DNA of 64,000 bases from Thalia democratica. Taxonomy: Eukaryota. Under the pieces are notes generated by a model, which worked only from the letters and a program-made list of their open reading frames with translations, searched no databases and was not told the DNA's origin. Of the stretch, positions 1 to 64,000 are shown piece by piece (positions within the stretch are counted from its first letter, which is position 1; every line of letters starts with the position of its first letter). Made by a program: the position numbers and the translations under genes. Where the stretch lies: the NCBI GenBank assembly GCA_965202585.1, contig OZ241829.1:24552001-24616000 (forward strand), given 5' to 3'.

Positions 1-3000
1 GAACCCCATAAACTTCCTGTGGGCTCCGTACTACAGGCGCCGTGTCATATGACAAAAGTGACTGTGAAAACAAAAGTTGGCAGCCAGTTTTGTTTGAACA
101 AAAACCAAGCTGCCACGGAGCTTGTTTATATTGTTAACTTAACCGAAAACTTTTGTGCAAACAAAATCGCGTTCTGAGAGTTTTTAAACTTACATTGCTC
201 TTGTTTTCATGCAGAAAGCACTCGAAAGGCGCGCAAAGGACCATCAATAACCTGAACTGTTTTCATTGCAAACTGTTTATGTTTTTTTAAGCAAAAGTTC
301 AGCCTGCTTGCTAACGAATTCTAACAAACGTTTTTTGGCAGCTTTAAATGCTGCAAACGGCTCTTTAAACCAACGGATGTTGGCATTTGATTTTTAACTA
401 TCTGAACGTTTTTTATTACATTTGGTTTATCAAAAAATATTTTGTTTTGAAAGAGATTTTTTTTCTTACCTAATAAGTTAAAGTACTCTATCCACATATA
501 AACAACTGTCATTCAAAACATTACGCAACCGGATATTAACACTTAACACTTAAACCAAAAAGTGACGTATTAGACATCTACAACATTACAAACCATACTT
601 GTTGTAAAGAGTTGCTTTAACTACTTGACCGTAAAGTTTCAACTTAAAACAAACAAAAACTCACTACGAGTGATCGATTGCCCATAACAAAATTTGCGTT
701 TTGCCAACTTTGTAATACAAGTATCAAAACTAAACTCACGCTCACGACTTTTTTCGTTTCCAGCTTCGAATCCTGGCTGCTCGAAGTGCTCAAGTGCTTG
801 GAACAATCGCTTTCGGTAGAGTGCACCATAGCTGGCCATCGCAGCCATAAACTCCTGTCCTGATTGGCTGTTGGTTTCGAGTCGGCTTCGCTGATTAGCT
901 GCAGCGCCGACTTGTCGAAGTCGGAAAGAACGATGGCTTCCCGCGATTGCATTTCCTCGAGAAACTTGACCTTTGAGTTAAACAAGTTTTAGTATATTTT
1001 GTTATTAAAACATTTGACTGAAAGTATTACACGCAGCAATGCATTTTTATAAGGGCCTGTATCAATTAGTTTTAGTTGAAACAAATGGTCGCATAATAAA
1101 AGTTAAAAGAACTGACCTTTAAACGAAGTTACGCCTATAAAGTACAACAGCTCTTTAAAAATAACAAATAACCTTTAGTCGCGAGCTTTAAAAGCAGCAA
1201 ATTTTATGCACAAGAGCAAACGGGTTGTCAAATTTAAATTTGCGCTCCGGAAGCAATAAAGGCTGAGGGCGGCGACAAACAAAAAGCTCGTAAACACGAA
1301 AAGTTCTTATGACGTAACTATGAAGGCAGGTGCTGAGAAAAAGTTATAAAAAAACTAAATTAAACTTCAAACTTGCTTTGTTCACCTGCCAGCAGCTAAT
1401 TAAAAAGGCGCAGCTTTTATGCTTTTGCTCTATAAAAACGGTTACATTACAAGCGACTTTCAACGAGAAAGTTACAACTCACCTTGTCTTGTTTGTGGTT
1501 GAAACAAAATAGAACTTGGTGTGACTTGCTGGTTCCGACGTGGACGAACTGCACAAAGTTGCCCTCATCGCAACTTGGTATGCCCTCATTGCAACTCTCC
1601 TCGCTAACTGCTGGTTGCTGGTTGAAAGCGTACAATTTAAGGCTTACCCGCTGCAGCTTTTCCTCCTGAGAAACGATTTTATTTGAGTTTGTCTATTGTT
1701 TGATTTATTTTTATTACTTTTTATGTGGCTGTGTGTGGTTTCGTGAAATTTGTGTGAAATTTCTCACGTTTTTAAGAAATATCGTAATTAAATAGTTATT
1801 AAAGTTTTTTGAATCTTATAAACCTAAAGTTATCACTTTTCTTAATGAAATGAAAATAATACGCTAATTCTTTTAATTGTTAAGTAGAACAATTTTATTG
1901 CTGCAAATTAAAAAGAAGTATAATAACCTGAATTAAACTTTTAAAAGTTCACCTACAATATATGGCATAAGTTTTATATTAATTTTTTACCATTTAAAGT
2001 GTTCACTGATAACAAATGCCGTCATACTTTATACTAATTCGAGGTTAGCAGTTCACCGAAAAAGTTCATCGGGTTAAGTTCGAGAAAAAAAAGTTGTCTA
2101 ATCTTAATTTGATTATGATTGAAAACAAACACCTTTGTGTGCAGAAAAGTTGCAGGAACATGCGAAAACGAAAAGGCCGAAAGCAATTAAAAGATAATTT
2201 CATCCAAATAAACCGACAACAAAGCAAGCTTGCAGGTTACACGGTAAACTACATCGCTGCTGTATTGCAATTACATGGATTTTTCGTGTACGAGCAGTAT
2301 ATGAGACAAGCCCGCAAGTAACTACACGTATTTTGTAAAGTTTATATTAAACCCGAAGTGGCTGCTTTTAATATATATGTCAGGCGGATGAAATAATTTA
2401 TCTTTGTTTTATAACTTTTAATTTTACTCGTGCTGGGAAAAGTCAGCAAAAACCAACGCAGTTTTGGTTTACCGCCCAAGCACTGGTCGAAAAAAAAAAT
2501 CCCCAAACGTAAAACTCACGAGCATGCCCGGGTACTGGCAGTTGACGACGACCCAGTGCTGGTGCAGGCTCACGCTGACTTTCAGTGGAGGAGACTTTTC
2601 CTGGAAGACGGTGGCCTCGTAGCTGGCCGACTTGCCGGGGTGTCCCGAAGTTGCGGACGAACCAAAGCTGACGGCTGTTTTCAGACCTGTTAGCAGAAGT
2701 TTAATAAGTCAAAATATAAGAATTTTTAGTCGCTTAGTGAGAAAATTAATGTTAGTTTTTTTTAACGAATTAATTAGTTGTAATATTTCTTTTTTCGTTA
2801 AACAACATGTTAATAATTAAAAAGTTGAAAAGATTTTATTAACAGTAAACTTTTTCATTTAAAAAGATAAAACTACTCAACTTAACTACTTCAATAGAAC
2901 ATCTGTACTGAAAAGAAATTCAACTAAATATAAACTAGCAAAACGACACTTAAGGTTACTTCAAGAGGTTCTCAACAAAACACACAAAAAAAGAGGCAAA

Positions 3001-6000
3001 CTAGTACTTACTTTTCGCCCACTCGCCGGCCTGATTGGGACTGGAAGCGGCCAGATAGTAGGTCTTGGTGCCATTTTCACTGCAAGTTTGAAACGACACC
3101 ACGCAGCTGTCGGCCGACACCGACTTGCTGATGGTGACGGTGTGGCCGCTTTCCACATTGAACACTTGGTGGCCGCCCGATGAGCACGAAGCCTCGCTCT
3201 GTTTGGTGGAAAGGGGAAGCAGGTTAGAAGTATGTGGTAAAAAGTACAATGGCTTCTTGACAATCACAAAAGTTTTCCTTACGGTAAGTGCCACTTAATT
3301 TCTAAGTTTTTTAGTTTTGACATGTTTTTAGTCTCGGTTGGTAATTTTAACAAACTTGACTTTTCAATACAGTACACTACCGCTTAAGTACGCAAATTGA
3401 ACCCGACCAAAAAGTGCGTACTTAGCACGGGTTGTGCGTACTTTTTGACGATATAGTATAATATGAAATTTAGTTGTTTGTTTTCTTTCTTACAACTAGC
3501 CACCAAATAATTAAGCTAAATAAACAAGTCATTTATTTTAAATAAGATTTAAAACATAATTCTAATTTTCAAATTTTTTTAATAGATTTTAAAATGATTT
3601 ATTTTTTCTATCAAAAGCTTCTACATAATTAATACATACATTTAATATAGAAAGTCAATGTCAGTCAATGATTTAAAAAAAAATATTAAGCTACATTTTG
3701 TTTTGTTAGAGGGAAAGTACCAAACTACTTTGTGTTTACCAAATGTTTTCAAAACATCAATGTATGTACATTTAAATTAAATTATGACTTAACTATTTTG
3801 TATATGTAGGTTTTTTTAACTTTGTCATCTAGATTTATTTATTTTATAGCATTACAGCTCAAATATCATTATTCTTTTCAACTTTCTGCAACCACTACAT
3901 AAGTGTTTAGTTTATTAACATTTAATAACAGGACTGTCTCAATCTCAGGCCACTTGGCCTACTCAGGATTACTCACCCTAGTTTAAAAGTTGTGAAAGTA
4001 TCAGGCTAACTCAGCAGGTTGGCCATTCTACCTGGAAACATAAAATAATCTGGAAAAACTTGATGATTGAAAATTTAGGCAAAAAAACTGGAATTTCTTG
4101 AAGTTCTAGTATAACATCCTTTACTTTGTCTTTCTGGATAAGTGCGTACTTAAGGCGTGATGCGTACCAAAAAAAGTGCGTACTTAAGCGGTAGTATACT
4201 GTACTTTTAATTTTTAAACTGATATAATTTATTATTCAAATAACTGAAGATTTCTCTTGCAAATAGAGTTAAAAATAAAACCAAAAAACCAACCGATGTC
4301 TTGTAGAAGGTCATCCTTCCCCGCTGCAGCACGAACCACCGCTTCTTCCACTGCCGGGACTTCCCCGACAGCTTCTTCAGGTACCCGCACTTTGCGCTCG
4401 CATTTCGTTTCGCCTCACCGCACTTCGCACTCGAAGTCGTCACGCTCCGGTGAGCAGCGATGGGGGTTTCCCCCGACGACGTCTTCAGAAGCTTGTACTC
4501 CGGCTCGTCCTGGGTGAGGAGGGGAGCTTGCGGCAGGGCGAGGAGGCTGGAGGAGGAGGAGAGGCTGCCGTAGGCGTCGGGCGGGATCGCGTAATCGCTC
4601 TCCACTGACGTCATCGACTGGTGGGAGCTGGCTGCAATGATGGTTATCGTTACGTCACAGCACCGGTCGAAAGACGGTGATGTAATATGAGTTTTATAAT
4701 TTAGATTTTTGTTTGTGAGAATTTATTTCAGCCACACGAGATCGTGACCAAGTTACGTGAAAAAAAATTATTATTGCTTCGCAGCGGTACGTGAATGCCG
4801 CATAATTTTGTTTACAAACTCGCACAATAACACCGTGTTCCTGTTTTAATAAAAAAATCGAGCAACAAAACACACGTTTAAACTTAAATAAACCGCAAGT
4901 TAAGGTAAAGCGTGGAAACAAAAACACTTACGAACGGTAAAACTTTTAGCACTTAAAAAGCTTAATTGGCAATCGAGCCGCAAAAATAAAAGTTCAAAAC
5001 AATCGAAAAAAATTAAGCAAACACAGAAAATCACATGAAACCAGAAGTTGTTCCGCTCAGAAATGACATCAGCCCTCTGAGGTGGTCAACGGAGGCTCAA
5101 GCGGCGCCTTTTGATGTCAGCCGCCTTGTTTTCGAGCAAGCAGCAACGAAAATCGGCGACATCGGAGGAGAAAAGAATGAGAGAGTGGTCGTCGCGCTTG
5201 AGTGCACACACGTGTGCTGGCTGCTCTCTTTCAACCGGCTCTGCTGCTGCTGCTGAAGAGAAACTTTTGCTGCAACACAAAAGAGCTGCCGAATTGTCGG
5301 TAGCCAGGTAATAACAACATCTGAAAAAATTAGCAATAACATAAATTGCGTGGCCCAAGGGTAAATGCTGCTCTGGTAATTGCGGCCGCCACTTCTTCCG
5401 TTTGCTTTTGTTGTTTTCCACGGAACGAGCGCCTCCCCGCTCACCAAAGCTACTCGGTGGCAGACAGGAAACGACGATGTTTGTTGTCATGGTAACGATT
5501 ACCGCCTCGCTCGTGATCTGCCGCTGGTTCGGCCGATCGACGCGGTTTTCATCAGGAAATTTTTACTTATTGCGAGCAATAGGACGAAGCAAATTTAATT
5601 AAACTTTAAAATTTTAAAGTTAAACTATTCTACAAACCTCGCTTTATGGCGCGGCTGGTCATCGGGCTGCTCGTCTTCTGATTGGCTGCTTGGTTTTGCT
5701 GTAGCGAGCAGCCAGCGATTGCGGCGGCCATTTCCAACGACGTCATCGCTTTCGTCACAGGGGGTTGGTTAGACGAGGGTTGCCGCTTGACGAACGGCCG
5801 GTTGTGACGTAATAAAGGAGTAACGGTCGTTTCGTCATCGGATGAATCGGAGGAGGGCGCCGTTAGCGGATCTTTTCGAATCTGCTGGGCCCTCTATGAT
5901 ATTTAAAAAAAAATATATATATAAAATCATCCGATGTTACCAAACAGACCAGTTAAAAATGGGACAGTAATATATAAAAGTAAAGGTAATATAAATGTTA

Positions 6001-9000
6001 TAAATTATAGACATATTAAAATGAAACTCACCCCTTTTAGCTTGGCGTACACCGGCACTGTGAGCGGTTTGGCCTGAAAATATATAAAAAACATTAAAAT
6101 CGACTTTTTATATTATTCACCGTCTAGTTTGCGTTTCTGTTTACCCTGCACAAATACAAATGAAAAAAAAAAGTTCAAAAGAAAGCCATCAATTAGGCTT
6201 CAGAATAAAAACAGCGAAAGTGCACGGGTCACTAGGGTTCGCCCCCCTGACAACACGCCCTAGCAACCCGTCTCTATCTGCTCTGAAATCTCGTGTATCA
6301 AGTGCAAGTTGCATGCAGCAAAAAAACTTGAAAGCGGCTGTTTGAAGCGGGGAATTATTTTTTCGCCGCTCAAATTGCTCGGTAATTTGTCAGCCTTATC
6401 GAAAAAGCAATATCCTTGCAGTTTGAAATTGCCCCGGCTTTTGCTCGAGCAAGATTTAATTTCGCCTGCAACATTTGTTTTTACTTTTCGATCGGGTGGA
6501 GATCTTATCTGCCTTTGTGTCACCTCGCTTCTTGCGTGTTTATCGCCGCGATCTAGCTCGTAAAATGTGTTGACAAATAAAAAGAGGAAAACGTTTCAAT
6601 ATGAGGGGTCAAGTGTAGGCTTGTTATAGCTAAATGTGTGAACAGTGCAATTTTTTTGACACTTGCCAAATTACCGTTGAAAGAAAGTGCGCTCGTTAAA
6701 TCACGCTTACCGACACGACGGCTATTTGTAATAGCTATTAAAATAAAAAGTTTAAAAGCATCGCTGCAGTTTGTTTTGACAGTATTTGTTTTCAACTCGA
6801 CGTTTTTCGCGCCTTTAATTGCGCCTCGTCTTTTGTTTTAACTAAAAACTGTCTCACGCCCCTGCAGCTTCCCTTTGATATTCGCACCCGCGGGTATTAG
6901 CAAAGAGACAGCTTCGGATTATCTGCCGAAACCCTGTAAAAACAAAGGCTGTGCGAAAAAGGAGCTCGTTCAAAGTGAATTAATTCATGGAGAGCAGACA
7001 AAACCTTGTGTGAAATGCTTCACGGCCCGTGTTAAGGCTTTTTGTAAATACGCCTTCAAAACGCTTTGCTGAGCAAATAACTTGTTATTGGTGGTTCGTG
7101 CGAAGTGTTAACTAATAAAAGTTTTGTGTCAACCTGTGCAAACAAAATTTGTGGATTTAATTTGGTTGTTGATTCAGTTTGAAAGAAATGAAAACTTTAC
7201 GGCGTATTTGTTTTTGAATTAAAACACATGTTGTTTCGTGCCACGGCTCGGAGTTGTGAAATAGAACAAACAACTTATTTTACATAAACATTAGCTAAAA
7301 ATCAATTTTTAGTTTACAGCTTTCAAAAGCTTGTATTTTAAATTTAATAAATTTGTTTAACTGAACTATAAGTATATACACAGAAAGTTTGTACAAAAAA
7401 AGTATAACTTGTATATCACTTACAGTTTGTATTTGTCTAAAGTTTTAGTTTTTTAGTTAAACAAAACAAATGTAAATCGCTAAAAAGATATATTTTGTAA
7501 GTATATTAATAGTTTTATAGTGCAATTTACCTTAAAAGTTTTATTAATGTTTTAATATATATAAAACGCCCTTTATGACCTTATAACAAACTGATTATCT
7601 CAGACACCTATATTTGTATAAATTAGTATATAATTGCTTTTTAAGTGATGTTAAGACATTCAAAACACAAAAAAAAAAGCAATTAAACTATAAATTTTAA
7701 TAAACATTAGCTTTACACAGACTTTAATGTTTAGCTCTGTGAAATAAAATCTAGTTTAAAATTAGCTTAAGCAGTGTACTCGTTAGTCTTTATCTTTATA
7801 AATGATATATGTAATGACTTTTGTAATAATCGTAAAAAATAAATTACAATATTTTTTATTTAAATAAAAACGTACCCGGTGAATAATATCGGCGTATTCT
7901 CCGGGCTTGTAGTCTTCACAAATCGATACAACATCTGTTACAAAAATATTTATCTGCATATATAAGTCTTTTCTACTGAGAGTTTGATTTTAATTTTGAA
8001 ACAACAGTTTCTTACTTTTTCACGTTTGTACTAGGAAACTGTTTGCTAACAAATTAATAATGTAATAGGTACTTGTTTATGTACAAACTATACTACTATT
8101 TGTATTACAAACTTAAGTTTACAAAAAACTCACGTTTGCTCGGTATAGTCCTTCCCAGTGCGTTCGAAGAAAACTGGAAGCCGGACTTTGCCATGTTATA
8201 TATTTTAGTTTCCTGTATAATTTAAAAACAAATGTTTCACAAAAACGCAACATCTTTTTAAACTTTTTGCTAAAAAAATTCTCATTAAATGCGGCTAAAA
8301 ATCTTTATTTTTTTAACAAAAAGTTTTTTTCTAATTTAAATTTTTAACGGATAATAAAGAGTTTTCTTACCCAAACAGCGTGCTGATGGAGGGGAGGCGT
8401 CGGAGGCCTCAGGTTCCTCCGCTGAGCCTTTCTGAAAGAGGATGCGGGCAGGGAGTGGGAGAAATCCACTCCGACGCTCCTTTCTCCCAATTCCTCCACT
8501 CCTCCCAACTGCGACTTCTCCTTCTTTGTGTCGACGAGCACGGGGCAGGACCTTCCGAAGTCCGCCCCGCCCTCATCGCCACACTGCTGGTCCACCAGGC
8601 TCTGCAGCCGCTTGCGCGCCGACGACCGCAGGTACCTCGATTTTCCGGTCGGGTGGTTGTCGGGAACGGCGACGGACGGCGAGGCGTAAACTTTAACATC
8701 TGGGTTGCTGTCGAACTTCACCTTGACTTTCTCCTCCTCCTCCTCTTTGTGATCCTCCTCAACCTCCATCGGAGACTGCGTAGGATCGTCGGGGGTGAAG
8801 TGGACCTCGTTGTCGCAGAAGTCGTTGAACTCCATCAGCTTCTCTTCCACGGCCTGGTTGAAGAAATAGTGTGAAATGGTGTGAAGTGTTTTGTAATTTT
8901 TTAATAAAACGAGGCTTATTTTTTGAGAGTTTTAATCAAAGTATTAAGTTAATTAAACTTGGTGAGCGTTATCTTATAAGTTAACTCAAAGATTGACAAT

Positions 9001-12000
9001 TTTTTATCAGCAGCTGTACGATACTCTTTTTCGGATTATAAACTTTATTGGGAGCATCTTAAAAAGTTCTGAAACGGCGTAAACCATCGCAAACAGCACA
9101 AAAAAAATATGCGTGTTTTCAACGCGCTGTTTGGAAACCGCCTAATTAGCTGCGTAGCTTTTTGTTGTGTGTGTGGAGGGTGGAACTTTGCGAAATGCTC
9201 GGGATAAGTTGCAATTATTCATGCGGTGCGAGATTACATTCCACACACAAATGTATGATGATTATACGTATGTATATATATATATATGTATGATTATTGC
9301 ACCTTTCTAATGGAGCCGGTTGAGCAGGCGGCCGAGACGTTGGAGTTCATCTTGCTCCTCCGTTCCTTCTGCTGGGCGTCTGTGTTTCATTTTTGTTTTT
9401 TTATTGTAATGTTTTTTATATATTAGAATAAAAAAAAAGTATCTTTAACAAATATCGAAAACAGATATTGCAGGTTTTATTTGTTAGAAAAACGGTTTTC
9501 ACAGCTTGTTGGTTCGATTCCGCTTGTGACGTAACAAAACCATTTTTTAACTAAAAAAACTTTTTACAATTGAAATAAGAACGCTTTGCTTGTTAAAAAA
9601 GTACAGGAAGTTTAAAACTTGCGTTTGATTAGTCAAACAATTTGTTTTTAATATTAATTTTTTTTACTGTGTTTATATTACTTTAAATGCATAAACTCAA
9701 ATATATAAATATATTTCTGTTTTTGTTTTGAACTTTTTTAAATTATTTTTAGCAGTCTGACAACAATACAAGTAGACATTGAACTTTGTTGAAACTCTTT
9801 TCGTGTTATTTTAATATAAATTTAATTACTACAACAAACCTTGTAGCTCTCTTTTTAAACTTTCCACTTTCTTTTCAAGCTTCTTTTTCACTGTTTTCAG
9901 TTTTTTTCGTTCTTCGGCATCCTGGTAAAAAATAATTAATTTTGAAAAACCAAACTTTAAAAAAACATATTGTTTTATAATCTATTGGTTAAAAGTTAAA
10001 ATAAAGATGCAATAGCATTTTTTTAAAAGCACACATTTTATAAATACATATAGTAACTTAGATTTACCATTACCGACGCAGTTTTTTAACTTTTTACATT
10101 AGTTTATATAAACGAACAATATTGTTACCAAACAGTTATAAGAACTCCTAGTATTGAACTACTTGTATTTAAAAGCGTTTAGTTTTTCTTTTTATTTACA
10201 CATAAAGAATAGAACCTACCACTTTCAATCTAGTTAGTTAAAATGCAGTTATTTAATCATCATACTTACCAATCAAACACCCACTTTTTATCTAGCTTTT
10301 TTTAAACAGTTGTTTAATCTTTGTTATCATTTTCTCATATACAAACCAACCACTTTCAATCAAAACACATTGAACTAAATTCGCCACATTAAGTTATGAA
10401 AGATCAAAATTTTTTTTCTCACCACTTTCAGCGTCTTCATCACCCACGCCTTGATCTGCATCGTCTTCTCCCTGAGAGCGGCCTGGTCCCTCTTCCTGGC
10501 GTTCAGCTGAAAACAAGTAGTTGCGATGAGGGCATAACAAAAAACACACCGTAATTAAGCCTAATAAACTCATCTTGAATTTCTGCTTATCCCGCAAGCG
10601 AAAACTTTCTCAGGCTTTGCGAACTAAAAAAGTAGCGTGGGCTTTTCGCTTGGCGATTTGCAAAAATAAAAAGCAATTAGCTAATCAATAAAGCTTCCAA
10701 TTAACGTTTGATGTATAAGATGTTGTTTATTTAAGCGTCGCGGTTTTTCAGGGAGCTAGTAAAATTAATTTAATAATGTTCATTATTTGTTGTCGCCAAT
10801 TAAAGTTGTTTGTTTTAAGCTACGGTAAAGGTAAATAGCCAAAATGTTGTGCAAATAAAGATGTTTTAATTTATTTCAAATTAGTTTTGTAATAAAAAAG
10901 GTTGTTGTGACAAAAATTGATTAATTTCTGTTTTTTTTTTGTAATTTGAATTTAATAGTTTGTATAGTTCAATACAATAATGGCTACAATATTTACATAA
11001 AGCTGTTTTATTTTAAAAACTTTTTTTAACATTATTTGTTTCATAACATAAAAATAAACACAACTTTAATTAAATAATGACCCTCCTAGGCCATCTGAAC
11101 TATACTATAGAGTTATAAAATATATTCAACGAAAAAAAGTAATTTGGACAAATAAAAAACAATTTGCTGACTAAACAAAACACAAGCAAACAGCTGTTTG
11201 TAATATTACTAGAAGCATAATTTTGATTAACCAATTTATACAAATCATCACTTAATAAACAAATACCACGTATTAAACGACCAATTGCTTAGAACAGCAA
11301 TAAACAGCAATAAAGTTCTCAAGCCTCTTTACTTACCAATTATCCCACACACTGTACAATGACGTCACAATACATAAAACCAGACTCACTTCAACTTTGA
11401 GCTTTTGTTCGAGTTGCGAGTTTTTCTTTTGTAGCTGCTCGCACTTCTCCTCCAGTGTCTTGTCATCTGACTTCCTGTGCGGCGCCGCCTTCAGTGTGGC
11501 GAGCTGTTTTGTGGAGTTACGTTTAAAAAACAAGTTTCATTTACAACAAGTGTTTCGAACCGGCAAAAAGTCAGTGCATGGAATTTTAACTTTCGTTTAA
11601 CGATTTTAAAATGAGCCGTGGGTAATTGGAAATGATTAACCATGCCGGTTAAAACTTGAGTTTTTACTGAGATAAGTTGAAATCGAAAAGAATATTTCAA
11701 AAACAGAGTATTTAAATAACGGCTCAGACACAGATTAATAACAATCAACAAATGTTACTCGTGACAAATTTTATCAGCGTTTTATCAGAGCTGTTATCAG
11801 CTTATACAAAAGAACAGCTGCTGCTGATTCGATTTTACCTCCTTTTCCGCTGTCATCGCTCTTTCCTCGCATTTCAGCGCCTTCTCTCCAGCTTCTTTCA
11901 GCGTCAACTTCAGTTTTTCGATCTGAATTAAAATTATTTATGGTTTGATGATTTCTTAAAATTATAACTTTAATTTTACAATTTTAAAAGTCGAACATGG

Positions 12001-13574
12001 TATTGAGTTTAGGATTTTTGTAAATTTAAATTATTTTTTTCATAAATCAAACCATTTTTATCTAATTTAAGGGCATAATTACCTTTTGTTACAAATTCAA
12101 AATTGTGAAGATAATTAATCGAACACCGTGTGTTTAGAGAAACCAATAATTGCATTAGCCCGACTCGAGATAAGCACAGCTTAATAAGTTTTTCTTTAAT
12201 ATCCAGTCATTAGGCTTAATTAGGCAAGTGCACCAAGCGCTAATGGCAGGGAATCGAATGAGGCGAATTACGAGGTTTCATTATGTGAGAATTACGATAA
12301 GGTGATTGCAAATAGGAGAGAGTTGCAAGATCAAAGAGTGGCGTCACGGTTGAGTAAGCACGATGTTGCAACCGGTGTTAGCTGACTTGTTACTAACGAC
12401 TTTGCGTTGTTACAAGGCGACTTTAATTAAGATCATTAAATTTAACTTTGGCCGTAATGTGTAAATGGGCAGTAAAATTAGTCGCTTAAAAGGAAGTTTA
12501 AGCTTAAATCTAATATGGTGGACTAGAATCTGTTCCCAAGCTATTAGACAAGTTTTAAATCTATAATAGTTAAATGTGTACATTTAAAGGAGTAGTAATG
12601 TGTACATTTAATGTCTTGTTGTTTATTTTTAATACGAAAAATGTTACAAGTTTAATTTACATTAAATAATTTGTTGAACTTCAAGTTTTTTTTATAACTG
12701 ACAAGTTGGTTTTGGGTAAACTGAAATTTAAAAGCTTTAAGGTCAAAGTTCAATTTTATACAACTTATAATTTCAGCAGATCAAATTAGAGTAAATTAAA
12801 AACCAAACGGTTACTTAAATTCATGAAAGTATATTTGCTTGACTTTGCTGAAATTGAATTAATTAGTTATACATTTTAAAATTTTTAAAAAGTAACTAAG
12901 TTAATTAAAACAAGATGTATGTTTAAGTTCGATTTGTAATTTAGATAAAAATCATTAAACTAATTTCTTCAAAATATCATTAGAGGCAAGTTTTTAAATA
13001 ACCTAAGCAATTAAAAGAAGAAAAACAGCGAAACCGGAAAGAAGACAAGTATAAACAAAAATAAAACATGATATACTCGTTATGTACCTTCTGATTATCT
13101 CTTGCCGATAAATTTAATGAAATAATGGATTTAGTGTTCTTAGACATTTTTCAACCAAGAAACTTGGATATAATAGTTGTTGTTAAGTTTTTGAAACATT
13201 AACTTGTAACTTTTTTTTATACAGTAGTTTTATTTTTGTAGTCGTAGCTTTTAACAAACAATTGCATTAAATTTGTTTATTTATATATCTTTTATTCAAA
13301 AAAGAACATAAAGATTTTGCAGATATTTTTAAAACAGCGATTAACTTCCAACATTTTCGTATCTTTTAACGGTACTAACCAAACTAAAAATGCTACCAAT
13401 AAGTAAACATTTTAGAAGAAAAATTCTCAAACAAAATTCAACCTGCGAGTTGATCTTCTTCCGAGCCGAGGCCGCCCTTTTGTGAAACAGGATCAGTTTT
13501 TCGTTCGCTTCGTTGAACTTTGTCTGCCAGTCGATGGTGACGTCATCGCCGTCATTGTGACGCGACTCCTCCAT
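1..13574 (-). CDS. PLEKHH: PLEKHH1/2 (MAX-1) family gene: coiled coil - PH - PH - MyTH4 (FERM end lies outside the window); gene-level span
   Basis: 16 exons with canonical AG/GT sites chain in one continuous frame from ATG 13574 to 746. Recognised family motifs: IDWQTKF, KTMQIKAWVMKTL, PPLH..WETKIYNMAKSG, TVPVYAKLKG, ESDYAIPPDAY, PH1 KCGYLKKLSGKSRQWKKRWFVL and pre-MyTH4 LWLRWPAMVHSTES. Exons between 746 and 1 are only tentatively resolved (candidates near 194-250 and 1-61). Confidence 0.9.
746..970 (-). CDS. PLEKHH: PLEKHH exon 16 (PH2 end and linker to MyTH4)
   Basis: tcaaag/gtgagc flanks; SLWLRWPAMVHSTESDCSKHLSTSSSQDSKLE resembles the family IWRHPTLCHSKEG...LTTLPSEALQTE segment. Confidence 0.85.
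1483..1665 (-). CDS. PLEKHH: PLEKHH exon 15 (divergent PH2 region)
   Basis: ttctcag/gtgagt flanks, 183 nt open. Confidence 0.75.
2520..2686 (-). CDS. PLEKHH: PLEKHH exon 14
   Basis: taacag/gtgagt flanks, 167 nt, open and phase compatible. Confidence 0.75.
3012..3198 (-). CDS. PLEKHH: PLEKHH exon 13 (second half of PH1, TYYLAASSPNQAGEWAK)
   Basis: aaacag/gtaagt flanks; PH C-terminal helix Trp present. Confidence 0.85.
3370..4201. mobile_element. Non-autonomous Tc1/mariner-pogo-type element in a PLEKHH intron
   Basis: 25-bp TIR CAGTA(C/T)ACTACCGCTTAAGTACGCA (24/25 match), flanked by TA on both sides; subterminal GTGCGTACTT repeats; no ORF. Confidence 0.85.
4294..4631 (-). CDS. PLEKHH: PLEKHH exon 12 (ESDYAIPPDAY plus first half of PH1)
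   Basis: ttgcag/gttggt flanks; KCGYLKKLSGKSRQWKKRWFVLQRGRMTFYKTS is a canonical PH-domain start. Confidence 0.92.
5483..5496. promoter_or_regulatory. Candidate RFX X-box
   Basis: GTTGTCATGGTAAC, a near-perfect palindrome fitting the RFX/DAF-19 consensus GTNRCC-N(0-3)-RGYAAC (one mismatch), inside a GC-rich intronic island. Confidence 0.45.
5638..5893 (-). CDS. PLEKHH: PLEKHH exon 11 (RAQQIRKD...SRAIKR)
   Basis: tcatag/gtttgt flanks, 256 nt, open and GC-rich. Confidence 0.8.
6032..6073 (-). CDS. PLEKHH: PLEKHH exon 10 (AKPLTVPVYAKLKG)
   Basis: ttttcag/gtgagt flanks, 42 nt; family VPVY..LKG motif. Confidence 0.85.
7876..7934 (-). CDS. PLEKHH: PLEKHH exon 9
   Basis: taacag/gtacgt flanks, 59 nt, phase compatible. 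Confidence 0.7.
8134..8212 (-). CDS. PLEKHH: PLEKHH exon 8 (ETKIYNMAKSG...)
   Basis: atacag/gtgagt flanks; continues the W-E-x-x-I-Y-x-x-AKSG motif. Confidence 0.85.
8371..8853 (-). CDS. PLEKHH: PLEKHH exon 7 (AVEEKLME...PPTPPLHQHAVW)
   Basis: caaccag/gtaaga flanks, 483 nt; ends in the conserved PPTPPLH..W motif. Confidence 0.9.
9303..9379 (-). CDS. PLEKHH: PLEKHH exon 6
   Basis: acacag/gtgcaa flanks, 77 nt, GC-rich, phase compatible. Confidence 0.7.
9840..9921 (-). CDS. PLEKHH: PLEKHH exon 5 (DAEERKKL...RELQ)
   Basis: accag/gtttgt flanks, 82 nt, phase compatible with neighbours. Confidence 0.75.
10423..10506 (-). CDS. PLEKHH: PLEKHH exon 4 (LNARKRDQAALREKTMQIKAWVMKTLKV)
   Basis: ttttcag/gtgaga flanks, 84 nt; matches the family KAAKIKEWV motif. 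Confidence 0.85.
11390..11503 (-). CDS. PLEKHH: PLEKHH exon 3 (LATLKAAP...QKLKVE)
   Basis: aaacag/gtgagt flanks, 114 nt, coiled coil. Confidence 0.8.
11839..11922 (-). CDS. PLEKHH: PLEKHH exon 2 (IEKLKLTLKE...AEKE)
   Basis: ttcag/gtaaaa flanks, 84 nt, phase 0, coiled coil. Confidence 0.8.
13443..13574 (-). CDS. PLEKHH: PLEKHH coding exon 1 (MEESRHND...KKINSQ)
   Basis: Acceptor ttgacag before 13589, ATG at 13574, donor GT at 13442; 44 codons resembling the PLEKHH N-terminus. Confidence 0.85.
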
Positions 13575-15144
13575 GCTTCCGGCGATCAGCTGTCAAAATT
13601 CCTTATGTGACGTAACACTCGAACGTTAAAATGAACTTTAAACAGACCTGAAAAAAAATTAACTGTAAAACTTTTTGCGTGGATTTTACGATAATGCGAA
13701 ACCGATTTATTAGACTTAGTTCAGAATAAATATAATTTTTTATTGCTTTACAACTCATCCTTTTTACGTGCGTTAGACAATGGGCAGTAAAGTTAAAACT
13801 TTTATTGTTCCGCACTAATAAAATAACTTTATTGGGCTCTTTTCATATGCCAAAGCTCAAGTTAAGTTGTTGCTTTTGCTGCTTAATGCTAGCAAAACCA
13901 GCTTGTGTATTTAAACAAACACTAATGTCAATAAACCTCGAAATGTCAAAGACAGTAAAAATAAATAAGGCGTAATCGAAAGAAGCAGACAAAATTTATT
14001 TGCTTTACATACAAAATTGTGTGACAAGCAAAATGTATACAAATTTTTGGTATCATCAGCAATAAACTAATTTAAGTTGTGCTAAGATTTCTTTAATTGA
14101 TTGTACGCTTAGTTTTTGAATAACGATTTTTTTTTTAAACGTTTAGACTTAGAGAATAAAATTTTGCAGCTGCTAAACACAAGCGCAGTTAAGTATGCTA
14201 AAACTTATAAACTGAAGATGTTTATTAACTAATAGGAAAAAATATAAACAAAACTTGTAAAGTATAATTTGCTTCGAAAAAAAATTAATTTGTAACCATA
14301 AAAACTCAACCAATTACTTACAGTAACAAACCTAACTTGTTTGAAAAACAAAAACGAAGCAAACAAAAAACAAGCTTCAACTGCCCGTTGGTCGAGCAAT
14401 TAGCCTGCAAAAACCTTCCTGGAAAAACTAAAAACTAAATACAAATTCTGCGTTCACAAAGCATTATAACCAAGCCAACATCCCCGAAGCTAACCGCAGC
14501 CAAATCCGCCTTTAAGCTCATGCGAAAAAAAAGTCAGCAACTTTTTTCTTATTACAAGCGCAACAGTGCTGGGAGTCAGTAAGTTGCTTTCAAATAAGTC
14601 GCTAAACGCTTCGCTGCCCGCTCGTGCAGCTTGCGATAACTATCTAGTATGCGAGAGCTACACACAACACAATATAGCTGCCAAGTTTCGTTGTTGCGCG
14701 GCGCCCACTAACGGTTGTAAAAATTATTTTAAATTCTCAACTTTTATTTTGAACTTTTGTACGTATTGTTTTTTAGTTTGTAATTGATTTTTACTGGCGC
14801 AACGGATAAAGTTTATAAAAATATTAGCAATCGAGTTGGATAAATACATTTTTTTTGTCACAGTTTTTGTTATTCTGTTATTTAGATTTAATTTTTTGAA
14901 ATGTTTGTAAAGCACCAAAAGACACAATTTAAATAACTTGAATCTGAAACCAATAGTATTTTTTTGTGGCTAATCATCACTACAGTATTTAGATAAATAT
15001 ACCTTTTAAATTTCTTATTTACTATAGTATAAAAAAAGAAGCTTATACTTAAGTTCACTAGACCGCACGGAACTACCATCAAGAACAGCTTATGTGACAA
15101 CCAAAGAAGTAGGTAACAGTTGTCACATATAGTACAGTCTAGTG

Positions 15145-15300
15145 CAGTGCTTCTGAACCTTTTTCTAGTGGACGAACCCTTTTCCAAAGTTCAACTTTTC
15201 CGCGGAGCCCCTAATTTTAATTTTACATCAAATGTAAATAATTTTTACATAAATTTTTAAGTTTTGAAAGGCTTCGCGGAACCCCATTTCAGAAGCAATG
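15145..15300. mobile_element. hAT (Charlie/Buster-type) MITE
   Basis: TIR CAGTGCTTCTGAA / TTCAGAAGCAATG; 8-bp TSD GTCTAGTG / GTATAGTG (7/8). Confidence 0.8.
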
Positions 15301-15750
15301 GTATAGTGCTTATTGTCTATTTGTCATGGACAATGACGTTAAACTGTATCCAAGTGGTGTACGACTCGATAACCGAAAGGTTCCTTTGTACACAACTTCC
15401 TAGGACCAAATATTTTGAGCGCTATTGAATGGAAAAAATCCAAGCTTTGCTGAAGATAGCCACAATACTTACAAATCAAGTTACACAAAATCTTAATTTT
15501 CATTTAGCAATAAACCTCAATTTTTTTATTAAATTACTTATACTTTATTGCTGTTTTATTTGATTTTAACAAATTTAACTTTAGATTTTGTATGTTTTAT
15601 ATGTAAACAAGTATTAAGTAGTTCCTTTAAAAGCATTGCTTAAAACTGAGTTGGAATAGTACAAGTTTTAAACTTGAACTTTCATATAATAGAAATAGCT
15701 TAAAAACAGCAAAAACTTTTACTTTTTATAATAGGTCTAAAAAACTTAAC

Positions 15751-15994
15751 GGTATACTAGCAAAATCCACCCGCGTTTAAAATCCACCCGATCAAAATCC
15801 ACCCACTATTTTTTTCCTTATTTAATAGTTTATGTAATATATTTTTTGCGTTTTTTTTATTTATTTTTAATTTATTTTTACAATCACTGTTACCCCGAAC
15901 CCTTACCCTCGATCGGCAAGCGGTTCTCGAATTTAACTTGGAGGATTTTGAACACGGGTGGATTTTAATCGCGGATGGATTTTGAACGTGCCCC
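15751..15994. mobile_element. Small foldback/MITE with AAAATCCACCC subterminal repeats
   Basis: AAAATCCACCC x3 on the left, inverted GG(G/A)TGGATTTT x2 on the right; central ACCCCGAACCCTTACCCT shared with the 16.3/38.5 kb family; TSD not resolved. Confidence 0.6.
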
Positions 15995-16338
15995 TTTAGA
16001 TTATACTAAAGTAAAATTTACTTTTATTATACTAAAGTTTTGCTAGAACCTCGCTTATTTAAGTCCCGCTCAATCCTGTTTAAGTACAAGAATAGATATT
16101 TTTGAGCTGAATCATAACATTTACATAAATATTAAGATATAATGGTTGTTGTAAAAACTTGAGTGAAAAGCGTCAATTTCTTTATCGTTTTCGATAAATC
16201 TAACGTAATTTAGAATCAAATCAACTTAAAGAAAAACTCAATCATTTTACTGTTATTTAAAGTTGCTCTTGACTTCCATTTAACCATTGAGCAAATAGTA
16301 AGCTCAACTGGTATTCTAAACTCTACAATCATAATTTC

Positions 16339-16980
16339 GGGAACGGGTCAAAATTGCTCGAAGACAAAATTGCACGAGGTTACTAAATTGCACGAGCGGA
16401 CTAAATTGCACGAAGATACTTTCGCACAAAGACAAATTTGCATGAGGGGACTAAATTACACGAGCACAGAAAATTTCACAATAAAAATTTTGCACCAAGG
16501 GTCAATTTTGGACGGAAGGTAATTTTTGCACGAGAGTGAAAAAATTGAAAATATATATGTAAAAAAACAAAAAAAAACTAAAAGATAAATTAACAGAAAA
16601 TAAGTTACTGACCGAGGGTAAGGGTTAGGGGTAACAGTGATAATAAAAACAAATAAAAAAATAACTAATAAAAATTATTACGAAAAAAATTAATGAACAA
16701 AAATAAATTAATTAAAAAGAAAAAAAGCTACCGACCGAGCGTAAAGGTTAGGGGTAATAGTGGTAACAAAAATTTTCTTTTTATGAAAATTGATACAAAA
16801 ATAAAAAATAAAAATCAATCTTGCAAAATTGTCTGCTCGTGCAAAAATGACCCTTAGTGCAAAAGTATCTTCGTGCAATTTTATCCCCTCGTGCAAAAGT
16901 GTCTTCAAGCAAAAGTATCTTCGTGCAAGTTTGTGCTCTCGTTCAATTTTGTACGCTCGTGTAAATATGACAGCTACCCC
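16339..16980 (+). mobile_element. Foldback element with arrays of TTGCACGA repeats (copy 1)
   Basis: Left arm repeats AAATTGCACGA, right arm the inverted TCGTGCAA; centre has AGGGTAAGGGTTAGGGGTAACAGTG; inverted paralog at 38503-39076. Confidence 0.8.
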
Positions 16981-17917
16981 ATAGTTTCAGTAGAAAAATA
17001 AGCTATATGAAAAATGTTATTTAAAGTTTTTACATCGGGAAAAGAAGATGTGTTACTAAGCCTATTTTACTATAGATTTTAAGTATTTATATTTACCGAT
17101 AATATAAGTATTCAGGGTGGTCACAAGTATTGTATAAACCAACTTCAAAATATTGTTGCTTAAGTTTCCACAATGACTATGAACACACTGCTTAAAACTT
17201 TAATCTAATAAAATACTTTACTACAAACATATACACGTATATTTGCTATTAGAACCTTTAATTAGCTTTTTATAATTTGACCACAAAAGCTGAGATTTAA
17301 AAATACAAGTAATTTTAATTAAAAACTAGAGTTGATTTTTATTCGGCAACAAGTATTAATGAAACTAATTTAGTAGCAAAGTAACAAACTTTTACCATTA
17401 TAATACAAGTTTAGTATTTGCAACTGATTTTGATTTACAGTAATAAGGTAATAATGAAAAAAAAAATTAAATATTCTACTTAAGACAGACATCATAATTT
17501 ACACTAACATAACTTTAAACTAGTTTTCAATTTTGAAAAGAAACTCTACTAGTTACTCTGTACTAAATATTTTGAAATATTTTTTTTTATATCTCTGATA
17601 CTTAATATGTTTTTTAAGTGAACCATTACAGATAGATTTTCAATCGTTTCTTAAATGGTAAATAAAACTCTGTCGTCAGTTTATGTATTTTAGTGAATAC
17701 TAGTACAACGTTGAAAATTTATTCACATCTGTACTTTAATTTAAAATTTTACATAAAAGATTACCATTAATCCTGAATAGCTTTATTGTTATTATATAAA
17801 ACCATTTCCTACAAAGTGTTGAAATTTTATTTACTTCTGTATTATAAAACTATTATTTAGATAAACAGTTTTTAGCATTTTATTGAAAAGCTATACTATA
17901 ATAATTTAAGCTAGACC

Positions 17918-18349
17918 GTGTCTTCTCAACAGTTTGTGTTCGTAAAGTCTAACAGTTTAAAAGAAATGATAAAATTCAGAGGAGCTCCTATGAGACCAGA
18001 TGTTGCAGAGGCCAAAACTTTGGTGGATGGCTATGAAGTGGCGATCTTAACTCGACACAGATTGGTTTCTACCAAACTGAACTTGTTCGATCAGGCGCTC
18101 AGAGCACAGATAGGTGAGACGGCAAAGGCAAATAATCAGCTATATAAAGCAAGGGTGCCTGATTGGAAAACTATTGGAGTAGTAATATGCTGGAATGGCG
18201 AATATTTGGAAAACACATCTCCGTCTGCACATGTTGTCAATTTCGTTCTTGAAGACAAATATAGACGAAAAATAACGTTAAGAAGACCCGCTGGGTATGT
18301 GAAATCTGACAGTGAAGATAGTGAAGATCATGTTGACCATCAAGATTAA
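17918..18349 (+). CDS. Orphan 143-aa ORF; possible PD-(D/E)xK restriction-like endonuclease fragment of an R2-superfamily retrotransposon
   Basis: Coding-like GC island. RPD(x9)YEVAI ... KANNQLY ... TIGVVICWNGEY parallels the R2 RLE pattern KPD...VDVQV...KRNKY...TISWRGVW. No upstream CCHC or RT visible. A possible acceptor ttcag lies at about 17978. Confidence 0.35.
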   Translation: MSSQQFVFVKSNSLKEMIKFRGAPMRPDVAEAKTLVDGYEVAILTRHRLVSTKLNLFDQALRAQIGETAKANNQLYKARVPDWKTIGVVICWNGEYLENTSPSAHVVNFVLEDKYRRKITLRRPAGYVKSDSEDSEDHVDHQD

Positions 18350-18874
18350 ATTAATGATGAAAATCAAGATAATGGTGAAGATTTATATTTTATAAACTTT
18401 TTTTTGTGTTGAATAAGCGCTATGTTCAATGTTTAGTTCTAAGACACTATTGTGTTTTTCTATTTAAAACTGTGTGTTATTAAAGACCCGATTTCAGTTT
18501 AATAATAATAAAAAGTTTTCACTTCTAGTTATTTGACGTTGTAATAAATGAAGAAGCATAGTTTATTATTACTTTAAATTAAAAATGATCAAAGTATGAT
18601 TTGTTACCATAGGTAATTAATCTTGTAATACTGCACGTACGGTTGTGATATCAGACTGAAAGTTATTTTCACAAAATACTGAGTAATTATTTTATGTAGT
18701 AAATTTTAAAGTGATTAAATTACAGCTTTTCATTTTTTATTTTTGGAATTAAAACGTTCAGAATATCTTTCCAGAATAGTAGTTTTCTAACCACTGGAGT
18801 TAATTCAGATACTACTAAATACGTCACAGATAATTATTAATTGTTAAAACATGAGCTAACATAAAAAGTTCTTG

Positions 18875-18920
18875 CGGCTTACTGACGAGTTTCAATAACA
18901 ACGAAACCCGGGTCTCAGTC
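18875..18920 (+). ncRNA. Type I hammerhead ribozyme motif (somewhat degenerate)
   Basis: CTGACGA (18882-88), stem II GTT..AAC with loop TCAATAAC, GAAA (18903-06), minimal palindromic stem III C-CCGG-G, cleavage triplet GTC (18912-14); stem I GGCTTA/TCAGTC pairs at 5 of 6 positions. Confidence 0.7.
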
Positions 18921-19065
18921 TTCCGAAAGCTTGTAGTGTGATGAACGAATTAGTATGATCAAACTTTTGTATAAATATAACTTTTTACGTTTGATATAAT
19001 TAAAGAATAAACTATTTTACTTCAGTAATTTTACTATTTTACTTGTAGTGTGTAATAGACGAGGC

Positions 19066-19466
19066 CGGGGGTCGGTAAATTGTGACTCGCCAAGCAAAAA
19101 CTTGTGGCCTGCGACCTTCTTTCTATCTTATATAAACTTAATGCACAAGAATTTTTTAGATTTTTTATATAAAAAATACAATCATTTTGCTTTATTTACA
19201 AACTTTGCTCCTTTTTATTTATTGTTTATTGGACAATAAAAAAACGCGCTCAAATAGTTTGGTCTAAGGACCCGGTGTACGAAAAAACATTTAGGTTCAA
19301 GTTTTTTTTTTGTTACACAGCTACTGTTGTACAACATCTTTTTATTTTCAGTTTAGAATTTTCAAAAAAGCTTTTGACCGTGAAGAAGTTTATCTTTTGA
19401 TATGCCCCGCAAAGAATTTTTTTTTGTAGATCTGGCCTCTAACTCATTTAAGGCTGCCGACTTCTG
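19066..19466. mobile_element. Decayed hAT MITE
   Basis: Ends CGGGGGTCGGTAAAT / GCTGCCGACTTCTG resemble the CAGGGGTCGGCAAAC family TIR; TSD not retained. Confidence 0.5.
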
Positions 19467-19510
19467 TACATTAATTAATAATCTTAATTTGAGTTCTGTT
19501 TAGTTTAGAG

Positions 19511-19800
19511 CAAGATTTGGCAAACTGCGGCCCGTCAATGTATCTTTTGAATAAAAGATACTTTTAAACAAGTTTCTTCTGGCAATGTTTCACAATAAAG
19601 ATCCTGAAAAAAAAAAATTATAGCTGCTCTATTATAGTTTATTTTATCAGATTTTTGGTTTAAAATAGTAATTTTTGCTGAATATTTTTATTTATTCAAA
19701 ATACTGCGACTCGCGGATTTCGTTTTTCTATACATTGCGGCCAGTGATCAACTTCTTCAAGGATAATTGGTCCATTACTTATCAATTCAGCCGACCCCTG
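19511..19800. mobile_element. Decayed hAT MITE
   Basis: CAAGATTTGGCAAACTGCGGCCCG ... GCCGACCCCTG ends, with GCGGCC subterminal motifs. Confidence 0.55.
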
Positions 19801-20759
19801 ATTTAAGTTGATTAAACAGTATATCTTATTTTTAGTTAGAGTTTAGTTTAGATTTAGAGTAGTTCAGTACAAATTAAACTTCAGTCTAGATAAGTAAAAT
19901 TTAATATTACGTCATAATAAAGTTTTTAAATTTTTAAACTAAAGTTTATCTTTATGTTTTGTATTTAGTATGATAATAAACAAGACTAGTTTTCTTTAAC
20001 ACTTGTTTTATTTTACTTCTAGTTTTATGCAAAACCACTGTTTTTACAAATAGTTTCTCTATATTCAGACTAACTTATTACGTATTGACAAATTCATGTA
20101 AGCTAGTAATTGTCTTACTATAAGTTAGTGAGTCTTACTTAAACTCTTTATTATTTTTTTGTTTAAAACCTTCTACATTGAATTTTTATTCAACCTTTTT
20201 TATTCATAAACAGTTGAACGATTGTTTTATTACTATAAAGCAAGTTTTCACCGTTTTTACCTTACTTTCTACTAATTCTTATAGGGTTCTTTACTAATGA
20301 AGCTTTTTTATATAAAGCTTGTAAGCTTTTTGAAAAAAATAAGTTTTAAAGCTTTTACGTCTTATAAGCATGTTGAACAGAGAAGACAGAAGGTAGATGA
20401 CTCTACTAAATAAACAAACAATACTAGGTTGTCAGCTTTGAAAAACAGTTACAAGTTTCAACAGATGTAAAGAAATAGCATAATATTATGTAGTATAATT
20501 TTTTTCTGATAAATAACTTTATCTTTATAGCAAAGAACTTATATTTATTTAACAAACTTTCGATATAATTATATTTTTGCTGGAAATCTCTGCTCAATTT
20601 GTGCAAAAACTTTTTTATAAATAAATGACCCTATAGACTTCAATCTTCTAAACTACACTTGATTCTTTAAGTAATCATTAGAATAACGCTTAAAAGCCAT
20701 TTTAACTTCTAATAAGCTCTTTATATTCTCGTGATTTAAATTAAATACGTTTTTCTCCA

Positions 20760-23700
20760 AGAGACAAACTGCTTCATGGCTTATGATCTAAGCATTGGTG
20801 AAGTTTTTTTCTGTAGCTGTTATTTCAGATGCTTAAAATTTGAATGTTTCGAAATTTAAAGCTTACTGCTGGGAGTTTTCGGATGAGACCTTTCTCAACC
20901 TTCTTCTCGAGGAAGCTCATTTGACGCTAGTTATTGGATTCGGAAGCACCGATCTCCAAGTTTTGATTTACTTTTTTCTTTTTTCACTTCTACTTTACCA
21001 TTTCTTTGACAGACTTCTCAGATATTAAGCCTTTTTCATCTTCCACAAACTTTTCGCAGGAATCAGTTCCCTTCAACGCAGTCTTTCTAAAGCTTCGTCA
21101 TGATCAACTCTCTTTCCAGCACTTTACGACTTTATTTATTATCTGGTAATCTCTTCTTGAGTACCATTCTGCTGGTTTCAGCTGAAGACTTTTTAAGCTG
21201 TTTTTTCGGCATCATTTTGTTGAAAAACAAACTTCAACATCTCCAGTTACTTTGTCAGGTTCGCATTGTACGTTTCCAGTTCACCATTCTGTTTTTCCAA
21301 TTTGGGACTTCTTAAGATCAGCGTCACGTGATCTTTCTTCCCCGGCCTTCTACTAAACTCCCCTTCATTTTGTACCCCTCAGGTCCTTACAAAACAATAT
21401 TCATATTCCTCGACCTTCTTTTTGAGGAAGCTCATTTGACGCTCGTTATTTGATTCGAGAACATCGATCTCATGAGTCATTCTATGCATTGTTTTCTATT
21501 TCACCATTTTTTAGCAGACTTTTTCAACCTTTCTGTTTTTCGGCATCTTTGACCTTTTCCAGAAGTTTGACGCGGATTTTGCTCGTGTCTTCAAGAGCTT
21601 GCTGTGCTTCTTCGACTTCCAGCTGTTGGTCAGCGATCAGCTTGCTCTTTATTTTCCTCCTGGAGGTTTGCAGAGCATCTTCCTGAGCAGAGACTCGATC
21701 CCTGAGGGCGGAGACGTTAAGTTGGAGAACGTTGTTTTAGAAAGCAGTATACAACTTTTAGATTTATGTGGATTTGATCTCCGAGACTTCCTCATCTTCT
21801 TCTCTAGTAATTTAATCTGACTTTTTTTGTTTTACTCGACAGCGTCGATCTCCAAGCGGTGAGCCGACTGTTGGTTTGTTTGTTCCCTGGTGGAAAATTG
21901 CTAAATCTTCTTCACAACTATCTACTTCACTCTCATCAGAATTCTCTTTTTCATTTTCTTCACAGACCTAACAAGGAGTTTAGGATCGTGGTCATCTTCA
22001 ACTCGAGATCTTTGTATTTGGCCTTATAAGCTTCCGTCAGTCGGGCTTCGTGAGCAGAAAGAGCTTCGGCAGCTTTGAGCTTCAAACTGACGTTTTTGAC
22101 CTTCTTCTGCCTCAACTCTTGCTTTAGTGCAGTCTTGAATCCGGCGTTCTTGCTTGCTTTAAGTTGTTTTTGATTGCATTTTTACTTGCTTGGACATCAT
22201 ATCGATTTTTACGCTTTGTCTTCAAACTTAATTTTTAAACAACCCGATCTTTAAACAAAAGTTTTAAATCGTTTTATTTGATGAGCTTCTCATTCGCCAG
22301 CCGGACTTCCTTTCGGCTTCAAAATTGTGTTTTTTGCAATTTACTACCTCAGTTCTTGCTTAAGCTTATAGAAAACAAAATAATGCGTAAATTACCTTAA
22401 ATCTATTCCTTTTTGTATTGGATTTCCTTCTAGTCTTTTTTCTATATCATTTTTCGATTTCTTTAAATCTTTCAGTTTTTTGGATATCCTAAAGTTTATT
22501 TGCTAAATCTTAGATTTGAATCCGGCAAATGAAACTTTTTTGAGTTGTTCTTTTATGAAACTCATTGCCGCTCGTGTTTTGATTAAAAAGAGATGAGCCT
22601 TGATTTCATTTTTCCCTAGAAGTCATCTTGGACCTTTGTTTCGTTCTTATTGAATCTCGTCAGTCACAACAACCGAAAAATTGCTACGATCAAAACATTT
22701 TATTAGCTGGAGCTTGTCTCACGGCATAAAAAAGTCCAAGCTTAGGCTCTGAAGACTTTCGTTGATTTTAAACAAATATAATAGACTCACTTTTTCTTCA
22801 AGGTCACAATATCATCACATTATTTTTTCGACACAGTCGGCTACCTAGTTGTCCTGTTGAAAAACTACTTTTAAAAATTTTTAAGTCATGTTTACGTATC
22901 TGGTTTTCTTTTTCTTAAATTTTGACAGCGATCAAATAACTAATTACAGTAGCCGGGAGTTGGCAGACGAGAGTTTCTCTATCTGCTCTGAAAATTCATC
23001 TGACGCTTTTGATTTTACTCCAGAGCGTCGGTCTCCAAGCAATGGATCCGACTGTTGGCTTTCTTGATCCTTACTTGAAGTCGTCTCTCAGTATTCATAA
23101 ATCATACTCAATTTCTTTTATAACATGCTGCACAACAGCAGCTGGCTCTTCAGCGTATAGACTCACTCATTTTTCTTAATATCTCCTTCGACACATACTT
23201 TTCAGTCGGCTCCTCAGTTGTCCTGTTGACAAATAACTTTTAATAATATTTAAGTTAGTTTTACTTATCTGGTTTTCTTTTCATTAACTTTTGACAGCGA
23301 TCTAATAAATAGTCACAGTAGCCGGTAGTTTTTAGACGAGAGTTTCTCTATCTTCTTCTCGAGTAAACTCGTCTTACGTTATTTGATTTTAATTTAAAGC
23401 GTCGATCTCCATGCGATGAGTTAGCTTGCGATCTTAGCTTCAGTGGAAAGTTAATAAGCTTCTTCACAGCCATCTGCTTCACTCTCATCAAAATTATCTT
23501 CTTCATTTTTCTAATGGACCTGGTCGACCGTTGCTGCTCTATCTTGGCGGTCAGACCTGCCAAAGGGTTTAGGATCGTGGTCATCTTCAACTCGAGATCT
23601 TTGTACTTGATCTGATGACATTCGTCCGTTAGCCGGGTTTCATGAGCAGCGAGAATTTTGGCAGCTTTCAGTTTCAAACTAACGTTTTTGACCTTTTTCT

Positions 23701-23960
23701 ACCTTAATTCTTTTCATTTTTTAAAAGATCGCTGTTTTTCTGTGGAAATAGATAATTCTTATACTTTTTAAAGCAATTCCTTAGCGAGAGATATTTGTCT
23801 TTCGCAGCATTGCTTATTTATTTTATCCTAAACTTTGTATTACTTTTAAACATTTTTACTAAATTTTGAACAAAGTTTTTTAAGTAAGATTTAGCAGCAG
23901 CTAATTATTTTATTATACGGAATTCAGGTCAATTTCTGCTTGTTTTACAATAATTTCAGA
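20760..23960 (-). pseudogene. Decayed tandem copies of an intronless coiled-coil coding unit (left block)
   Basis: Mutually similar segments at about 20880-20990/21410-21480, 21960-22110/23570-23700 and 22830-22990/23190-23350. They translate to fragments such as LKAAKILAAHETRLTDECHQIKYKDLELKMTTILNPL and HEIDVLESNNERQMSFLKKKVEE, with many stops and frameshifts. Confidence 0.55.
22625..22670 (-). ncRNA. Second type I hammerhead motif, same family, degenerate
   Basis: Minus strand reads CTGACGA GATTCAATAAGAAC GAAA CAAAG GTC, about 28/33 identical to the core at 18882-18914; stem I poorly paired. Confidence 0.55.
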
Positions 23961-23971
23961 TTCCTCTAGTA

Positions 23972-26900
23972 TAGGGGTGGGCAACGTACGGCCCGCGGGC
24001 CGGATCCGGCCCGCTAGGCATTTTAAAAATTTATATGAAATCCGACAAGCCAATGTAGTTATTACAAAATTTGTACAAAACCTCTTTCGAATTGTTTTCA
24101 CAAAACTGAAAGACTTTGACCCTGAAAACGTTTTTAAAAATGGCTTTTTATTTTTGTGGTGAAATAACACCACTTTGTTATGGTATGTTATTTTGGTTTA
24201 AGTCAGTTGAAGCAATCCTTTATCAAATTACCCCAAAAATATTTGTATGCTGAAATAACTTTCTTGATGATCCAAACTATTCAATTCATCTTCATAAACA
24301 ATGGACGTATAAAAAATTGCTGTCTTGCCTAGATGTGTAGTGAGTTGATTTTATAAATGTTTTTTTTTTTTTCCATTCAAACATTGGCAATTATTTTGAG
24401 TTAAACTGCTTTACATTTTAGTAAAATATTCAAAGTTGAGACAACAGTTTGCACTCTTTTCTGATATTGATTTTTAACTATGGACTTTTTGATTAATTAA
24501 ATGGTCAAGTTTAGTGATAACCAGATTTTGACATTATTTCAAAATAATATCTCATTGATTTCAAGTATGATTTGTTTGAAAATTTATCTGTGTATGTTTG
24601 TAGTAATAGTTTACAATCTAGTAAAATTTTGAATAATAGTTGTTAAATTTTAAAAGCAAAATACAAGAAAGTTTCTTATGAATATTAACATTACTTATGA
24701 AATATGTTTTTTTTTTTTGAGAAATTTTGCCTCACACTGAGACTACTAAATAACTCTGGCTAGTCTAAAGTTCTCTAAAAACTCAGCCAACTTAGGATAT
24801 TTTTATAAATGGCAGGCAAAATTATATGGTTTGGTTATTATAATTTTCAATTTTGTTCTCATTAAGTTTTTTATTTGAAGTTATTAGGTATTTAACATTG
24901 GTAAATGCTTAATTTTTCAAACTTGGATGATATCAAGTTTTGATTTGACTTTTCTTTTAAACTCAGACTTGTTTTTGTTCAACCAGTTATTTTTATTTTC
25001 AAAAAGAGTTTCAATCCTATTATAACTTGGAATAAATAAAAATATATTGCAAGATGTTTAATATTTATAGATTTGTTTTAACTCCTTTAGATTGTAGTAT
25101 CCAATTAGTTATTTAATCTATAATATTGAAAAAACCATGAACTTGAAAGATTTGGCAAAGTTAAATTTTATTGCCAACAACTTAGTACTTAAAAGATAAC
25201 AAGATATAACCCTAACAATTTGAGGACAATTGTTTTGACTCTAAAAGTGGAAACCCTGCACTGTATACTATGAATTTAATTTAAATAAACATTGTTTTGA
25301 TTTTTACTCTAAATATATGTGGATCAATAAGCTGAATCACAATTCAACTTATTTAGCATAGTAATATATATTTGAGAACAATTTTAAGTTTTACTTATAT
25401 TCATTAAATATACTTTTCAATTTATGTTTGCTGTTGCCTAACAGTCAAGACACTCAGGATAATTTATAATTTTTATAATCTCAAAATGACACAGTACAAC
25501 TTAGGATGCTCCAAAGTTGACACACATTCTGGGTACTCAAGATAATTCAGAATATTTTAAGGTTTCTGAAAATCTTTATATGACTCAGTTTAACTCAGAA
25601 TATTTTGAATTTGATTTTTAAACTCAGGCTGCCCATAGTAATTTTTTCTATAAAAATTTCAGGATATTTTAAGATTTCTGAAGTTACCAGTTTTTTCTAG
25701 ATTTTAAATGAGATTCAGTTGAATTTATTTCAATATGTTATTAGTTTGTAACTAACTTTGTTAAATTACTTTAGTTTTATTAGTTTTGAAAAGTTTTTAA
25801 ACTTTTTAAGGATAACCCAGGACAGTTTGTAGTCACTCAGGACAGTTTTTTTTTTACTAGAAATAGTTTAAACAATTCTAAAAATCTTAAGCCAGTTTCA
25901 TTTTTCTAAATTTTGTATGAGATTTAGTTTCAATGCTTTGTTTTATAATTAATTTTCTTGAAAAAAATAATTTTTATAAATTAAAAAATTAAGGATTAAA
26001 AAAAATCACGACAATTAAAGGTCACTCAAGAAAGTTTATTTTACTAAAAGAGTAGCACATCTGTTGCTAGTTGAAACCCCTCTTTGTAGTCAATATTGAT
26101 ACAGATTTTTTGTTGAGAACTTAAAATTGAGTATATGAATAAGATTATGAATATCTAAAAAATAATATTCATGATTTCCCTTATTTTGGTTTACTAACTG
26201 TAACCATTGTTTTTTGTATATATTGGTATCGATTTTCCATAAGGCTTTTAATCCTTATTACAAAGTAATCCTTTTTATTAAAGTATTTATAAGCTTACAT
26301 TTATCTTTTTGTACTTAGTGAGTAAACAAGAAATACTTAGCAGTGTATTACAAACAGATTTGTTTTATTTTACCATAAGTTTCAGTGGTCCTTTAATAAT
26401 CAAGAGTTTTAATTTTTGATTTTATGTGTATACATAAGTAGTTAAATAAAAATTAATTTGAGGTCAGTTTGCTGAATTTCAAATTTCTATACAAATTGGA
26501 AAACTAGTATAAAATTTTGTGTGTATTAAGATTTTAAGTTTTATAACAAATATTTATGGACTAACTATGTAACTATTTAAAAAAAAGAACTGTTATGAGT
26601 AATCTTGTAAAACTTAGTTTTCAATTTAAGTATGATGTGTAAGTCAGTATTTTTTGTGTTTCTTGGTTATAACAAAAACTGCCCATCAGAAGTTTAATTA
26701 ATTTTACATGAAATTTTAAAGTAAAATACAAAAAAATTTTTGTTTTAATGAACATTGTAATATATTTTATTGAGAACTTATTCATTGGTTATACAACTAA
26801 ATTTAGTGGTTACCTTTTGATAGAAATTTATTAAAAAGTAAAAAAAATATTAGTTTTGTTTTTAGTATTTTTTGTGTTTGTTGATAACAATGACTGTTTT

Positions 26901-29900
26901 TCATTAGATAAATTATTAGTTTAGGTATTCATGATAAAAAATGTATCTTTTTTTTAAAGTCTATAAGTACTTCATTAAATTATATACTTTTTGCAATTTG
27001 AGGTTATATTCAAAATCTTAAGCAGTATATCATATACAGATAAGTTTTATTTCTTTTATTAATGATTCTATTTTGCAAGTAAGTATTTAATGTTTTTGTT
27101 AGTGCTATTCTAGTTTAACTAAATTAGTGAAAGTACATGTTTTGTTAACTTGATTTTTAAAACTTAAAGTTATTTATTAACATAATACAGTATAAGTTGA
27201 AACAAAAGCATTTTATCAGATTATGGTAAATATATTACACTTTGAAATTTAGGCAATTTGTTAAACTTTGTTATGTAAGTCTTGAAAGTTAGAAAAAATT
27301 AAGATGAATTTTTAATTAGATGATATTGTTTCTTTATTTAATTGTGTCTTCAGATAAATATTTTGATTTAAATATAATTGTTACATTTCTTTATACTCAT
27401 GGTGTATAGAAATTTTATAGAAATTTATAACTTAAAATTTTATAATCATGGATAGCCCAAAGAAACGAAAAATTGATTTAGCATGTCGAGTATTCAATAA
27501 AGACTGGATGTCAAGGTATTTCTTTACACAAGTTGGAAACAATGCAGTTTGTTTGCTGTGTAGTCAAACTGTTTCTGTAAATAAAAAATACAACGTAAGT
27601 CGTCATTATCGACTCAAACATCTTGACTATGGAAAGAATTTGTCAGTAGAGGAACGGGAAGCTAGAGCAAAAGAGCTTGACAAAAAACTAGCAAGACAGC
27701 AAAATGTTTTTTTAAAAAGTAAATCAGCCGAGGAAGCTTCAACTCGCGCCAGTTTTTTGGTTTCATACAACATTGCTAAACATTGTAAACCATTTAGCGA
27801 TGGTGAGTTTTTTAAAAAGTGTATGCTTGATGTGGCTGATGAAGTCTGTCCCCAGTCCAGAAAGAAGTTTGAAGGAGTGAGTTTGTCAAGACGAACTGTT
27901 GCTCGCCGCATTGAAGCTATTGGTGAAGACCTGACTTCACAATTTAAAATGCGTGTACCTTCATTTCGGTATTTTTCATTGGCATTAGATGAGAGTACAG
28001 ACATTGGCGACACTGCACAGCTGCTTGTCTTTGTGCGAGCAATTTCAGAAAATTTCGATATCACAGAAGAATTGCTGTCAATGAAAGGCACAACTACTGG
28101 GAAAGATATTTACCAATGTGTGGAGAATGCAATTTGTAAAATGAACTTATCATGGGAGAATATGGTAAGTGTCACTACAGATGGCTGTCCAGCACTAACA
28201 GGAAAAAATGTTGGCTTGCTAAAAAGACTTAGTGACAAAGTTGCAGAGGTTGGCTGCGGAAAGGAATTGATATTTTTACACTGCATAATACACCAGGAGG
28301 TGTTATGTAGAAAAGTTCTCAAAATGCAGCATGTAGTTAATCCAGTTGTAAAGATAGTTAACTTCATTAGAGCAAAGGGGCTCAATCACAGGCAATTCAA
28401 AACGCTTCTCGAAAATTCCGACTCTGACCACAATGATATTCCATATCATACAGCTGTACGCTGGTTGAGTTTAGGTAAAGTTTTGGACCGCGTTTGGGAA
28501 TTAAAACCGCAAATACGACAATTTTTAGAGATAAAAGGTAAACAAAACGATTTTCCTCAGTTCGAAAATACGGAATGGCTTTCAGATTTTGCATTCATGG
28601 TTGACTTGTTTGGGCATATGAACGAGCTGAATACCAAACTGCTGGGGAAAGATACTTTTGCCTATGAATTGTACTTCGTAGTAAAGGCATTTAGACTAAA
28701 GTTAAAACTTTTCTCTCGTCATCTCAATGAGAACAACTTTACCCATTTTGCAAAACTTGAGACTACAGAACCATCAGTGATTACAATGAAAAAGTATAAC
28801 AACATCATAGTCTCACTTGATAATGAGTTTGGCCGTCGTTTTGCGGACTTTCAACAACTTAGTGAAGAGTTTGACATAGTGTCATCACCATTGACGTTTG
28901 ACACCGAAAATGCACCTGGTAATGTACAGTTAGAACTAATTGAACTACAATGCGACAGTACACTAAAAGAAAAGTTCAAAACTGAACGAATTGACAGATT
29001 TTATGCCTTACTGAACAAGTCAAAATTTGTTAATTTAAAAAAGATGGCAATGAAGTTACTTGTTCTGTTTGGTTCTACATATATTTGTGAACAAACATTC
29101 TCAACCATGAATATAAACAAGAGTAAGCTGCGCTCTAATCTTACTGATTCGAACCTTACTGAGAATTTCTACTTCTAACATATTACCAGATATTAAGCAA
29201 CTTGTCAAAAACTTTGATGATCCACAAATGTCTCATTGACTTCTTTTTCGTGTAACTATTCTTGCTAAAATATTCAAACTTTACATTAAAAATATTATGT
29301 GACAGTTTTAGGTGTTAGTTTTTCGTTTATTAATATTTTCTTAACGAAATTGATCTTAATCTGAAAGTCTGTTAAATTTTAATGTTTATCATGTTAAAAA
29401 TATTAACTAACCTATTTTCATTTTATTATTTCGTTATTTTATGTTAATACTTTTGTAAAAGTATTTTAGATGCAATGTTTGATAGCATTATTTTTTAAGT
29501 ACAGAACTTTGTTAAACTACATAAGTTGTTCAAAACTGTTTTATATTTTGAAAGTTAAGTATTAAAATTTTAAGTTAAAGTAATTTTTATCTAAATTTAA
29601 CTGTTTTGTAAATAAGTTGGTATAAAAATTTAAATCAAACATATAATTTTATTTGCTCTTAGTAGATTTTTAGATAGATTTTATGTACAATTGAGCAAGC
29701 TAAAGTTTGTCAACTTCACAAGATGTCCATGAAACCAGTTGTTTTGTTCGAGACTTCATACATTTGAAGACAAACATTTCCGACCTTAGACATCTTTAAG
29801 GATAAGCTAATTTCATACCGAATCAGTATTCCAGTGCACTTGCAGATTTTTCCAAACCGTCATGCAACTTCTAAACAACTCTAATAGATTATCAACCTTA

Positions 29901-30571
29901 AGTGTTTCATCTGCATCTTTTAATTTTTTTTCGCTTTTTATGGTAAAACTGTTTATTATATAAGATTTATTTGTTGTTTTGATACTTTTATACGTGCAAA
30001 AATTTGTAATGAATCTTTATAAGTTTATTTAAATTAAAAGGTAGTAGTCTAGCACCGTAATGTAAGTAAACTTCTGAATAATATTATTAATGTAAACTCC
30101 AGCCAAGAATTGTAAAAATTAGATAGTTTCGAATAGTTAACAATTTTTTTAATGTTACAGCTTGTAATGTTAGGCTCGAGTAACTTATAGTAAGTAAATT
30201 ATTGTTTTTATAAGATTAAGTAGTATTAGTTCGGTCCAGAGTTATAATCAATATAGAGTTAATAAAAATTAACATAAAATTTCATACTTGAGAACCTTGG
30301 CAATTAATAAAATGATTCAAAATTCTAAAATACTCGATCAATTAGCATCCAGCCGGAACCCAAATCTTTTTTGGGATTAGATTTCATTCGGATCCAGAGC
30401 CTTTTCTAAAATAAGTATTTTGCTAGATCCGGATAATATTTTTAAATAAGGATCCGGATCTATAAAAGGATCCAGTTGAATCCTGTAGATCACTTACTCT
30501 AAATGCTCCGGCCCGCAGAAGCTTTTTTTTTGTTGATCCGGCCCGTCAATTATTTACGTTGCCCACCCCTA
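23972..30571 (+). mobile_element. Full-length hAT DNA transposon, SPIN/Buster (GTF2IRD2-like) type, 6600 bp
   Basis: Perfect 17-bp TIR TAGGGGTGGGCAACGTA; perfect 8-bp TSD CTCTAGTA (23964-71, 30572-79); GGCCCG subterminal repeats; internal transposase. Confidence 0.95.
27448..29239 (+). CDS. hAT (SPIN-like) transposase, 576-aa ORF with a frameshifted C-terminus
   Basis: BED-like CLLC..H..H, SLALDESTD, SVTTDGCPALTG, HCIIHQE, RWLSLG and FGSTYICEQTFS. The expected tail LRISTSNILPDIKQLVKNFDDPQMSH* is in another frame ending at 29239, so the frameshift is near 29155. Confidence 0.92.
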
Positions 30572-30579
30572 CTCTAGTA

Positions 30580-32590
30580 GTTTCTCATTTTTATTTACTT
30601 CCACCAGAAGCTTATTGTCCTCTCTTCAATTGTTTTTTCAGTAGATTTTGGTCTTGAACAACTTCTGCCTGTTGATCAGCTTGCTTGCTTCTTGATTTTT
30701 CTTCTGGAGGTTGTTGAAGAGCATCTTCCTAAACAGAGACCGGATTCGTTTGGGATCCTCCGTTGCAGCACCGGGTTCAACCCTGGTGGCTTCCATGGAA
30801 GAACTCGCATCAGCGAGCTCTTTTACATTGTCAAATACAAAGTTTAAAGTATGTTGTATTATATTTAATACAAATCTCTCATTTACATGTTTTATATTAA
30901 TTAGATTCAAGTCTTTTTAGTACACCAGAAACAAAAATAATCTACTTTTTATTTTTGGCTAACTGATTTTTCAAGCCGCATGTTTTCTTCTTCAGCAAGC
31001 ATCGGATCTCGTTGAAGCTTCCAGCAATGCTGCCAATTTAGCTGTTGAAATATTAGAAAATTATTTTATGTTTTAAGCTTACTTTTCTGGTTTCTTTTTT
31101 CTCCTTAACTTTTGACTGGGTTCTAATATAAAAGTTATTAAATAGGCTTAATTTGTTGGTAAAGTATCAGTTAAAAAGTATATCTTTATCATAGCTAAGG
31201 GCGTTTAGTTTTATAACAACAATACTTTTTATAAGTAGTTATTGCAAAGTTTTTAAAATAAATTCCATAAACTCATTTGATTGAAATTTCAGTATGTTTA
31301 CAAAGCAGTATACATGTATTAGATTTAAGGGAGTGGCAGGGAGCTCATTGGACACAAAGTATTCACCTCAAAGTTACTGTTTTTATATGTACAGTAATTT
31401 ATGTTTCTGTATTCACAACTTTATCTACTATGTACTTATCTTTTCTATTGTACCATTTCTTTAACAGATTTTTCCAACATCCAGCCTTTTAAAATCTTCC
31501 TCAACTTTTCTTTCACACGAGTCAGTTCCTCATCAGCACAGTCTTTCTCACGCTCCTTCATGCACAACTCTTTTGCAAGAACTTCGCCATTATTATTAGT
31601 TTTATAGCAATCTCTTCTCGAGTAGTTTACCCTCGCGATCCAATAGCGTTCATCTCTATGAAGATGGCTATGAGACTATATTCTGCTGCTTTCATCAGAA
31701 GACACTTCAAGCTGTTTTTCTGCATTTTCCACCTCATTCAGAAGTTTGACGAGGTTCTTACTCGTGTCTTGAAGATTTCACTGTGCTTCTTAGATTTCTA
31801 GCTGTCGGTCAGCTTGCTTGATTTTCCTTCTAGAGGTTGCTGAAGAGCAACTTCCTGTGCAGAGACTTGATTCCTGTGACTAGATATCGATGTTGTCCTC
31901 CGAGTCACTTCCACGGAAGAATTCGCAGCAGCGATTTATTTCTAGATACATTATCAAATACATAGCTTAAAATCTGTTGTATTTTATTGAATACAAATCT
32001 CTCATTTTAGTTGTTGTTTTCTTCCTAACTTCTTTATTGATTAGTTTGAAATCTTTTTGTCAGCTAGAAACGAAAAACTCTCCACTTTCTTTTATTCTAT
32101 TTTGACTATTAATTTTGAAGAATGTCGTTTTATTTTGTACTTTTTCAAGCTGCGCGTTTTTTTCCTCACCGAGCATCGGATAATCTTCTTCTCAAGCGCT
32201 TGCTGCTGCCAAAGTAGCCGTTAAAGTATTATTATTAGTTTTAAGAACTTACATATATGTTTTACTTTTCTTAACTTTTGACAGGTATCTAATAAACAGT
32301 CACTGTAGCCGGTATTGACAGACGAGAGTTCATCTTTTTCTCTAACATTTCACTCGGAAGCATCTCCAGGCAGTGAGCTCCATGTTGGCTTATGATCTTA
32401 GCTTGAGAAAGTTTCTGCAGTTTGTCCACCTTGGCGGTAATACCTTGTAATGAGTTTAGGCTCGCAGTCACCTTCAACTCGAGATCTTTGTATTTGAACT
32501 GATGAGCTTTCTCGTCGTCCGCCAGCGGGCTTTAGGAGCAGCGAGATTTTTGGCAGCTTCAAACTGAATTCAGGAAGCAACACTGAAATG
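30580..32590 (-). pseudogene. Decayed coiled-coil coding units (right block; same family as 20760-23960)
   Basis: 30660-30740 and 31740-31880 match 21570-21710; 32460-32570 matches 23570-23690; 32250-32330 matches 23260-23350. Confidence 0.55.
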
Positions 32591-32986
32591 ATTTATTTCC
32601 GCTCACGTCTTAATAGAGCTCTACAAAACGCCACCCAATAAGAAATTCTGTTGAGGATATTCGAAAGAAAAGCGAGGGTTTATGTTTAATTAATTCTTCA
32701 GCGAGCTTGATTAGGAGGCAAAATGCAGATGATCAATGGATGAAGGTGCCACAGAATCAACCACTTAAGTTCAGCGAAATAACCGCAGGAACAAGTAAAT
32801 GTTGCCGGAAGAAGAACGGAATAAGCTTTTATCTTCACAACTGAAAGATTTTCACGATTACCTTAACTAAGAATGTGGTTCAAAGAAATAAAGACTTAAG
32901 ATTCACAAGTATATATTTTTACTTCCATTTTTTACTTTAAAATTAAGTCTCATAGGATTTTTATAAATATTTATACGTCTTTAAAT

Positions 32987-33080
32987 CAGTGGTTGTCAAG
33001 GTGTAGACTAGTGTACACAAAACTTTTTTTGGGGTGCACGAAATTTTTAGGGTACACGAAACATATCTAGGGGTACACGA
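32987..33080. mobile_element. Probable left end of a decayed hAT MITE
   Basis: CAGTGGTTGTCAAGGTG resembles the Charlie-type TIR, followed by GGGTACACGAA repeats; other end not found. Confidence 0.35.
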
Positions 33081-36000
33081 AATTTTGAGATTACAAAAAA
33101 AAACATAGAGTTAGATTAAGTATGTAGTTAATATTTAATAAAGTATTTGAAGAATACTGAACTGGGGATTTTGTAGTCATTGCGGAGAAGTGTTCAATTA
33201 AAAAGTATGTACGACAAAGCCATATAACTAAAATATCATTGTGAAAATAAGGTAAAACAAATAAAGAGAATCAAATAAAAATTTTCAGCTTCAGTTGTTA
33301 AATGGTTTGCATGTAAATACAAACTGAGTTATGACTTTTAAGGAGAAATGCAGTAATAAAAGTGTTTACGTAGTCCCACCACCAGCGACGCTTATAAAGA
33401 TTTTTAACAGAGGTGTCATAGTAAACCCAAAACGCGTTTAATTGGAAATAGGAAATAAGTTTTCTTAAAAAATCAATATTTGTAATATCAACAAATAAAT
33501 AATTTTAATGTAGTCTAAGGTTGTATGTATTAAAATTTTCGAGCTATATAAAAAAAATGCCTCATTTTATAAAATTTATCGGACTTTAAGTAGTAGCTCT
33601 TATAAAATAGATTTACTCTATGTACTTTTTTACTATATAAATGTCTTTGTTTTAAAAATAAGAATAGAAAATTTAAACCCAAATTTTAACTAATTCCGTT
33701 ATTCAACTGCTTGTAGATGTTTAATAGGTACTAAATATAAAGTTTAAATAGCAAAAAAGACTATTTAAACCATAGTTATTTAATCAAAGTTAAAAAAAAG
33801 GCTCTAAAGGGTGTCTTTAAATATTATTTAGGCTATTTTATTTAAAACCGCGTACTTGGAATTGTTTTCTTATTTTTTGTTTATCTACAAAATCTGACGA
33901 TTTTAAAAATACATACATATATTTTCAGTGCACCCTGAAGTTTCTAAATTACAGAAATTTTACCAGGTTTTCGATAGAAAACCATGCAAAAAAGTACATA
34001 TTTAGTTTGTTTTAATTTACTACTTTACAAAAAAAGAAAACAAATAGTAAAATACTAAAAAAACTTACTTATAAGTCCTTAAATAACCTTTTTTAAACTA
34101 TGAAAATTCCGTTAAGACATCAAAACTTGAACTAATCAAAAACCCTTCAAATTGCCTTACGTTAACTGGCACAGCTTTTGTTGTAGATGGAATTTTTTAG
34201 TTTAGTTTGCAGCAACAAATGCGCTAGAATTTTGAATTTCTACCCACAATTTCATAAATATTTCAAAAATTATTTTTCCAGTTGCTAGTCCACTGTGGGT
34301 GTATTTAGATAGTTATAAGTTTGATTATATTTAAATAATTGTGTTTAAAAATGAGAGTAATAGTATAAGATCAAAACTTAACAGTTTTGTTGGAACGCAA
34401 GCAATGTAATGTTAAAATGTTTCAATTAAACAAACTTAAAAATATTTTTTAATTAAACTTAAAGTACACTTGAAAGTTTTAGTATAAACTTAGAGCATAT
34501 TAGAATATCATCTTCAGTTGACTTGTAATTAAAGTTATATAAAACTGTATGTATGGCTATTATGATAAAATTTAATTTATTTAATTTAATTAAATTTTCA
34601 TTTACTTAAATAGTTTAACAAAAAAGTATGTTTTTTGAAAAATTGTATCTTAGATATTTTAACAACATAATTTAGAAAGTTTAATCAAAACGACACTCTT
34701 TGTCAAGTTACTTTAAAAGTGTGTGTGTTTTATTAATTTCAATTTGTTTTTAATGACTTTTTAGTATTTTTTGTGCTTATATAAACAATAATAAATAACG
34801 ATTTGACTTGTTATAGAAACGCAAACGTAATGATTACAAGAAATAATGTTACTGACTAAAAAAATATCCTTTTCATAAAAGAAACAACAACTTTAAATAT
34901 CATACGTTTTAAGAGGAAACTTCAAAGTTTATAACTACATACAGAAGTTTATACTAAGCTTTGCTAAACTTAAACTGTTTTATATTTCTGAAAGTAGAAA
35001 AAAAAATTCTAGCTAAAACTTGAGACTCAACAAAAACATTAGTATTAGTTTACTTTATACTACAGTTATACTGTTAAAACAACACCGTAATCGTTTAACA
35101 TTAATAAAAAGGTATTTAACAACTTACTAACTACATTATTTTTCTTACAATTATAATTTACTGTGTTTTTTATTTTACCTTGCTTTACTTCAATCTATTC
35201 GAATATCACTAAACTTTCTTCTTTTTTTTAAACTTGTTTTAACGACTAATATCTCAAAATTTAAGCAATTAGTTATTTAAGTATTTAACTTGTACAGTAA
35301 CAATAGCTGTAGTAGCTTTATTAGTTTTAGTTGTTTAAGTAAAGTTGCATTCACACTATAAAATATAATAAACAAGTAATTTGTTATGTATTTTAAACTA
35401 ATTCAAAACAACCAACACTGATTAAAAGATAAGTCAGTAAACAGTTAATAAATGAAAAGAAATTATATTATCTATAAAAAAATATTTTTTCTGTAAAAGT
35501 TATAAATTTTTTTTCATTTGGTTAATTAGTATTTTTGTATTGTTTAAAAAAAACATCAAAATCGACTACTATTAGCAGCTTAGTAATTTTTATAAATTAT
35601 TTGATACTTGCTTTAAAAAACTCAGGTATGTATTTACAATATCCTCTTTGTTGTTTGAGAAAGTTAAAATATAATAAACTCTTTTTAAATTAAAACTTTG
35701 ATAAACTTAGTTTTAAAACGAAGATTTTATGATAAATAGAAAACATTTATGTCAATATTTGTTCTAGACTTCATCAATTTTAAACATGCTAAAATATATA
35801 AATTTGTATATTTAAACTGGATCAGCAACTAGAAAATAAAAAAAAAAGTTTTTTAGTTACCAAAAACCAATAATCTAGTGTATTTTTAGATTTCATGAAT
35901 TAAAATGTTTTGTCAACAAAAAATGTTTCAGAAGGCGCTAAGAATAATGGCAATCCTAGCTAAGAATCAAGTTATGATATACATCAAAACCTCCGGTTAA

Positions 36001-36631
36001 AAAAATATATTAAAACTATTACCTGTTTAATAACGAAAAAATCTTGTCTTTATATCGTTACTAAACCTTCAAAAGTTAAAGTACTTGAAAATAAACTTAT
36101 TTTTTAAGTATAAAAAACCACAAAACAAAAATATTTCAGAAAGAAACTACCTTAGGTCTGATAACTTTTTTTTGTAAGAATATTTTGTAAAAGTAAAAAA
36201 CAGTTACGATATAACCTTAAGCTTTATTAAAGCAATTTTTTTTTTTAAATATAAACAAACACAAATATTTATTTAAAAATTTACTGATAGTAATCATGCA
36301 TGTTTTTATAATTTTTTGAATCAAGTTCTAAAAGACTATACCAGTTTGTTTAACACGAAAAAGAAATCAAAGCTCAAAAATATTTTCAAAGAACTTGGTG
36401 TATAGAAAGACTTTTTGATCATCAAACCTTTTTTATTTATTATAACAACAAAACTTTTTAACACTAAATTAATTTGAATTAATTTATTCATAGCAAATGA
36501 TTAAAACTAACATAATTGGATGTGGAGACCAGATGTTAAAACTTTTCATTAAGAGTTGGTTAATTTGAAATTTTTTACATATTTTAAAGTTGAAATTTTC
36601 AAAATTTACATTAAACGGAAATATTAAAAGT

Positions 36632-37497
36632 TTAAAAGTACTTTTTAAAAATATTGGCAGTAAAATTTTCATCTGCAAATGGTAAATTTTTGCCTTTTTT
36701 AATTGTTTCGAGCTCCAGATTAAAAATTTCAACAGAATCTGTAAAAGTATCTTTTATAGGTAGATCAATATTTCCCCCCATAATGTAAACAAGATTTCTC
36801 AGTCTTGCAACAGCGAAACCGGTTCTAGCTACGTGGAGCTTCGTCTCTATAGTCTGTATTTCACCTGTTATTGTATCGAACTTTTCTATAGAATCTGTTA
36901 CCTTTTCATTTTCTAGCCGGCCTCCAATGATGTAAATAAAGTTTTTATACGCCACAGCTTGGGGAAGGTTTCTTGCTCTTTCCAGCTTAGCACCAATGAC
37001 ACTCCAAGTTTGCGTCTTCCTGTCAAACTTTTCAATTGTGTTTAAACAGCCGTAGCCGTCGTCACCCCCAATTGCAAATATGTCGCCATCTTCGCTTTTG
37101 ACCATGACATGCTCATTTCTCGCTTTAGTTAAACTCCCCACTTGCGTCAAAGTGTCGTGGTTGGTGTCGTACAGATAAGTCGTCTCATTTGCGTTAGACC
37201 AATCATTGCCACCGGAAATAATAAAACTGTCACTATCATACTGACAAATTCCGATGTTTTGTCGAAAAAATCCCAAGGGACTAACTGCACTAAAAGTTCT
37301 GGTCGCCTGGTCAAATCTATCTACATCATCATACGTATTTATATTTCCTCCTACAATGTATACTCCGTTTTTCATTGCAACGGAACCATGCCCTCGTCTA
37401 GGATTGGGTAGATTTTGTATATTTTGCCATGTTTCGCTCACGAGTGAATACGAATAAACAGCGTCACAGTGATAGTAACCGCCGACAAGCAATATTT
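36632..37497 (-). CDS. Kelch-repeat beta-propeller terminal exon (about 6 blades)
   Basis: 288 open codons after acceptor tcacag, with repeated GG..Y/F and W blades (LVGG, IVGG, ISGG, AIGG, IIGG, IMGG); phase 1, like the upstream sushi exons. Confidence 0.9.
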
Positions 37498-37988
37498 CTG
37501 TGATTTAAAAAAAATAAGTGACTTTTTTACACATAGTACAACATTTCAAAAACTTTTACCAAAAGTTTTCCGAACTCTTGTGTTTTTAAAGTTGATAGTT
37601 ATACATTAATGTTAGACCTTTTAAAAATTTTCAAATCCTTAAAAACATTTACCAATGGATTTGATTTATCATTTTTAGTATTTACACTGTTTTTGTTTGC
37701 TTGAAATGATTTTAAACACATTAAAAATTAAAAACTGTATGAAATTATTAATGAATCTATATATATCAAAAGTTTGTATTTTTTATTGATGTTGTTCATT
37801 GTGCGACGTTGGACTAAGGCATGTAAACCCGAGTCACTTAAACAGAAGACACGCGAAGAGTAAAAATCAGAAATATTTTTAATGATATAGGTATTTAATA
37901 TAATAATCTAAATATATAGAGTTGGAAATTTCATAATTTCAATTCATGGAAGAACATACAATGACTTTATTTAATTATACTACTTCAC

Positions 37989-38179
37989 CTTTAACGCATT
38001 TTCCAACTTTGTTATCCAAGACGCCGTTTGTACAACTTATAATTGGATTTTCTTAAGTATAAAAATACCCTTCTTCGCAAACATATTTTACACTAACTTC
38101 AATTGGATGAGTTGAGTTTACATCAGCATTTTTACTAACTGCTTTCTAGCGTTCTGTACCGAAGGAAAAATTCCCAAAC
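37989..38179 (-). pseudogene. Sushi/CCP exon with a premature stop
   Basis: ...IEVSVKYVCEEGYFYT*ENPIISCTNGVLDNKVGKCVK then donor gtgaag; in-frame TAA. Confidence 0.7.
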
Positions 38180-38502
38180 CTATGGACAAAAATTAAAAAA
38201 TACTAAAATAAAGCACTTTAATAATATATATCTCTACATTTAAATTAATTTGGTTCCATTTTTTTTAAGAGATGAAAAGACACTTAAAAGAATAGTACTT
38301 TATCTTCTAAAAAGATGAAGCACCATCTAAAATCTCAATAAAAACTGATTGCTGGTAAAAACGTTATTTGATCATTTTAAGTTAGGAGATGTGGCATCCT
38401 GCATTGCATGACTATTGTTTAGTAAACTTTTCGGTGTGGTATTACTTGAGAATAATTTATGTTGATCATTCAAATTCTGATATTTTCAAGACATCCCTTC
38501 TG

Positions 38503-39076
38503 AAGTGTAGTTGTCAAATTTGCACGAAGACAAAGTTGCAAGAAGGGACAAAATTGTACGAGGGCACAAAATTGCACGAAAACACTTTTGCACGGAGACA
38601 CTTTTGGACGTGATGATTTTTTTTTAGTTTAAATTTTTTTTTAATTCTTTTTTACTATCACTGTTACCCCTAACCCTTACCCTCGATCAGTAGCTTTTTT
38701 TTTTTTTTTTCTTAATAATTTTTATTAATCTTTTTTTTACCATTACTGTTACCCCTAACACTTACCTTCGGTCAGTAACTTTTTTTTGTTGTTTATTTAT
38801 TAATTTAAATTATAGATGTTTTTTGTTTTTTTTGTTTTTTGGTCCTTTTTTCTGTTTTTTTTTACTCTTGTCCAAAAACGACCCTCCGTGCAAAACTGAC
38901 TCTTGGTGCAAAACTGTCTTCGTGCAATTTTGTCCCCTCGTGCAAATTTGTCTTCGTGCAAAAGTATCTTCGTCCAATTTGTCTTCGTGCAAAAGTATCT
39001 TCGTCCAAATTTGTGCCCTCGTGCAATTTAGTAACCTCCTGCAATTTTTTCTTCGTGCAATTTTTACCTGTTTCCC
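38503..39076 (-). mobile_element. TTGCACGA foldback element (copy 2, inverted relative to copy 1)
   Basis: Same arms and CCCCTAACCCTTACCCTCG centre as 16339-16980; its ends match copy 1 ends in reverse. Confidence 0.8.
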
Positions 39077-39368
39077 TACTGAGATACTAAACTAAAATAC
39101 CAAAACGCTGAGTGCCTCGGTCGATAGTTTGAAAGGAAATTATGTTTCTATTCAAAAGGAAGGACATCAAGTAGAAAATGAATAGTTTCTATTTATTTTT
39201 ATTTTCCTTAGATATGTCTTTAATAACTTTTTCTTTATTTTTTGATTTTTTTGCTAATAAACCGTGTAACAAAATGCAAATAAATTTTTTTATTTGGCTT
39301 TTTTGAATTTGAATTAAATAAAAAACACGTAAGTTTTCAACTATAAAAAAAATGGTAACTTATCTTAC

Positions 39369-39548
39369 CAGGAAGACATTCTCATAGTTTTCTTCTCCAC
39401 TTCCCATCACCATCACAATACAGTTTGTTCTTTGATTCAGGGAATAGTAAATAACCAAAATTACATTTATACTCTATTGTCTGGTTCCATTCAATGTGTT
39501 TTGTTACGTCATAACTTCCATTTGGAAGAGTTGGAACCGCTGGACAAT
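39369..39548 (-). pseudogene. Sushi/CCP exon with an in-frame TGA
   Basis: 180-nt phase-1/phase-1 exon DCPAVPTLPNG...YKCNFGYLL...YCDGDGKW....*ECLP with all four CCP cysteines; TGA at 39384-39382. Confidence 0.85.
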
Positions 39549-40022
39549 CTTTAAAAAAATTTAAGAACACGTTGTTAAACATACAGCTTGTATAACTATG
39601 ACGTTATAAAAATATAAGTAGTCGATGATTCGAATGATTATAGAAATAAACTATAAGCATACACTTATAAAAAGTTCTTAATGTTTTAAAGAATTACCTA
39701 CAATGAACTTTTACCTTTTTTAATTTGATTGTACTTTTACTAGACTATTTCATAAAAAGGGTTTGTTTACTAAAAATATATTCTACTCCCTACCTAGTTC
39801 TATAGTTAATATAAAAGTGTAAAGATTTAAATATAGAAAAGTTTAACTAAACAGATCATTTGCAATTAGTTGAAACTTTTTATTCACAGTATAAAAATAT
39901 GCTTATTTATTCAATACACAGTTGTGAAAAAGTTTGTTACCTAACAACTTACTTCTTATTATTTTTAAACATACTTTATTTTATATAAGCTAACTACAGG
40001 TAAAAAGCTTAAAACGTTTTAC

Positions 40023-40159
40023 CTTTCACGCATTTTCCAAAAGTGTTGTCGAAGACGCCATTTTTACAATTGGATTTTTCAAAGTGTAGTAATACCCGTA
40101 CTGGCAAACATACTTCACACTAGTTTCGATCTGATGGTTTGAACTAATGGTGATAGTTG
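40023..40159 (-). pseudogene. 3' part of a sushi/CCP exon split by the provirus (5' part at 53914 to about 53965)
   Basis: Joining the flanks gives CSPEYISWPIIPTITISSNHQIETSVKYVCQYGYYY. A 7-nt deletion relative to the 37989 paralog then shifts the frame to CKNGVFDNTFGKCVK, followed by donor gtaaaa. Confidence 0.7.
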
Positions 40160-41480
40160 TGTAGGACACTTGTGCAAAATCTTATTTTGCCTTGTGTCCA
40201 AATTTTTATAATTTAAAGGAATTAATGTTTTTCACTTGATATTATATTTTTTTTTCCTTAAAAAAGAAAACATTGAATAAATATAGTAAAACTGTTTTCA
40301 AATAAAAAAACTATTTTTCACAAACAAAATAAGTGCTAGTTAAAATGATTGTTGTCTTTGATTTCTTGATTAAACTGGAAATTGCTGTTCATGGGTGTGG
40401 CTAAGGGAAAATGAGAGAATAAAATGAGAGATCAAGTGATCTACAGTCCAAAGTCCAGGAAAATGAGAGAATCAAATGAGAGATCGCGTGATTTATGGAA
40501 AATTCTAGAAAAAGAATTCAAAATCTATAAATACGCTCAATCAGAGCATGAAGCGGGCAATCCACCACGAAACAAGCAAGAAGCGACACTCTGCTCCGCA
40601 AAAGAAATAACATCGTCAATCTTCAAGCAAGAAGATTTCAACAACCATCTAATCGAAGAAGCCCACGCATTCTGTGGCATCGAGAATTTCAGTACTGGTA
40701 GTACTCTTTCATCAAACACTCTAAGTTGGACTCAACGATCGAGTCACAGCGTTCAATCAAGTTAAAGTATACATTCATCTCAGCAAGCAAACCCACACAG
40801 ACTGGGCGCCAACCTTAGCTACACTTCAACGAACAAGTTGTTTCATACTGTTTGACTCTATCGTATTGTTTATATATTCATATTATCATATATACTCACT
40901 ATTGTATTTGCATTGTAATATTTATATATATTTATATCACCGCATTTATTCACTATTGTATTTGTATTGTATTAATTATACATATTGATATCATCGTGCT
41001 TATTTTTTATCGTATTTTATCGCCGCTCTGCTTACGGAAAGGAAAAGAAACAGACCACGCTACGTCTAGCCAGATTCTGCAAACGAGACGGACCAACGTC
41101 GAGTGCCAGAAGCTGAGCGAACGAGACCAGTGACACGCCAAAGGGGGAATCCGGAGCGCGGTTCCTTCTATTTGTTAACATTAAGTGTCTAAACTTATTG
41201 TGAGCTGTCATTGCGTATTTGTACATAATAAACCAACATTATTTAGTTTCATTATATTTAGTCAAATATATATAAATATAAATAAAGTTAAATATAAATT
41301 ATATAATTATGTCCTTAAAACCCTTAAAAAAGGCATTAGTCCTGAAGGTACCCAGGACTCGGTCCAGAACCGAGATAAGTTGTTCCGAGACTATTGCTAA
41401 CCTGGAATCCGATGAGATTGTTGAGACTGAAACCGAGGCAATTGCGAAGGAAACCAGTGAGGCTCCTAGTCTGGGTAACA
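40160..41480 (+). repeat. 5' LTR (1321 bp)
   Basis: TG...CA ends; no difference from 52593-53913 in the stretches compared, and all internal ORFs translate identically; TATATAAA at 41269, AATAAA at 41227 and 41281. Confidence 0.95.
40424..40765 (+). CDS. 113-aa ORF inside the LTR (U3), function unknown; duplicated at 52857-53198
   Basis: Open frame in a GC-richer LTR segment, overlapping a 52-nt tandem duplication; no recognised homology. Confidence 0.35.
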   Translation: MRDQVIYSPKSRKMRESNERSRDLWKILEKEFKIYKYAQSEHEAGNPPRNKQEATLCSAKEITSSIFKQEDFNNHLIEEAHAFCGIENFSTGSTLSSNTLSWTQRSSHSVQSS

Positions 41481-44400
41481 ATAATGGCGTCCTCCGAAGC
41501 GAACATCCGCCGACCACAGAAGACAACACTAAAAAAATTATCGAATTAACTAAATTAGTAGAAAATAGTAACAAACTAATAGAAGATAAATTTAATACTA
41601 TTTTAAAAACAATTTCTATACAGAACTCTCAATCATCGAATATCCCTACAAATACCGAGGTAAGTACAATAAATAATCTTAACTCACATATGAATTTAAC
41701 AGATCCTGAAAAAATACAACCAACAATGACAACAGAGGCGGTATCAACATTACCTACCAACAAAATCCAGACACCAATTCCATTATCAAGCCATGCTTCC
41801 AAATCTTGCACAATACCAAGCAATTACAATTCAATTTTAAACGTTGACCAGTCAAACGAAAGAAATGGAAGTCAACCACAAGATAATAACCAGTCGATTG
41901 CACAGTTACAAAGGCAAATTGACAACATCCAAAAGACAATAAACCAAAATCCTATCCACGAACGTGTAACAACCCAACCTAACACCAACCACATTTTTGG
42001 CAACCACGATCCGATACCCAGAAATCAACACTTCCAGCAAACAGTTAATTCGAGGCTATCAAATAGCATTTCTGATAAAGCATTCAGAAAAATTTCAGGG
42101 GAAAGACCAAGAGAGGAGTTGAGCCTCTTCGAGGTTCAATGTAAAAGCCAAGAAATTTTTGATGATCAAACACAATTTGAGATTATTATCGGAATCTGGC
42201 CAATTAATGACGTACTTTCTTATGTAAAAGCTGGCAAACCATCTAGTTATATCTGTTTTAAACAAGAAATCTTAAGTATGACCCCATGTTTGCCAGACAT
42301 ACTTAAACCTCCACCCATTTGGAGCAGCACTCCAACCTTTAAAGATATCCATCAACTAATATCAAAAGGTCTTACATGCTCTCAAGATGACCTTTACAAA
42401 CATTTGGCACTGATTTATTGCCCGAAATGGGCTAGTAACATTCTAAAAAAAGACCTTGAATTACAAATTGATAAATTCAAAGGTCGGGTTATGTGGACTC
42501 TTGAACAAGGCCCAATTGATTTGAAAACAAATTACAATAATCGAAAATCAAACAACCAGTATAATTTTAATGACAAATTTCACAACGCATTCAATCAACA
42601 ACAAAACCAAAACTTTTCAAATTATAACCAGAACAGATACAATCAAGCACAAAACTATAGACCAAATCTTAACCAGTTTGATAATAAAAATAATAACAGG
42701 TGTAGTTATCACGTTAGGTTCGGTGAAAAATCTAATAATTGTGAAGGCCAACAATGCGATATGTACCAAAAATTTTTAGAGAAAAAATTGAGCTTTCTCA
42801 AAAATAAACCTGCAGCAGTTAACATGTCAATAATACAAGATATTTCGAATGCTGAACAAAGTGAAAATTCCACTCAAGACAAACTAACAAACAGTAATAA
42901 AGTAGATGAATGCATTACTAACGACAGAAAAAATGAGGAAATTAAACAAGAAACAAACAAAATAGATGATAAATTCATTACAAGGAAATTGCCTTATGAA
43001 ACAAAACTAAAAAACAATACTGAACTATTAATAATTGCCGACAATGAAACCTCTGTACAATATCTTTTCGATACGGGTGCAGAAGTTTCGATTATACCCA
43101 AATCCATGGTTGAAACATATGAAAAGGACAAGTCAGCGCCTAATATATGCGACATAAATGGCAAAACATCTAAAGCATTAGGTTATTCAATGAAGTACGT
43201 TAAAATTGGCCTGAAACCGGACCTGCCACATTCTTTCTACGTAATAGACACAGATATTCCTTTCGCAATTCTAGGTTTAGATTTCATAATTAAACATAAA
43301 TTAACAATAATACCACAAGAAAAAACTATTGTACAAGGTGATTCAGGAGTTAAACTGAAATTAAAACAGCTAACTACTCCTGAAACAGAAACGAAAATAG
43401 AAGTAGAAAATCTCCTAAATCTTTTTCCTGAAATCGACAAAGAACCAAACTACAAAGAAAAGCCCAAGCACAACCATGTCTTAGATATAAAACTTGAAAA
43501 AGAATTTTCACCCCGACACCAAAGAGCAAGGAAAACTAACAAAACTGTTTCAAAGGAAATAGAAGATAATTTTGATAAATTACTCAAACAAGGGGCGGTA
43601 ATAAGAGGCATTTCTGAAATAGTCTCACCTTTAACTGTAGTCAGAAAAAAGAACGGAAAGCCAAGGGTATGTGTGGATTACCAATATATTAACCAATACA
43701 CTAAAATAATGAGCTACCCTTTACCAAATATTGACGATCTTTCTTCTATTATACCAGTCAACTCTAGAGTTTTTTCAACACTTGACCTGAGAGAAGCATA
43801 TTTGAATCTTCCCTTAACTTACCGAGCACAAAAAGTAGCAGCCATGATTTCTCAATATGGCACATTTTTGCCGTTAAGAACAACCTTCGGCCTTAAGAAT
43901 GCCCCAATGGCATTCCAAAGGCTTATGGATGACATAATGGCTCCATGCCATAATTTCAGCTTTACATACATAGATGACATTATAATTTATTCGAAATCAA
44001 TGGAAGAACACATGCAACATCTGTTTGAAGTATTGTTTCAACTTAACAAATTTGGATTGCATATCAATAGGGAAAAATGTAAATTCGCCGCTGAAGAAGT
44101 TCAATACCTTGGACACATACTGAGTAGCAAAGGTTTTTATATGCAACAAAGTAAAGTTGAAGCTATCGAAAACTTCCAAACCCCACAAACCATCAAACAT
44201 TTGCGGTCCTTTCTTGGCTGTCTAAACTACTACAACAAATTCGCTCCGAAACTGGCAGAAATACTACAACCATTATATAAATTAACAACAGGAGAGCCAA
44301 AAAATTCTAGAAAAAAGTTAATCTGGGAAACTGAACACCAAGCAGCATTTGAAAAAGCTATACAAACACTAGTTTCGGCCACTCATCTTTCTTATGAAGA

Positions 44401-46906
44401 CCCAAAAAAAGAACTAGTTCTTTCTACAGACGCATCCTCTACTCATATTGGAGCCGTCCTAGAACAAAAGCATGAACCAGGAATTTATAAACCCTTGGCA
44501 TTTTTTTCAAAAAAACTACCAGTCCTTAAATCAGTAAGATCCGTATTTTTCAGAGAACTCACAGGTCTTTACCTGAGTATTAAACATTTTAAGGTCAGAA
44601 TCATAGGAAGACAGCTTCGGGTAAGAACAGACCATAGAGCCTTGGTAGATGCTATTAACAATGCTACGGGAAATCATTCACCAAAAGAAGAAAAATATAT
44701 TGCTATAATAAAAGAATATGCCCCCTTGATGGAATTTATTCCGGGCGATCAAAATACAACAGCTGACTTATTAAGCCGTCCGGTACTCGTTGCATACAAC
44801 GATAAAAACTCAGAAGAAGAGGAAGAAAACAGTGGAGAAATTGATGTTAACGATAAAACAATAAATTCTTACACAAATTATGATTTAGACCAGTATTTCA
44901 CACAAGATGAATCAGAATCTAATCAATTTATTCCCTTAAATATTCAGATAATTTCAGAAACGCAAAGTCAAGCCAATGTACATTTACCTACCGTCATAGC
45001 AAACTCTCAAAAGCAACAAAACCAGATCATTTTTGAGTCTAGATTGATAGATAATTGTGTAGTACAAGGTATCATTGAAACAAAAACCCATAGTTTTCGT
45101 ATATGGGTTCCGCCCAAATTAAGATCTAATATCCTAAATCAAAATCATAACATCTTACACCAAGGAATTGATAAAACTTTAACAGCAGTAGGATCTAATT
45201 TCTGGTGGCCAAAAATGAAAAAAGATGTTGAACTCTTTGTAAAAACTTGTATAACATGTCAAAAAGTGAAGGTAAGGAAATATAACAGACCTAAATTAGG
45301 TTGTTACCCAAATTCACTTGGAAGATTTGACTATGTTCATGCAGACTTGGTAGGACCGTTGGTTGAATCTCAAAACATGAAATATATACTTACCATTAAA
45401 GAACGGTATACTGGTCTTTTTGCATCATGTCCCTTACCCAACAAAATGGCAGAGACCGTAAAGAACGCATTTCTCCAAAATTGGATTGGTCATTATGGAA
45501 TACCATGTACAATAGTTACAGATAATGGCAAAGAATTCTTTAACCATCATTTCGAAACTATGTGTTCGGATCTATCTATCAAACATAATCTCACCGCGCC
45601 ATACCACCCTGAAACCAACGGAATGGTAGAAAGACAACATAGAGAGTTAAAAACGGCCTTAAGGACATTGAAGAATAAACTTAACTGGGTGCAACATCTT
45701 CCTATTATCACTCTAGCTCTAAACAATCAGAGCATTGGTCGTAAAGGATTTAGCCCTGCTCAATATACTTTTGGAACACCCTTAAATATTCCTGGAAAGT
45801 TATTCTTTCCGAACACAAACACATTCGAACCTCCTTCATTATTTGAAACAGAGATATTTATAAAAAATATGAAAGAATTTACTAGAGAGTGGAGAAACCC
45901 AGACGAAGCTACAACATATATCGAAAAACATCTACATGAAGCAAAACAAGTTCTAGTAAAAAATCACACAAGACATTCACTAGATCATTTGTACAAAGGC
46001 CCTTTTAATGTAATAGAACGAGGTCCGCATTCTTTCATAATTGACCAAGGATCAGAATTTAAAAAAATTGCTATTGGAAATTTGAAAGCATATTTTCCTA
46101 GATATCCAACTGCAAGTAGGGACAGATCTGAAAATACTAACTATAATTTGAGAGCGAGAAACAAACTCAAAATTAATACAAAATTCAGCATGATGAGCGA
46201 AAACAAACTAAAATATGTTCAACGTCCATTAATCAGAGACAAATCTAATGGGCTACTATATTTAATTGATTCAGGCTCAGATGTTTCCATCATGCCTGCA
46301 CATCTAACTAATTACATAAATTGCGCCAAAACTGATGAAATAAAGAGTTTCTCTGGTCAAACTGAAAGAGCACTAGGGATAACTCAAGCTAACATTAACA
46401 TCGGTATTCCCAAACTATACTCCTACGAATTTTCAGTTTTTCCCAATGGGCACAATTTTGCAATTCTGGGACTAGATTTCATAAATCAATGGAATATCGT
46501 TATTGCTATAGCTGCAAACGCGATTTTTCATGTCAATGGCAACGATTCGCCAATCAGAATAGAAATAGAAAGAAACCATATTGAAAAAATGCAAGAAAAA
46601 CCATTAGATCTTAGGACAGATCGCTCTAAAAATGATAGCAAAATAACAATACCAAAAATGAAAGAATCAATAAAGGAAACAGTTGAAGTTACAAGAATGG
46701 AAAAATATCAAAGTAAGCAAGAAGGTCTTAAAAACCTCTTAACAAAGAAAGTTCGAAAGAAATTTAACCCAAGAGACCAAAAATATAATAACAACGATTT
46801 AATACATAATAAAAAAAACATGTTGCAAAACTTTTTGGAACTATATCCAACTCAGAACTCAACTAGAACAGGACCGCTTCACCAATATTTTACAGCGAAA
46901 TATTAA
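41309..46906 (+). CDS. Gag-Pol polyprotein (1865 aa): Gag with CHCC knuckle, protease, RT, RNase H, integrase, then a second protease domain
   Basis: CsRn1-type knuckle C-x2-H-x9-C-x4-C (42701-42757); PR YLFDTGAEVS (DTG 43070); RT YIDD (43967); RNase H TDAS..REL..TDH..AD; IN HHCC, ADLVGP, TDNGKEF, GMVER and GPF; second PR YLIDSGSDVS (DSG 46268); no stops or frameshifts. Confidence 0.97.
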   Translation: MSLKPLKKALVLKVPRTRSRTEISCSETIANLESDEIVETETEAIAKETSEAPSLGNNNGVLRSEHPPTTEDNTKKIIELTKLVENSNKLIEDKFNTILKTISIQNSQSSNIPTNTEVSTINNLNSHMNLTDPEKIQPTMTTEAVSTLPTNKIQTPIPLSSHASKSCTIPSNYNSILNVDQSNERNGSQPQDNNQSIAQLQRQIDNIQKTINQNPIHERVTTQPNTNHIFGNHDPIPRNQHFQQTVNSRLSNSISDKAFRKISGERPREELSLFEVQCKSQEIFDDQTQFEIIIGIWPINDVLSYVKAGKPSSYICFKQEILSMTPCLPDILKPPPIWSSTPTFKDIHQLISKGLTCSQDDLYKHLALIYCPKWASNILKKDLELQIDKFKGRVMWTLEQGPIDLKTNYNNRKSNNQYNFNDKFHNAFNQQQNQNFSNYNQNRYNQAQNYRPNLNQFDNKNNNRCSYHVRFGEKSNNCEGQQCDMYQKFLEKKLSFLKNKPAAVNMSIIQDISNAEQSENSTQDKLTNSNKVDECITNDRKNEEIKQETNKIDDKFITRKLPYETKLKNNTELLIIADNETSVQYLFDTGAEVSIIPKSMVETYEKDKSAPNICDINGKTSKALGYSMKYVKIGLKPDLPHSFYVIDTDIPFAILGLDFIIKHKLTIIPQEKTIVQGDSGVKLKLKQLTTPETETKIEVENLLNLFPEIDKEPNYKEKPKHNHVLDIKLEKEFSPRHQRARKTNKTVSKEIEDNFDKLLKQGAVIRGISEIVSPLTVVRKKNGKPRVCVDYQYINQYTKIMSYPLPNIDDLSSIIPVNSRVFSTLDLREAYLNLPLTYRAQKVAAMISQYGTFLPLRTTFGLKNAPMAFQRLMDDIMAPCHNFSFTYIDDIIIYSKSMEEHMQHLFEVLFQLNKFGLHINREKCKFAAEEVQYLGHILSSKGFYMQQSKVEAIENFQTPQTIKHLRSFLGCLNYYNKFAPKLAEILQPLYKLTTGEPKNSRKKLIWETEHQAAFEKAIQTLVSATHLSYEDPKKELVLSTDASSTHIGAVLEQKHEPGIYKPLAFFSKKLPVLKSVRSVFFRELTGLYLSIKHFKVRIIGRQLRVRTDHRALVDAINNATGNHSPKEEKYIAIIKEYAPLMEFIPGDQNTTADLLSRPVLVAYNDKNSEEEEENSGEIDVNDKTINSYTNYDLDQYFTQDESESNQFIPLNIQIISETQSQANVHLPTVIANSQKQQNQIIFESRLIDNCVVQGIIETKTHSFRIWVPPKLRSNILNQNHNILHQGIDKTLTAVGSNFWWPKMKKDVELFVKTCITCQKVKVRKYNRPKLGCYPNSLGRFDYVHADLVGPLVESQNMKYILTIKERYTGLFASCPLPNKMAETVKNAFLQNWIGHYGIPCTIVTDNGKEFFNHHFETMCSDLSIKHNLTAPYHPETNGMVERQHRELKTALRTLKNKLNWVQHLPIITLALNNQSIGRKGFSPAQYTFGTPLNIPGKLFFPNTNTFEPPSLFETEIFIKNMKEFTREWRNPDEATTYIEKHLHEAKQVLVKNHTRHSLDHLYKGPFNVIERGPHSFIIDQGSEFKKIAIGNLKAYFPRYPTASRDRSENTNYNLRARNKLKINTKFSMMSENKLKYVQRPLIRDKSNGLLYLIDSGSDVSIMPAHLTNYINCAKTDEIKSFSGQTERALGITQANINIGIPKLYSYEFSVFPNGHNFAILGLDFINQWNIVIAIAANAIFHVNGNDSPIRIEIERNHIEKMQEKPLDLRTDRSKNDSKITIPKMKESIKETVEVTRMEKYQSKQEGLKNLLTKKVRKKFNPRDQKYNNNDLIHNKKNMLQNFLELYPTQNSTRTGPLHQYFTAKY
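41485..41496 (+). promoter_or_regulatory. Primer-binding site (tRNA-primed)
   Basis: TGGCGTCCTCCG, 4 nt after the LTR end; complementary to a tRNA 3' end ...GGAGGACG-CCA; tRNA identity not determined. Confidence 0.7.
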
Positions 46907-48941
46907 GCAAATCATGGTTGGTTTTCACAACAAACGTAAAAAAGTTTTTTTTAAAAATAAAAAAATATAATAAATAGCTAATATCAACGTTTTAAAATTC
47001 AAATAGATTCTTTTAATTAGCTTTTATTTAATTAATAATAATTATTTATTAACTAATTAATTCGTTTTTTTTTTTTTTGTTTTTGTTTTTTTTTTAACTT
47101 AATTGAAAGACATGATAAAACAAAGGCTTAATATAACAATACGGGTTGGAAACTAATAAATAAAGGAATCCAAAACATCACACTTAACAGTCATAACGAT
47201 CATTTACACTTTGCTTCGTACAATTAAGATTATATCGATAAATTAACTAATAGCATTTTTTTTTAACAATCAAAAACTTTATGTATAAAACTATGTTTAA
47301 AAAAAATATATAAACATAAAACTAAATAATTTAAATAAAAAGTATTAAAAATAATAAACAACAAAAAGAACAAAAAAAAATATATATATATCTAAATATA
47401 AATATATATTATATATAAAATATATCTGAATTCTTAAACTAACACCAAAATTTATGTACAAACACGCTTTTACTTTTTCTCAATGCATATTGGTACTACT
47501 CCATCTAAAGCGAATGACTAAATGCAGTAAACTTAGTGTGTACATACTAAATGTAAAGAAAAATCGTTTTTCTATTTTTTCTCTATTTAGCTTCACTTCT
47601 GTTATTTTTATCTTTCCCGTGCACCTGTAATTAATTTTAAATTGACATTTTTGTGTTATTATAGATAAATTTAGTAGCTAAACAAGGGAATCATGTTTAC
47701 GACACACCTGCAAAACAAACTTAACTATTAGGGTTAAATTCTTTCGAATGAACTCGCTTTAAATTTTATTAAACGTTTCCCAATTTGAATCGCTACACGT
47801 GCTTCGTTACATTGATGCACGTGTCAATAAAATCAGAAGGGCTTAAAGACTCCCTTTAACGCTTTGTTACTATCGTTAATTCTAAAATTAAAACTTAATA
47901 GCACTTGTGAACAAATTGGTAAACGTTTCTTATCTTTTTTTCTTTCGAGTTATAACTTTCATTCACTGAAACAAGATTTATTTCAGATTTGTATTCATTT
48001 AGAACAGCTTTCATTAGAATATGTAACTCAATCTTATAATTGTAAGTTTAGATTATGTGTTTTTGCTTCTTAGTTTGTTAATTTTTTTAAAATAAACAAA
48101 AGTTTATTTTTGTAAAAATAATTCTGTGTTTATTCTTTTTTCGAAATTAATAGTTGTGTTAATCATAATCAAATTAGTTGCCAGATGTATGTTATTTTGA
48201 TTTTCGTTATTAAAAGTATGCATTATTACTTTTTGTCTTCGTTTTTTCTTTTCACTTTGTTTATCAAACACAGATTATAATTGACATTAAATATATCCAC
48301 TGACTATTTGAATTTTAATTTACTCTACAACTTTTTTTTCTTTCTTTCCGCTTTCCACCAATCAATTGTCCCATCTTCATAAAAAAAAACAATACTTAAA
48401 ACATGAATTATATATTTATACACCCTTAAAAAGAAACTTAATAGTAATAATTGTGGAATTAAGTAAATAAAAAATTATCAAATTAGTAATACATAATTAA
48501 TTATCAAAAATAAAGATATCTATAAATATACAATAATAATTATAAAACCTCGTAGTGAATATTTTGAACAATAACCAAACAAAATACGCGTAATATCAGA
48601 CGATATCTCAAAATGACTACCAAGTTAATCAAACCAAACTCAATTAACCATAAGTATAATAATTTGTTTATGTAATTCCTGACCAATACATTTCAGAACA
48701 GCATTCAAAATGCATGTGTAATCTATCCAATTAATTCAGCTTAGCAACCTTCAGTCATCATCACTATTAAATAAACACTAAAAAGAACTAATATTCGGCG
48801 TTATGCCGTACATTTTGTTGATTATACATGCATTTATACAAATACACTATACACATAATTGCCTTGCCACATATCGCATAAAAACATTATTAACAAAGCT
48901 AATAACAAACTAATATTTTCCAGATTTAGCTTTTAATAATT

Positions 48942-50765
48942 ATGAAGTTATTCTTTCTCAATATAAGTCTGTTTGCCTGTCTTTTCTTTCTTGGAGACAA
49001 CGTTTTTTGTCAATCTAATAAAACAATCTTAGACCTAAGATTTCAAAATGTAGACATATGCTTCGATAAGCATATTGTAAAAACTTACTTTATAACTCCT
49101 TCAATCGGAGGTTGCGCTGAACCGGACACAACTTACCAAATAATTAAAGATATTAATATATACCCTCCTGCAGATACGACAATACACATAAACGCAATAG
49201 CGTGCAGAGAGGTCGTGTCCACGTATAAAAACATAATGTGGTGGACTTTCACAAAAACGTCTACATTAATAAATAAAAGGTCTTTTTCAGTCGCAAGCGA
49301 TCGCTGTGTAAGGTGGGTTAAGCAAAGAACTGACCCAATTCTTGGGGATCTATTTAAACATTCAATAACTCCTCATACTTATGTTACACTGAACAAAAAA
49401 CAAAATATTTTTTATTATCTTCAGGGAGTGACTGAGAATGTTAGAAACGCACAAACTTTAGAAACAACCCTAATCTTTAATAGACAAACCCTAACAGGTA
49501 GCCATTTTACCACGTCAGACTTAGAATGTAATGTTTTAAAGGGGGTATGTATTTCCAAGACTGACACATTCTTATTCACTCCTTTTGAGAATAAATGTAA
49601 AACTTGGAAACCATATAAAGGGTTATCTTTACTTAAATACAACATGAAAAATGGAAACCTTTATCAGGTTCCTGAACTAGACCTTGCGTTTCATAGGTTA
49701 ATACCTTGCCCTGAATATGTACACAAATGCATTAGAGAAGTCGATGAAAATAAACAAATAAGGTGTACACCCACAAATTTTGCCCTTAGTTTTTCAAATA
49801 TTTCGACGCTAGTAGATGATAACTTAAAAATAAAACTAAACCAATATAATAATATAAGTGCACGAGACAATATATTAAGTCAAGCTATTCAATCTTTAGC
49901 CATTAAAACAAATTCAGCCATAGAAAAGCTCGCCCAAGAGTTCTCAAGTGTGCTGTGCAAATTGGGTGAAATCTCAATAACCAACTTGCGCAACACCCAA
50001 TATCGCAAACCCAGTGAGACTTTGAGTCTCATGCTGGGCAGGAAAGTTAAGGCAACTATGATAGGTGAGTTACTTGCACAAATTTCGTGCACCAAAGTAA
50101 ACGCAACCTTAGTACCAACTCTACGTATCGGCGATGAAATGTCTCCAAGGCCTCTATTTAGGATTCATTTCGCAAACGAGTCAAAAATAGCACAATACAC
50201 TTCGGAGGGCTATTTAAGATGGGGTCTCAAAGGCTTAACCTCTCATTTAACTGAACAAGTAACCATATTTGTAATAGAAGGAATCGCCATAGCGTTTAAA
50301 AATGGGTCTCTCTTAAATGAACTGCCTGAGATAAATAAATTAGGGCTTCATCCTACTTCTGTTATTCCTGATTCTATAGACTATGATGAAGGAATACTTT
50401 TAAATGAATTATCTACTGCGTCAGACCCAAATAATTTGGGTTCAATGAACCACATGCTGCAAAGCATACTGGGAATCACTTCTGAGCATCTTATAGCTAA
50501 TGGGGTAAACAAGGAGCTGTTAAATAAATATTTGACTGTCCCTATGAATAAAAATGAACATCTGTCCTTCATTAAAGAAATTAAACAATTCTTCCGCCCC
50601 AAAGTTTCTAACATTATAAAAAAAATCGCTCTATTCGGATCTTTAACAATCACCTTTCTAACTACGCTCTTAATAACGTATATCTTTTGTGGATTTACAC
50701 TTAAAGCTATTATTAAGAGTACCAGAACAAAAACAAAAAATAATAAAAATGAAAACCAGAGTTAA
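48942..50765 (+). CDS. env: Envelope glycoprotein (607 aa), class III fusogen-like (herpesvirus gB / chuvirus G type)
   Basis: N-terminal signal peptide, Cys-rich ectodomain with several NxS/T sequons, C-terminal TM and basic tail. KPSETLSLMLGRKVKATMIGELLAQISCTKV...PRPLFRI parallels the gB segment NP..IAS..GR.V.A...GDV..VS.C..V...SRPLV.F. Aromatic loops IMWWTF and IFYYL. Confidence 0.8.
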   Translation: MKLFFLNISLFACLFFLGDNVFCQSNKTILDLRFQNVDICFDKHIVKTYFITPSIGGCAEPDTTYQIIKDINIYPPADTTIHINAIACREVVSTYKNIMWWTFTKTSTLINKRSFSVASDRCVRWVKQRTDPILGDLFKHSITPHTYVTLNKKQNIFYYLQGVTENVRNAQTLETTLIFNRQTLTGSHFTTSDLECNVLKGVCISKTDTFLFTPFENKCKTWKPYKGLSLLKYNMKNGNLYQVPELDLAFHRLIPCPEYVHKCIREVDENKQIRCTPTNFALSFSNISTLVDDNLKIKLNQYNNISARDNILSQAIQSLAIKTNSAIEKLAQEFSSVLCKLGEISITNLRNTQYRKPSETLSLMLGRKVKATMIGELLAQISCTKVNATLVPTLRIGDEMSPRPLFRIHFANESKIAQYTSEGYLRWGLKGLTSHLTEQVTIFVIEGIAIAFKNGSLLNELPEINKLGLHPTSVIPDSIDYDEGILLNELSTASDPNNLGSMNHMLQSILGITSEHLIANGVNKELLNKYLTVPMNKNEHLSFIKEIKQFFRPKVSNIIKKIALFGSLTITFLTTLLITYIFCGFTLKAIIKSTRTKTKNNKNENQS

Positions 50766-51170
50766 TGACATTATAATCTGTAGCTCATACTCAATTTCTT
50801 TCTCTTCTTCTCCTTCTTCAAATTCTTTTGATTGATGTAAAAGCTCGCTACTTTTATTCTATTTTCTTGTCTTTATTTGGTATATCAATAAAAAAAGAAA
50901 AATTATACAAAACAATCTTTCTATTCTAAACACTATCTTTGCCATCCTTGACTTGAAGGACCTCTTTCTCATTTTTCTGCATAAGTCTAGATAAAAAGAA
51001 AAAGATAGCCAAAAAATTCTTTTGTTTTTTTTTTTTACAATAAACAAGTTTAGTACCAATCCTTACTACACTTATGAATCGTTGATAATTTATTTTTGCT
51101 TTCTTTTTGTTACTGTAACTATAAAAAAAACATTTGAATTGTCAACAGTCATAAAAAAATAAAAAAAGAG

Positions 51171-51512
51171 ATGAATCTTTTACAAGTAGAAGACCTTGAC
51201 TTTCTGTTGGACGAAGAACTACCTGAATTAAATCATGAAATGGTTGAAAACTTCTTCCGGCCAATCCAACAAGAAGAAGAGTTTGAAAAGGATCTAGGAT
51301 ATGAAAGCGACGAAGAAAATAAGTATACCGAAGAAAGAGAAGCTCCACTGATAGCTCCACCAGTGCCAATCATCGAACAGAATTGGCACCGTTTGAGGGA
51401 TGACGAAAGGATGTTGGATCCCGAGCTTCTAACAATCCTTATCGAAATGATGTTAGAGGCCGAAAGACTGGGAGATAACGTTTTTGAAGAAGTGTATGAG
51501 GGCGACTTTTAA
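51171..51512 (+). CDS. Acidic 113-aa accessory ORF between env and the 3' LTR
   Basis: ATG-initiated, coding-like island in poly(A/T) DNA, roughly one third Asp/Glu; no recognised homology. Confidence 0.55.
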   Translation: MNLLQVEDLDFLLDEELPELNHEMVENFFRPIQQEEEFEKDLGYESDEENKYTEEREAPLIAPPVPIIEQNWHRLRDDERMLDPELLTILIEMMLEAERLGDNVFEEVYEGDF

Positions 51513-52552
51513 AGGAAAGGTATGTGAACATTATACTAAATAAAAGATTTTTTTTTTTAAATTATAATAGTCATAAAAAATTAACATGTTTTTTTTTTTT
51601 TTTTGTTGTTTCTTCCCAAGTATTTTTGTTTCGATAAAAAAATAAAAAATAATAAATAAAAAAAATAAATAAAATAAAAATCAATTAAAAAAAAAAAAAA
51701 ATTATAAAATAAAAACTTATAAACAAAAATATATAAAAAAAAAAAAATAAAAAAAAAAAAAGCAACTTGTTAACAACTTATTTGTCTATATATGTGTGTT
51801 TATTTTTTATTATTATTATTTGTTTTTCTGATTTTTTTTTTTTTTTTTTTTGTGTGTACCTTTGACCTTATAAACTACAATAACTCCAGGTAATTAAATA
51901 ATATTAACATTGATTTGCTTCTATCTATTCACTTTTAACCTTAAGCAATCTAGAATTCAAATCTATTATCAACACGTTTATTTGAGTTGTTACCTTTACA
52001 CATTTTATTACCGAAATCTATCTGAGTAATTCTTTTGAAATACAAAATTTTAATATGACAACGTTGTATACTTATCGAATTAATTTTTTTTTTGAATGTT
52101 TGAACAAGTACATCATTTGAAACAGTTATAAGTTAAACTCAATTTTCTTCTCTCCTTCGTTGTTTAAAATTTTTCATTGTAAACCTGTTTTGTTTCTACA
52201 GTAAATCTTTGATTTTCTAATAATACATTTTTCCATTAAATATTAATATTTCTTAACTAAACAAAATAGAAAAACAAAAAACATTGTTAAAATTGTTATT
52301 TGTACTTTAAATTTATTTGCATTTATCATCTCAACCCTCCGACAACTTGATAATGTACCATTTTTTTTTTAGAAAGATTAAAGTTATAAATTTGAACATT
52401 TTTTTTTTTCAAGCATGATAAACCCGCTCTAATTCCTTATTATTCTTTTCTTTCAAAAGTTATTTTACACTTAGACATTTTAAGTTAATTTTCGTCCCCT
52501 TAATAATAGTTTTTTCTCATAAGTTTTTTTTACAAGTTAATAAAAATTTTTT

Positions 52553-52582
52553 TAGAAAAAGAAAAAAAAAAAAAAAGAAAAA
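52553..52582 (+). promoter_or_regulatory. Polypurine tract
   Basis: AGAAAAAGAAAAAAAAAAAAAAAGAAAAA ending 10 nt before the 3' LTR. Confidence 0.55.
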
Positions 52583-52592
52583 CATAAGTCGA

Positions 52593-53913
52593 TGTAGGAC
52601 ACTTGTGCAAAATCTTATTTTGCCTTGTGTCCAAATTTTTATAATTTAAAGGAATTAATGTTTTTCACTTGATATTATATTTTTTTTTCCTTAAAAAAGA
52701 AAACATTGAATAAATATAGTAAAACTGTTTTCAAATAAAAAAACTATTTTTCACAAACAAAATAAGTGCTAGTTAAAATGATTGTTGTCTTTGATTTCTT
52801 GATTAAACTGGAAATTGCTGTTCATGGGTGTGGCTAAGGGAAAATGAGAGAATAAAATGAGAGATCAAGTGATCTACAGTCCAAAGTCCAGGAAAATGAG
52901 AGAATCAAATGAGAGATCGCGTGATTTATGGAAAATTCTAGAAAAAGAATTCAAAATCTATAAATACGCTCAATCAGAGCATGAAGCGGGCAATCCACCA
53001 CGAAACAAGCAAGAAGCGACACTCTGCTCCGCAAAAGAAATAACATCGTCAATCTTCAAGCAAGAAGATTTCAACAACCATCTAATCGAAGAAGCCCACG
53101 CATTCTGTGGCATCGAGAATTTCAGTACTGGTAGTACTCTTTCATCAAACACTCTAAGTTGGACTCAACGATCGAGTCACAGCGTTCAATCAAGTTAAAG
53201 TATACATTCATCTCAGCAAGCAAACCCACACAGACTGGGCGCCAACCTTAGCTACACTTCAACGAACAAGTTGTTTCATACTGTTTGACTCTATCGTATT
53301 GTTTATATATTCATATTATCATATATACTCACTATTGTATTTGCATTGTAATATTTATATATATTTATATCACCGCATTTATTCACTATTGTATTTGTAT
53401 TGTATTAATTATACATATTGATATCATCGTGCTTATTTTTTATCGTATTTTATCGCCGCTCTGCTTACGGAAAGGAAAAGAAACAGACCACGCTACGTCT
53501 AGCCAGATTCTGCAAACGAGACGGACCAACGTCGAGTGCCAGAAGCTGAGCGAACGAGACCAGTGACACGCCAAAGGGGGAATCCGGAGCGCGGTTCCTT
53601 CTATTTGTTAACATTAAGTGTCTAAACTTATTGTGAGCTGTCATTGCGTATTTGTACATAATAAACCAACATTATTTAGTTTCATTATATTTAGTCAAAT
53701 ATATATAAATATAAATAAAGTTAAATATAAATTATATAATTATGTCCTTAAAACCCTTAAAAAAGGCATTAGTCCTGAAGGTACCCAGGACTCGGTCCAG
53801 AACCGAGATAAGTTGTTCCGAGACTATTGCTAACCTGGAATCCGATGAGATTGTTGAGACTGAAACCGAGGCAATTGCGAAGGAAACCAGTGAGGCTCCT
53901 AGTCTGGGTAACA
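52593..53913 (+). repeat. 3' LTR (1321 bp)
   Basis: Direct repeat of 40160-41480. Confidence 0.95.
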
Positions 53914-53983
53914 ATAGTTGGAATAATGGGCCATGATATATATTCAGGGGAACATGATCAGCAAAGGGGCATGAGGTCATAAT

Positions 53984-54530
53984 TTGAAACTTATATTAGA
54001 TATTCTAGAGTTGCTGATGAAAAGCAGAAAAAAAAGGTAATAGGTATATTTAATGGCAGTTTTGAAACTAACACTAGATATTCTGGAGTTGCAGATGAAG
54101 AGCAAAAAACAAAAAAAAAAAGGTCTTAGATTTTTTTAATGGCACTTTTGAAACCTTCACTAGATATTCTGGAGTTGCAGATGAAAAGCAAAAATCAAAA
54201 AAAGGTCTCAGATGTTTTTAATGGCAGTTTTGAAACTTACTTTAGATATTCTGGAGTTGCAGATGAAGAGTAGAAAAAAAAGGTCTTAGGTTTTTTTAAT
54301 TGTAGTTTTGAAACTTTCACTAGATATTCTTGAGCTGTAGATGAAGAGAGAACACCGAAAAAAAGGTCTTAGATTTTTTTAATGGCAGTTTTGAAACTTT
54401 CAATAGATCTTCTGAAATTGCAGATGAAGAGAAAAAATCAAAAAAAGGTCTTAGGTGAATTTGTTGGTAATTTTGAAACTTACACTAGATATTCTGGAGT
54501 TGCAGATGAAGAGCAAAAAAAAGGTCTTAA
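53984..54530 (+). repeat. About 80-bp minisatellite, 7 copies, inside a truncated hAT-like element ending near 54631
   Basis: TAGAT(A/C)TTCT at 53997, 54075, 54161, 54243, 54321, 54404 and 54486; hAT-like right end AAAGTTCGAGTAACCTTG next to ATCTAGGC; related units at 62480-62560. Confidence 0.75.
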
Positions 54531-54639
54531 ATGCTTTTGATCGTAGTGTTTTTAGTAATCTTGTTGGGAGGGAGCTATAGTTTATTTTTTCTTTAAAGGG
54601 GGCCTTTTAAAAAAAAGTTCGAGTAACCTTGATCTAGGC

Positions 54640-57600
54640 CAGGGGTCGGCAGGCAGTTGGTGCTCGCGGGCCAAATTTCAAGTTTTCAAAATCTACGCGG
54701 GCCACAGATTAATTTTAGTGATATTTGAATAATCTTTTGGCTTTATTTTTGGTAACACCAGAGATAGTTTTACTTTTATTCACTTTATTACTTTAAATAA
54801 ATTTTAGCTACATATAGAATGCCTATTTAATATATAAATATCTATCGGAATAGAATTTAAATTGTATAATATACTTATGTCTTAATAAGATATGTACTTT
54901 CTTAAACAGTTAATAAGTTAAACTTAATAAAGAAATTTTACTATTTTACTTACAACCTAACTCTCTATAAAAACCGAGCTTGAAAAACATTAGTCTTTTA
55001 CACGGTTGCCACTTCAAAAGCAAAAATGTCGGAATAATATTAAAAGTTTAATAAAAGTTAAAATAGATAAAAACTTTTTGTTAATCAAGCTTAAATAAAT
55101 AACTAAAATATCATTATTATAAAAAAGCACAATATGTAAATAGACAAAAAAGATACAGTTAGTAAACTACACTACAGTCATAAAAACTATTCTGAGAATT
55201 CGAAGATTTATTCAAAGTCTTTGAAACAAAAGTTTCAGATACACCTGAGTTTATTAAAAATTTCTTAAAAAGCTTTAACCTAGTCTAAATTAAAAAAAAA
55301 ACTAGCCTGTTTGTTTGGCAACACTGTTTAAAATAAAGTTCACAAAATAAAGAAATACCGAAATTTATTAACAGTGAATTAATTATATAAATAAAACATT
55401 ATTATTCAGCTTGAATATACATTTATTTTTTAATAATTTTTAACAAGTGTATAAAAATTTATTAAGCTATTAAGAATTATAAAAACCTATTTTTATTGAC
55501 TATTATAGCAATTCTTTAAATGCAATAAAAATATTGCATTTAAAAAGAGCAAATGTGAATTGTAAGACGAGCAATTAAAACTATAATACGTTGATTTGGA
55601 GTTATTGCGAGAAACAAAAATAAATGTAAATCGCTTAAGTCAGTTTCAAAAACATACATGACTATTTTTAGTAACTACAGACTGATCAAAAAAAACTGTT
55701 AATGCAAATAATAAAGTAGCAATAGTAATTACCAAAAAAAGATACCGTCTAGAGTTGAAAACTTATTTAAATAACTTGTGTTGGGGTTAGTAAAATGTTT
55801 TTGTTTATTTCTTCAATATCTACAATAATCGTGTTTAGGAAATGTCTGAAGGCAATAAAGTTGCATAAACCAAATTAGGACTTAAATCAATTTATTAAGA
55901 TGTGAGAACTGATACAACAAATATTGCTCATTTTAGAATTTTTATTACAGGTGGTTTTACTAATTTTGACATTTTGGAAGAATTTCTAGGTTTTGTCCAA
56001 TACAAAGAACAACAATAGGTAAAGACATTTTAAAAGCAAAAGTGCAATGCACCAATATAAAGTTTTTAAAAGTACAACTTTTTATTCTTTTTTAGTGTAT
56101 AATTAAGTTAAAAGTAAAAAAAAAACTGTCTTAAATAATATAAAAAAAATTGATGCTGTTAAGCTACATTAAATATGTTTTTTAATAAAAATTATTTAAA
56201 TGGTAAATTTTTTGTGTCAAATTAAAATTTAATTACTTTACATGTAAAAGTTTTTTTAAATTCAAGGTTTTTTTCGATAATTCTCAAATTCAAGGCTTTA
56301 AAGATCTTTTAAGCAAAAATTGTCAAACTCCAAGCTTTTTCGGGATTATGGCAAAACTTATATGTATACGATTAATATAAATAATTGTTCAAATTATATC
56401 AGCTGCAAGACTTAAGTCTAAAATATATTTACAATTGAAACCAACACTGTGCATTGAACAAAACATACATCATAAATTTAATTTACCACTCTTTAAAGCA
56501 AAAAAGTCAGTCCGAGTGACCGAAACTAGCCTGATATTTTAGCTTACAAAAAGCTATTCAAGCCAAAAACTGAGAAATGACTAAATTGGCCTGAGATTTG
56601 AAGTCTTTAAAAAGTCATAGGTTGAGTGTAGCAACTTTTATTTGTTTATGTGATCGAATTTGATCTAGTTTGATTAAAAATGTACAAACTTAATAAATTA
56701 CCATTTGTCAATATAGTTTGTATTAAATAGCTAGTTACAAAAACAGCAACTGTTTATATTAGTATGCAACGCAATAAAATTAACTTATTTTGCCAAAATA
56801 ATCGTTTGAAAAATCAAAAAGTATCCCTAACAAATTTTTTTTAAATTTATGTTATATATATTGTTTTAAATGTGTCTGTACACACTTATATATTACATGT
56901 AGAGACAACAATGTTAGAAAACTATGCATAAACTAAATTATATCTCGTTAAGTATTAAATAAAAAGTGGTTTAAAATATAAGCATCTTTGTTAGTTGGTG
57001 TGCATAGGAATTAATTTAAATTGCAAAGTAAACTTATAAAAAATCAAAGGTGTCAAAATCAAAGCTAACCTTATTTCTAACTATTATTGTTATTGTAAAA
57101 TGTTTTTGTGCACACTAGAATATAACATTTAGTAGTAAAACATCTGTAATAGAGACTTAGGTATAAAAAACGCTTAAAAAAACTAAACTGTAAAGAAATA
57201 TCATTTTATTTAATTACTGTGCATTACCTTTGTACAAAACGGAAAACAATTGCATTTAGTTTTTACCAAAAAGGTATTATATAACTATTTTACTATTTTA
57301 AAGCACTTTTAAAACTCTTTTTTCAGAAAATAAGTTGCTGTTGTAAGAAGAAAGTTACTATGAAATTGAGAAGAAAAAAACCTGCTGGAATGCTAACCTG
57401 TCTTTTTCAAATTTTTAAGCTAAATCAGTAAAGTCTTTTAGTTGTTTTAGATGTTATACAGAAGCTTAAAACAGATTTTGTCAAACAAATATAACTTAAA
57501 ATATATTTTTGCTCAGCGGGCCACTTTTACATGCTCGCGGGCCGCAAAGTTTTCTTTCGCGGGCCGCATTCCATTCAAAAAATTCACGTGCTCGCGGGCC

Positions 57601-57658
57601 GCAGATTTACCCTTCGCGGGCCGCATTTGGCCCGCGGGCCGCAGTTTGCCGACCCCTG
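54640..57658 (+). mobile_element. Non-autonomous, internally deleted hAT (Buster/SPIN-like), 3019 bp
   Basis: TIR CAGGGGTCGGCA; perfect 8-bp TSD ATCTAGGC (54632-39, 57659-66); GCGGGCC subterminal repeats; transposase relic at about 55899-56037 (DVRTDTTNIAHFRIFITGGFTNFDILEEFLG / PIQRTTIGKDILKA). Confidence 0.9.
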
Positions 57659-57898
57659 ATCTAGGCAGATACCGGTTTGTTTTGAATTTACAGATAAGTA
57701 ATACTAAAATATAATATAAATGGAATGGTTATCTACATTTCGAGTGTTATCTTTATTCTTTGTTGTAGGAAAGGGCAACATTTCTAGTTATACTTTTTAG
57801 TTTGTGGTCATAATAGCAAACTAAATAAACTTACACGGTTTTATATATATACAAATATAAGATATAAAACAAAATTATAATAAACAAACAAATGTTAC

Positions 57899-58069
57899 TT
57901 TTTATACATGTTGGATTAACATCTTTAGAATTCCAGGTTCCGTCGTCTTTACAAATAAATTTGTGTGTTTTCGTTGATAAGAAGTAGCCTTGATTACAAC
58001 TAAATACAACTTCTCTTTTGTTAATAATTACTGCTTTTCCATTTTCAATATAACCGGGTAGCAGAGTTG
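57899..58069 (-). pseudogene. Sushi/CCP exon (first Cys in a shifted frame)
   Basis: IENGKAVIINKREVVFSCNQGYFLSTKTHKFICKDDGTWNSKDVNPTCIK then donor gtaac; LCYPV lies upstream in another frame. Confidence 0.75.
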
Positions 58070-58405
58070 GTAAAATGCTAATAGTTACTATGGTAATTCA
58101 GTAATGAAGCGTATAAACTTTGGTTTGTTTTAAGTTAGTAATTTCACGCTCGAGTAAACAAAGCAGAGCTTTTTAACATGTCTGCCGGGTAGTTTGGAAC
58201 ATTCTGCAGTAGTATACATTAAATATAAGTAACTTAACAATAAATAAAAGACTACAAACTTTATTTAAATGCACAATTTTACTGACTTATTACATATTTA
58301 AATAGTCTATCATAAATTAAAAACTTCATATTTTCAATACTTAAAATGTTTATATTTACGGTCTCTTAAAAGAAAAAAAAAGAAAAACAAGTTTTAAATC
58401 TTCAC

Positions 58406-58559
58406 CCATTTTAATTTTTTTTTCAGTTTTTTTGCTTTCACCTACTTTAGTTTTACCACTTTCTTTAACATTTTTAGAAAAGAACACCGAAATAATAATG
58501 ACGAAAATACATAGCAATATTAAAACCGCTAAGTGAAATATTTTTAGACGTTTTTCCAT
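58406..58559 (-). CDS. Probable first exon of the sushi-Kelch gene (N-terminal TM/signal anchor)
   Basis: MEKRLKIFHLAVLILLCIFVIIISVFFSK...; phase-1 donor gtgaag matches the downstream CCP exons. Confidence 0.55.
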
Positions 58560-60066
58560 AACAATTCCTATCAATAAGTCAGTTTTATTAATTTTCGGCT
58601 TTCGGTACTTTTTAGCTAGCAAACATTTTATTTTCCCCAACAACAAATAAAACTGAATTTAAATGTTTGAATTTATTATAATCACGATAAATAATGATAA
58701 CTTATCTTGGATCAAATTCAAGCAATAAATCTAATACTTTATGTCTAAAACAACTTATAGTAATATATAGTTTTAATTTAGATTATTTAATTCAAAATTT
58801 AAAAACTACTTTTAGGATTAAAATAGATAGGTACAGTTAATTTTGATTTGATTAAGTTTAAGTAATTTTTTTGTTTAAAACTTTTGAAAGCATCAAAATA
58901 GCCAATTTATATGAAATTAAGTTTAAGATATAAAACTATTTTTCTCAGTTGTTGAAGTTTTATAATTTTTGTTTTTATAATGATAATTTACTTAAAATCT
59001 AATAGATTACTCAATTTTTTTTTGTTTTTAAACGTTGGTGTTAAGAATTCACAAAAATTATAAATCACTAAGTAAATAAAACTTTAGCTGAAACTATTGT
59101 GGTCATTGAAAAATACCAATTAAACTAATTTATAGACTTTTAAATAATAAAGTAATAGCAATGTGGACCTTTTGACAATTTTAAACTTGAGTAAATTTGA
59201 AAAAATATAACTAATGAAAAGAGAGGCAATAACCCTGCCTCCATAATCAAATTATGTGCTTCAAAAAACAACGACTAAAACTAAAAGAAAAGTATTAATA
59301 AGATGAGAACAGAAATTACAACTTACTTGGACAATAGCATTTTATTTAAACTATTTAAACACAATTTTTTTTAAACGTTACAATATGTATATTTGTAATA
59401 ATTTATAAAACTTACCAACAAACTTTGTTTACTTTGATAAGTGACGCTATTTACCTTAAAACAGCTGTCAGCAATATCAAAACAAAAGTTGATTTTTATA
59501 TAGTTAATAACTATTTATCGTTGCAAAAAAAAGTTGCATAGAGAATGGAACAATTGTCGATCAAAAAAACAACACTTAATATATATATGCAGATATATAT
59601 GCATACATATACTTTATTTAAAATGATAAACTTAAAAACTAGTGCAACTGTTTTATATAGCTTATCGCTACAATTCTCAGCTATTAGAATTATAAATCAA
59701 GACTTGAAAGTACATTCAGTAGTAATCAAATTACACAAAAAACATTATGACATACTTTTAAATTTTCTTAAGGCTTATATTAGTGTAAAATTGAACTTTG
59801 TTCGATTTGAGCAACTCTTAACTGCAAAACCTCTCATAGGTGACCATAAAATAAAAATTTTATAACTCGTAATTACATATTACAAGTTACAGTTTATTAC
59901 AAAATTTTGATTTTTTGGTCATTATTTTGAGGTTTTGTAATTTTTAGTTGTTCATATCGAATGAAGTTGGATTCTTGCTTTGTATAAGCCTTGAGCAAGT
60001 TCAAAATTACGTCAAAATGTTTTTTGTTTTATGTGTATTTTGTTTACTATTTTAGTATACATTTAA

Positions 60067-61140
60067 GTTATTATTATTATTATTATTATATTGTTTATTG
60101 TGCAATGTTGGACTCAGGCATCAAAACCTGAGCCACTTAAACAGGACACACAAAAAGAGAAAAAGAAAATAAAGTTATATTCAAAACTTTAAGATAAATT
60201 ATATATATATATACAAACATAATTTAAATGAAAACACAAAATTAAACACAATATGATAAACAAATGATCTAAATTGAAAATTCAGTTCAAAAAATTCAAA
60301 TTTATATATTACTTAGTACACACAGTAAAGAAGTTTGTCTAAAATCATGGCTTATAAAACAAAATTCATAACTACAAAATATATAAGTAAACTAATAGTT
60401 TGTAGGGGGGAGGCGTAGGGAAACGAATATTTTTTCTTTTATTACAGTGAAAAATTAGTGAATTTTACTGGTATTTATCGTATTTAAATCAAATCTTTTT
60501 AGCTTTAAACGAAATTGTTCTACCCTCTCACAAGATACTATATCCTGAGGTAGTCTGTTCCACATAGCTTTTGCTCTGTGAAAAAATGCGCCTTGCCACT
60601 GACTGTTTTGAAAATCATGTTTACATTTTATTTTCAAATTATTTCCTCTTAGTTGATATTTATTTTGGGAAAAATTAAAAAACTGGTTAAAAAAACTTTT
60701 ATATTTGCCATTGATAATTTTGTAAAGAATTAATAAATCAAATTCCCATCTTCTATATTCCAGTGATTTCAAGCCAAATTTAATCATTCTATCATTATAT
60801 GACGTGTAAGATATTTTGCAACGACTACAAATATGACGGGTAAAACTCCTTTGCACAGATTCAATTTTGTTAATATCCTTTTTTAAATGGGGTGACCAAA
60901 TTTGGGTACTAAACTCAAGTTTAGGGCGAACGTATGTTTTAAATACTTTTGTCAGAATTGAAGCAGAATTAGTTTTAAAACTTTTCAATATTTGATAACA
61001 TGTAGTTTTTGCAATCTTATATAAATAGTTGATATGTTCATTCCATTTCAAATCTTTGGAAATATAAATTCCTAAATCTTTAAAAACTTTAATTTCTAAG
61101 TTGTTACTTCTAATTCAAATAGCTGAGAATTGTAGCAATA
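60067..61140 (-). mobile_element. 5'-truncated CR1/L2-type LINE (RT C-terminus, 3' UTR and (ATA)n tail)
   Basis: KDLGIYISKDLKW...YKTYVRPKLEF-like...QIWSPHLKKDINKIESVQR...RRWEFDL...YKIING...FFHR....WN.LP (ORF 60455-61051); (TTA)n at about 60067-60090. Confidence 0.85.
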
Positions 61141-62329
61141 TGCTACATTAAACGGTTCTACTTTTTTTTAACTTATAATTTTAATTAAAGTATGTATTTA
61201 AGATCCCTTCCAAGCGGGCTCAGTCAATATTGATTAAATAAATTAAATTTTGTTTTCTTATGTTTGTATATATATATATATATATATTCTTCTTTTTGTT
61301 AAGTAATTATCTAAATAGAAAGGCTCTTCAAAAAATAAAGCAATACGTCATCAGATTCAAGGTTAAGAATTATGTACATAAGGCTAAAATGTTCTTTCAA
61401 TAAGACTTAATACAAACTTAAAACCACGCTTTAAAAATATATTTCGGATTCTAAACATAAAAACATAGACTTGAATTGTAATTTTGTGAAATTAACTTAA
61501 ACTTGAACAAATTTAACTGTACAACGGATAACTATCTGTAAAATAAAAAAATAAGATATAGCAAAATAAAATTAAAAACTAGCGTTAAACAAAAGGAAAG
61601 AACTTCACTTTACGGTATTTACCAAGATTATTCAATGGTTGCTGTAGATAGTTTTAAACAAAAAGCAATTCCAAAGTATCATTTTAAAGCAGAATAGTTA
61701 ATATCATAACTGCTTAGAAACATTTTTGACCTTTTTGTTTTCGTCATGTTTGTTTAATAAAGTAATTGATGATACGGTCGACTTTTGAAGGCAAGCTGTT
61801 TTAGAGAAAGTTTTTCTTTTAATTTTAGTTACATTTGCAATAAGTGAGTTATTCTATGCATTTAACTTTTAGTTATTTAAAAAATCTTAATATACATCCT
61901 AGTAATATGAATAATTACAAAAACCTTTACAACTTAAAGTGTAGATTTTAGGTCTTAAATTTCATATTGTCAACATAATTTTACATAGTATAACGTTGGA
62001 CATTTTGAAAAAGTTTTTACAGTTACAAGTTACTTTATTTTTAACTTTCTGCTTTTTGTTTGACATAGTTACCAAGAAATACCTTGTAATTATTAATTTT
62101 AGGAGATCATTAAGATCGTATTTGTCTTTATAGCATCCTTAAATAAATTAGTTTAATATAACAGCTAACCTTATGTGAAAACTATTATTAAGCCTTATCA
62201 GTAACTGAAAAAGTAAAAGTATGCAAGCTTTGTTTCTTATAAAGTTTATTATTTTCCGTTTACGCACCAAAATTTTATTAATTTTTAAGTTATTTTTGAT
62301 AAAAAGTAAAGTTTTGGAACTCAATAGCT

Positions 62330-62910
62330 TAGAGTTTGGCAAACTGCGTCCACTTGAGGCTCATGAAGAGTAAAAGGTTTGTGATTATTTTTTTATTTAA
62401 ATTGGGGGCGGCCTATGAAAGGTAATACTTGCGGCCTGAGAGCAGGTAATTGTGGCCCACATATAAAGAATTTAAAAAATTACACTAGATGTAATTCGTA
62501 AAAAAAAGTTCTAAGGTAAAGTTTGCGACATATTAAAATTTACACTAGATATTCTGAGGTTTCAGCACTGAAACTACGACTGCGGCCCGCGAGTATTTTT
62601 ATTTTCGAAACTTGGCCTGCGACTAACAAATGCCTGCCGTGCCGAAATTTCAGCAGCAAAATCTAAGCGCTTCTGATCGACTCATGTTTTAGTTATTCTA
62701 ATTTGAAATTTTATTTAGTAAACTTCTTTTTTTCATGTGTTTGGGTAAGGTGAGCTAGGGTTAAGAGAAGAGACTTAAAATTTAGGGTAAATATGGTTAG
62801 GGATAGAGGTCTAGATCTTATTAACATATTGCTATATTAATACTTTATAATATCTGCAAAGTGTTATAAATGTAGCGAATTCTATACTTTAGACTGCGGC
62901 CGACCGGCCA
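62330..62910. mobile_element. Decayed hAT MITE(s)
   Basis: TTTGGCAAACTGCG at the left, GCGGCC motifs inside and GCCAACCCCTG at the right; contains units of the 54-kb minisatellite. Confidence 0.45.
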
Positions 62911-63071
62911 ACCCCTGTGCTAGAGTGTACTTTGTGTGTTTTTTAATCCCAGCATTTAATTTATTTAGTGCGAAAACGTTTCTGGTGGGCAAAAAAATAA
63001 GAAAACATGCTGTTCAACAAACTAGCCATTAGTTGAACTTCACTAACTCAAGTTGATCAAATTACATTTTG

Positions 63072-63220
63072 ATGTCAGCTCAGGGGGTTAATGCGTTACA
63101 AAGATGGTGCAAGCTGAACACTTTGGAGTACTCCGGCGTCAGCATAAGGAACATGACCACCAGCTGGAGAAACGGACTTGCTTTTTGTGCTTTGATTCAT
63201 AAATTTCGACCTGACTTAAT
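63072..63220 (+). CDS. MICALL: First coding exon of a MICAL-like protein (N-terminal type-2 calponin-homology domain)
   Basis: [50 protein letters not shown] then gtgagt; a CH domain at the extreme N-terminus fits MICAL-L rather than EHBP1 or MICAL; the rest of the gene is outside the window. Confidence 0.8.
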
Positions 63221-64000
63221 GTGAGTTTGTTAACTAAATATTCAATTGATAATTTAATATATCTTTAAGACAAACTAATACATACCTTTTAGATAAATTA
63301 AATATGAAATTATATTTGATTTCAACACTTCTGAAAAAATAATACTTTTTATTTTTCACTCATCATAGCAAATTTGAAGTGGAGGTTTTACAATAAAAAA
63401 TAATTAATTAATTTGTAAAAATGTTCATTCAATGTTTCTGAAAGTTTTTGTGCATATAAAAATTTCCAAAACTCTTTTTTTTTCAAATTGTGTTTCATCA
63501 CATAAATATTATAAATGTATTCTTTTTTGTAAATCTCATAAAGTTAACAAATTTTAAGCTTAGTTTACTTTTGAGAATAAATTATGTTATTAATGAGATT
63601 AAGTTTTTAAGAGTTTATAAGCTAACTTGAGTTTTAAAAGTTTGTTTTTTACTTTTTTTTTTAATTACTAAGTATTTTTTGAAAACATTCAACCTCTTTA
63701 TAAGGCTATCTCACGTAATATGCAGCTTTATTTCAACTTCCTACTGTCTTTATCACGGTTTCCTAAACTCATTTCCAAGGTTTATTGCGTTTTTTTCAGG
63801 AAAATTAACCAATAATCCCCTCTAAACAGGGATTAGCAGACTAACCTTAGGATATCTAGTATAAGTTTCTAATCTCCTGTCAATATTTAGATATTTTTTT
63901 ACTTGTTATCAACAACCCAAAAATACAGAGTTGTAAGTTAGTTGTAGCCAATTTACTAGTTATCGCCTCCTTACCCCAAAAATTTCAAAATTTTGCCCAT

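Follow-up and report, generated by a model that had tools for sequence, protein, structure and literature searches.

The window, a stretch of 64,000 nt from Thalia democratica, carries a 13.75-kb Ty3/gypsy element, described here on the forward strand. A blastn self-comparison aligned 1324 nt at 100% identity (40160-41483 with 52593-53916). With their ends read in the sequence, the 5' long terminal repeat (LTR), which runs from TG to CA, lies at 40160-41480 and the 3' LTR at 52593-53913; the exact repeat reaches 41483 because the next three bases happen to match the duplicated target site. This target-site duplication (TSD), read directly, comprises 7 bases at 40153-40159 and is repeated at 53914-53920. 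A stretch starting TGGCG (41485-41502), four bases past the LTR and within the gag frame, is a candidate primer-binding site, so assigned from its position relative to the LTR end; a tRNA scan of the window found no tRNA gene to pair with it, and an Rfam scan of the window gave no matches. The sequence immediately 5' of the 3' LTR is a purine-rich tract resembling a polypurine tract (52545-52592). The end features of Ty3/gypsy (Metaviridae) elements are all present in this way: TG..CA LTRs, TSD, and PBS-like and polypurine tracts. Pfam positions give the Pol order protease-reverse transcriptase-RNase H-integrase (PR-RT-RNase H-IN) and place an H2C2 zinc domain within the integrase, the arrangement expected of Ty3/gypsy elements, and the Pol relatives are annotated as Ty3/gypsy-type Pol proteins from flatworms, whipworms and spiders. 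With identical LTRs (100%) and with gag-pol and env intact, the element is, as far as its sequence tells, young, intact and active.

Downstream of pol lies an AT-rich spacer (46907-48941; 23.5% GC) with no open reading frame (ORF) longer than 69 aa and a conserved patch at 47818-48011; a search of this spacer for RT or gag remnants found none. It is followed by an env-like ORF of 607 aa (48942-50765) with a hydrophobic N-terminus, a C-terminal membrane anchor and a signal of class III (gB-like) fusion proteins. This signal is sub-threshold: Pfam Glycoprotein_B matched with an E value of 9.7e-6 and 25.6 bits against a cut-off of 43, and Monjiviricetes_fusion matched at 7e-5, under its gathering score. 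A PDB sequence search with the env product gave no match; the env of the sister element introduced below is 81% identical to it and likewise has a weak Glycoprotein_B match. The sister element also shares a small acidic ORF of 113 aa that lies 3' of env (51171-51512; 46% identity to positions 10816-11145 of scaffold L003, E 1e-21) and has no Pfam match.

The gag-pol ORF (41309-46906) is uninterrupted over 1865 aa and encodes, in order, Gag, a canonical protease (PR1), RT, RNase H, IN, a second protease-like domain (PR2) and a tail. PR1 spans aa 573-675 (43025-43333), with its Pfam match at aa 579-667 (gag-asp_proteas, E 6e-12; RVP, E 1.5e-9). RT and RNase H (aa 778-1137; 43640-44719) are delimited by Pfam RVT_1, RT_RNaseH_2 and RT_RNaseH, with spans of aa 778-938 for RT and aa 1006-1137 for RNase H. 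The integrase (aa 1267-1597; 45107-46099; Pfam Integrase_H2C2 and rve), across which relatives are alignable, comprises an H2C2 zinc domain (aa 1267-1322), a catalytic core (aa 1345-1456) and a GPF/SH3-like C-terminal module. Alignment to relatives identifies the segment that follows, aa 1598-1634 (46100-46210), as the ancestral Pol C-terminal tail, now the linker between IN and PR2; it is strongly conserved, with a Met-Met pair directly ahead of PR2, and aa 1561-1634 are 81% identical to the sister lineage with a dN/dS of 0.13. PR2 itself covers aa 1635-1751 (46211-46561), as placed by BLASTP, hhalign, Pfam and an AlphaFold2 (AF2) model, and carries D-S-G at aa 1654-1656 and ILGLD at about aa 1719-1723. 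The remainder of the frame, aa 1752-1865 plus the stop codon (46562-46906), is a Lys/Asn-rich tail that is nearly neutral (aa 1746-1865: 39% identity to the sister lineage, dN/dS 0.74) and has no Pfam domain match. An origin of this tail as a copy of the PR-RT linker was considered and rejected, the matches being insignificant (domain E about 1-2). The alignments of two relatives continue to about aa 1790.

The initial annotation had placed a second retropepsin-type domain in frame after the integrase, at 46210-46530 within the same ORF, and the peptide stretches that it quoted are all present. The location holds but the limits were slightly narrow, as PR2 reaches 46561 and its folded part in the AF2 model runs from about aa 1641 to 1751 (46229-46561). 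The open frame beyond IN is not explained by chance: the 268 codons past the SH3-like module are free of stops, for which base composition gives a probability of 5e-10, and each of the other five frames holds 11-27 stops.

PR1 and PR2 align by BLASTP with 30 of 86 residues identical (35%, E 1e-13), and an hhalign comparison of two PR2 sequences with three PR1-type sequences returned a probability of 98.2% (E 5e-14) over 99 columns. The identity of PR2 is 32-35% to its own PR1 and about 25-32% to the proteases of related elements. Pfam finds two matched stretches each for gag-asp_proteas and RVP in the whole polyprotein; when the C-terminal 264 aa were searched alone, both families matched below threshold (PF13975, E 6.9e-5, 23.8 bits against a gathering score of 28.2; PF00077, E 0.0067, 17.2 bits against a cut-off of 20.7). 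PDB sequence matches of PR2 are weak and confined to retroviral and retroviral-like proteases. At the residue level, columns D29 and G31 are near-invariant in an alignment of 55 retropepsin-like sequences, and D-S-G falls on them; PR2 of the window has 13 of the 13 invariant or near-invariant residues of alignment A1, including the G-x-D block. Across the 33 columns in which one residue has a share of at least 70%, the commonest residue is matched 15 times by PR2 of the window, 14 times by the sister PR2 and 19 times by PR1. These alignments show that fold-defining residues of retropepsins are preserved in PR2, among them both signatures, D-S-G and G-x-D.

The predicted fold points the same way. 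AF2 run with alignment A1 produced a model of PR2 with a pLDDT of 87.6 and a pTM of 0.79, values that depend on an alignment made up mostly of ordinary proteases; from the single sequence, AF2 gave a pLDDT of 30 and no usable fold. Foldseek searches of the PDB with the A1-based model ranked the RVP domain of Ddi1 first (TM 0.64-0.71) and also recovered the XMRV, HIV-1 and FIV proteases, with a probability of 1.00; viral aspartic proteases were matched as well. Taken together, sequence comparison and predicted structure confirm PR2 as a second retropepsin-type domain, in frame after the integrase.

PR2 is also found outside the window. A sister lineage represented by Tara Oceans scaffolds (79% nucleotide identity) has an identical IN-PR2 layout, and the junction was found in the window and in the independent metagenome assemblies L001, L002 and L003. 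Between the two lineages PR1 is 85% identical and PR2 63%. Comparing the window with L001, we counted 54.6 non-synonymous changes over 258 sites in PR2 and 35.4 synonymous changes over 74.7 sites, giving a dN/dS of 0.33 that indicates purifying selection (Fisher p 2e-5); this estimate is a single pairwise comparison because only two lineages carry PR2. The corresponding value for PR1 is 0.087, and non-synonymous change is about 3.5 times higher in PR2 than in PR1 (p 3e-6). PR2 is no more tightly constrained than the gag-PR and RH-IN linkers, whose dN/dS values are 0.30 and 0.38. Within PR2 the change is unevenly placed: the lineages agree at 51 of 66 family-conserved columns versus 20 of 46 variable ones (p 3e-4). 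Among close copies, 7.2% of amino-acid sites vary in PR2 and 1.9% in PR1; in the P0001 cluster, D-S-G is intact in all 12 copies that reach the site and ILGLD in all 11 that extend past the motif. With overall identity at 63%, the retention of three catalytic residues is not significant in isolation. PR2 is under purifying selection, clearly weaker than that on PR1, and the proposal that it had been kept open is borne out by this constraint and by the intact motifs.

How the extension came about is indicated by relatives that lack it. The nearest of these (P0003, P0004, P0005 and P0008) align to aa 1618-1624 of the window protein, and their Pol ends 3-17 residues later. Their Pol stops where PR2 starts, and PR2 with its fast-evolving tail is therefore a lineage-specific C-terminal addition. 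The expectation that little normally follows a gypsy integrase agrees with 95 relatives, which extend a median of 50 aa past IN and have a protease there in 0 of 95 cases. Further IN-PR2 lineages were sought by several routes: word-indexed searches of protein databases with the C-terminal region returned only the sister cluster or nothing; HMMER over 1.84 billion representatives gave no further IN-PR2 lineage and no match below 1e-30; and scans of JGI metagenomes and IMG/VR found no IN-PR2 lineage beyond the sister cluster. Four database proteins with a protease after IN (P0129, P0195, P0165 and P0123) were set aside as chimeric gene models, with repeated RT/IN sets or an intervening gag-like domain. 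Literature searches with phrases for a second or duplicated protease in retrotransposons retrieved nothing relevant, and the IN-PR2 layout seems previously undescribed.

In neighbor-joining (NJ) trees with 200 bootstraps, the two PR2 sequences paired in 200 of 200 replicates and an exclusive clade of PR1 and PR2 appeared in 0 of 200; PR2 fell in a small clade with PR1 and its counterparts from related elements. Rare residues shared between sequences, when counted, did not point to PR1 in particular as the source of PR2. The extension arose from protease-coding sequence belonging to this clade of elements and is older than the split between the window lineage and its Tara Oceans sister. PR2 is old, as the initial annotation had supposed, with 35% identity between PR1 and PR2 against 85% and 63% for each of them between lineages; an origin from the element's own PR1, as opposed to the protease of a related element, is not singled out by the trees or the rare residues.

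On balance, we favor the reading that PR2 is a real, translated retropepsin that selection has retained, and that, together with a fast-evolving basic tail, it makes up an extension of about 240 aa added to the ancestral Pol C-terminus in one narrow env-carrying Ty3/gypsy lineage. In retropepsins two subunits make one active site, and integrase acts as a multimer. Because a retropepsin needs two subunits and PR2 lies directly behind the multimeric integrase, we propose that it would pair with its counterpart on another Pol or IN chain during polyprotein assembly. Such pairing would create an additional aspartic protease site near the integrase, spatially apart from the first, for which the most economical job would be local: trimming around IN, PR2 and the tail, or some other cut late in maturation. 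A mixed PR1/PR2 dimer is no more than conceivable, as are the other roles put forward in the initial annotation: an intramolecular dimer, processing of Env or of a host factor, and control of maturation timing. We advance only tentatively the stronger claim that PR2 has catalytic activity and serves as a second protease whose task differs from that of PR1, working either as a homodimer at the IN end or in an asymmetric pair with PR1. If true, this lineage would be the first among LTR retroelements known to derive two distinct retropepsins from a single polyprotein, and the asymmetric pair would offer a present-day parallel to the transition from dimeric retropepsins to pepsins with two lobes.

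It is also conceivable, though we regard it as unlikely, that PR2 serves as a non-catalytic scaffold, a multimerization or tethering module for IN in which fold and dimerization are kept and the motif is retained only to hold the dimer together. The position of PR2 right after IN, where members of the superfamily normally have just short tails, would suit such a role and recalls other C-terminal additions to IN; the constraint on PR2 is moderate and focused on fold-defining columns, and its top structural matches, the Ddi1-type RVP domains, lie inside larger proteins. The D-S-G and ILGLD motifs are nevertheless present in both lineages and in all copies covering them, whereas the clearly non-catalytic retropepsin-like repeat proteins of gall wasps (P0121) and an orphan PR2-like ORF (P0150) have lost these motifs.

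We give still less credence to PR2 being a passenger relic, the product of an in-frame partial duplication or recombination that was fixed by chance in an active lineage and is slowly decaying, tolerated because of its place at the extreme C-terminus. Its dN/dS, at linker level, is roughly fourfold the PR1 value; the tail that follows evolves almost neutrally (0.74); PR2 has a very narrow distribution, with two sister lineages only; and related degenerate PR2-like pieces exist as orphans. A decaying relic is hard to reconcile, however, with purifying selection that is significant (p 2e-5) and aimed at retropepsin-defining columns (p 3e-4), or with a frame that, in AT-rich sequence, neither lineage has lost across a synonymous distance of about 0.75. 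A stop after the IN tail would cut off the extension at no cost, yet none has been fixed.

Capture of PR2 from a host retropepsin-like gene (Ddi1-, SASPase- or P0150-like) rather than from a retroelement protease is highly improbable. PR2-biased orphan ORFs do occur without recognizable element context, Foldseek puts Ddi1 RVP domains first, and the weak PDB sequence matches include retroviral-like aspartic protease 1; but the best sequence matches of PR2 are Ty3/gypsy proteases, including its own PR1, the NJ clade consists of PR1 and PR1-type sequences of related elements, the base composition of PR2 is that of the remaining pol, and neither a Ddi1-type Pfam match nor a UBL/UBA context was found. 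The possibility that misassembly created the apparent fusion, or that PR2 heads a nested or tandem second element, as in the chimeric database models above, is effectively refuted by the identical junction in the window and three independent metagenome assemblies, by the absence of gag between IN and PR2 and of RT or gag remnants in the following 2.4 kb, and by the single identical LTR pair and TSD that bracket one element.

A retained retropepsin at the end of Pol departs from the usual view of retroelements, in which each element has a single protease domain that works as a symmetric homodimer. The canonical Ty3/gypsy (Metaviridae) protease (Pfam RVP/gag-asp_proteas, clan AA) is a single domain between Gag and RT; PR2 shares its fold family and signature positions but is additional to PR1, lies past IN and accumulates non-synonymous change about 3.5 times faster. 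Chromoviruses carry a chromodomain at the IN C-terminus with a known chromatin-targeting role, likewise a lineage-specific module in this position on Ty3/gypsy IN, though of a different fold from PR2; in the Pfam results the chromodomain (PF00385) turned up only in unrelated matches. Ddi1, whose RVP domain provides the closest solved structures to the PR2 model, also embeds a retropepsin in a longer chain, but PR2 lacks a Ddi1-type Pfam match and UBL/UBA domains and is nearer in sequence to element proteases, and the likeness would be one of predicted fold only.

In the GyDB survey of clan AA, the protease of a retroelement counts as a single domain, and a second copy is nowhere mentioned. Env-carrying Ty3/gypsy 'errantiviruses' with an ENV of the HSV gB type occur across many animal phyla (PMC13524379, eLife 2026); the scheme given for their POL runs PRO-RT-RNase H-IN, and searching that text by term revealed no second protease. 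The element of the window resembles them in its order of LTR, gag-pol, env and LTR and in its sub-threshold class III (gB-like) env signal, and is unlike them in having PR2 and a tail on Pol, a 2-kb non-coding spacer between pol and env, and a small acidic ORF after env. A precedent for the duplication of an enzymatic domain within Pol, with one copy under relaxed constraint, is RNase H, of which both the retroviruses of vertebrates and the errantiviruses of insects carry a second copy (Malik and Eickbush, 2001, cited in PMC13524379). As far as that citation reaches, the extra RNase H has lost catalysis and is a tether beside the active copy, whereas PR2 has its catalytic signature intact and is separated from PR1 by about 970 residues.

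With a 65%-diverged second protease long retained at the distal end of Pol, this active element offers a natural test case, and PR2 bears on domain gain in Pol, on the division of labor and asymmetric pairing of retropepsins, and on the staging of maturation. Its practical weight is limited, the layout being restricted to two sister lineages and the function only inferred. P0016, a Ty3/gypsy Pol related at 33% identity, likewise contains two retropepsins, here in tandem; each of them carries D-S/T-G and G-x-D, and their mutual identity is 26%. Unlike PR1 and PR2, they are adjacent, N-terminal and ahead of RT, in a pepsin-like arrangement, and represent an independent event, which suggests that protease duplication is recurrent in this branch of Ty3/gypsy elements.

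We report that the gag-pol gene of an LTR element in Thalia democratica encodes a second retropepsin domain (PR2) downstream of integrase (IN), in addition to the normal protease (PR1) between Gag and reverse transcriptase (RT). This domain, proposed in the initial annotation, is confirmed by Pfam, a PR1-PR2 BLASTP alignment, a profile comparison, and an AlphaFold model searched with Foldseek. The gene is a single uninterrupted ORF (41309-46906, forward strand, 1865 aa) in which Pfam places PR1 at aa 579-667, RT at aa 778-938, RNase H at aa 1006-1137, the IN H2C2 zinc domain at aa 1267-1322, and the IN core at aa 1345-1456, and in which the gag-asp_proteas and RVP families each match two stretches. 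When only the C-terminal 264 aa are searched, the matches to gag-asp_proteas (E = 6.9e-5) and to RVP (E = 0.0067) each fall short of the curated gathering score. PR1 aligns with the C-terminal region at 30/86 identities (BLASTP, E = 1e-13), and when both known PR2 sequences were compared as a profile with three PR1-type sequences, the probability was 98.2% over 99 columns (E = 5e-14). PDB sequence searches with PR2 returned weak matches only, those of protease type being HTLV-1 protease, retroviral-like aspartic protease 1, and the Ddi1 RVP domain.

AlphaFold reached a pLDDT of 30 on the single PR2 sequence, and a pLDDT of 87.6 with a pTM of 0.79 when given an alignment of 55 sequences comprising PR2, PR1, and short retropepsin-like proteins. 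The latter model matches Ddi1 RVP domains (TM up to 0.71), the XMRV, HIV-1, and FIV proteases, and viral aspartic proteases in BFVD (Foldseek), with a folded domain spanning approximately aa 1641-1751 (nt 46229-46561). Pfam and AlphaFold, both named among the checks proposed with the original observation, bear it out through sub-gathering retropepsin matches and a retropepsin-like single-chain model. As judged from these matches and the modeled fold, PR2 appears to have the sequence and fold features of a retropepsin. We rejected the assignment of PR2 as a Ddi1-type protein, despite the place of Ddi1 in the fold ranking.

The host is a single LTR element of 13.75 kb (40160-53913), as indicated by a 1324-nt direct repeat (40160-41483 and 52593-53916, 100% identical) with TG..CA ends, a 7-base target-site duplication, a TGGCG-type primer-binding-like site after the 5′ LTR, and a purine-rich tract upstream of the 3′ LTR. 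Its identical LTRs and intact ORFs argue for a very recent insertion and a functional-looking copy. Gag-pol is followed by a 2-kb AT-rich, non-coding spacer (46907-48941, 23.5% GC) that holds no ORF and in which a search for RT or gag remnants found none, then by an env-like ORF (48942-50765, 607 aa) with weak Pfam matches to herpesvirus glycoprotein B (gB) and to a class III fusion protein family. Downstream of env lies an acidic 113-aa ORF (51171-51512), which had no match in a Pfam search, is conserved at 46% identity (E = 1e-21) in a sister lineage from Tara Oceans (scaffold L003, 10816-11145), and may be an accessory gene. Env-carrying Ty3/gypsy "errantiviruses" with a gB-type ENV were recently described across metazoans (PMC13524379); the window element resembles them in layout and is probably an ordinary member of this group.

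Several smaller features accompany this layout. Gag starts within the 5′ LTR, at a codon ~170 nt from its end, and the frame crosses the LTR end and the primer-binding-like site (41309-41502); because the gag N terminus is conserved in the sister lineage, the last ~170 nt of each LTR are coding. Another ATG ORF, of 113 aa and without significant Pfam match, falls fully within the LTR (40424-40765, with a copy in the 3′ LTR). The spacer has diverged between the two lineages except for a ~200-nt patch of 71% identity (window 47818-48011, L003 7458-7651), a candidate for a regulatory or splice-related element in env expression.

A search with the C-terminal 276 aa alone recovered one cluster, the sister-lineage Pol P0001 (1964 aa, Tara Oceans metagenome scaffolds), which shares 84% identity with the window protein across PR-IN and carries PR2 in the same place with the same D-S-G and ILGLD motifs. 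Among 15 cluster members examined, D-S-G is kept in all 12 that reach the site and ILGLD in all 11 that extend past it. The 11-kb scaffold L003 has the same order of gag-pol with PR2, spacer, gB-like env, and small ORF, its env being called in two pieces and hence carrying one break. A copy from another metagenome (L002) is 99% identical to the window element with PR2 covered; its gag-pol is called as two ORFs, implying one break, and its alignment with the window element contains just one indel, of a length not divisible by three. The search for other IN-PR architectures yielded this sister lineage only, with no further case in a second protein search with the C-terminal region, a HMMER search of 1.84 billion cluster representatives, two JGI metagenome scans, or an IMG/VR scan. 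Among 95 more distant relatives with an alignable IN C terminus, none has a protease after IN (median extension past IN, 50 aa). Database proteins that seemed to have one were rejected as chimeric gene models, in which RT or IN sets recur or a gag-like domain intervenes. The tail after PR2 in P0001 (residues ~1750-1964, scaffold L001) is 99 aa longer than in the window owing to an internal tandem duplication with a ~45-aa unit, and some members of the cluster reach only 1849 or 1897 aa.

Between the window and L001, the one lineage pair compared, PR2 evolves non-neutrally (Nei-Gojobori dN/dS 0.33, 63% aa identity), with 54.6 non-synonymous changes over 258 sites versus 35.4 synonymous changes over 74.7 sites, a synonymous excess (Fisher p = 2e-5). 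The same estimates are 0.044 for RT, 0.061 for IN, 0.087 for PR1 (85% aa identity), 0.13 for the IN C-terminal module and tail (aa 1561-1634, 81%), 0.30 and 0.38 for the gag-PR and RH-IN linkers, and 0.74 for the tail after PR2 (aa 1746-1865, 39%). Non-synonymous change is significantly faster in PR2 than in PR1 (p = 3e-6), and variable aa sites among close sister-lineage copies amount to 7.2% in PR2, 1.9% in PR1, 2.7% in IN, and 11% in the tail. A main rival reading takes PR2 as a passenger in slow decay. Constraint varies along the domain: the two PR2 lineages are identical at 51/66 columns on which retropepsin-like sequences generally agree versus 20/46 variable columns (p = 3e-4). The frame stays open for 268 codons in AT-rich sequence where each of the five other frames has 11-27 stops (chance 5e-10). 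In both lineages of this apparently active element, selection has retained PR2; it seems to be maintained as a retropepsin fold, under constraint clearly weaker than on the essential enzymes.

The nearest relatives without PR2 (P0003, P0004, P0005, and P0008; Pol identity 37-40%) align to the window Pol until aa 1618-1624 and end 3-17 residues later, so the conserved stretch aa 1598-1634, which finishes with a Met-Met pair, is the ancestral Pol tail. PR2 and its Lys/Asn-rich tail (~240 aa) are an extension appended to the old Pol C terminus. PR2 itself aligns with the protease at the N terminus of these four relatives, and its base composition is that of the remaining pol. A neighbor-joining tree built from 142 protease domains unites the two PR2 sequences (200/200 bootstraps) and places them within a nine-member clade with the element's PR1 pair, the related proteases P0141, P0183, P0132, and P0117, and the orphan P0150. 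Alignment and clade together indicate that PR2 derives from a protease of this element group. An exclusive PR1+PR2 grouping appears in 0/200 bootstraps, nor does PR1 stand out when shared rare residues are counted, and the sequences leave both the element's own PR1 and a co-resident relative's protease as candidate sources. ORFs nearer PR2 than PR1 (30-40% identity) also occur on three short marine-metagenome contigs: L004 (939-1367, P0150), L006 (P0199), and L007 (P0181). P0150 is without catalytic and G-x-D signatures, and the 938 nt preceding it show no similarity to IN or gag; the PR2-like frame of L007 is interrupted at least once.

Pol is translated with PR2, a domain of retropepsin type whose catalytic signature is intact, as its C-terminal part. 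One retropepsin active site requires two subunits, so PR2 would be competent only once two Pol or IN chains meet. Paired PR2 domains would then place another protease site at the IN end of the polyprotein, and its most economical task would be to process the IN-PR2-tail region locally or to make a cut late in maturation. The other main rival to such a catalytic role is a non-catalytic one, in which PR2 serves integrase dimerization. A PR1/PR2 mixed dimer and the processing of Env or a host factor, both suggested in the initial annotation, are speculative possibilities.

The novelty lies in where the protease domains sit and how many there are. The POL scheme of the errantivirus paper shows one protease, and no second one came up in a term search of its text (PMC13524379); neither the GyDB clan AA survey nor phrase searches, covering open-access text where absence is not proof, yielded a protease described behind integrase. 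Nearest to this case are the RNase H duplication of retroviruses and insect errantiviruses (PMC13524379) and a related Ty3/gypsy Pol (P0016, 33% identical) with two tandem N-terminal proteases within residues 1-250, both with D-S/T-G and G-x-D signatures and 26% identical to one another, which is an independent protease duplication. PR2 is a real, non-artefactual, lineage-specific domain gain. Specialists would find the layout surprising, and it raises a testable question on two-protease polyproteins; its weight is limited by its presence in two sister lineages only, relaxed constraint, and an inferred function.

Elsewhere in the window, host-type exons encode a kelch-repeat propeller (36632-37492, reverse strand; Kelch_1 E = 1e-32) and a PH-domain fragment (4207-4614, reverse strand), and GC is raised to 45% in the 4-6 kb region. 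An intact 576-aa ORF (27448-29178) encodes a Spin-doc-type zinc finger and weakly matches the hAT dimerization domain; it is a hAT-like transposase or a domesticated derivative. A 160-nt direct repeat (21963-22120 and 23552-23712, 82% identical, 1.6 kb apart) lies in a strongly AT-skewed region, and a tandem array (53983-54529; 82-nt unit, ~6.6 copies, 79% matches) starts 70 nt past the 3′ LTR. The top-scoring matches to the PR2 query in the representative library were the cynipoid wasp proteins P0121 (Belonocnema kinseyi) and P0125 (Leptopilina boulardi), together with P0122, P0126, and P0147. These are built of between 2 and 10 retropepsin-like repeats in tandem (6 in P0121, 10 in P0122), with the D-S/T-G motif absent from P0121 and present once in P0122, and look like a family of pseudo-protease repeat proteins.

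Follow-up and report, generated by a model that had tools for sequence, protein, structure and literature searches.

In a survey across animal phyla, Chary and Hayashi (eLife 2026) described 1512 env-bearing Ty3/gypsy elements, among which env of the gB type is as common as env of the F type (PMC13524379). According to that study, the Env of gB-type errantiviruses consists of five domains and bears its hydrophobic fusion loops on domain I; a furin site can be missing, and the divergence of env parallels that of pol. Among other LTR retroelements, the mosquito BEL/Pao element 'Anakin' carries a class III glycoprotein (PMC7642597), and the elements of the CsRn1 clade have the Gag signature C-x2-H-x9-C-x3-C (PMC2582038).

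The element described here was found in a window of 64,000 nucleotides from Thalia democratica (contig OZ241829.1), which is the whole stretch of DNA that was analysed; all coordinates refer to this window, and all features of the element lie on its plus strand. With HSV/gB-type errantiviruses (PMC13524379), the element has in common the gag-pol-env order between LTRs, the tRNA primer site and the near-identical copies, and, at the level of the Env protein, the signal peptide, C-terminal anchor, gB-like domains and two domain I loops, along with an optional furin site and the co-divergence of env with pol. Pol, an intact gB-type env, LTRs, a primer site and copies, the components of the operational definition of an HSV/gB-type errantivirus (PMC13524379; by Pfam), are all present. 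Env of the gB type on Ty3/gypsy elements is already published, and the element adds another example (PMC13524379). The main text of Chary and Hayashi is silent on a second protease, an accessory ORF, splicing and a domain I of rhabdovirus size (PMC13524379). The 607-aa ORF at 48942-50765 encodes a predicted class III (gB-type) fusion glycoprotein, and it is quite probable that this ORF is the env of a recently inserted Ty3/gypsy element and that its product is a class III fusogen, likely fusing the element's particles into other host cells.

Structure and Insertion of the Element

The env-bearing Ty3/gypsy element at 40160-53916 is intact, recently inserted and multi-copy. It is flanked by the 4-bp target-site duplication GTTG, the left copy of which (40156-40159) matches the right one (53917-53920), in agreement with the sibling copies. 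Sequence comparison showed that the 5' LTR (40160-41483; 1324 bp, with the ends TGT...ATA) and the 3' LTR (52593-53916) are identical. The LTR ends were fixed from the target duplications of sibling copies; 4-bp duplications were present in 9 out of 9 siblings with both ends located, and the LTR pairs of the same nine copies have 0-4 mismatches each. The LTR termini are TGT...ATA, and TGT...TTA in a sister family, not TG...CA, and the duplications are 4 bp long. The sibling-copy comparison ruled out the alternative of TG...CA ends with a 7-bp duplication.

The primer-binding site (41485-41494) comprises 10 nt complementary to the 3' end of the host tRNA-Asn(GUU). A search with the 11-mer of this site gave no tRNA in the six loci checked, and tRNA-Asn(GUU) was located as the primer tRNA by a T-arm pattern search instead. 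A polypurine tract is seen in the sequence at 52554-52582, 10 nt 5' of the 3' LTR.

Gag and Pol are encoded by a single ORF of 1865 aa (41309-46906), for which the ORF and Pfam analyses gave the order Gag-PR-RT-RH-IN-second PR. By Pfam, RT and integrase are both complete and lie in one continuous ORF, and the domain order PR-RT-RH-IN is of the Ty3/gypsy type. The ATG of gag-pol is located 175 nt inside the 5' LTR (41309-41483) and the frame continues through the primer-binding site, as is likewise the case in the sister family. The Gag part contains a CHCC-type knuckle, C-x2-H-x9-C-x4-C, recognised by its motif at 42701-42757. Compared with the CsRn1 clade (PwRn1, Boudicca; PMC2582038), the element is similar in its CHCC-type knuckle, 4-bp duplication, GPF after the integrase and single fused ORF, but it differs in the spacing of the knuckle (x4, not x3) and in the primer, which is tRNA-Asn rather than tRNA-Trp.

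The gap between pol and env (46907-48941) is about 2 kb long, AT-rich and non-coding. Judging by sequence only, a candidate splice acceptor, TTTTCCAG, is located at 48916-48923, 18 nt 5' of the env ATG, and a similar T-rich CAG precedes env in the sister family. In the single RNA run listed, a fraction of 0.06 of the sampled words was present, which does not amount to evidence of expression or habitat. Three sequencing runs, whose labels name two different organisms, also contain the stretch 48700-51600 (fraction of sampled words: A, 0.87; B, 0.78); a second species may have a near-identical element, or the discrepancy may lie in the labels.

Sequence Features of Env

Based on hydropathy, Env has a predicted signal peptide at residues 1-23 (48942-49010), with a putative cleavage point, and a predicted transmembrane segment at about residues 561-591 (50622-50714), which is followed by a 16-residue basic tail; both were called by Kyte-Doolittle, a simple scale. 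Eight N-X-S/T sequons are present, six of them in the ectodomain. By hydropathy and sequons, the layout of a signal peptide, an ectodomain and one C-terminal anchor fits a type I membrane glycoprotein.

An earlier reading of the locus, made from the sequence only, had proposed a class III fusion protein with bipartite aromatic fusion loops. The motifs that it quoted, as well as the hydrophobic N-terminus, the C-terminal hydrophobic segment and the sequons, are all present where it placed them. The N-terminal motifs are NAIACREVVSTY (residues 84-95), WWTF (100-103, with WW at 49239-49244), DRC (120-122) and IFYYL (156-160), those of the middle part are LSQAIQSL (312-319) and FSSVLC (334-339), and those of the C-terminal half are KPSETL...CTKV (356-386) and PRPLFRI (402-408).

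The same reading reported no RxxR furin site and saw this absence as in keeping with class III. No R-X-K/R-R site was found in the 607 aa of Env, but one minimal RxxR, RCVR (residues 121-124), is present across a conserved cysteine. The absence of a furin site is not diagnostic of class III and makes a weak argument, since furin cleaves many herpes gBs (PMC3807390) and 3 out of 51 full-length relatives have an R-X-K/R-R site.

Predicted Fold of Env

When the Env sequence was used alone, it matched the Pfam families gB (PF00606; 25.6 bits, E 1e-5, below the cut-off of 43) and Monjiviricetes (PF24664; 21.4 bits, E 7e-5, below the cut-off of 27). By these scores, Env appears gB-like, yet it is no member of PF00606. 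In the PDB, the single sequence reached no better than E 1.2-2.4, and its top match was a coiled-coil protein, as might be expected if Env were a class I/II fusogen or a cellular membrane protein whose likeness to gB is coincidental. That explanation is so improbable as to be nearly negligible, as the profile and structure searches were unanimous for class III and a comparison with 48,161 PDB chains contradicted it (see below).

For the profile searches, a family alignment of 65 sequences was used, which comprised the env under study, 11 other env copies of the genome and 53 proteins obtained from searches. The resulting profile matched herpes gBs in the PDB with its C-terminal half (best E 8e-20, HCMV gB) and the lyssavirus G fusion domain with its N-terminal part (E 9e-7). 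A central helix of 46 residues, predicted by the model at residues 307-352 (49860-49997) and covered by the profile match to gB, would form part of domain III; the remainder of domain III and domain IV, both gB-like, follow at residues 356-453 (50007-50300), as suggested by the profile and the fold search. The gB-like domains III-IV that had been proposed from the order and spacing of the motifs are supported by the modelled helix and by the profile match to HCMV gB.

The AlphaFold monomer model of the ectodomain has a pLDDT of 84.6 and a pTM of 0.57. Foldseek with this model placed postfusion herpes gB at the top (E 1e-20, TM about 0.4), and VIA-align gave Z 12-14 against gB. The rmsd of the whole-ectodomain superposition on gB is 8-13 A, and this value, the low TM and the pTM together leave the orientation of the domains unsure. 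Domain IV of PRV gB aligned with Z 12.1 and an rmsd of 3.3 A over 171 residues. In a library of viral models, the whole ectodomain matched gB and chu-like, rhabdo-like, xinmo-, nyami-, borna- and entomopoxvirus proteins about equally, with E 1e-20 to 1e-12 at 8-14% identity. The models predict a postfusion-like class III fold of the gB type for Env, in which a long central helix is combined with a compact fusion domain. The class III assignment of the sequence-only reading is borne out by the profile searches, two structure models and five fold searches, all of which agree.

Env resembles herpesvirus gB (PF00606; PDB 2GUM, 5CXF, 7KDD) in the central helix, the motifs of domains III-IV and the postfusion hairpin fold. 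Unlike gB, with which it shares 9-16% identity, it has a domain I of about 141 residues (207 in gB) and an ectodomain of about 540 residues, and the element is without gH/gL. The likeness to chuvirus and Monjiviricetes glycoproteins (PF24664) comprises the weak match at E 7e-5 and the chu-like G models at TM 0.46-0.47.

Fusion Domain and Fusion Loops

The putative fusion domain (domain I) was delimited at residues 80-220 (49179-49601) by a separate model (pLDDT 95, pTM 0.83) and aligns to both HSV gB (residues 156-362) and rabies G (residues 52-183). Two disulfides, C88-C122 and C196-C203, are likely within it. When the model was compared with 48,161 PDB chains, all of the nine chains with Z>=5 were class III fusogens. 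The highest values were obtained for HSV gB (Z 10.8, rmsd 2.9 A, 140 residues) and Chandipura G (8.2), followed by Thogoto (5.9), rabies (5.3) and GP64 (4.8), with the first unrelated chain at 3.8. According to this comparison, the modelled domain fits the elongated, beta-rich fusion domain, inserted in a PH-like domain, that characterises class III proteins. In the viral model library, its matches were mostly rhabdo-like proteins at 6-16% identity.

In both models, DSSP places the predicted fusion loop 1, W100-W101-T102-F103-T104 (49239-49253), at the turn of a long beta-hairpin. The predicted fusion loop 2, F157-Y158-Y159-L160 (49410-49421), was assigned by the alignment with rabies G and by conservation. 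That alignment was obtained with a fusion-domain profile of 28 sequences (E 1e-4) and needs at least 28 sequences: in the PDB, up to E 10, the profile found five sequences, four of which are lyssavirus G (E 1e-4 to 4e-4), whereas neither a 12-sequence profile of the fusion domain nor one relative alone found any class III chain in the PDB. All four cysteines of the fusion domain align with rabies G. The columns of loop 1 align with rabies G residues 73-77, so that W101, T102 and F103 correspond to F74, V75 and G76, and those of loop 2 align with Y119-H120-W121-L122, F157 and Y159 corresponding to Y119 and W121. For the G protein of the lyssavirus Mokola, the loops are reported as 74-FVGY-77 and 121-WL-122 (PMC7082061).

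Conservation in the 65-sequence alignment gave the family consensus Y-F-F-G for loop 1 (76, 78 and 83% aromatic, then G) and (Y/F)-x-W for loop 2 (95 and 98% aromatic). Among 535 three-column windows ranked by aromatic content in the 64 other sequences, the windows starting at 100 and 157 took ranks 1-2, a placing beyond chance. The column of Y159 is aromatic in 98% of the sequences, mostly W, and that of F157 in 95%, while the value for the Y158 column is 7%. As judged by this alignment, the conserved pair of loop 2 is F157 and Y159, not Y158. In the studied family, the glycine of Y-F-F-G has been lost, and Y takes the place of the nearly invariant W. The proposal of bipartite aromatic loops therefore stands in that both loops align with those of rabies G, but the second is F157-x-Y159 and not the YY pair originally put forward. 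The best fold match is class III and the loops map to domain I; the contrary outcomes named beforehand, a best match to a class I/II fusogen or a non-viral protein and motifs falling outside the tips of domain I, were absent. Taken together, the alignments and models support a fusion domain that carries two internal hydrophobic loops at its tip, with loop 2 placed there by the lyssavirus alignment.

The Env fusion domain is alike to that of rhabdovirus G (PF00974; rabies 8A1E/9KEP, Chandipura 4D6W/5MDM) in its length, its four cysteines and both loops, but the C-terminal half of Env matches gB. PF00974 was matched by 7 out of 65 family members, and the Env under study gave no match to it on its own. 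Domain I is about 141 residues long; that of HSV gB has 207 and that of rhabdovirus G about 125-130. As modelled, Env thus combines a gB-like core with a fusion domain of rhabdovirus size. This mixed likeness to gB and rhabdovirus G may simply be a common trait of many invertebrate class III proteins.

Genomic Copies, Selection and Origin of env

The search of the genome with Env gave 169 candidates, 72 of which were scored. Among these 72 matches were about 18 near-identical copies (12 stop-free at 99-100% identity and about six damaged), sister-family matches at 61-62% identity, and about 40 matches at 23-28% identity. The genome is rich in other gypsy families with gB-type env (23-28% identity), many of which have open env frames. 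In several of these families, a loop-stapling cysteine pair flanks fusion loop 1, whereas the studied family is without this pair.

Comparison of env with that of the sister family gave dN 0.29 and dS about 2.9 (near saturation); the dN/dS of about 0.1 shows purifying selection. When 11 copies were compared with the env under study, 45 synonymous and 21 non-synonymous differences were counted in sum, although these counts are not independent; none of the differences falls in the fusion loops.

Preservation of env for the benefit of the host, as a domesticated fusogen or a receptor blocker, was considered because, in the ten whole copies fetched, the 607-aa env is open in 10/10 and the full gag-pol frame is present in 7/10, a weak indication given that env is the shorter target. 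This explanation is very improbable: each of the copies examined is part of a dispersed LTR element that has a target duplication of its own, the selection is seen between replicating families, and no single fixed solo locus stood out in the genome search.

The sequence-only reading had further proposed that env was captured from a gB- or chuvirus-like virus. A recent acquisition from a chuvirus, another negative-strand RNA virus or a herpesvirus would have a counterpart in the mosquito BEL/Pao element 'Anakin', as Pao elements took up chuvirus glycoproteins (PMC7642597), and several observations point in that direction. The Atlas feature neighbours are clusters mostly labelled as negative-strand RNA virus glycoproteins (score 0.95-0.97; the search with the N-terminal part of Env gave 0.87, a lead only), and chu-like and rhabdo-like G proteins rank high in the viral fold search. 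Among the closest outside relatives of Env, which share 28-31% identity, a viral sister group is possible.

However, no named viral protein exceeds 16% identity, and the divergence of env follows that of RT: in 28 pairs from 8 elements of the genome (two of the eight being one family), env identity correlates with RT identity (rho 0.91, permutation p about 0.0005), and env divergence keeps pace with RT even where RT identity is as low as 46-50%. For these two reasons, the idea that a chuvirus or herpesvirus recently donated env is unsupported, and we consider it improbable. Many gypsy env families of the genome have the same cysteine and loop pattern, and low-sensitivity scans of viral and metagenome contigs, made with short exact patterns, found no relative. 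No donor can be placed with the env tree, which has 44 rows, comes from a quick search only and is without viral references. With 'Anakin' the element shares a class III glycoprotein on an LTR element (PMC7642597), but its carrier is Ty3/gypsy, not BEL/Pao, the identity to 'Anakin' and chuvirus proteins is 11-14%, and there is no sign of recent capture. What is left of the capture proposal is a deep common ancestry, to which no donor can be assigned. As env identity follows RT identity, env has been resident in the pol lineage for a long time, and Env is an old resident of the retroelement lineage rather than a fresh capture.

Second Protease, Acidic ORF and Neighbouring Sequences

Pfam analysis revealed two stretches each of RVP and gag-asp_proteas in gag-pol. 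The second retropepsin-like domain, with an intact D-S-G, is located after the integrase (46211-46543; gag-pol residues about 1635-1745), and is 35% identical to the first protease and 55% identical to the copy of the sister family. In the genome, it has 18 matches at 95% or more and seven sister-family matches at 53-55%, and its dN/dS between the studied and the sister family is about 0.18. The other env-bearing families examined have one protease each and lack the second. Literature searches found no precedent for a protease domain after the integrase, and a word-index protein search with the region of integrase and second protease gave one 50-aa fragment; other word-index protein searches gave close relatives only.

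A small acidic ORF of 113 aa (51171-51512; 31% D+E), likely an accessory gene, is located between env and the 3' LTR. It has 21 matches in the genome and no Pfam match, and eight gap-free copies show five distinct synonymous and two non-synonymous changes. In the sister family, a 121-aa acidic ORF with a similar GYE(S/T)D word is found at the same place (L071:4206-4568, minus strand). Homology of the 113-aa and 121-aa ORFs was not retained (E 0.6, no tblastn match).

Elsewhere in the window, a 576-aa ORF at 27448-29178 (plus strand) contains a Spin-doc zinc finger and a hAT dimerisation domain, and represents a hAT-type transposase. An intronless 247-aa Kelch-repeat ORF is located at 36632-37375 (minus strand), and an insertion of the sister family (L075) has a similar Kelch ORF beside it, which suggests that a Kelch family is expanded in the genome. 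About seven repeats of 76-86 bp (54021-54550) are found directly right of the element, and MITE-like inverted repeats at 16339-16969 and 38513-39075.

Proposed Mode of Action and Significance

According to the mechanism proposed here, env would be expressed from a spliced RNA via the acceptor at 48916-48923, and Env would be glycosylated and, as a trimer, exposed on the membrane where Gag-Pol cores bud. After uptake of the particle, the loops W100-F103 and F157/Y159 would enter the target membrane, and Env would then fold back around its central helices. Env would act without partners of the gH/gL type, since the element encodes no other glycoprotein. Rhabdovirus G is triggered by low pH. By analogy, endosomal low pH is the most likely trigger of Env, with about an even chance of being the actual one.

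The same fold could also belong to an Env that is not self-sufficient, needing a partner or a receptor-triggered activator, or serving direct cell-to-cell passage. The core of the putative Env trimer is most like herpes gB, which relies on gH/gL (PMC8262866), the entry mechanism of gB-type retroelements is described as not understood (PMC13524379), and a host protein or the unexplained small acidic ORF 3' of env would be the candidate activators. Nevertheless, such dependence is unlikely, as the element encodes no other glycoprotein, the acidic ORF matches no membrane protein family in Pfam, and the fusion domain is rhabdovirus-like in both size and sequence, rhabdovirus G acting alone. The self-sufficient Env remains the preferred reading. 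A broader interpretation, in which the element represents a currently infectious, endogenous retrovirus-like lineage whose genome is more complex than those of the errantiviruses described so far, with a stand-alone fusogen that acts without gH/gL and bridges the two best-studied class III families by a rhabdovirus-type fusion domain on a gB core, a second protease under selection and an acidic accessory gene, is conceivable but rather doubtful.

The discovery is modest, because elements of this kind have been published across animal phyla (PMC13524379); what has no precedent in the literature searched is the duplicated protease. As an intact, recently mobile and selected gB-type protein with mapped loops, Env of this element is suited to studying gB-like triggering without gH/gL, and it is also useful for asking about the kinship of class III fusogens.
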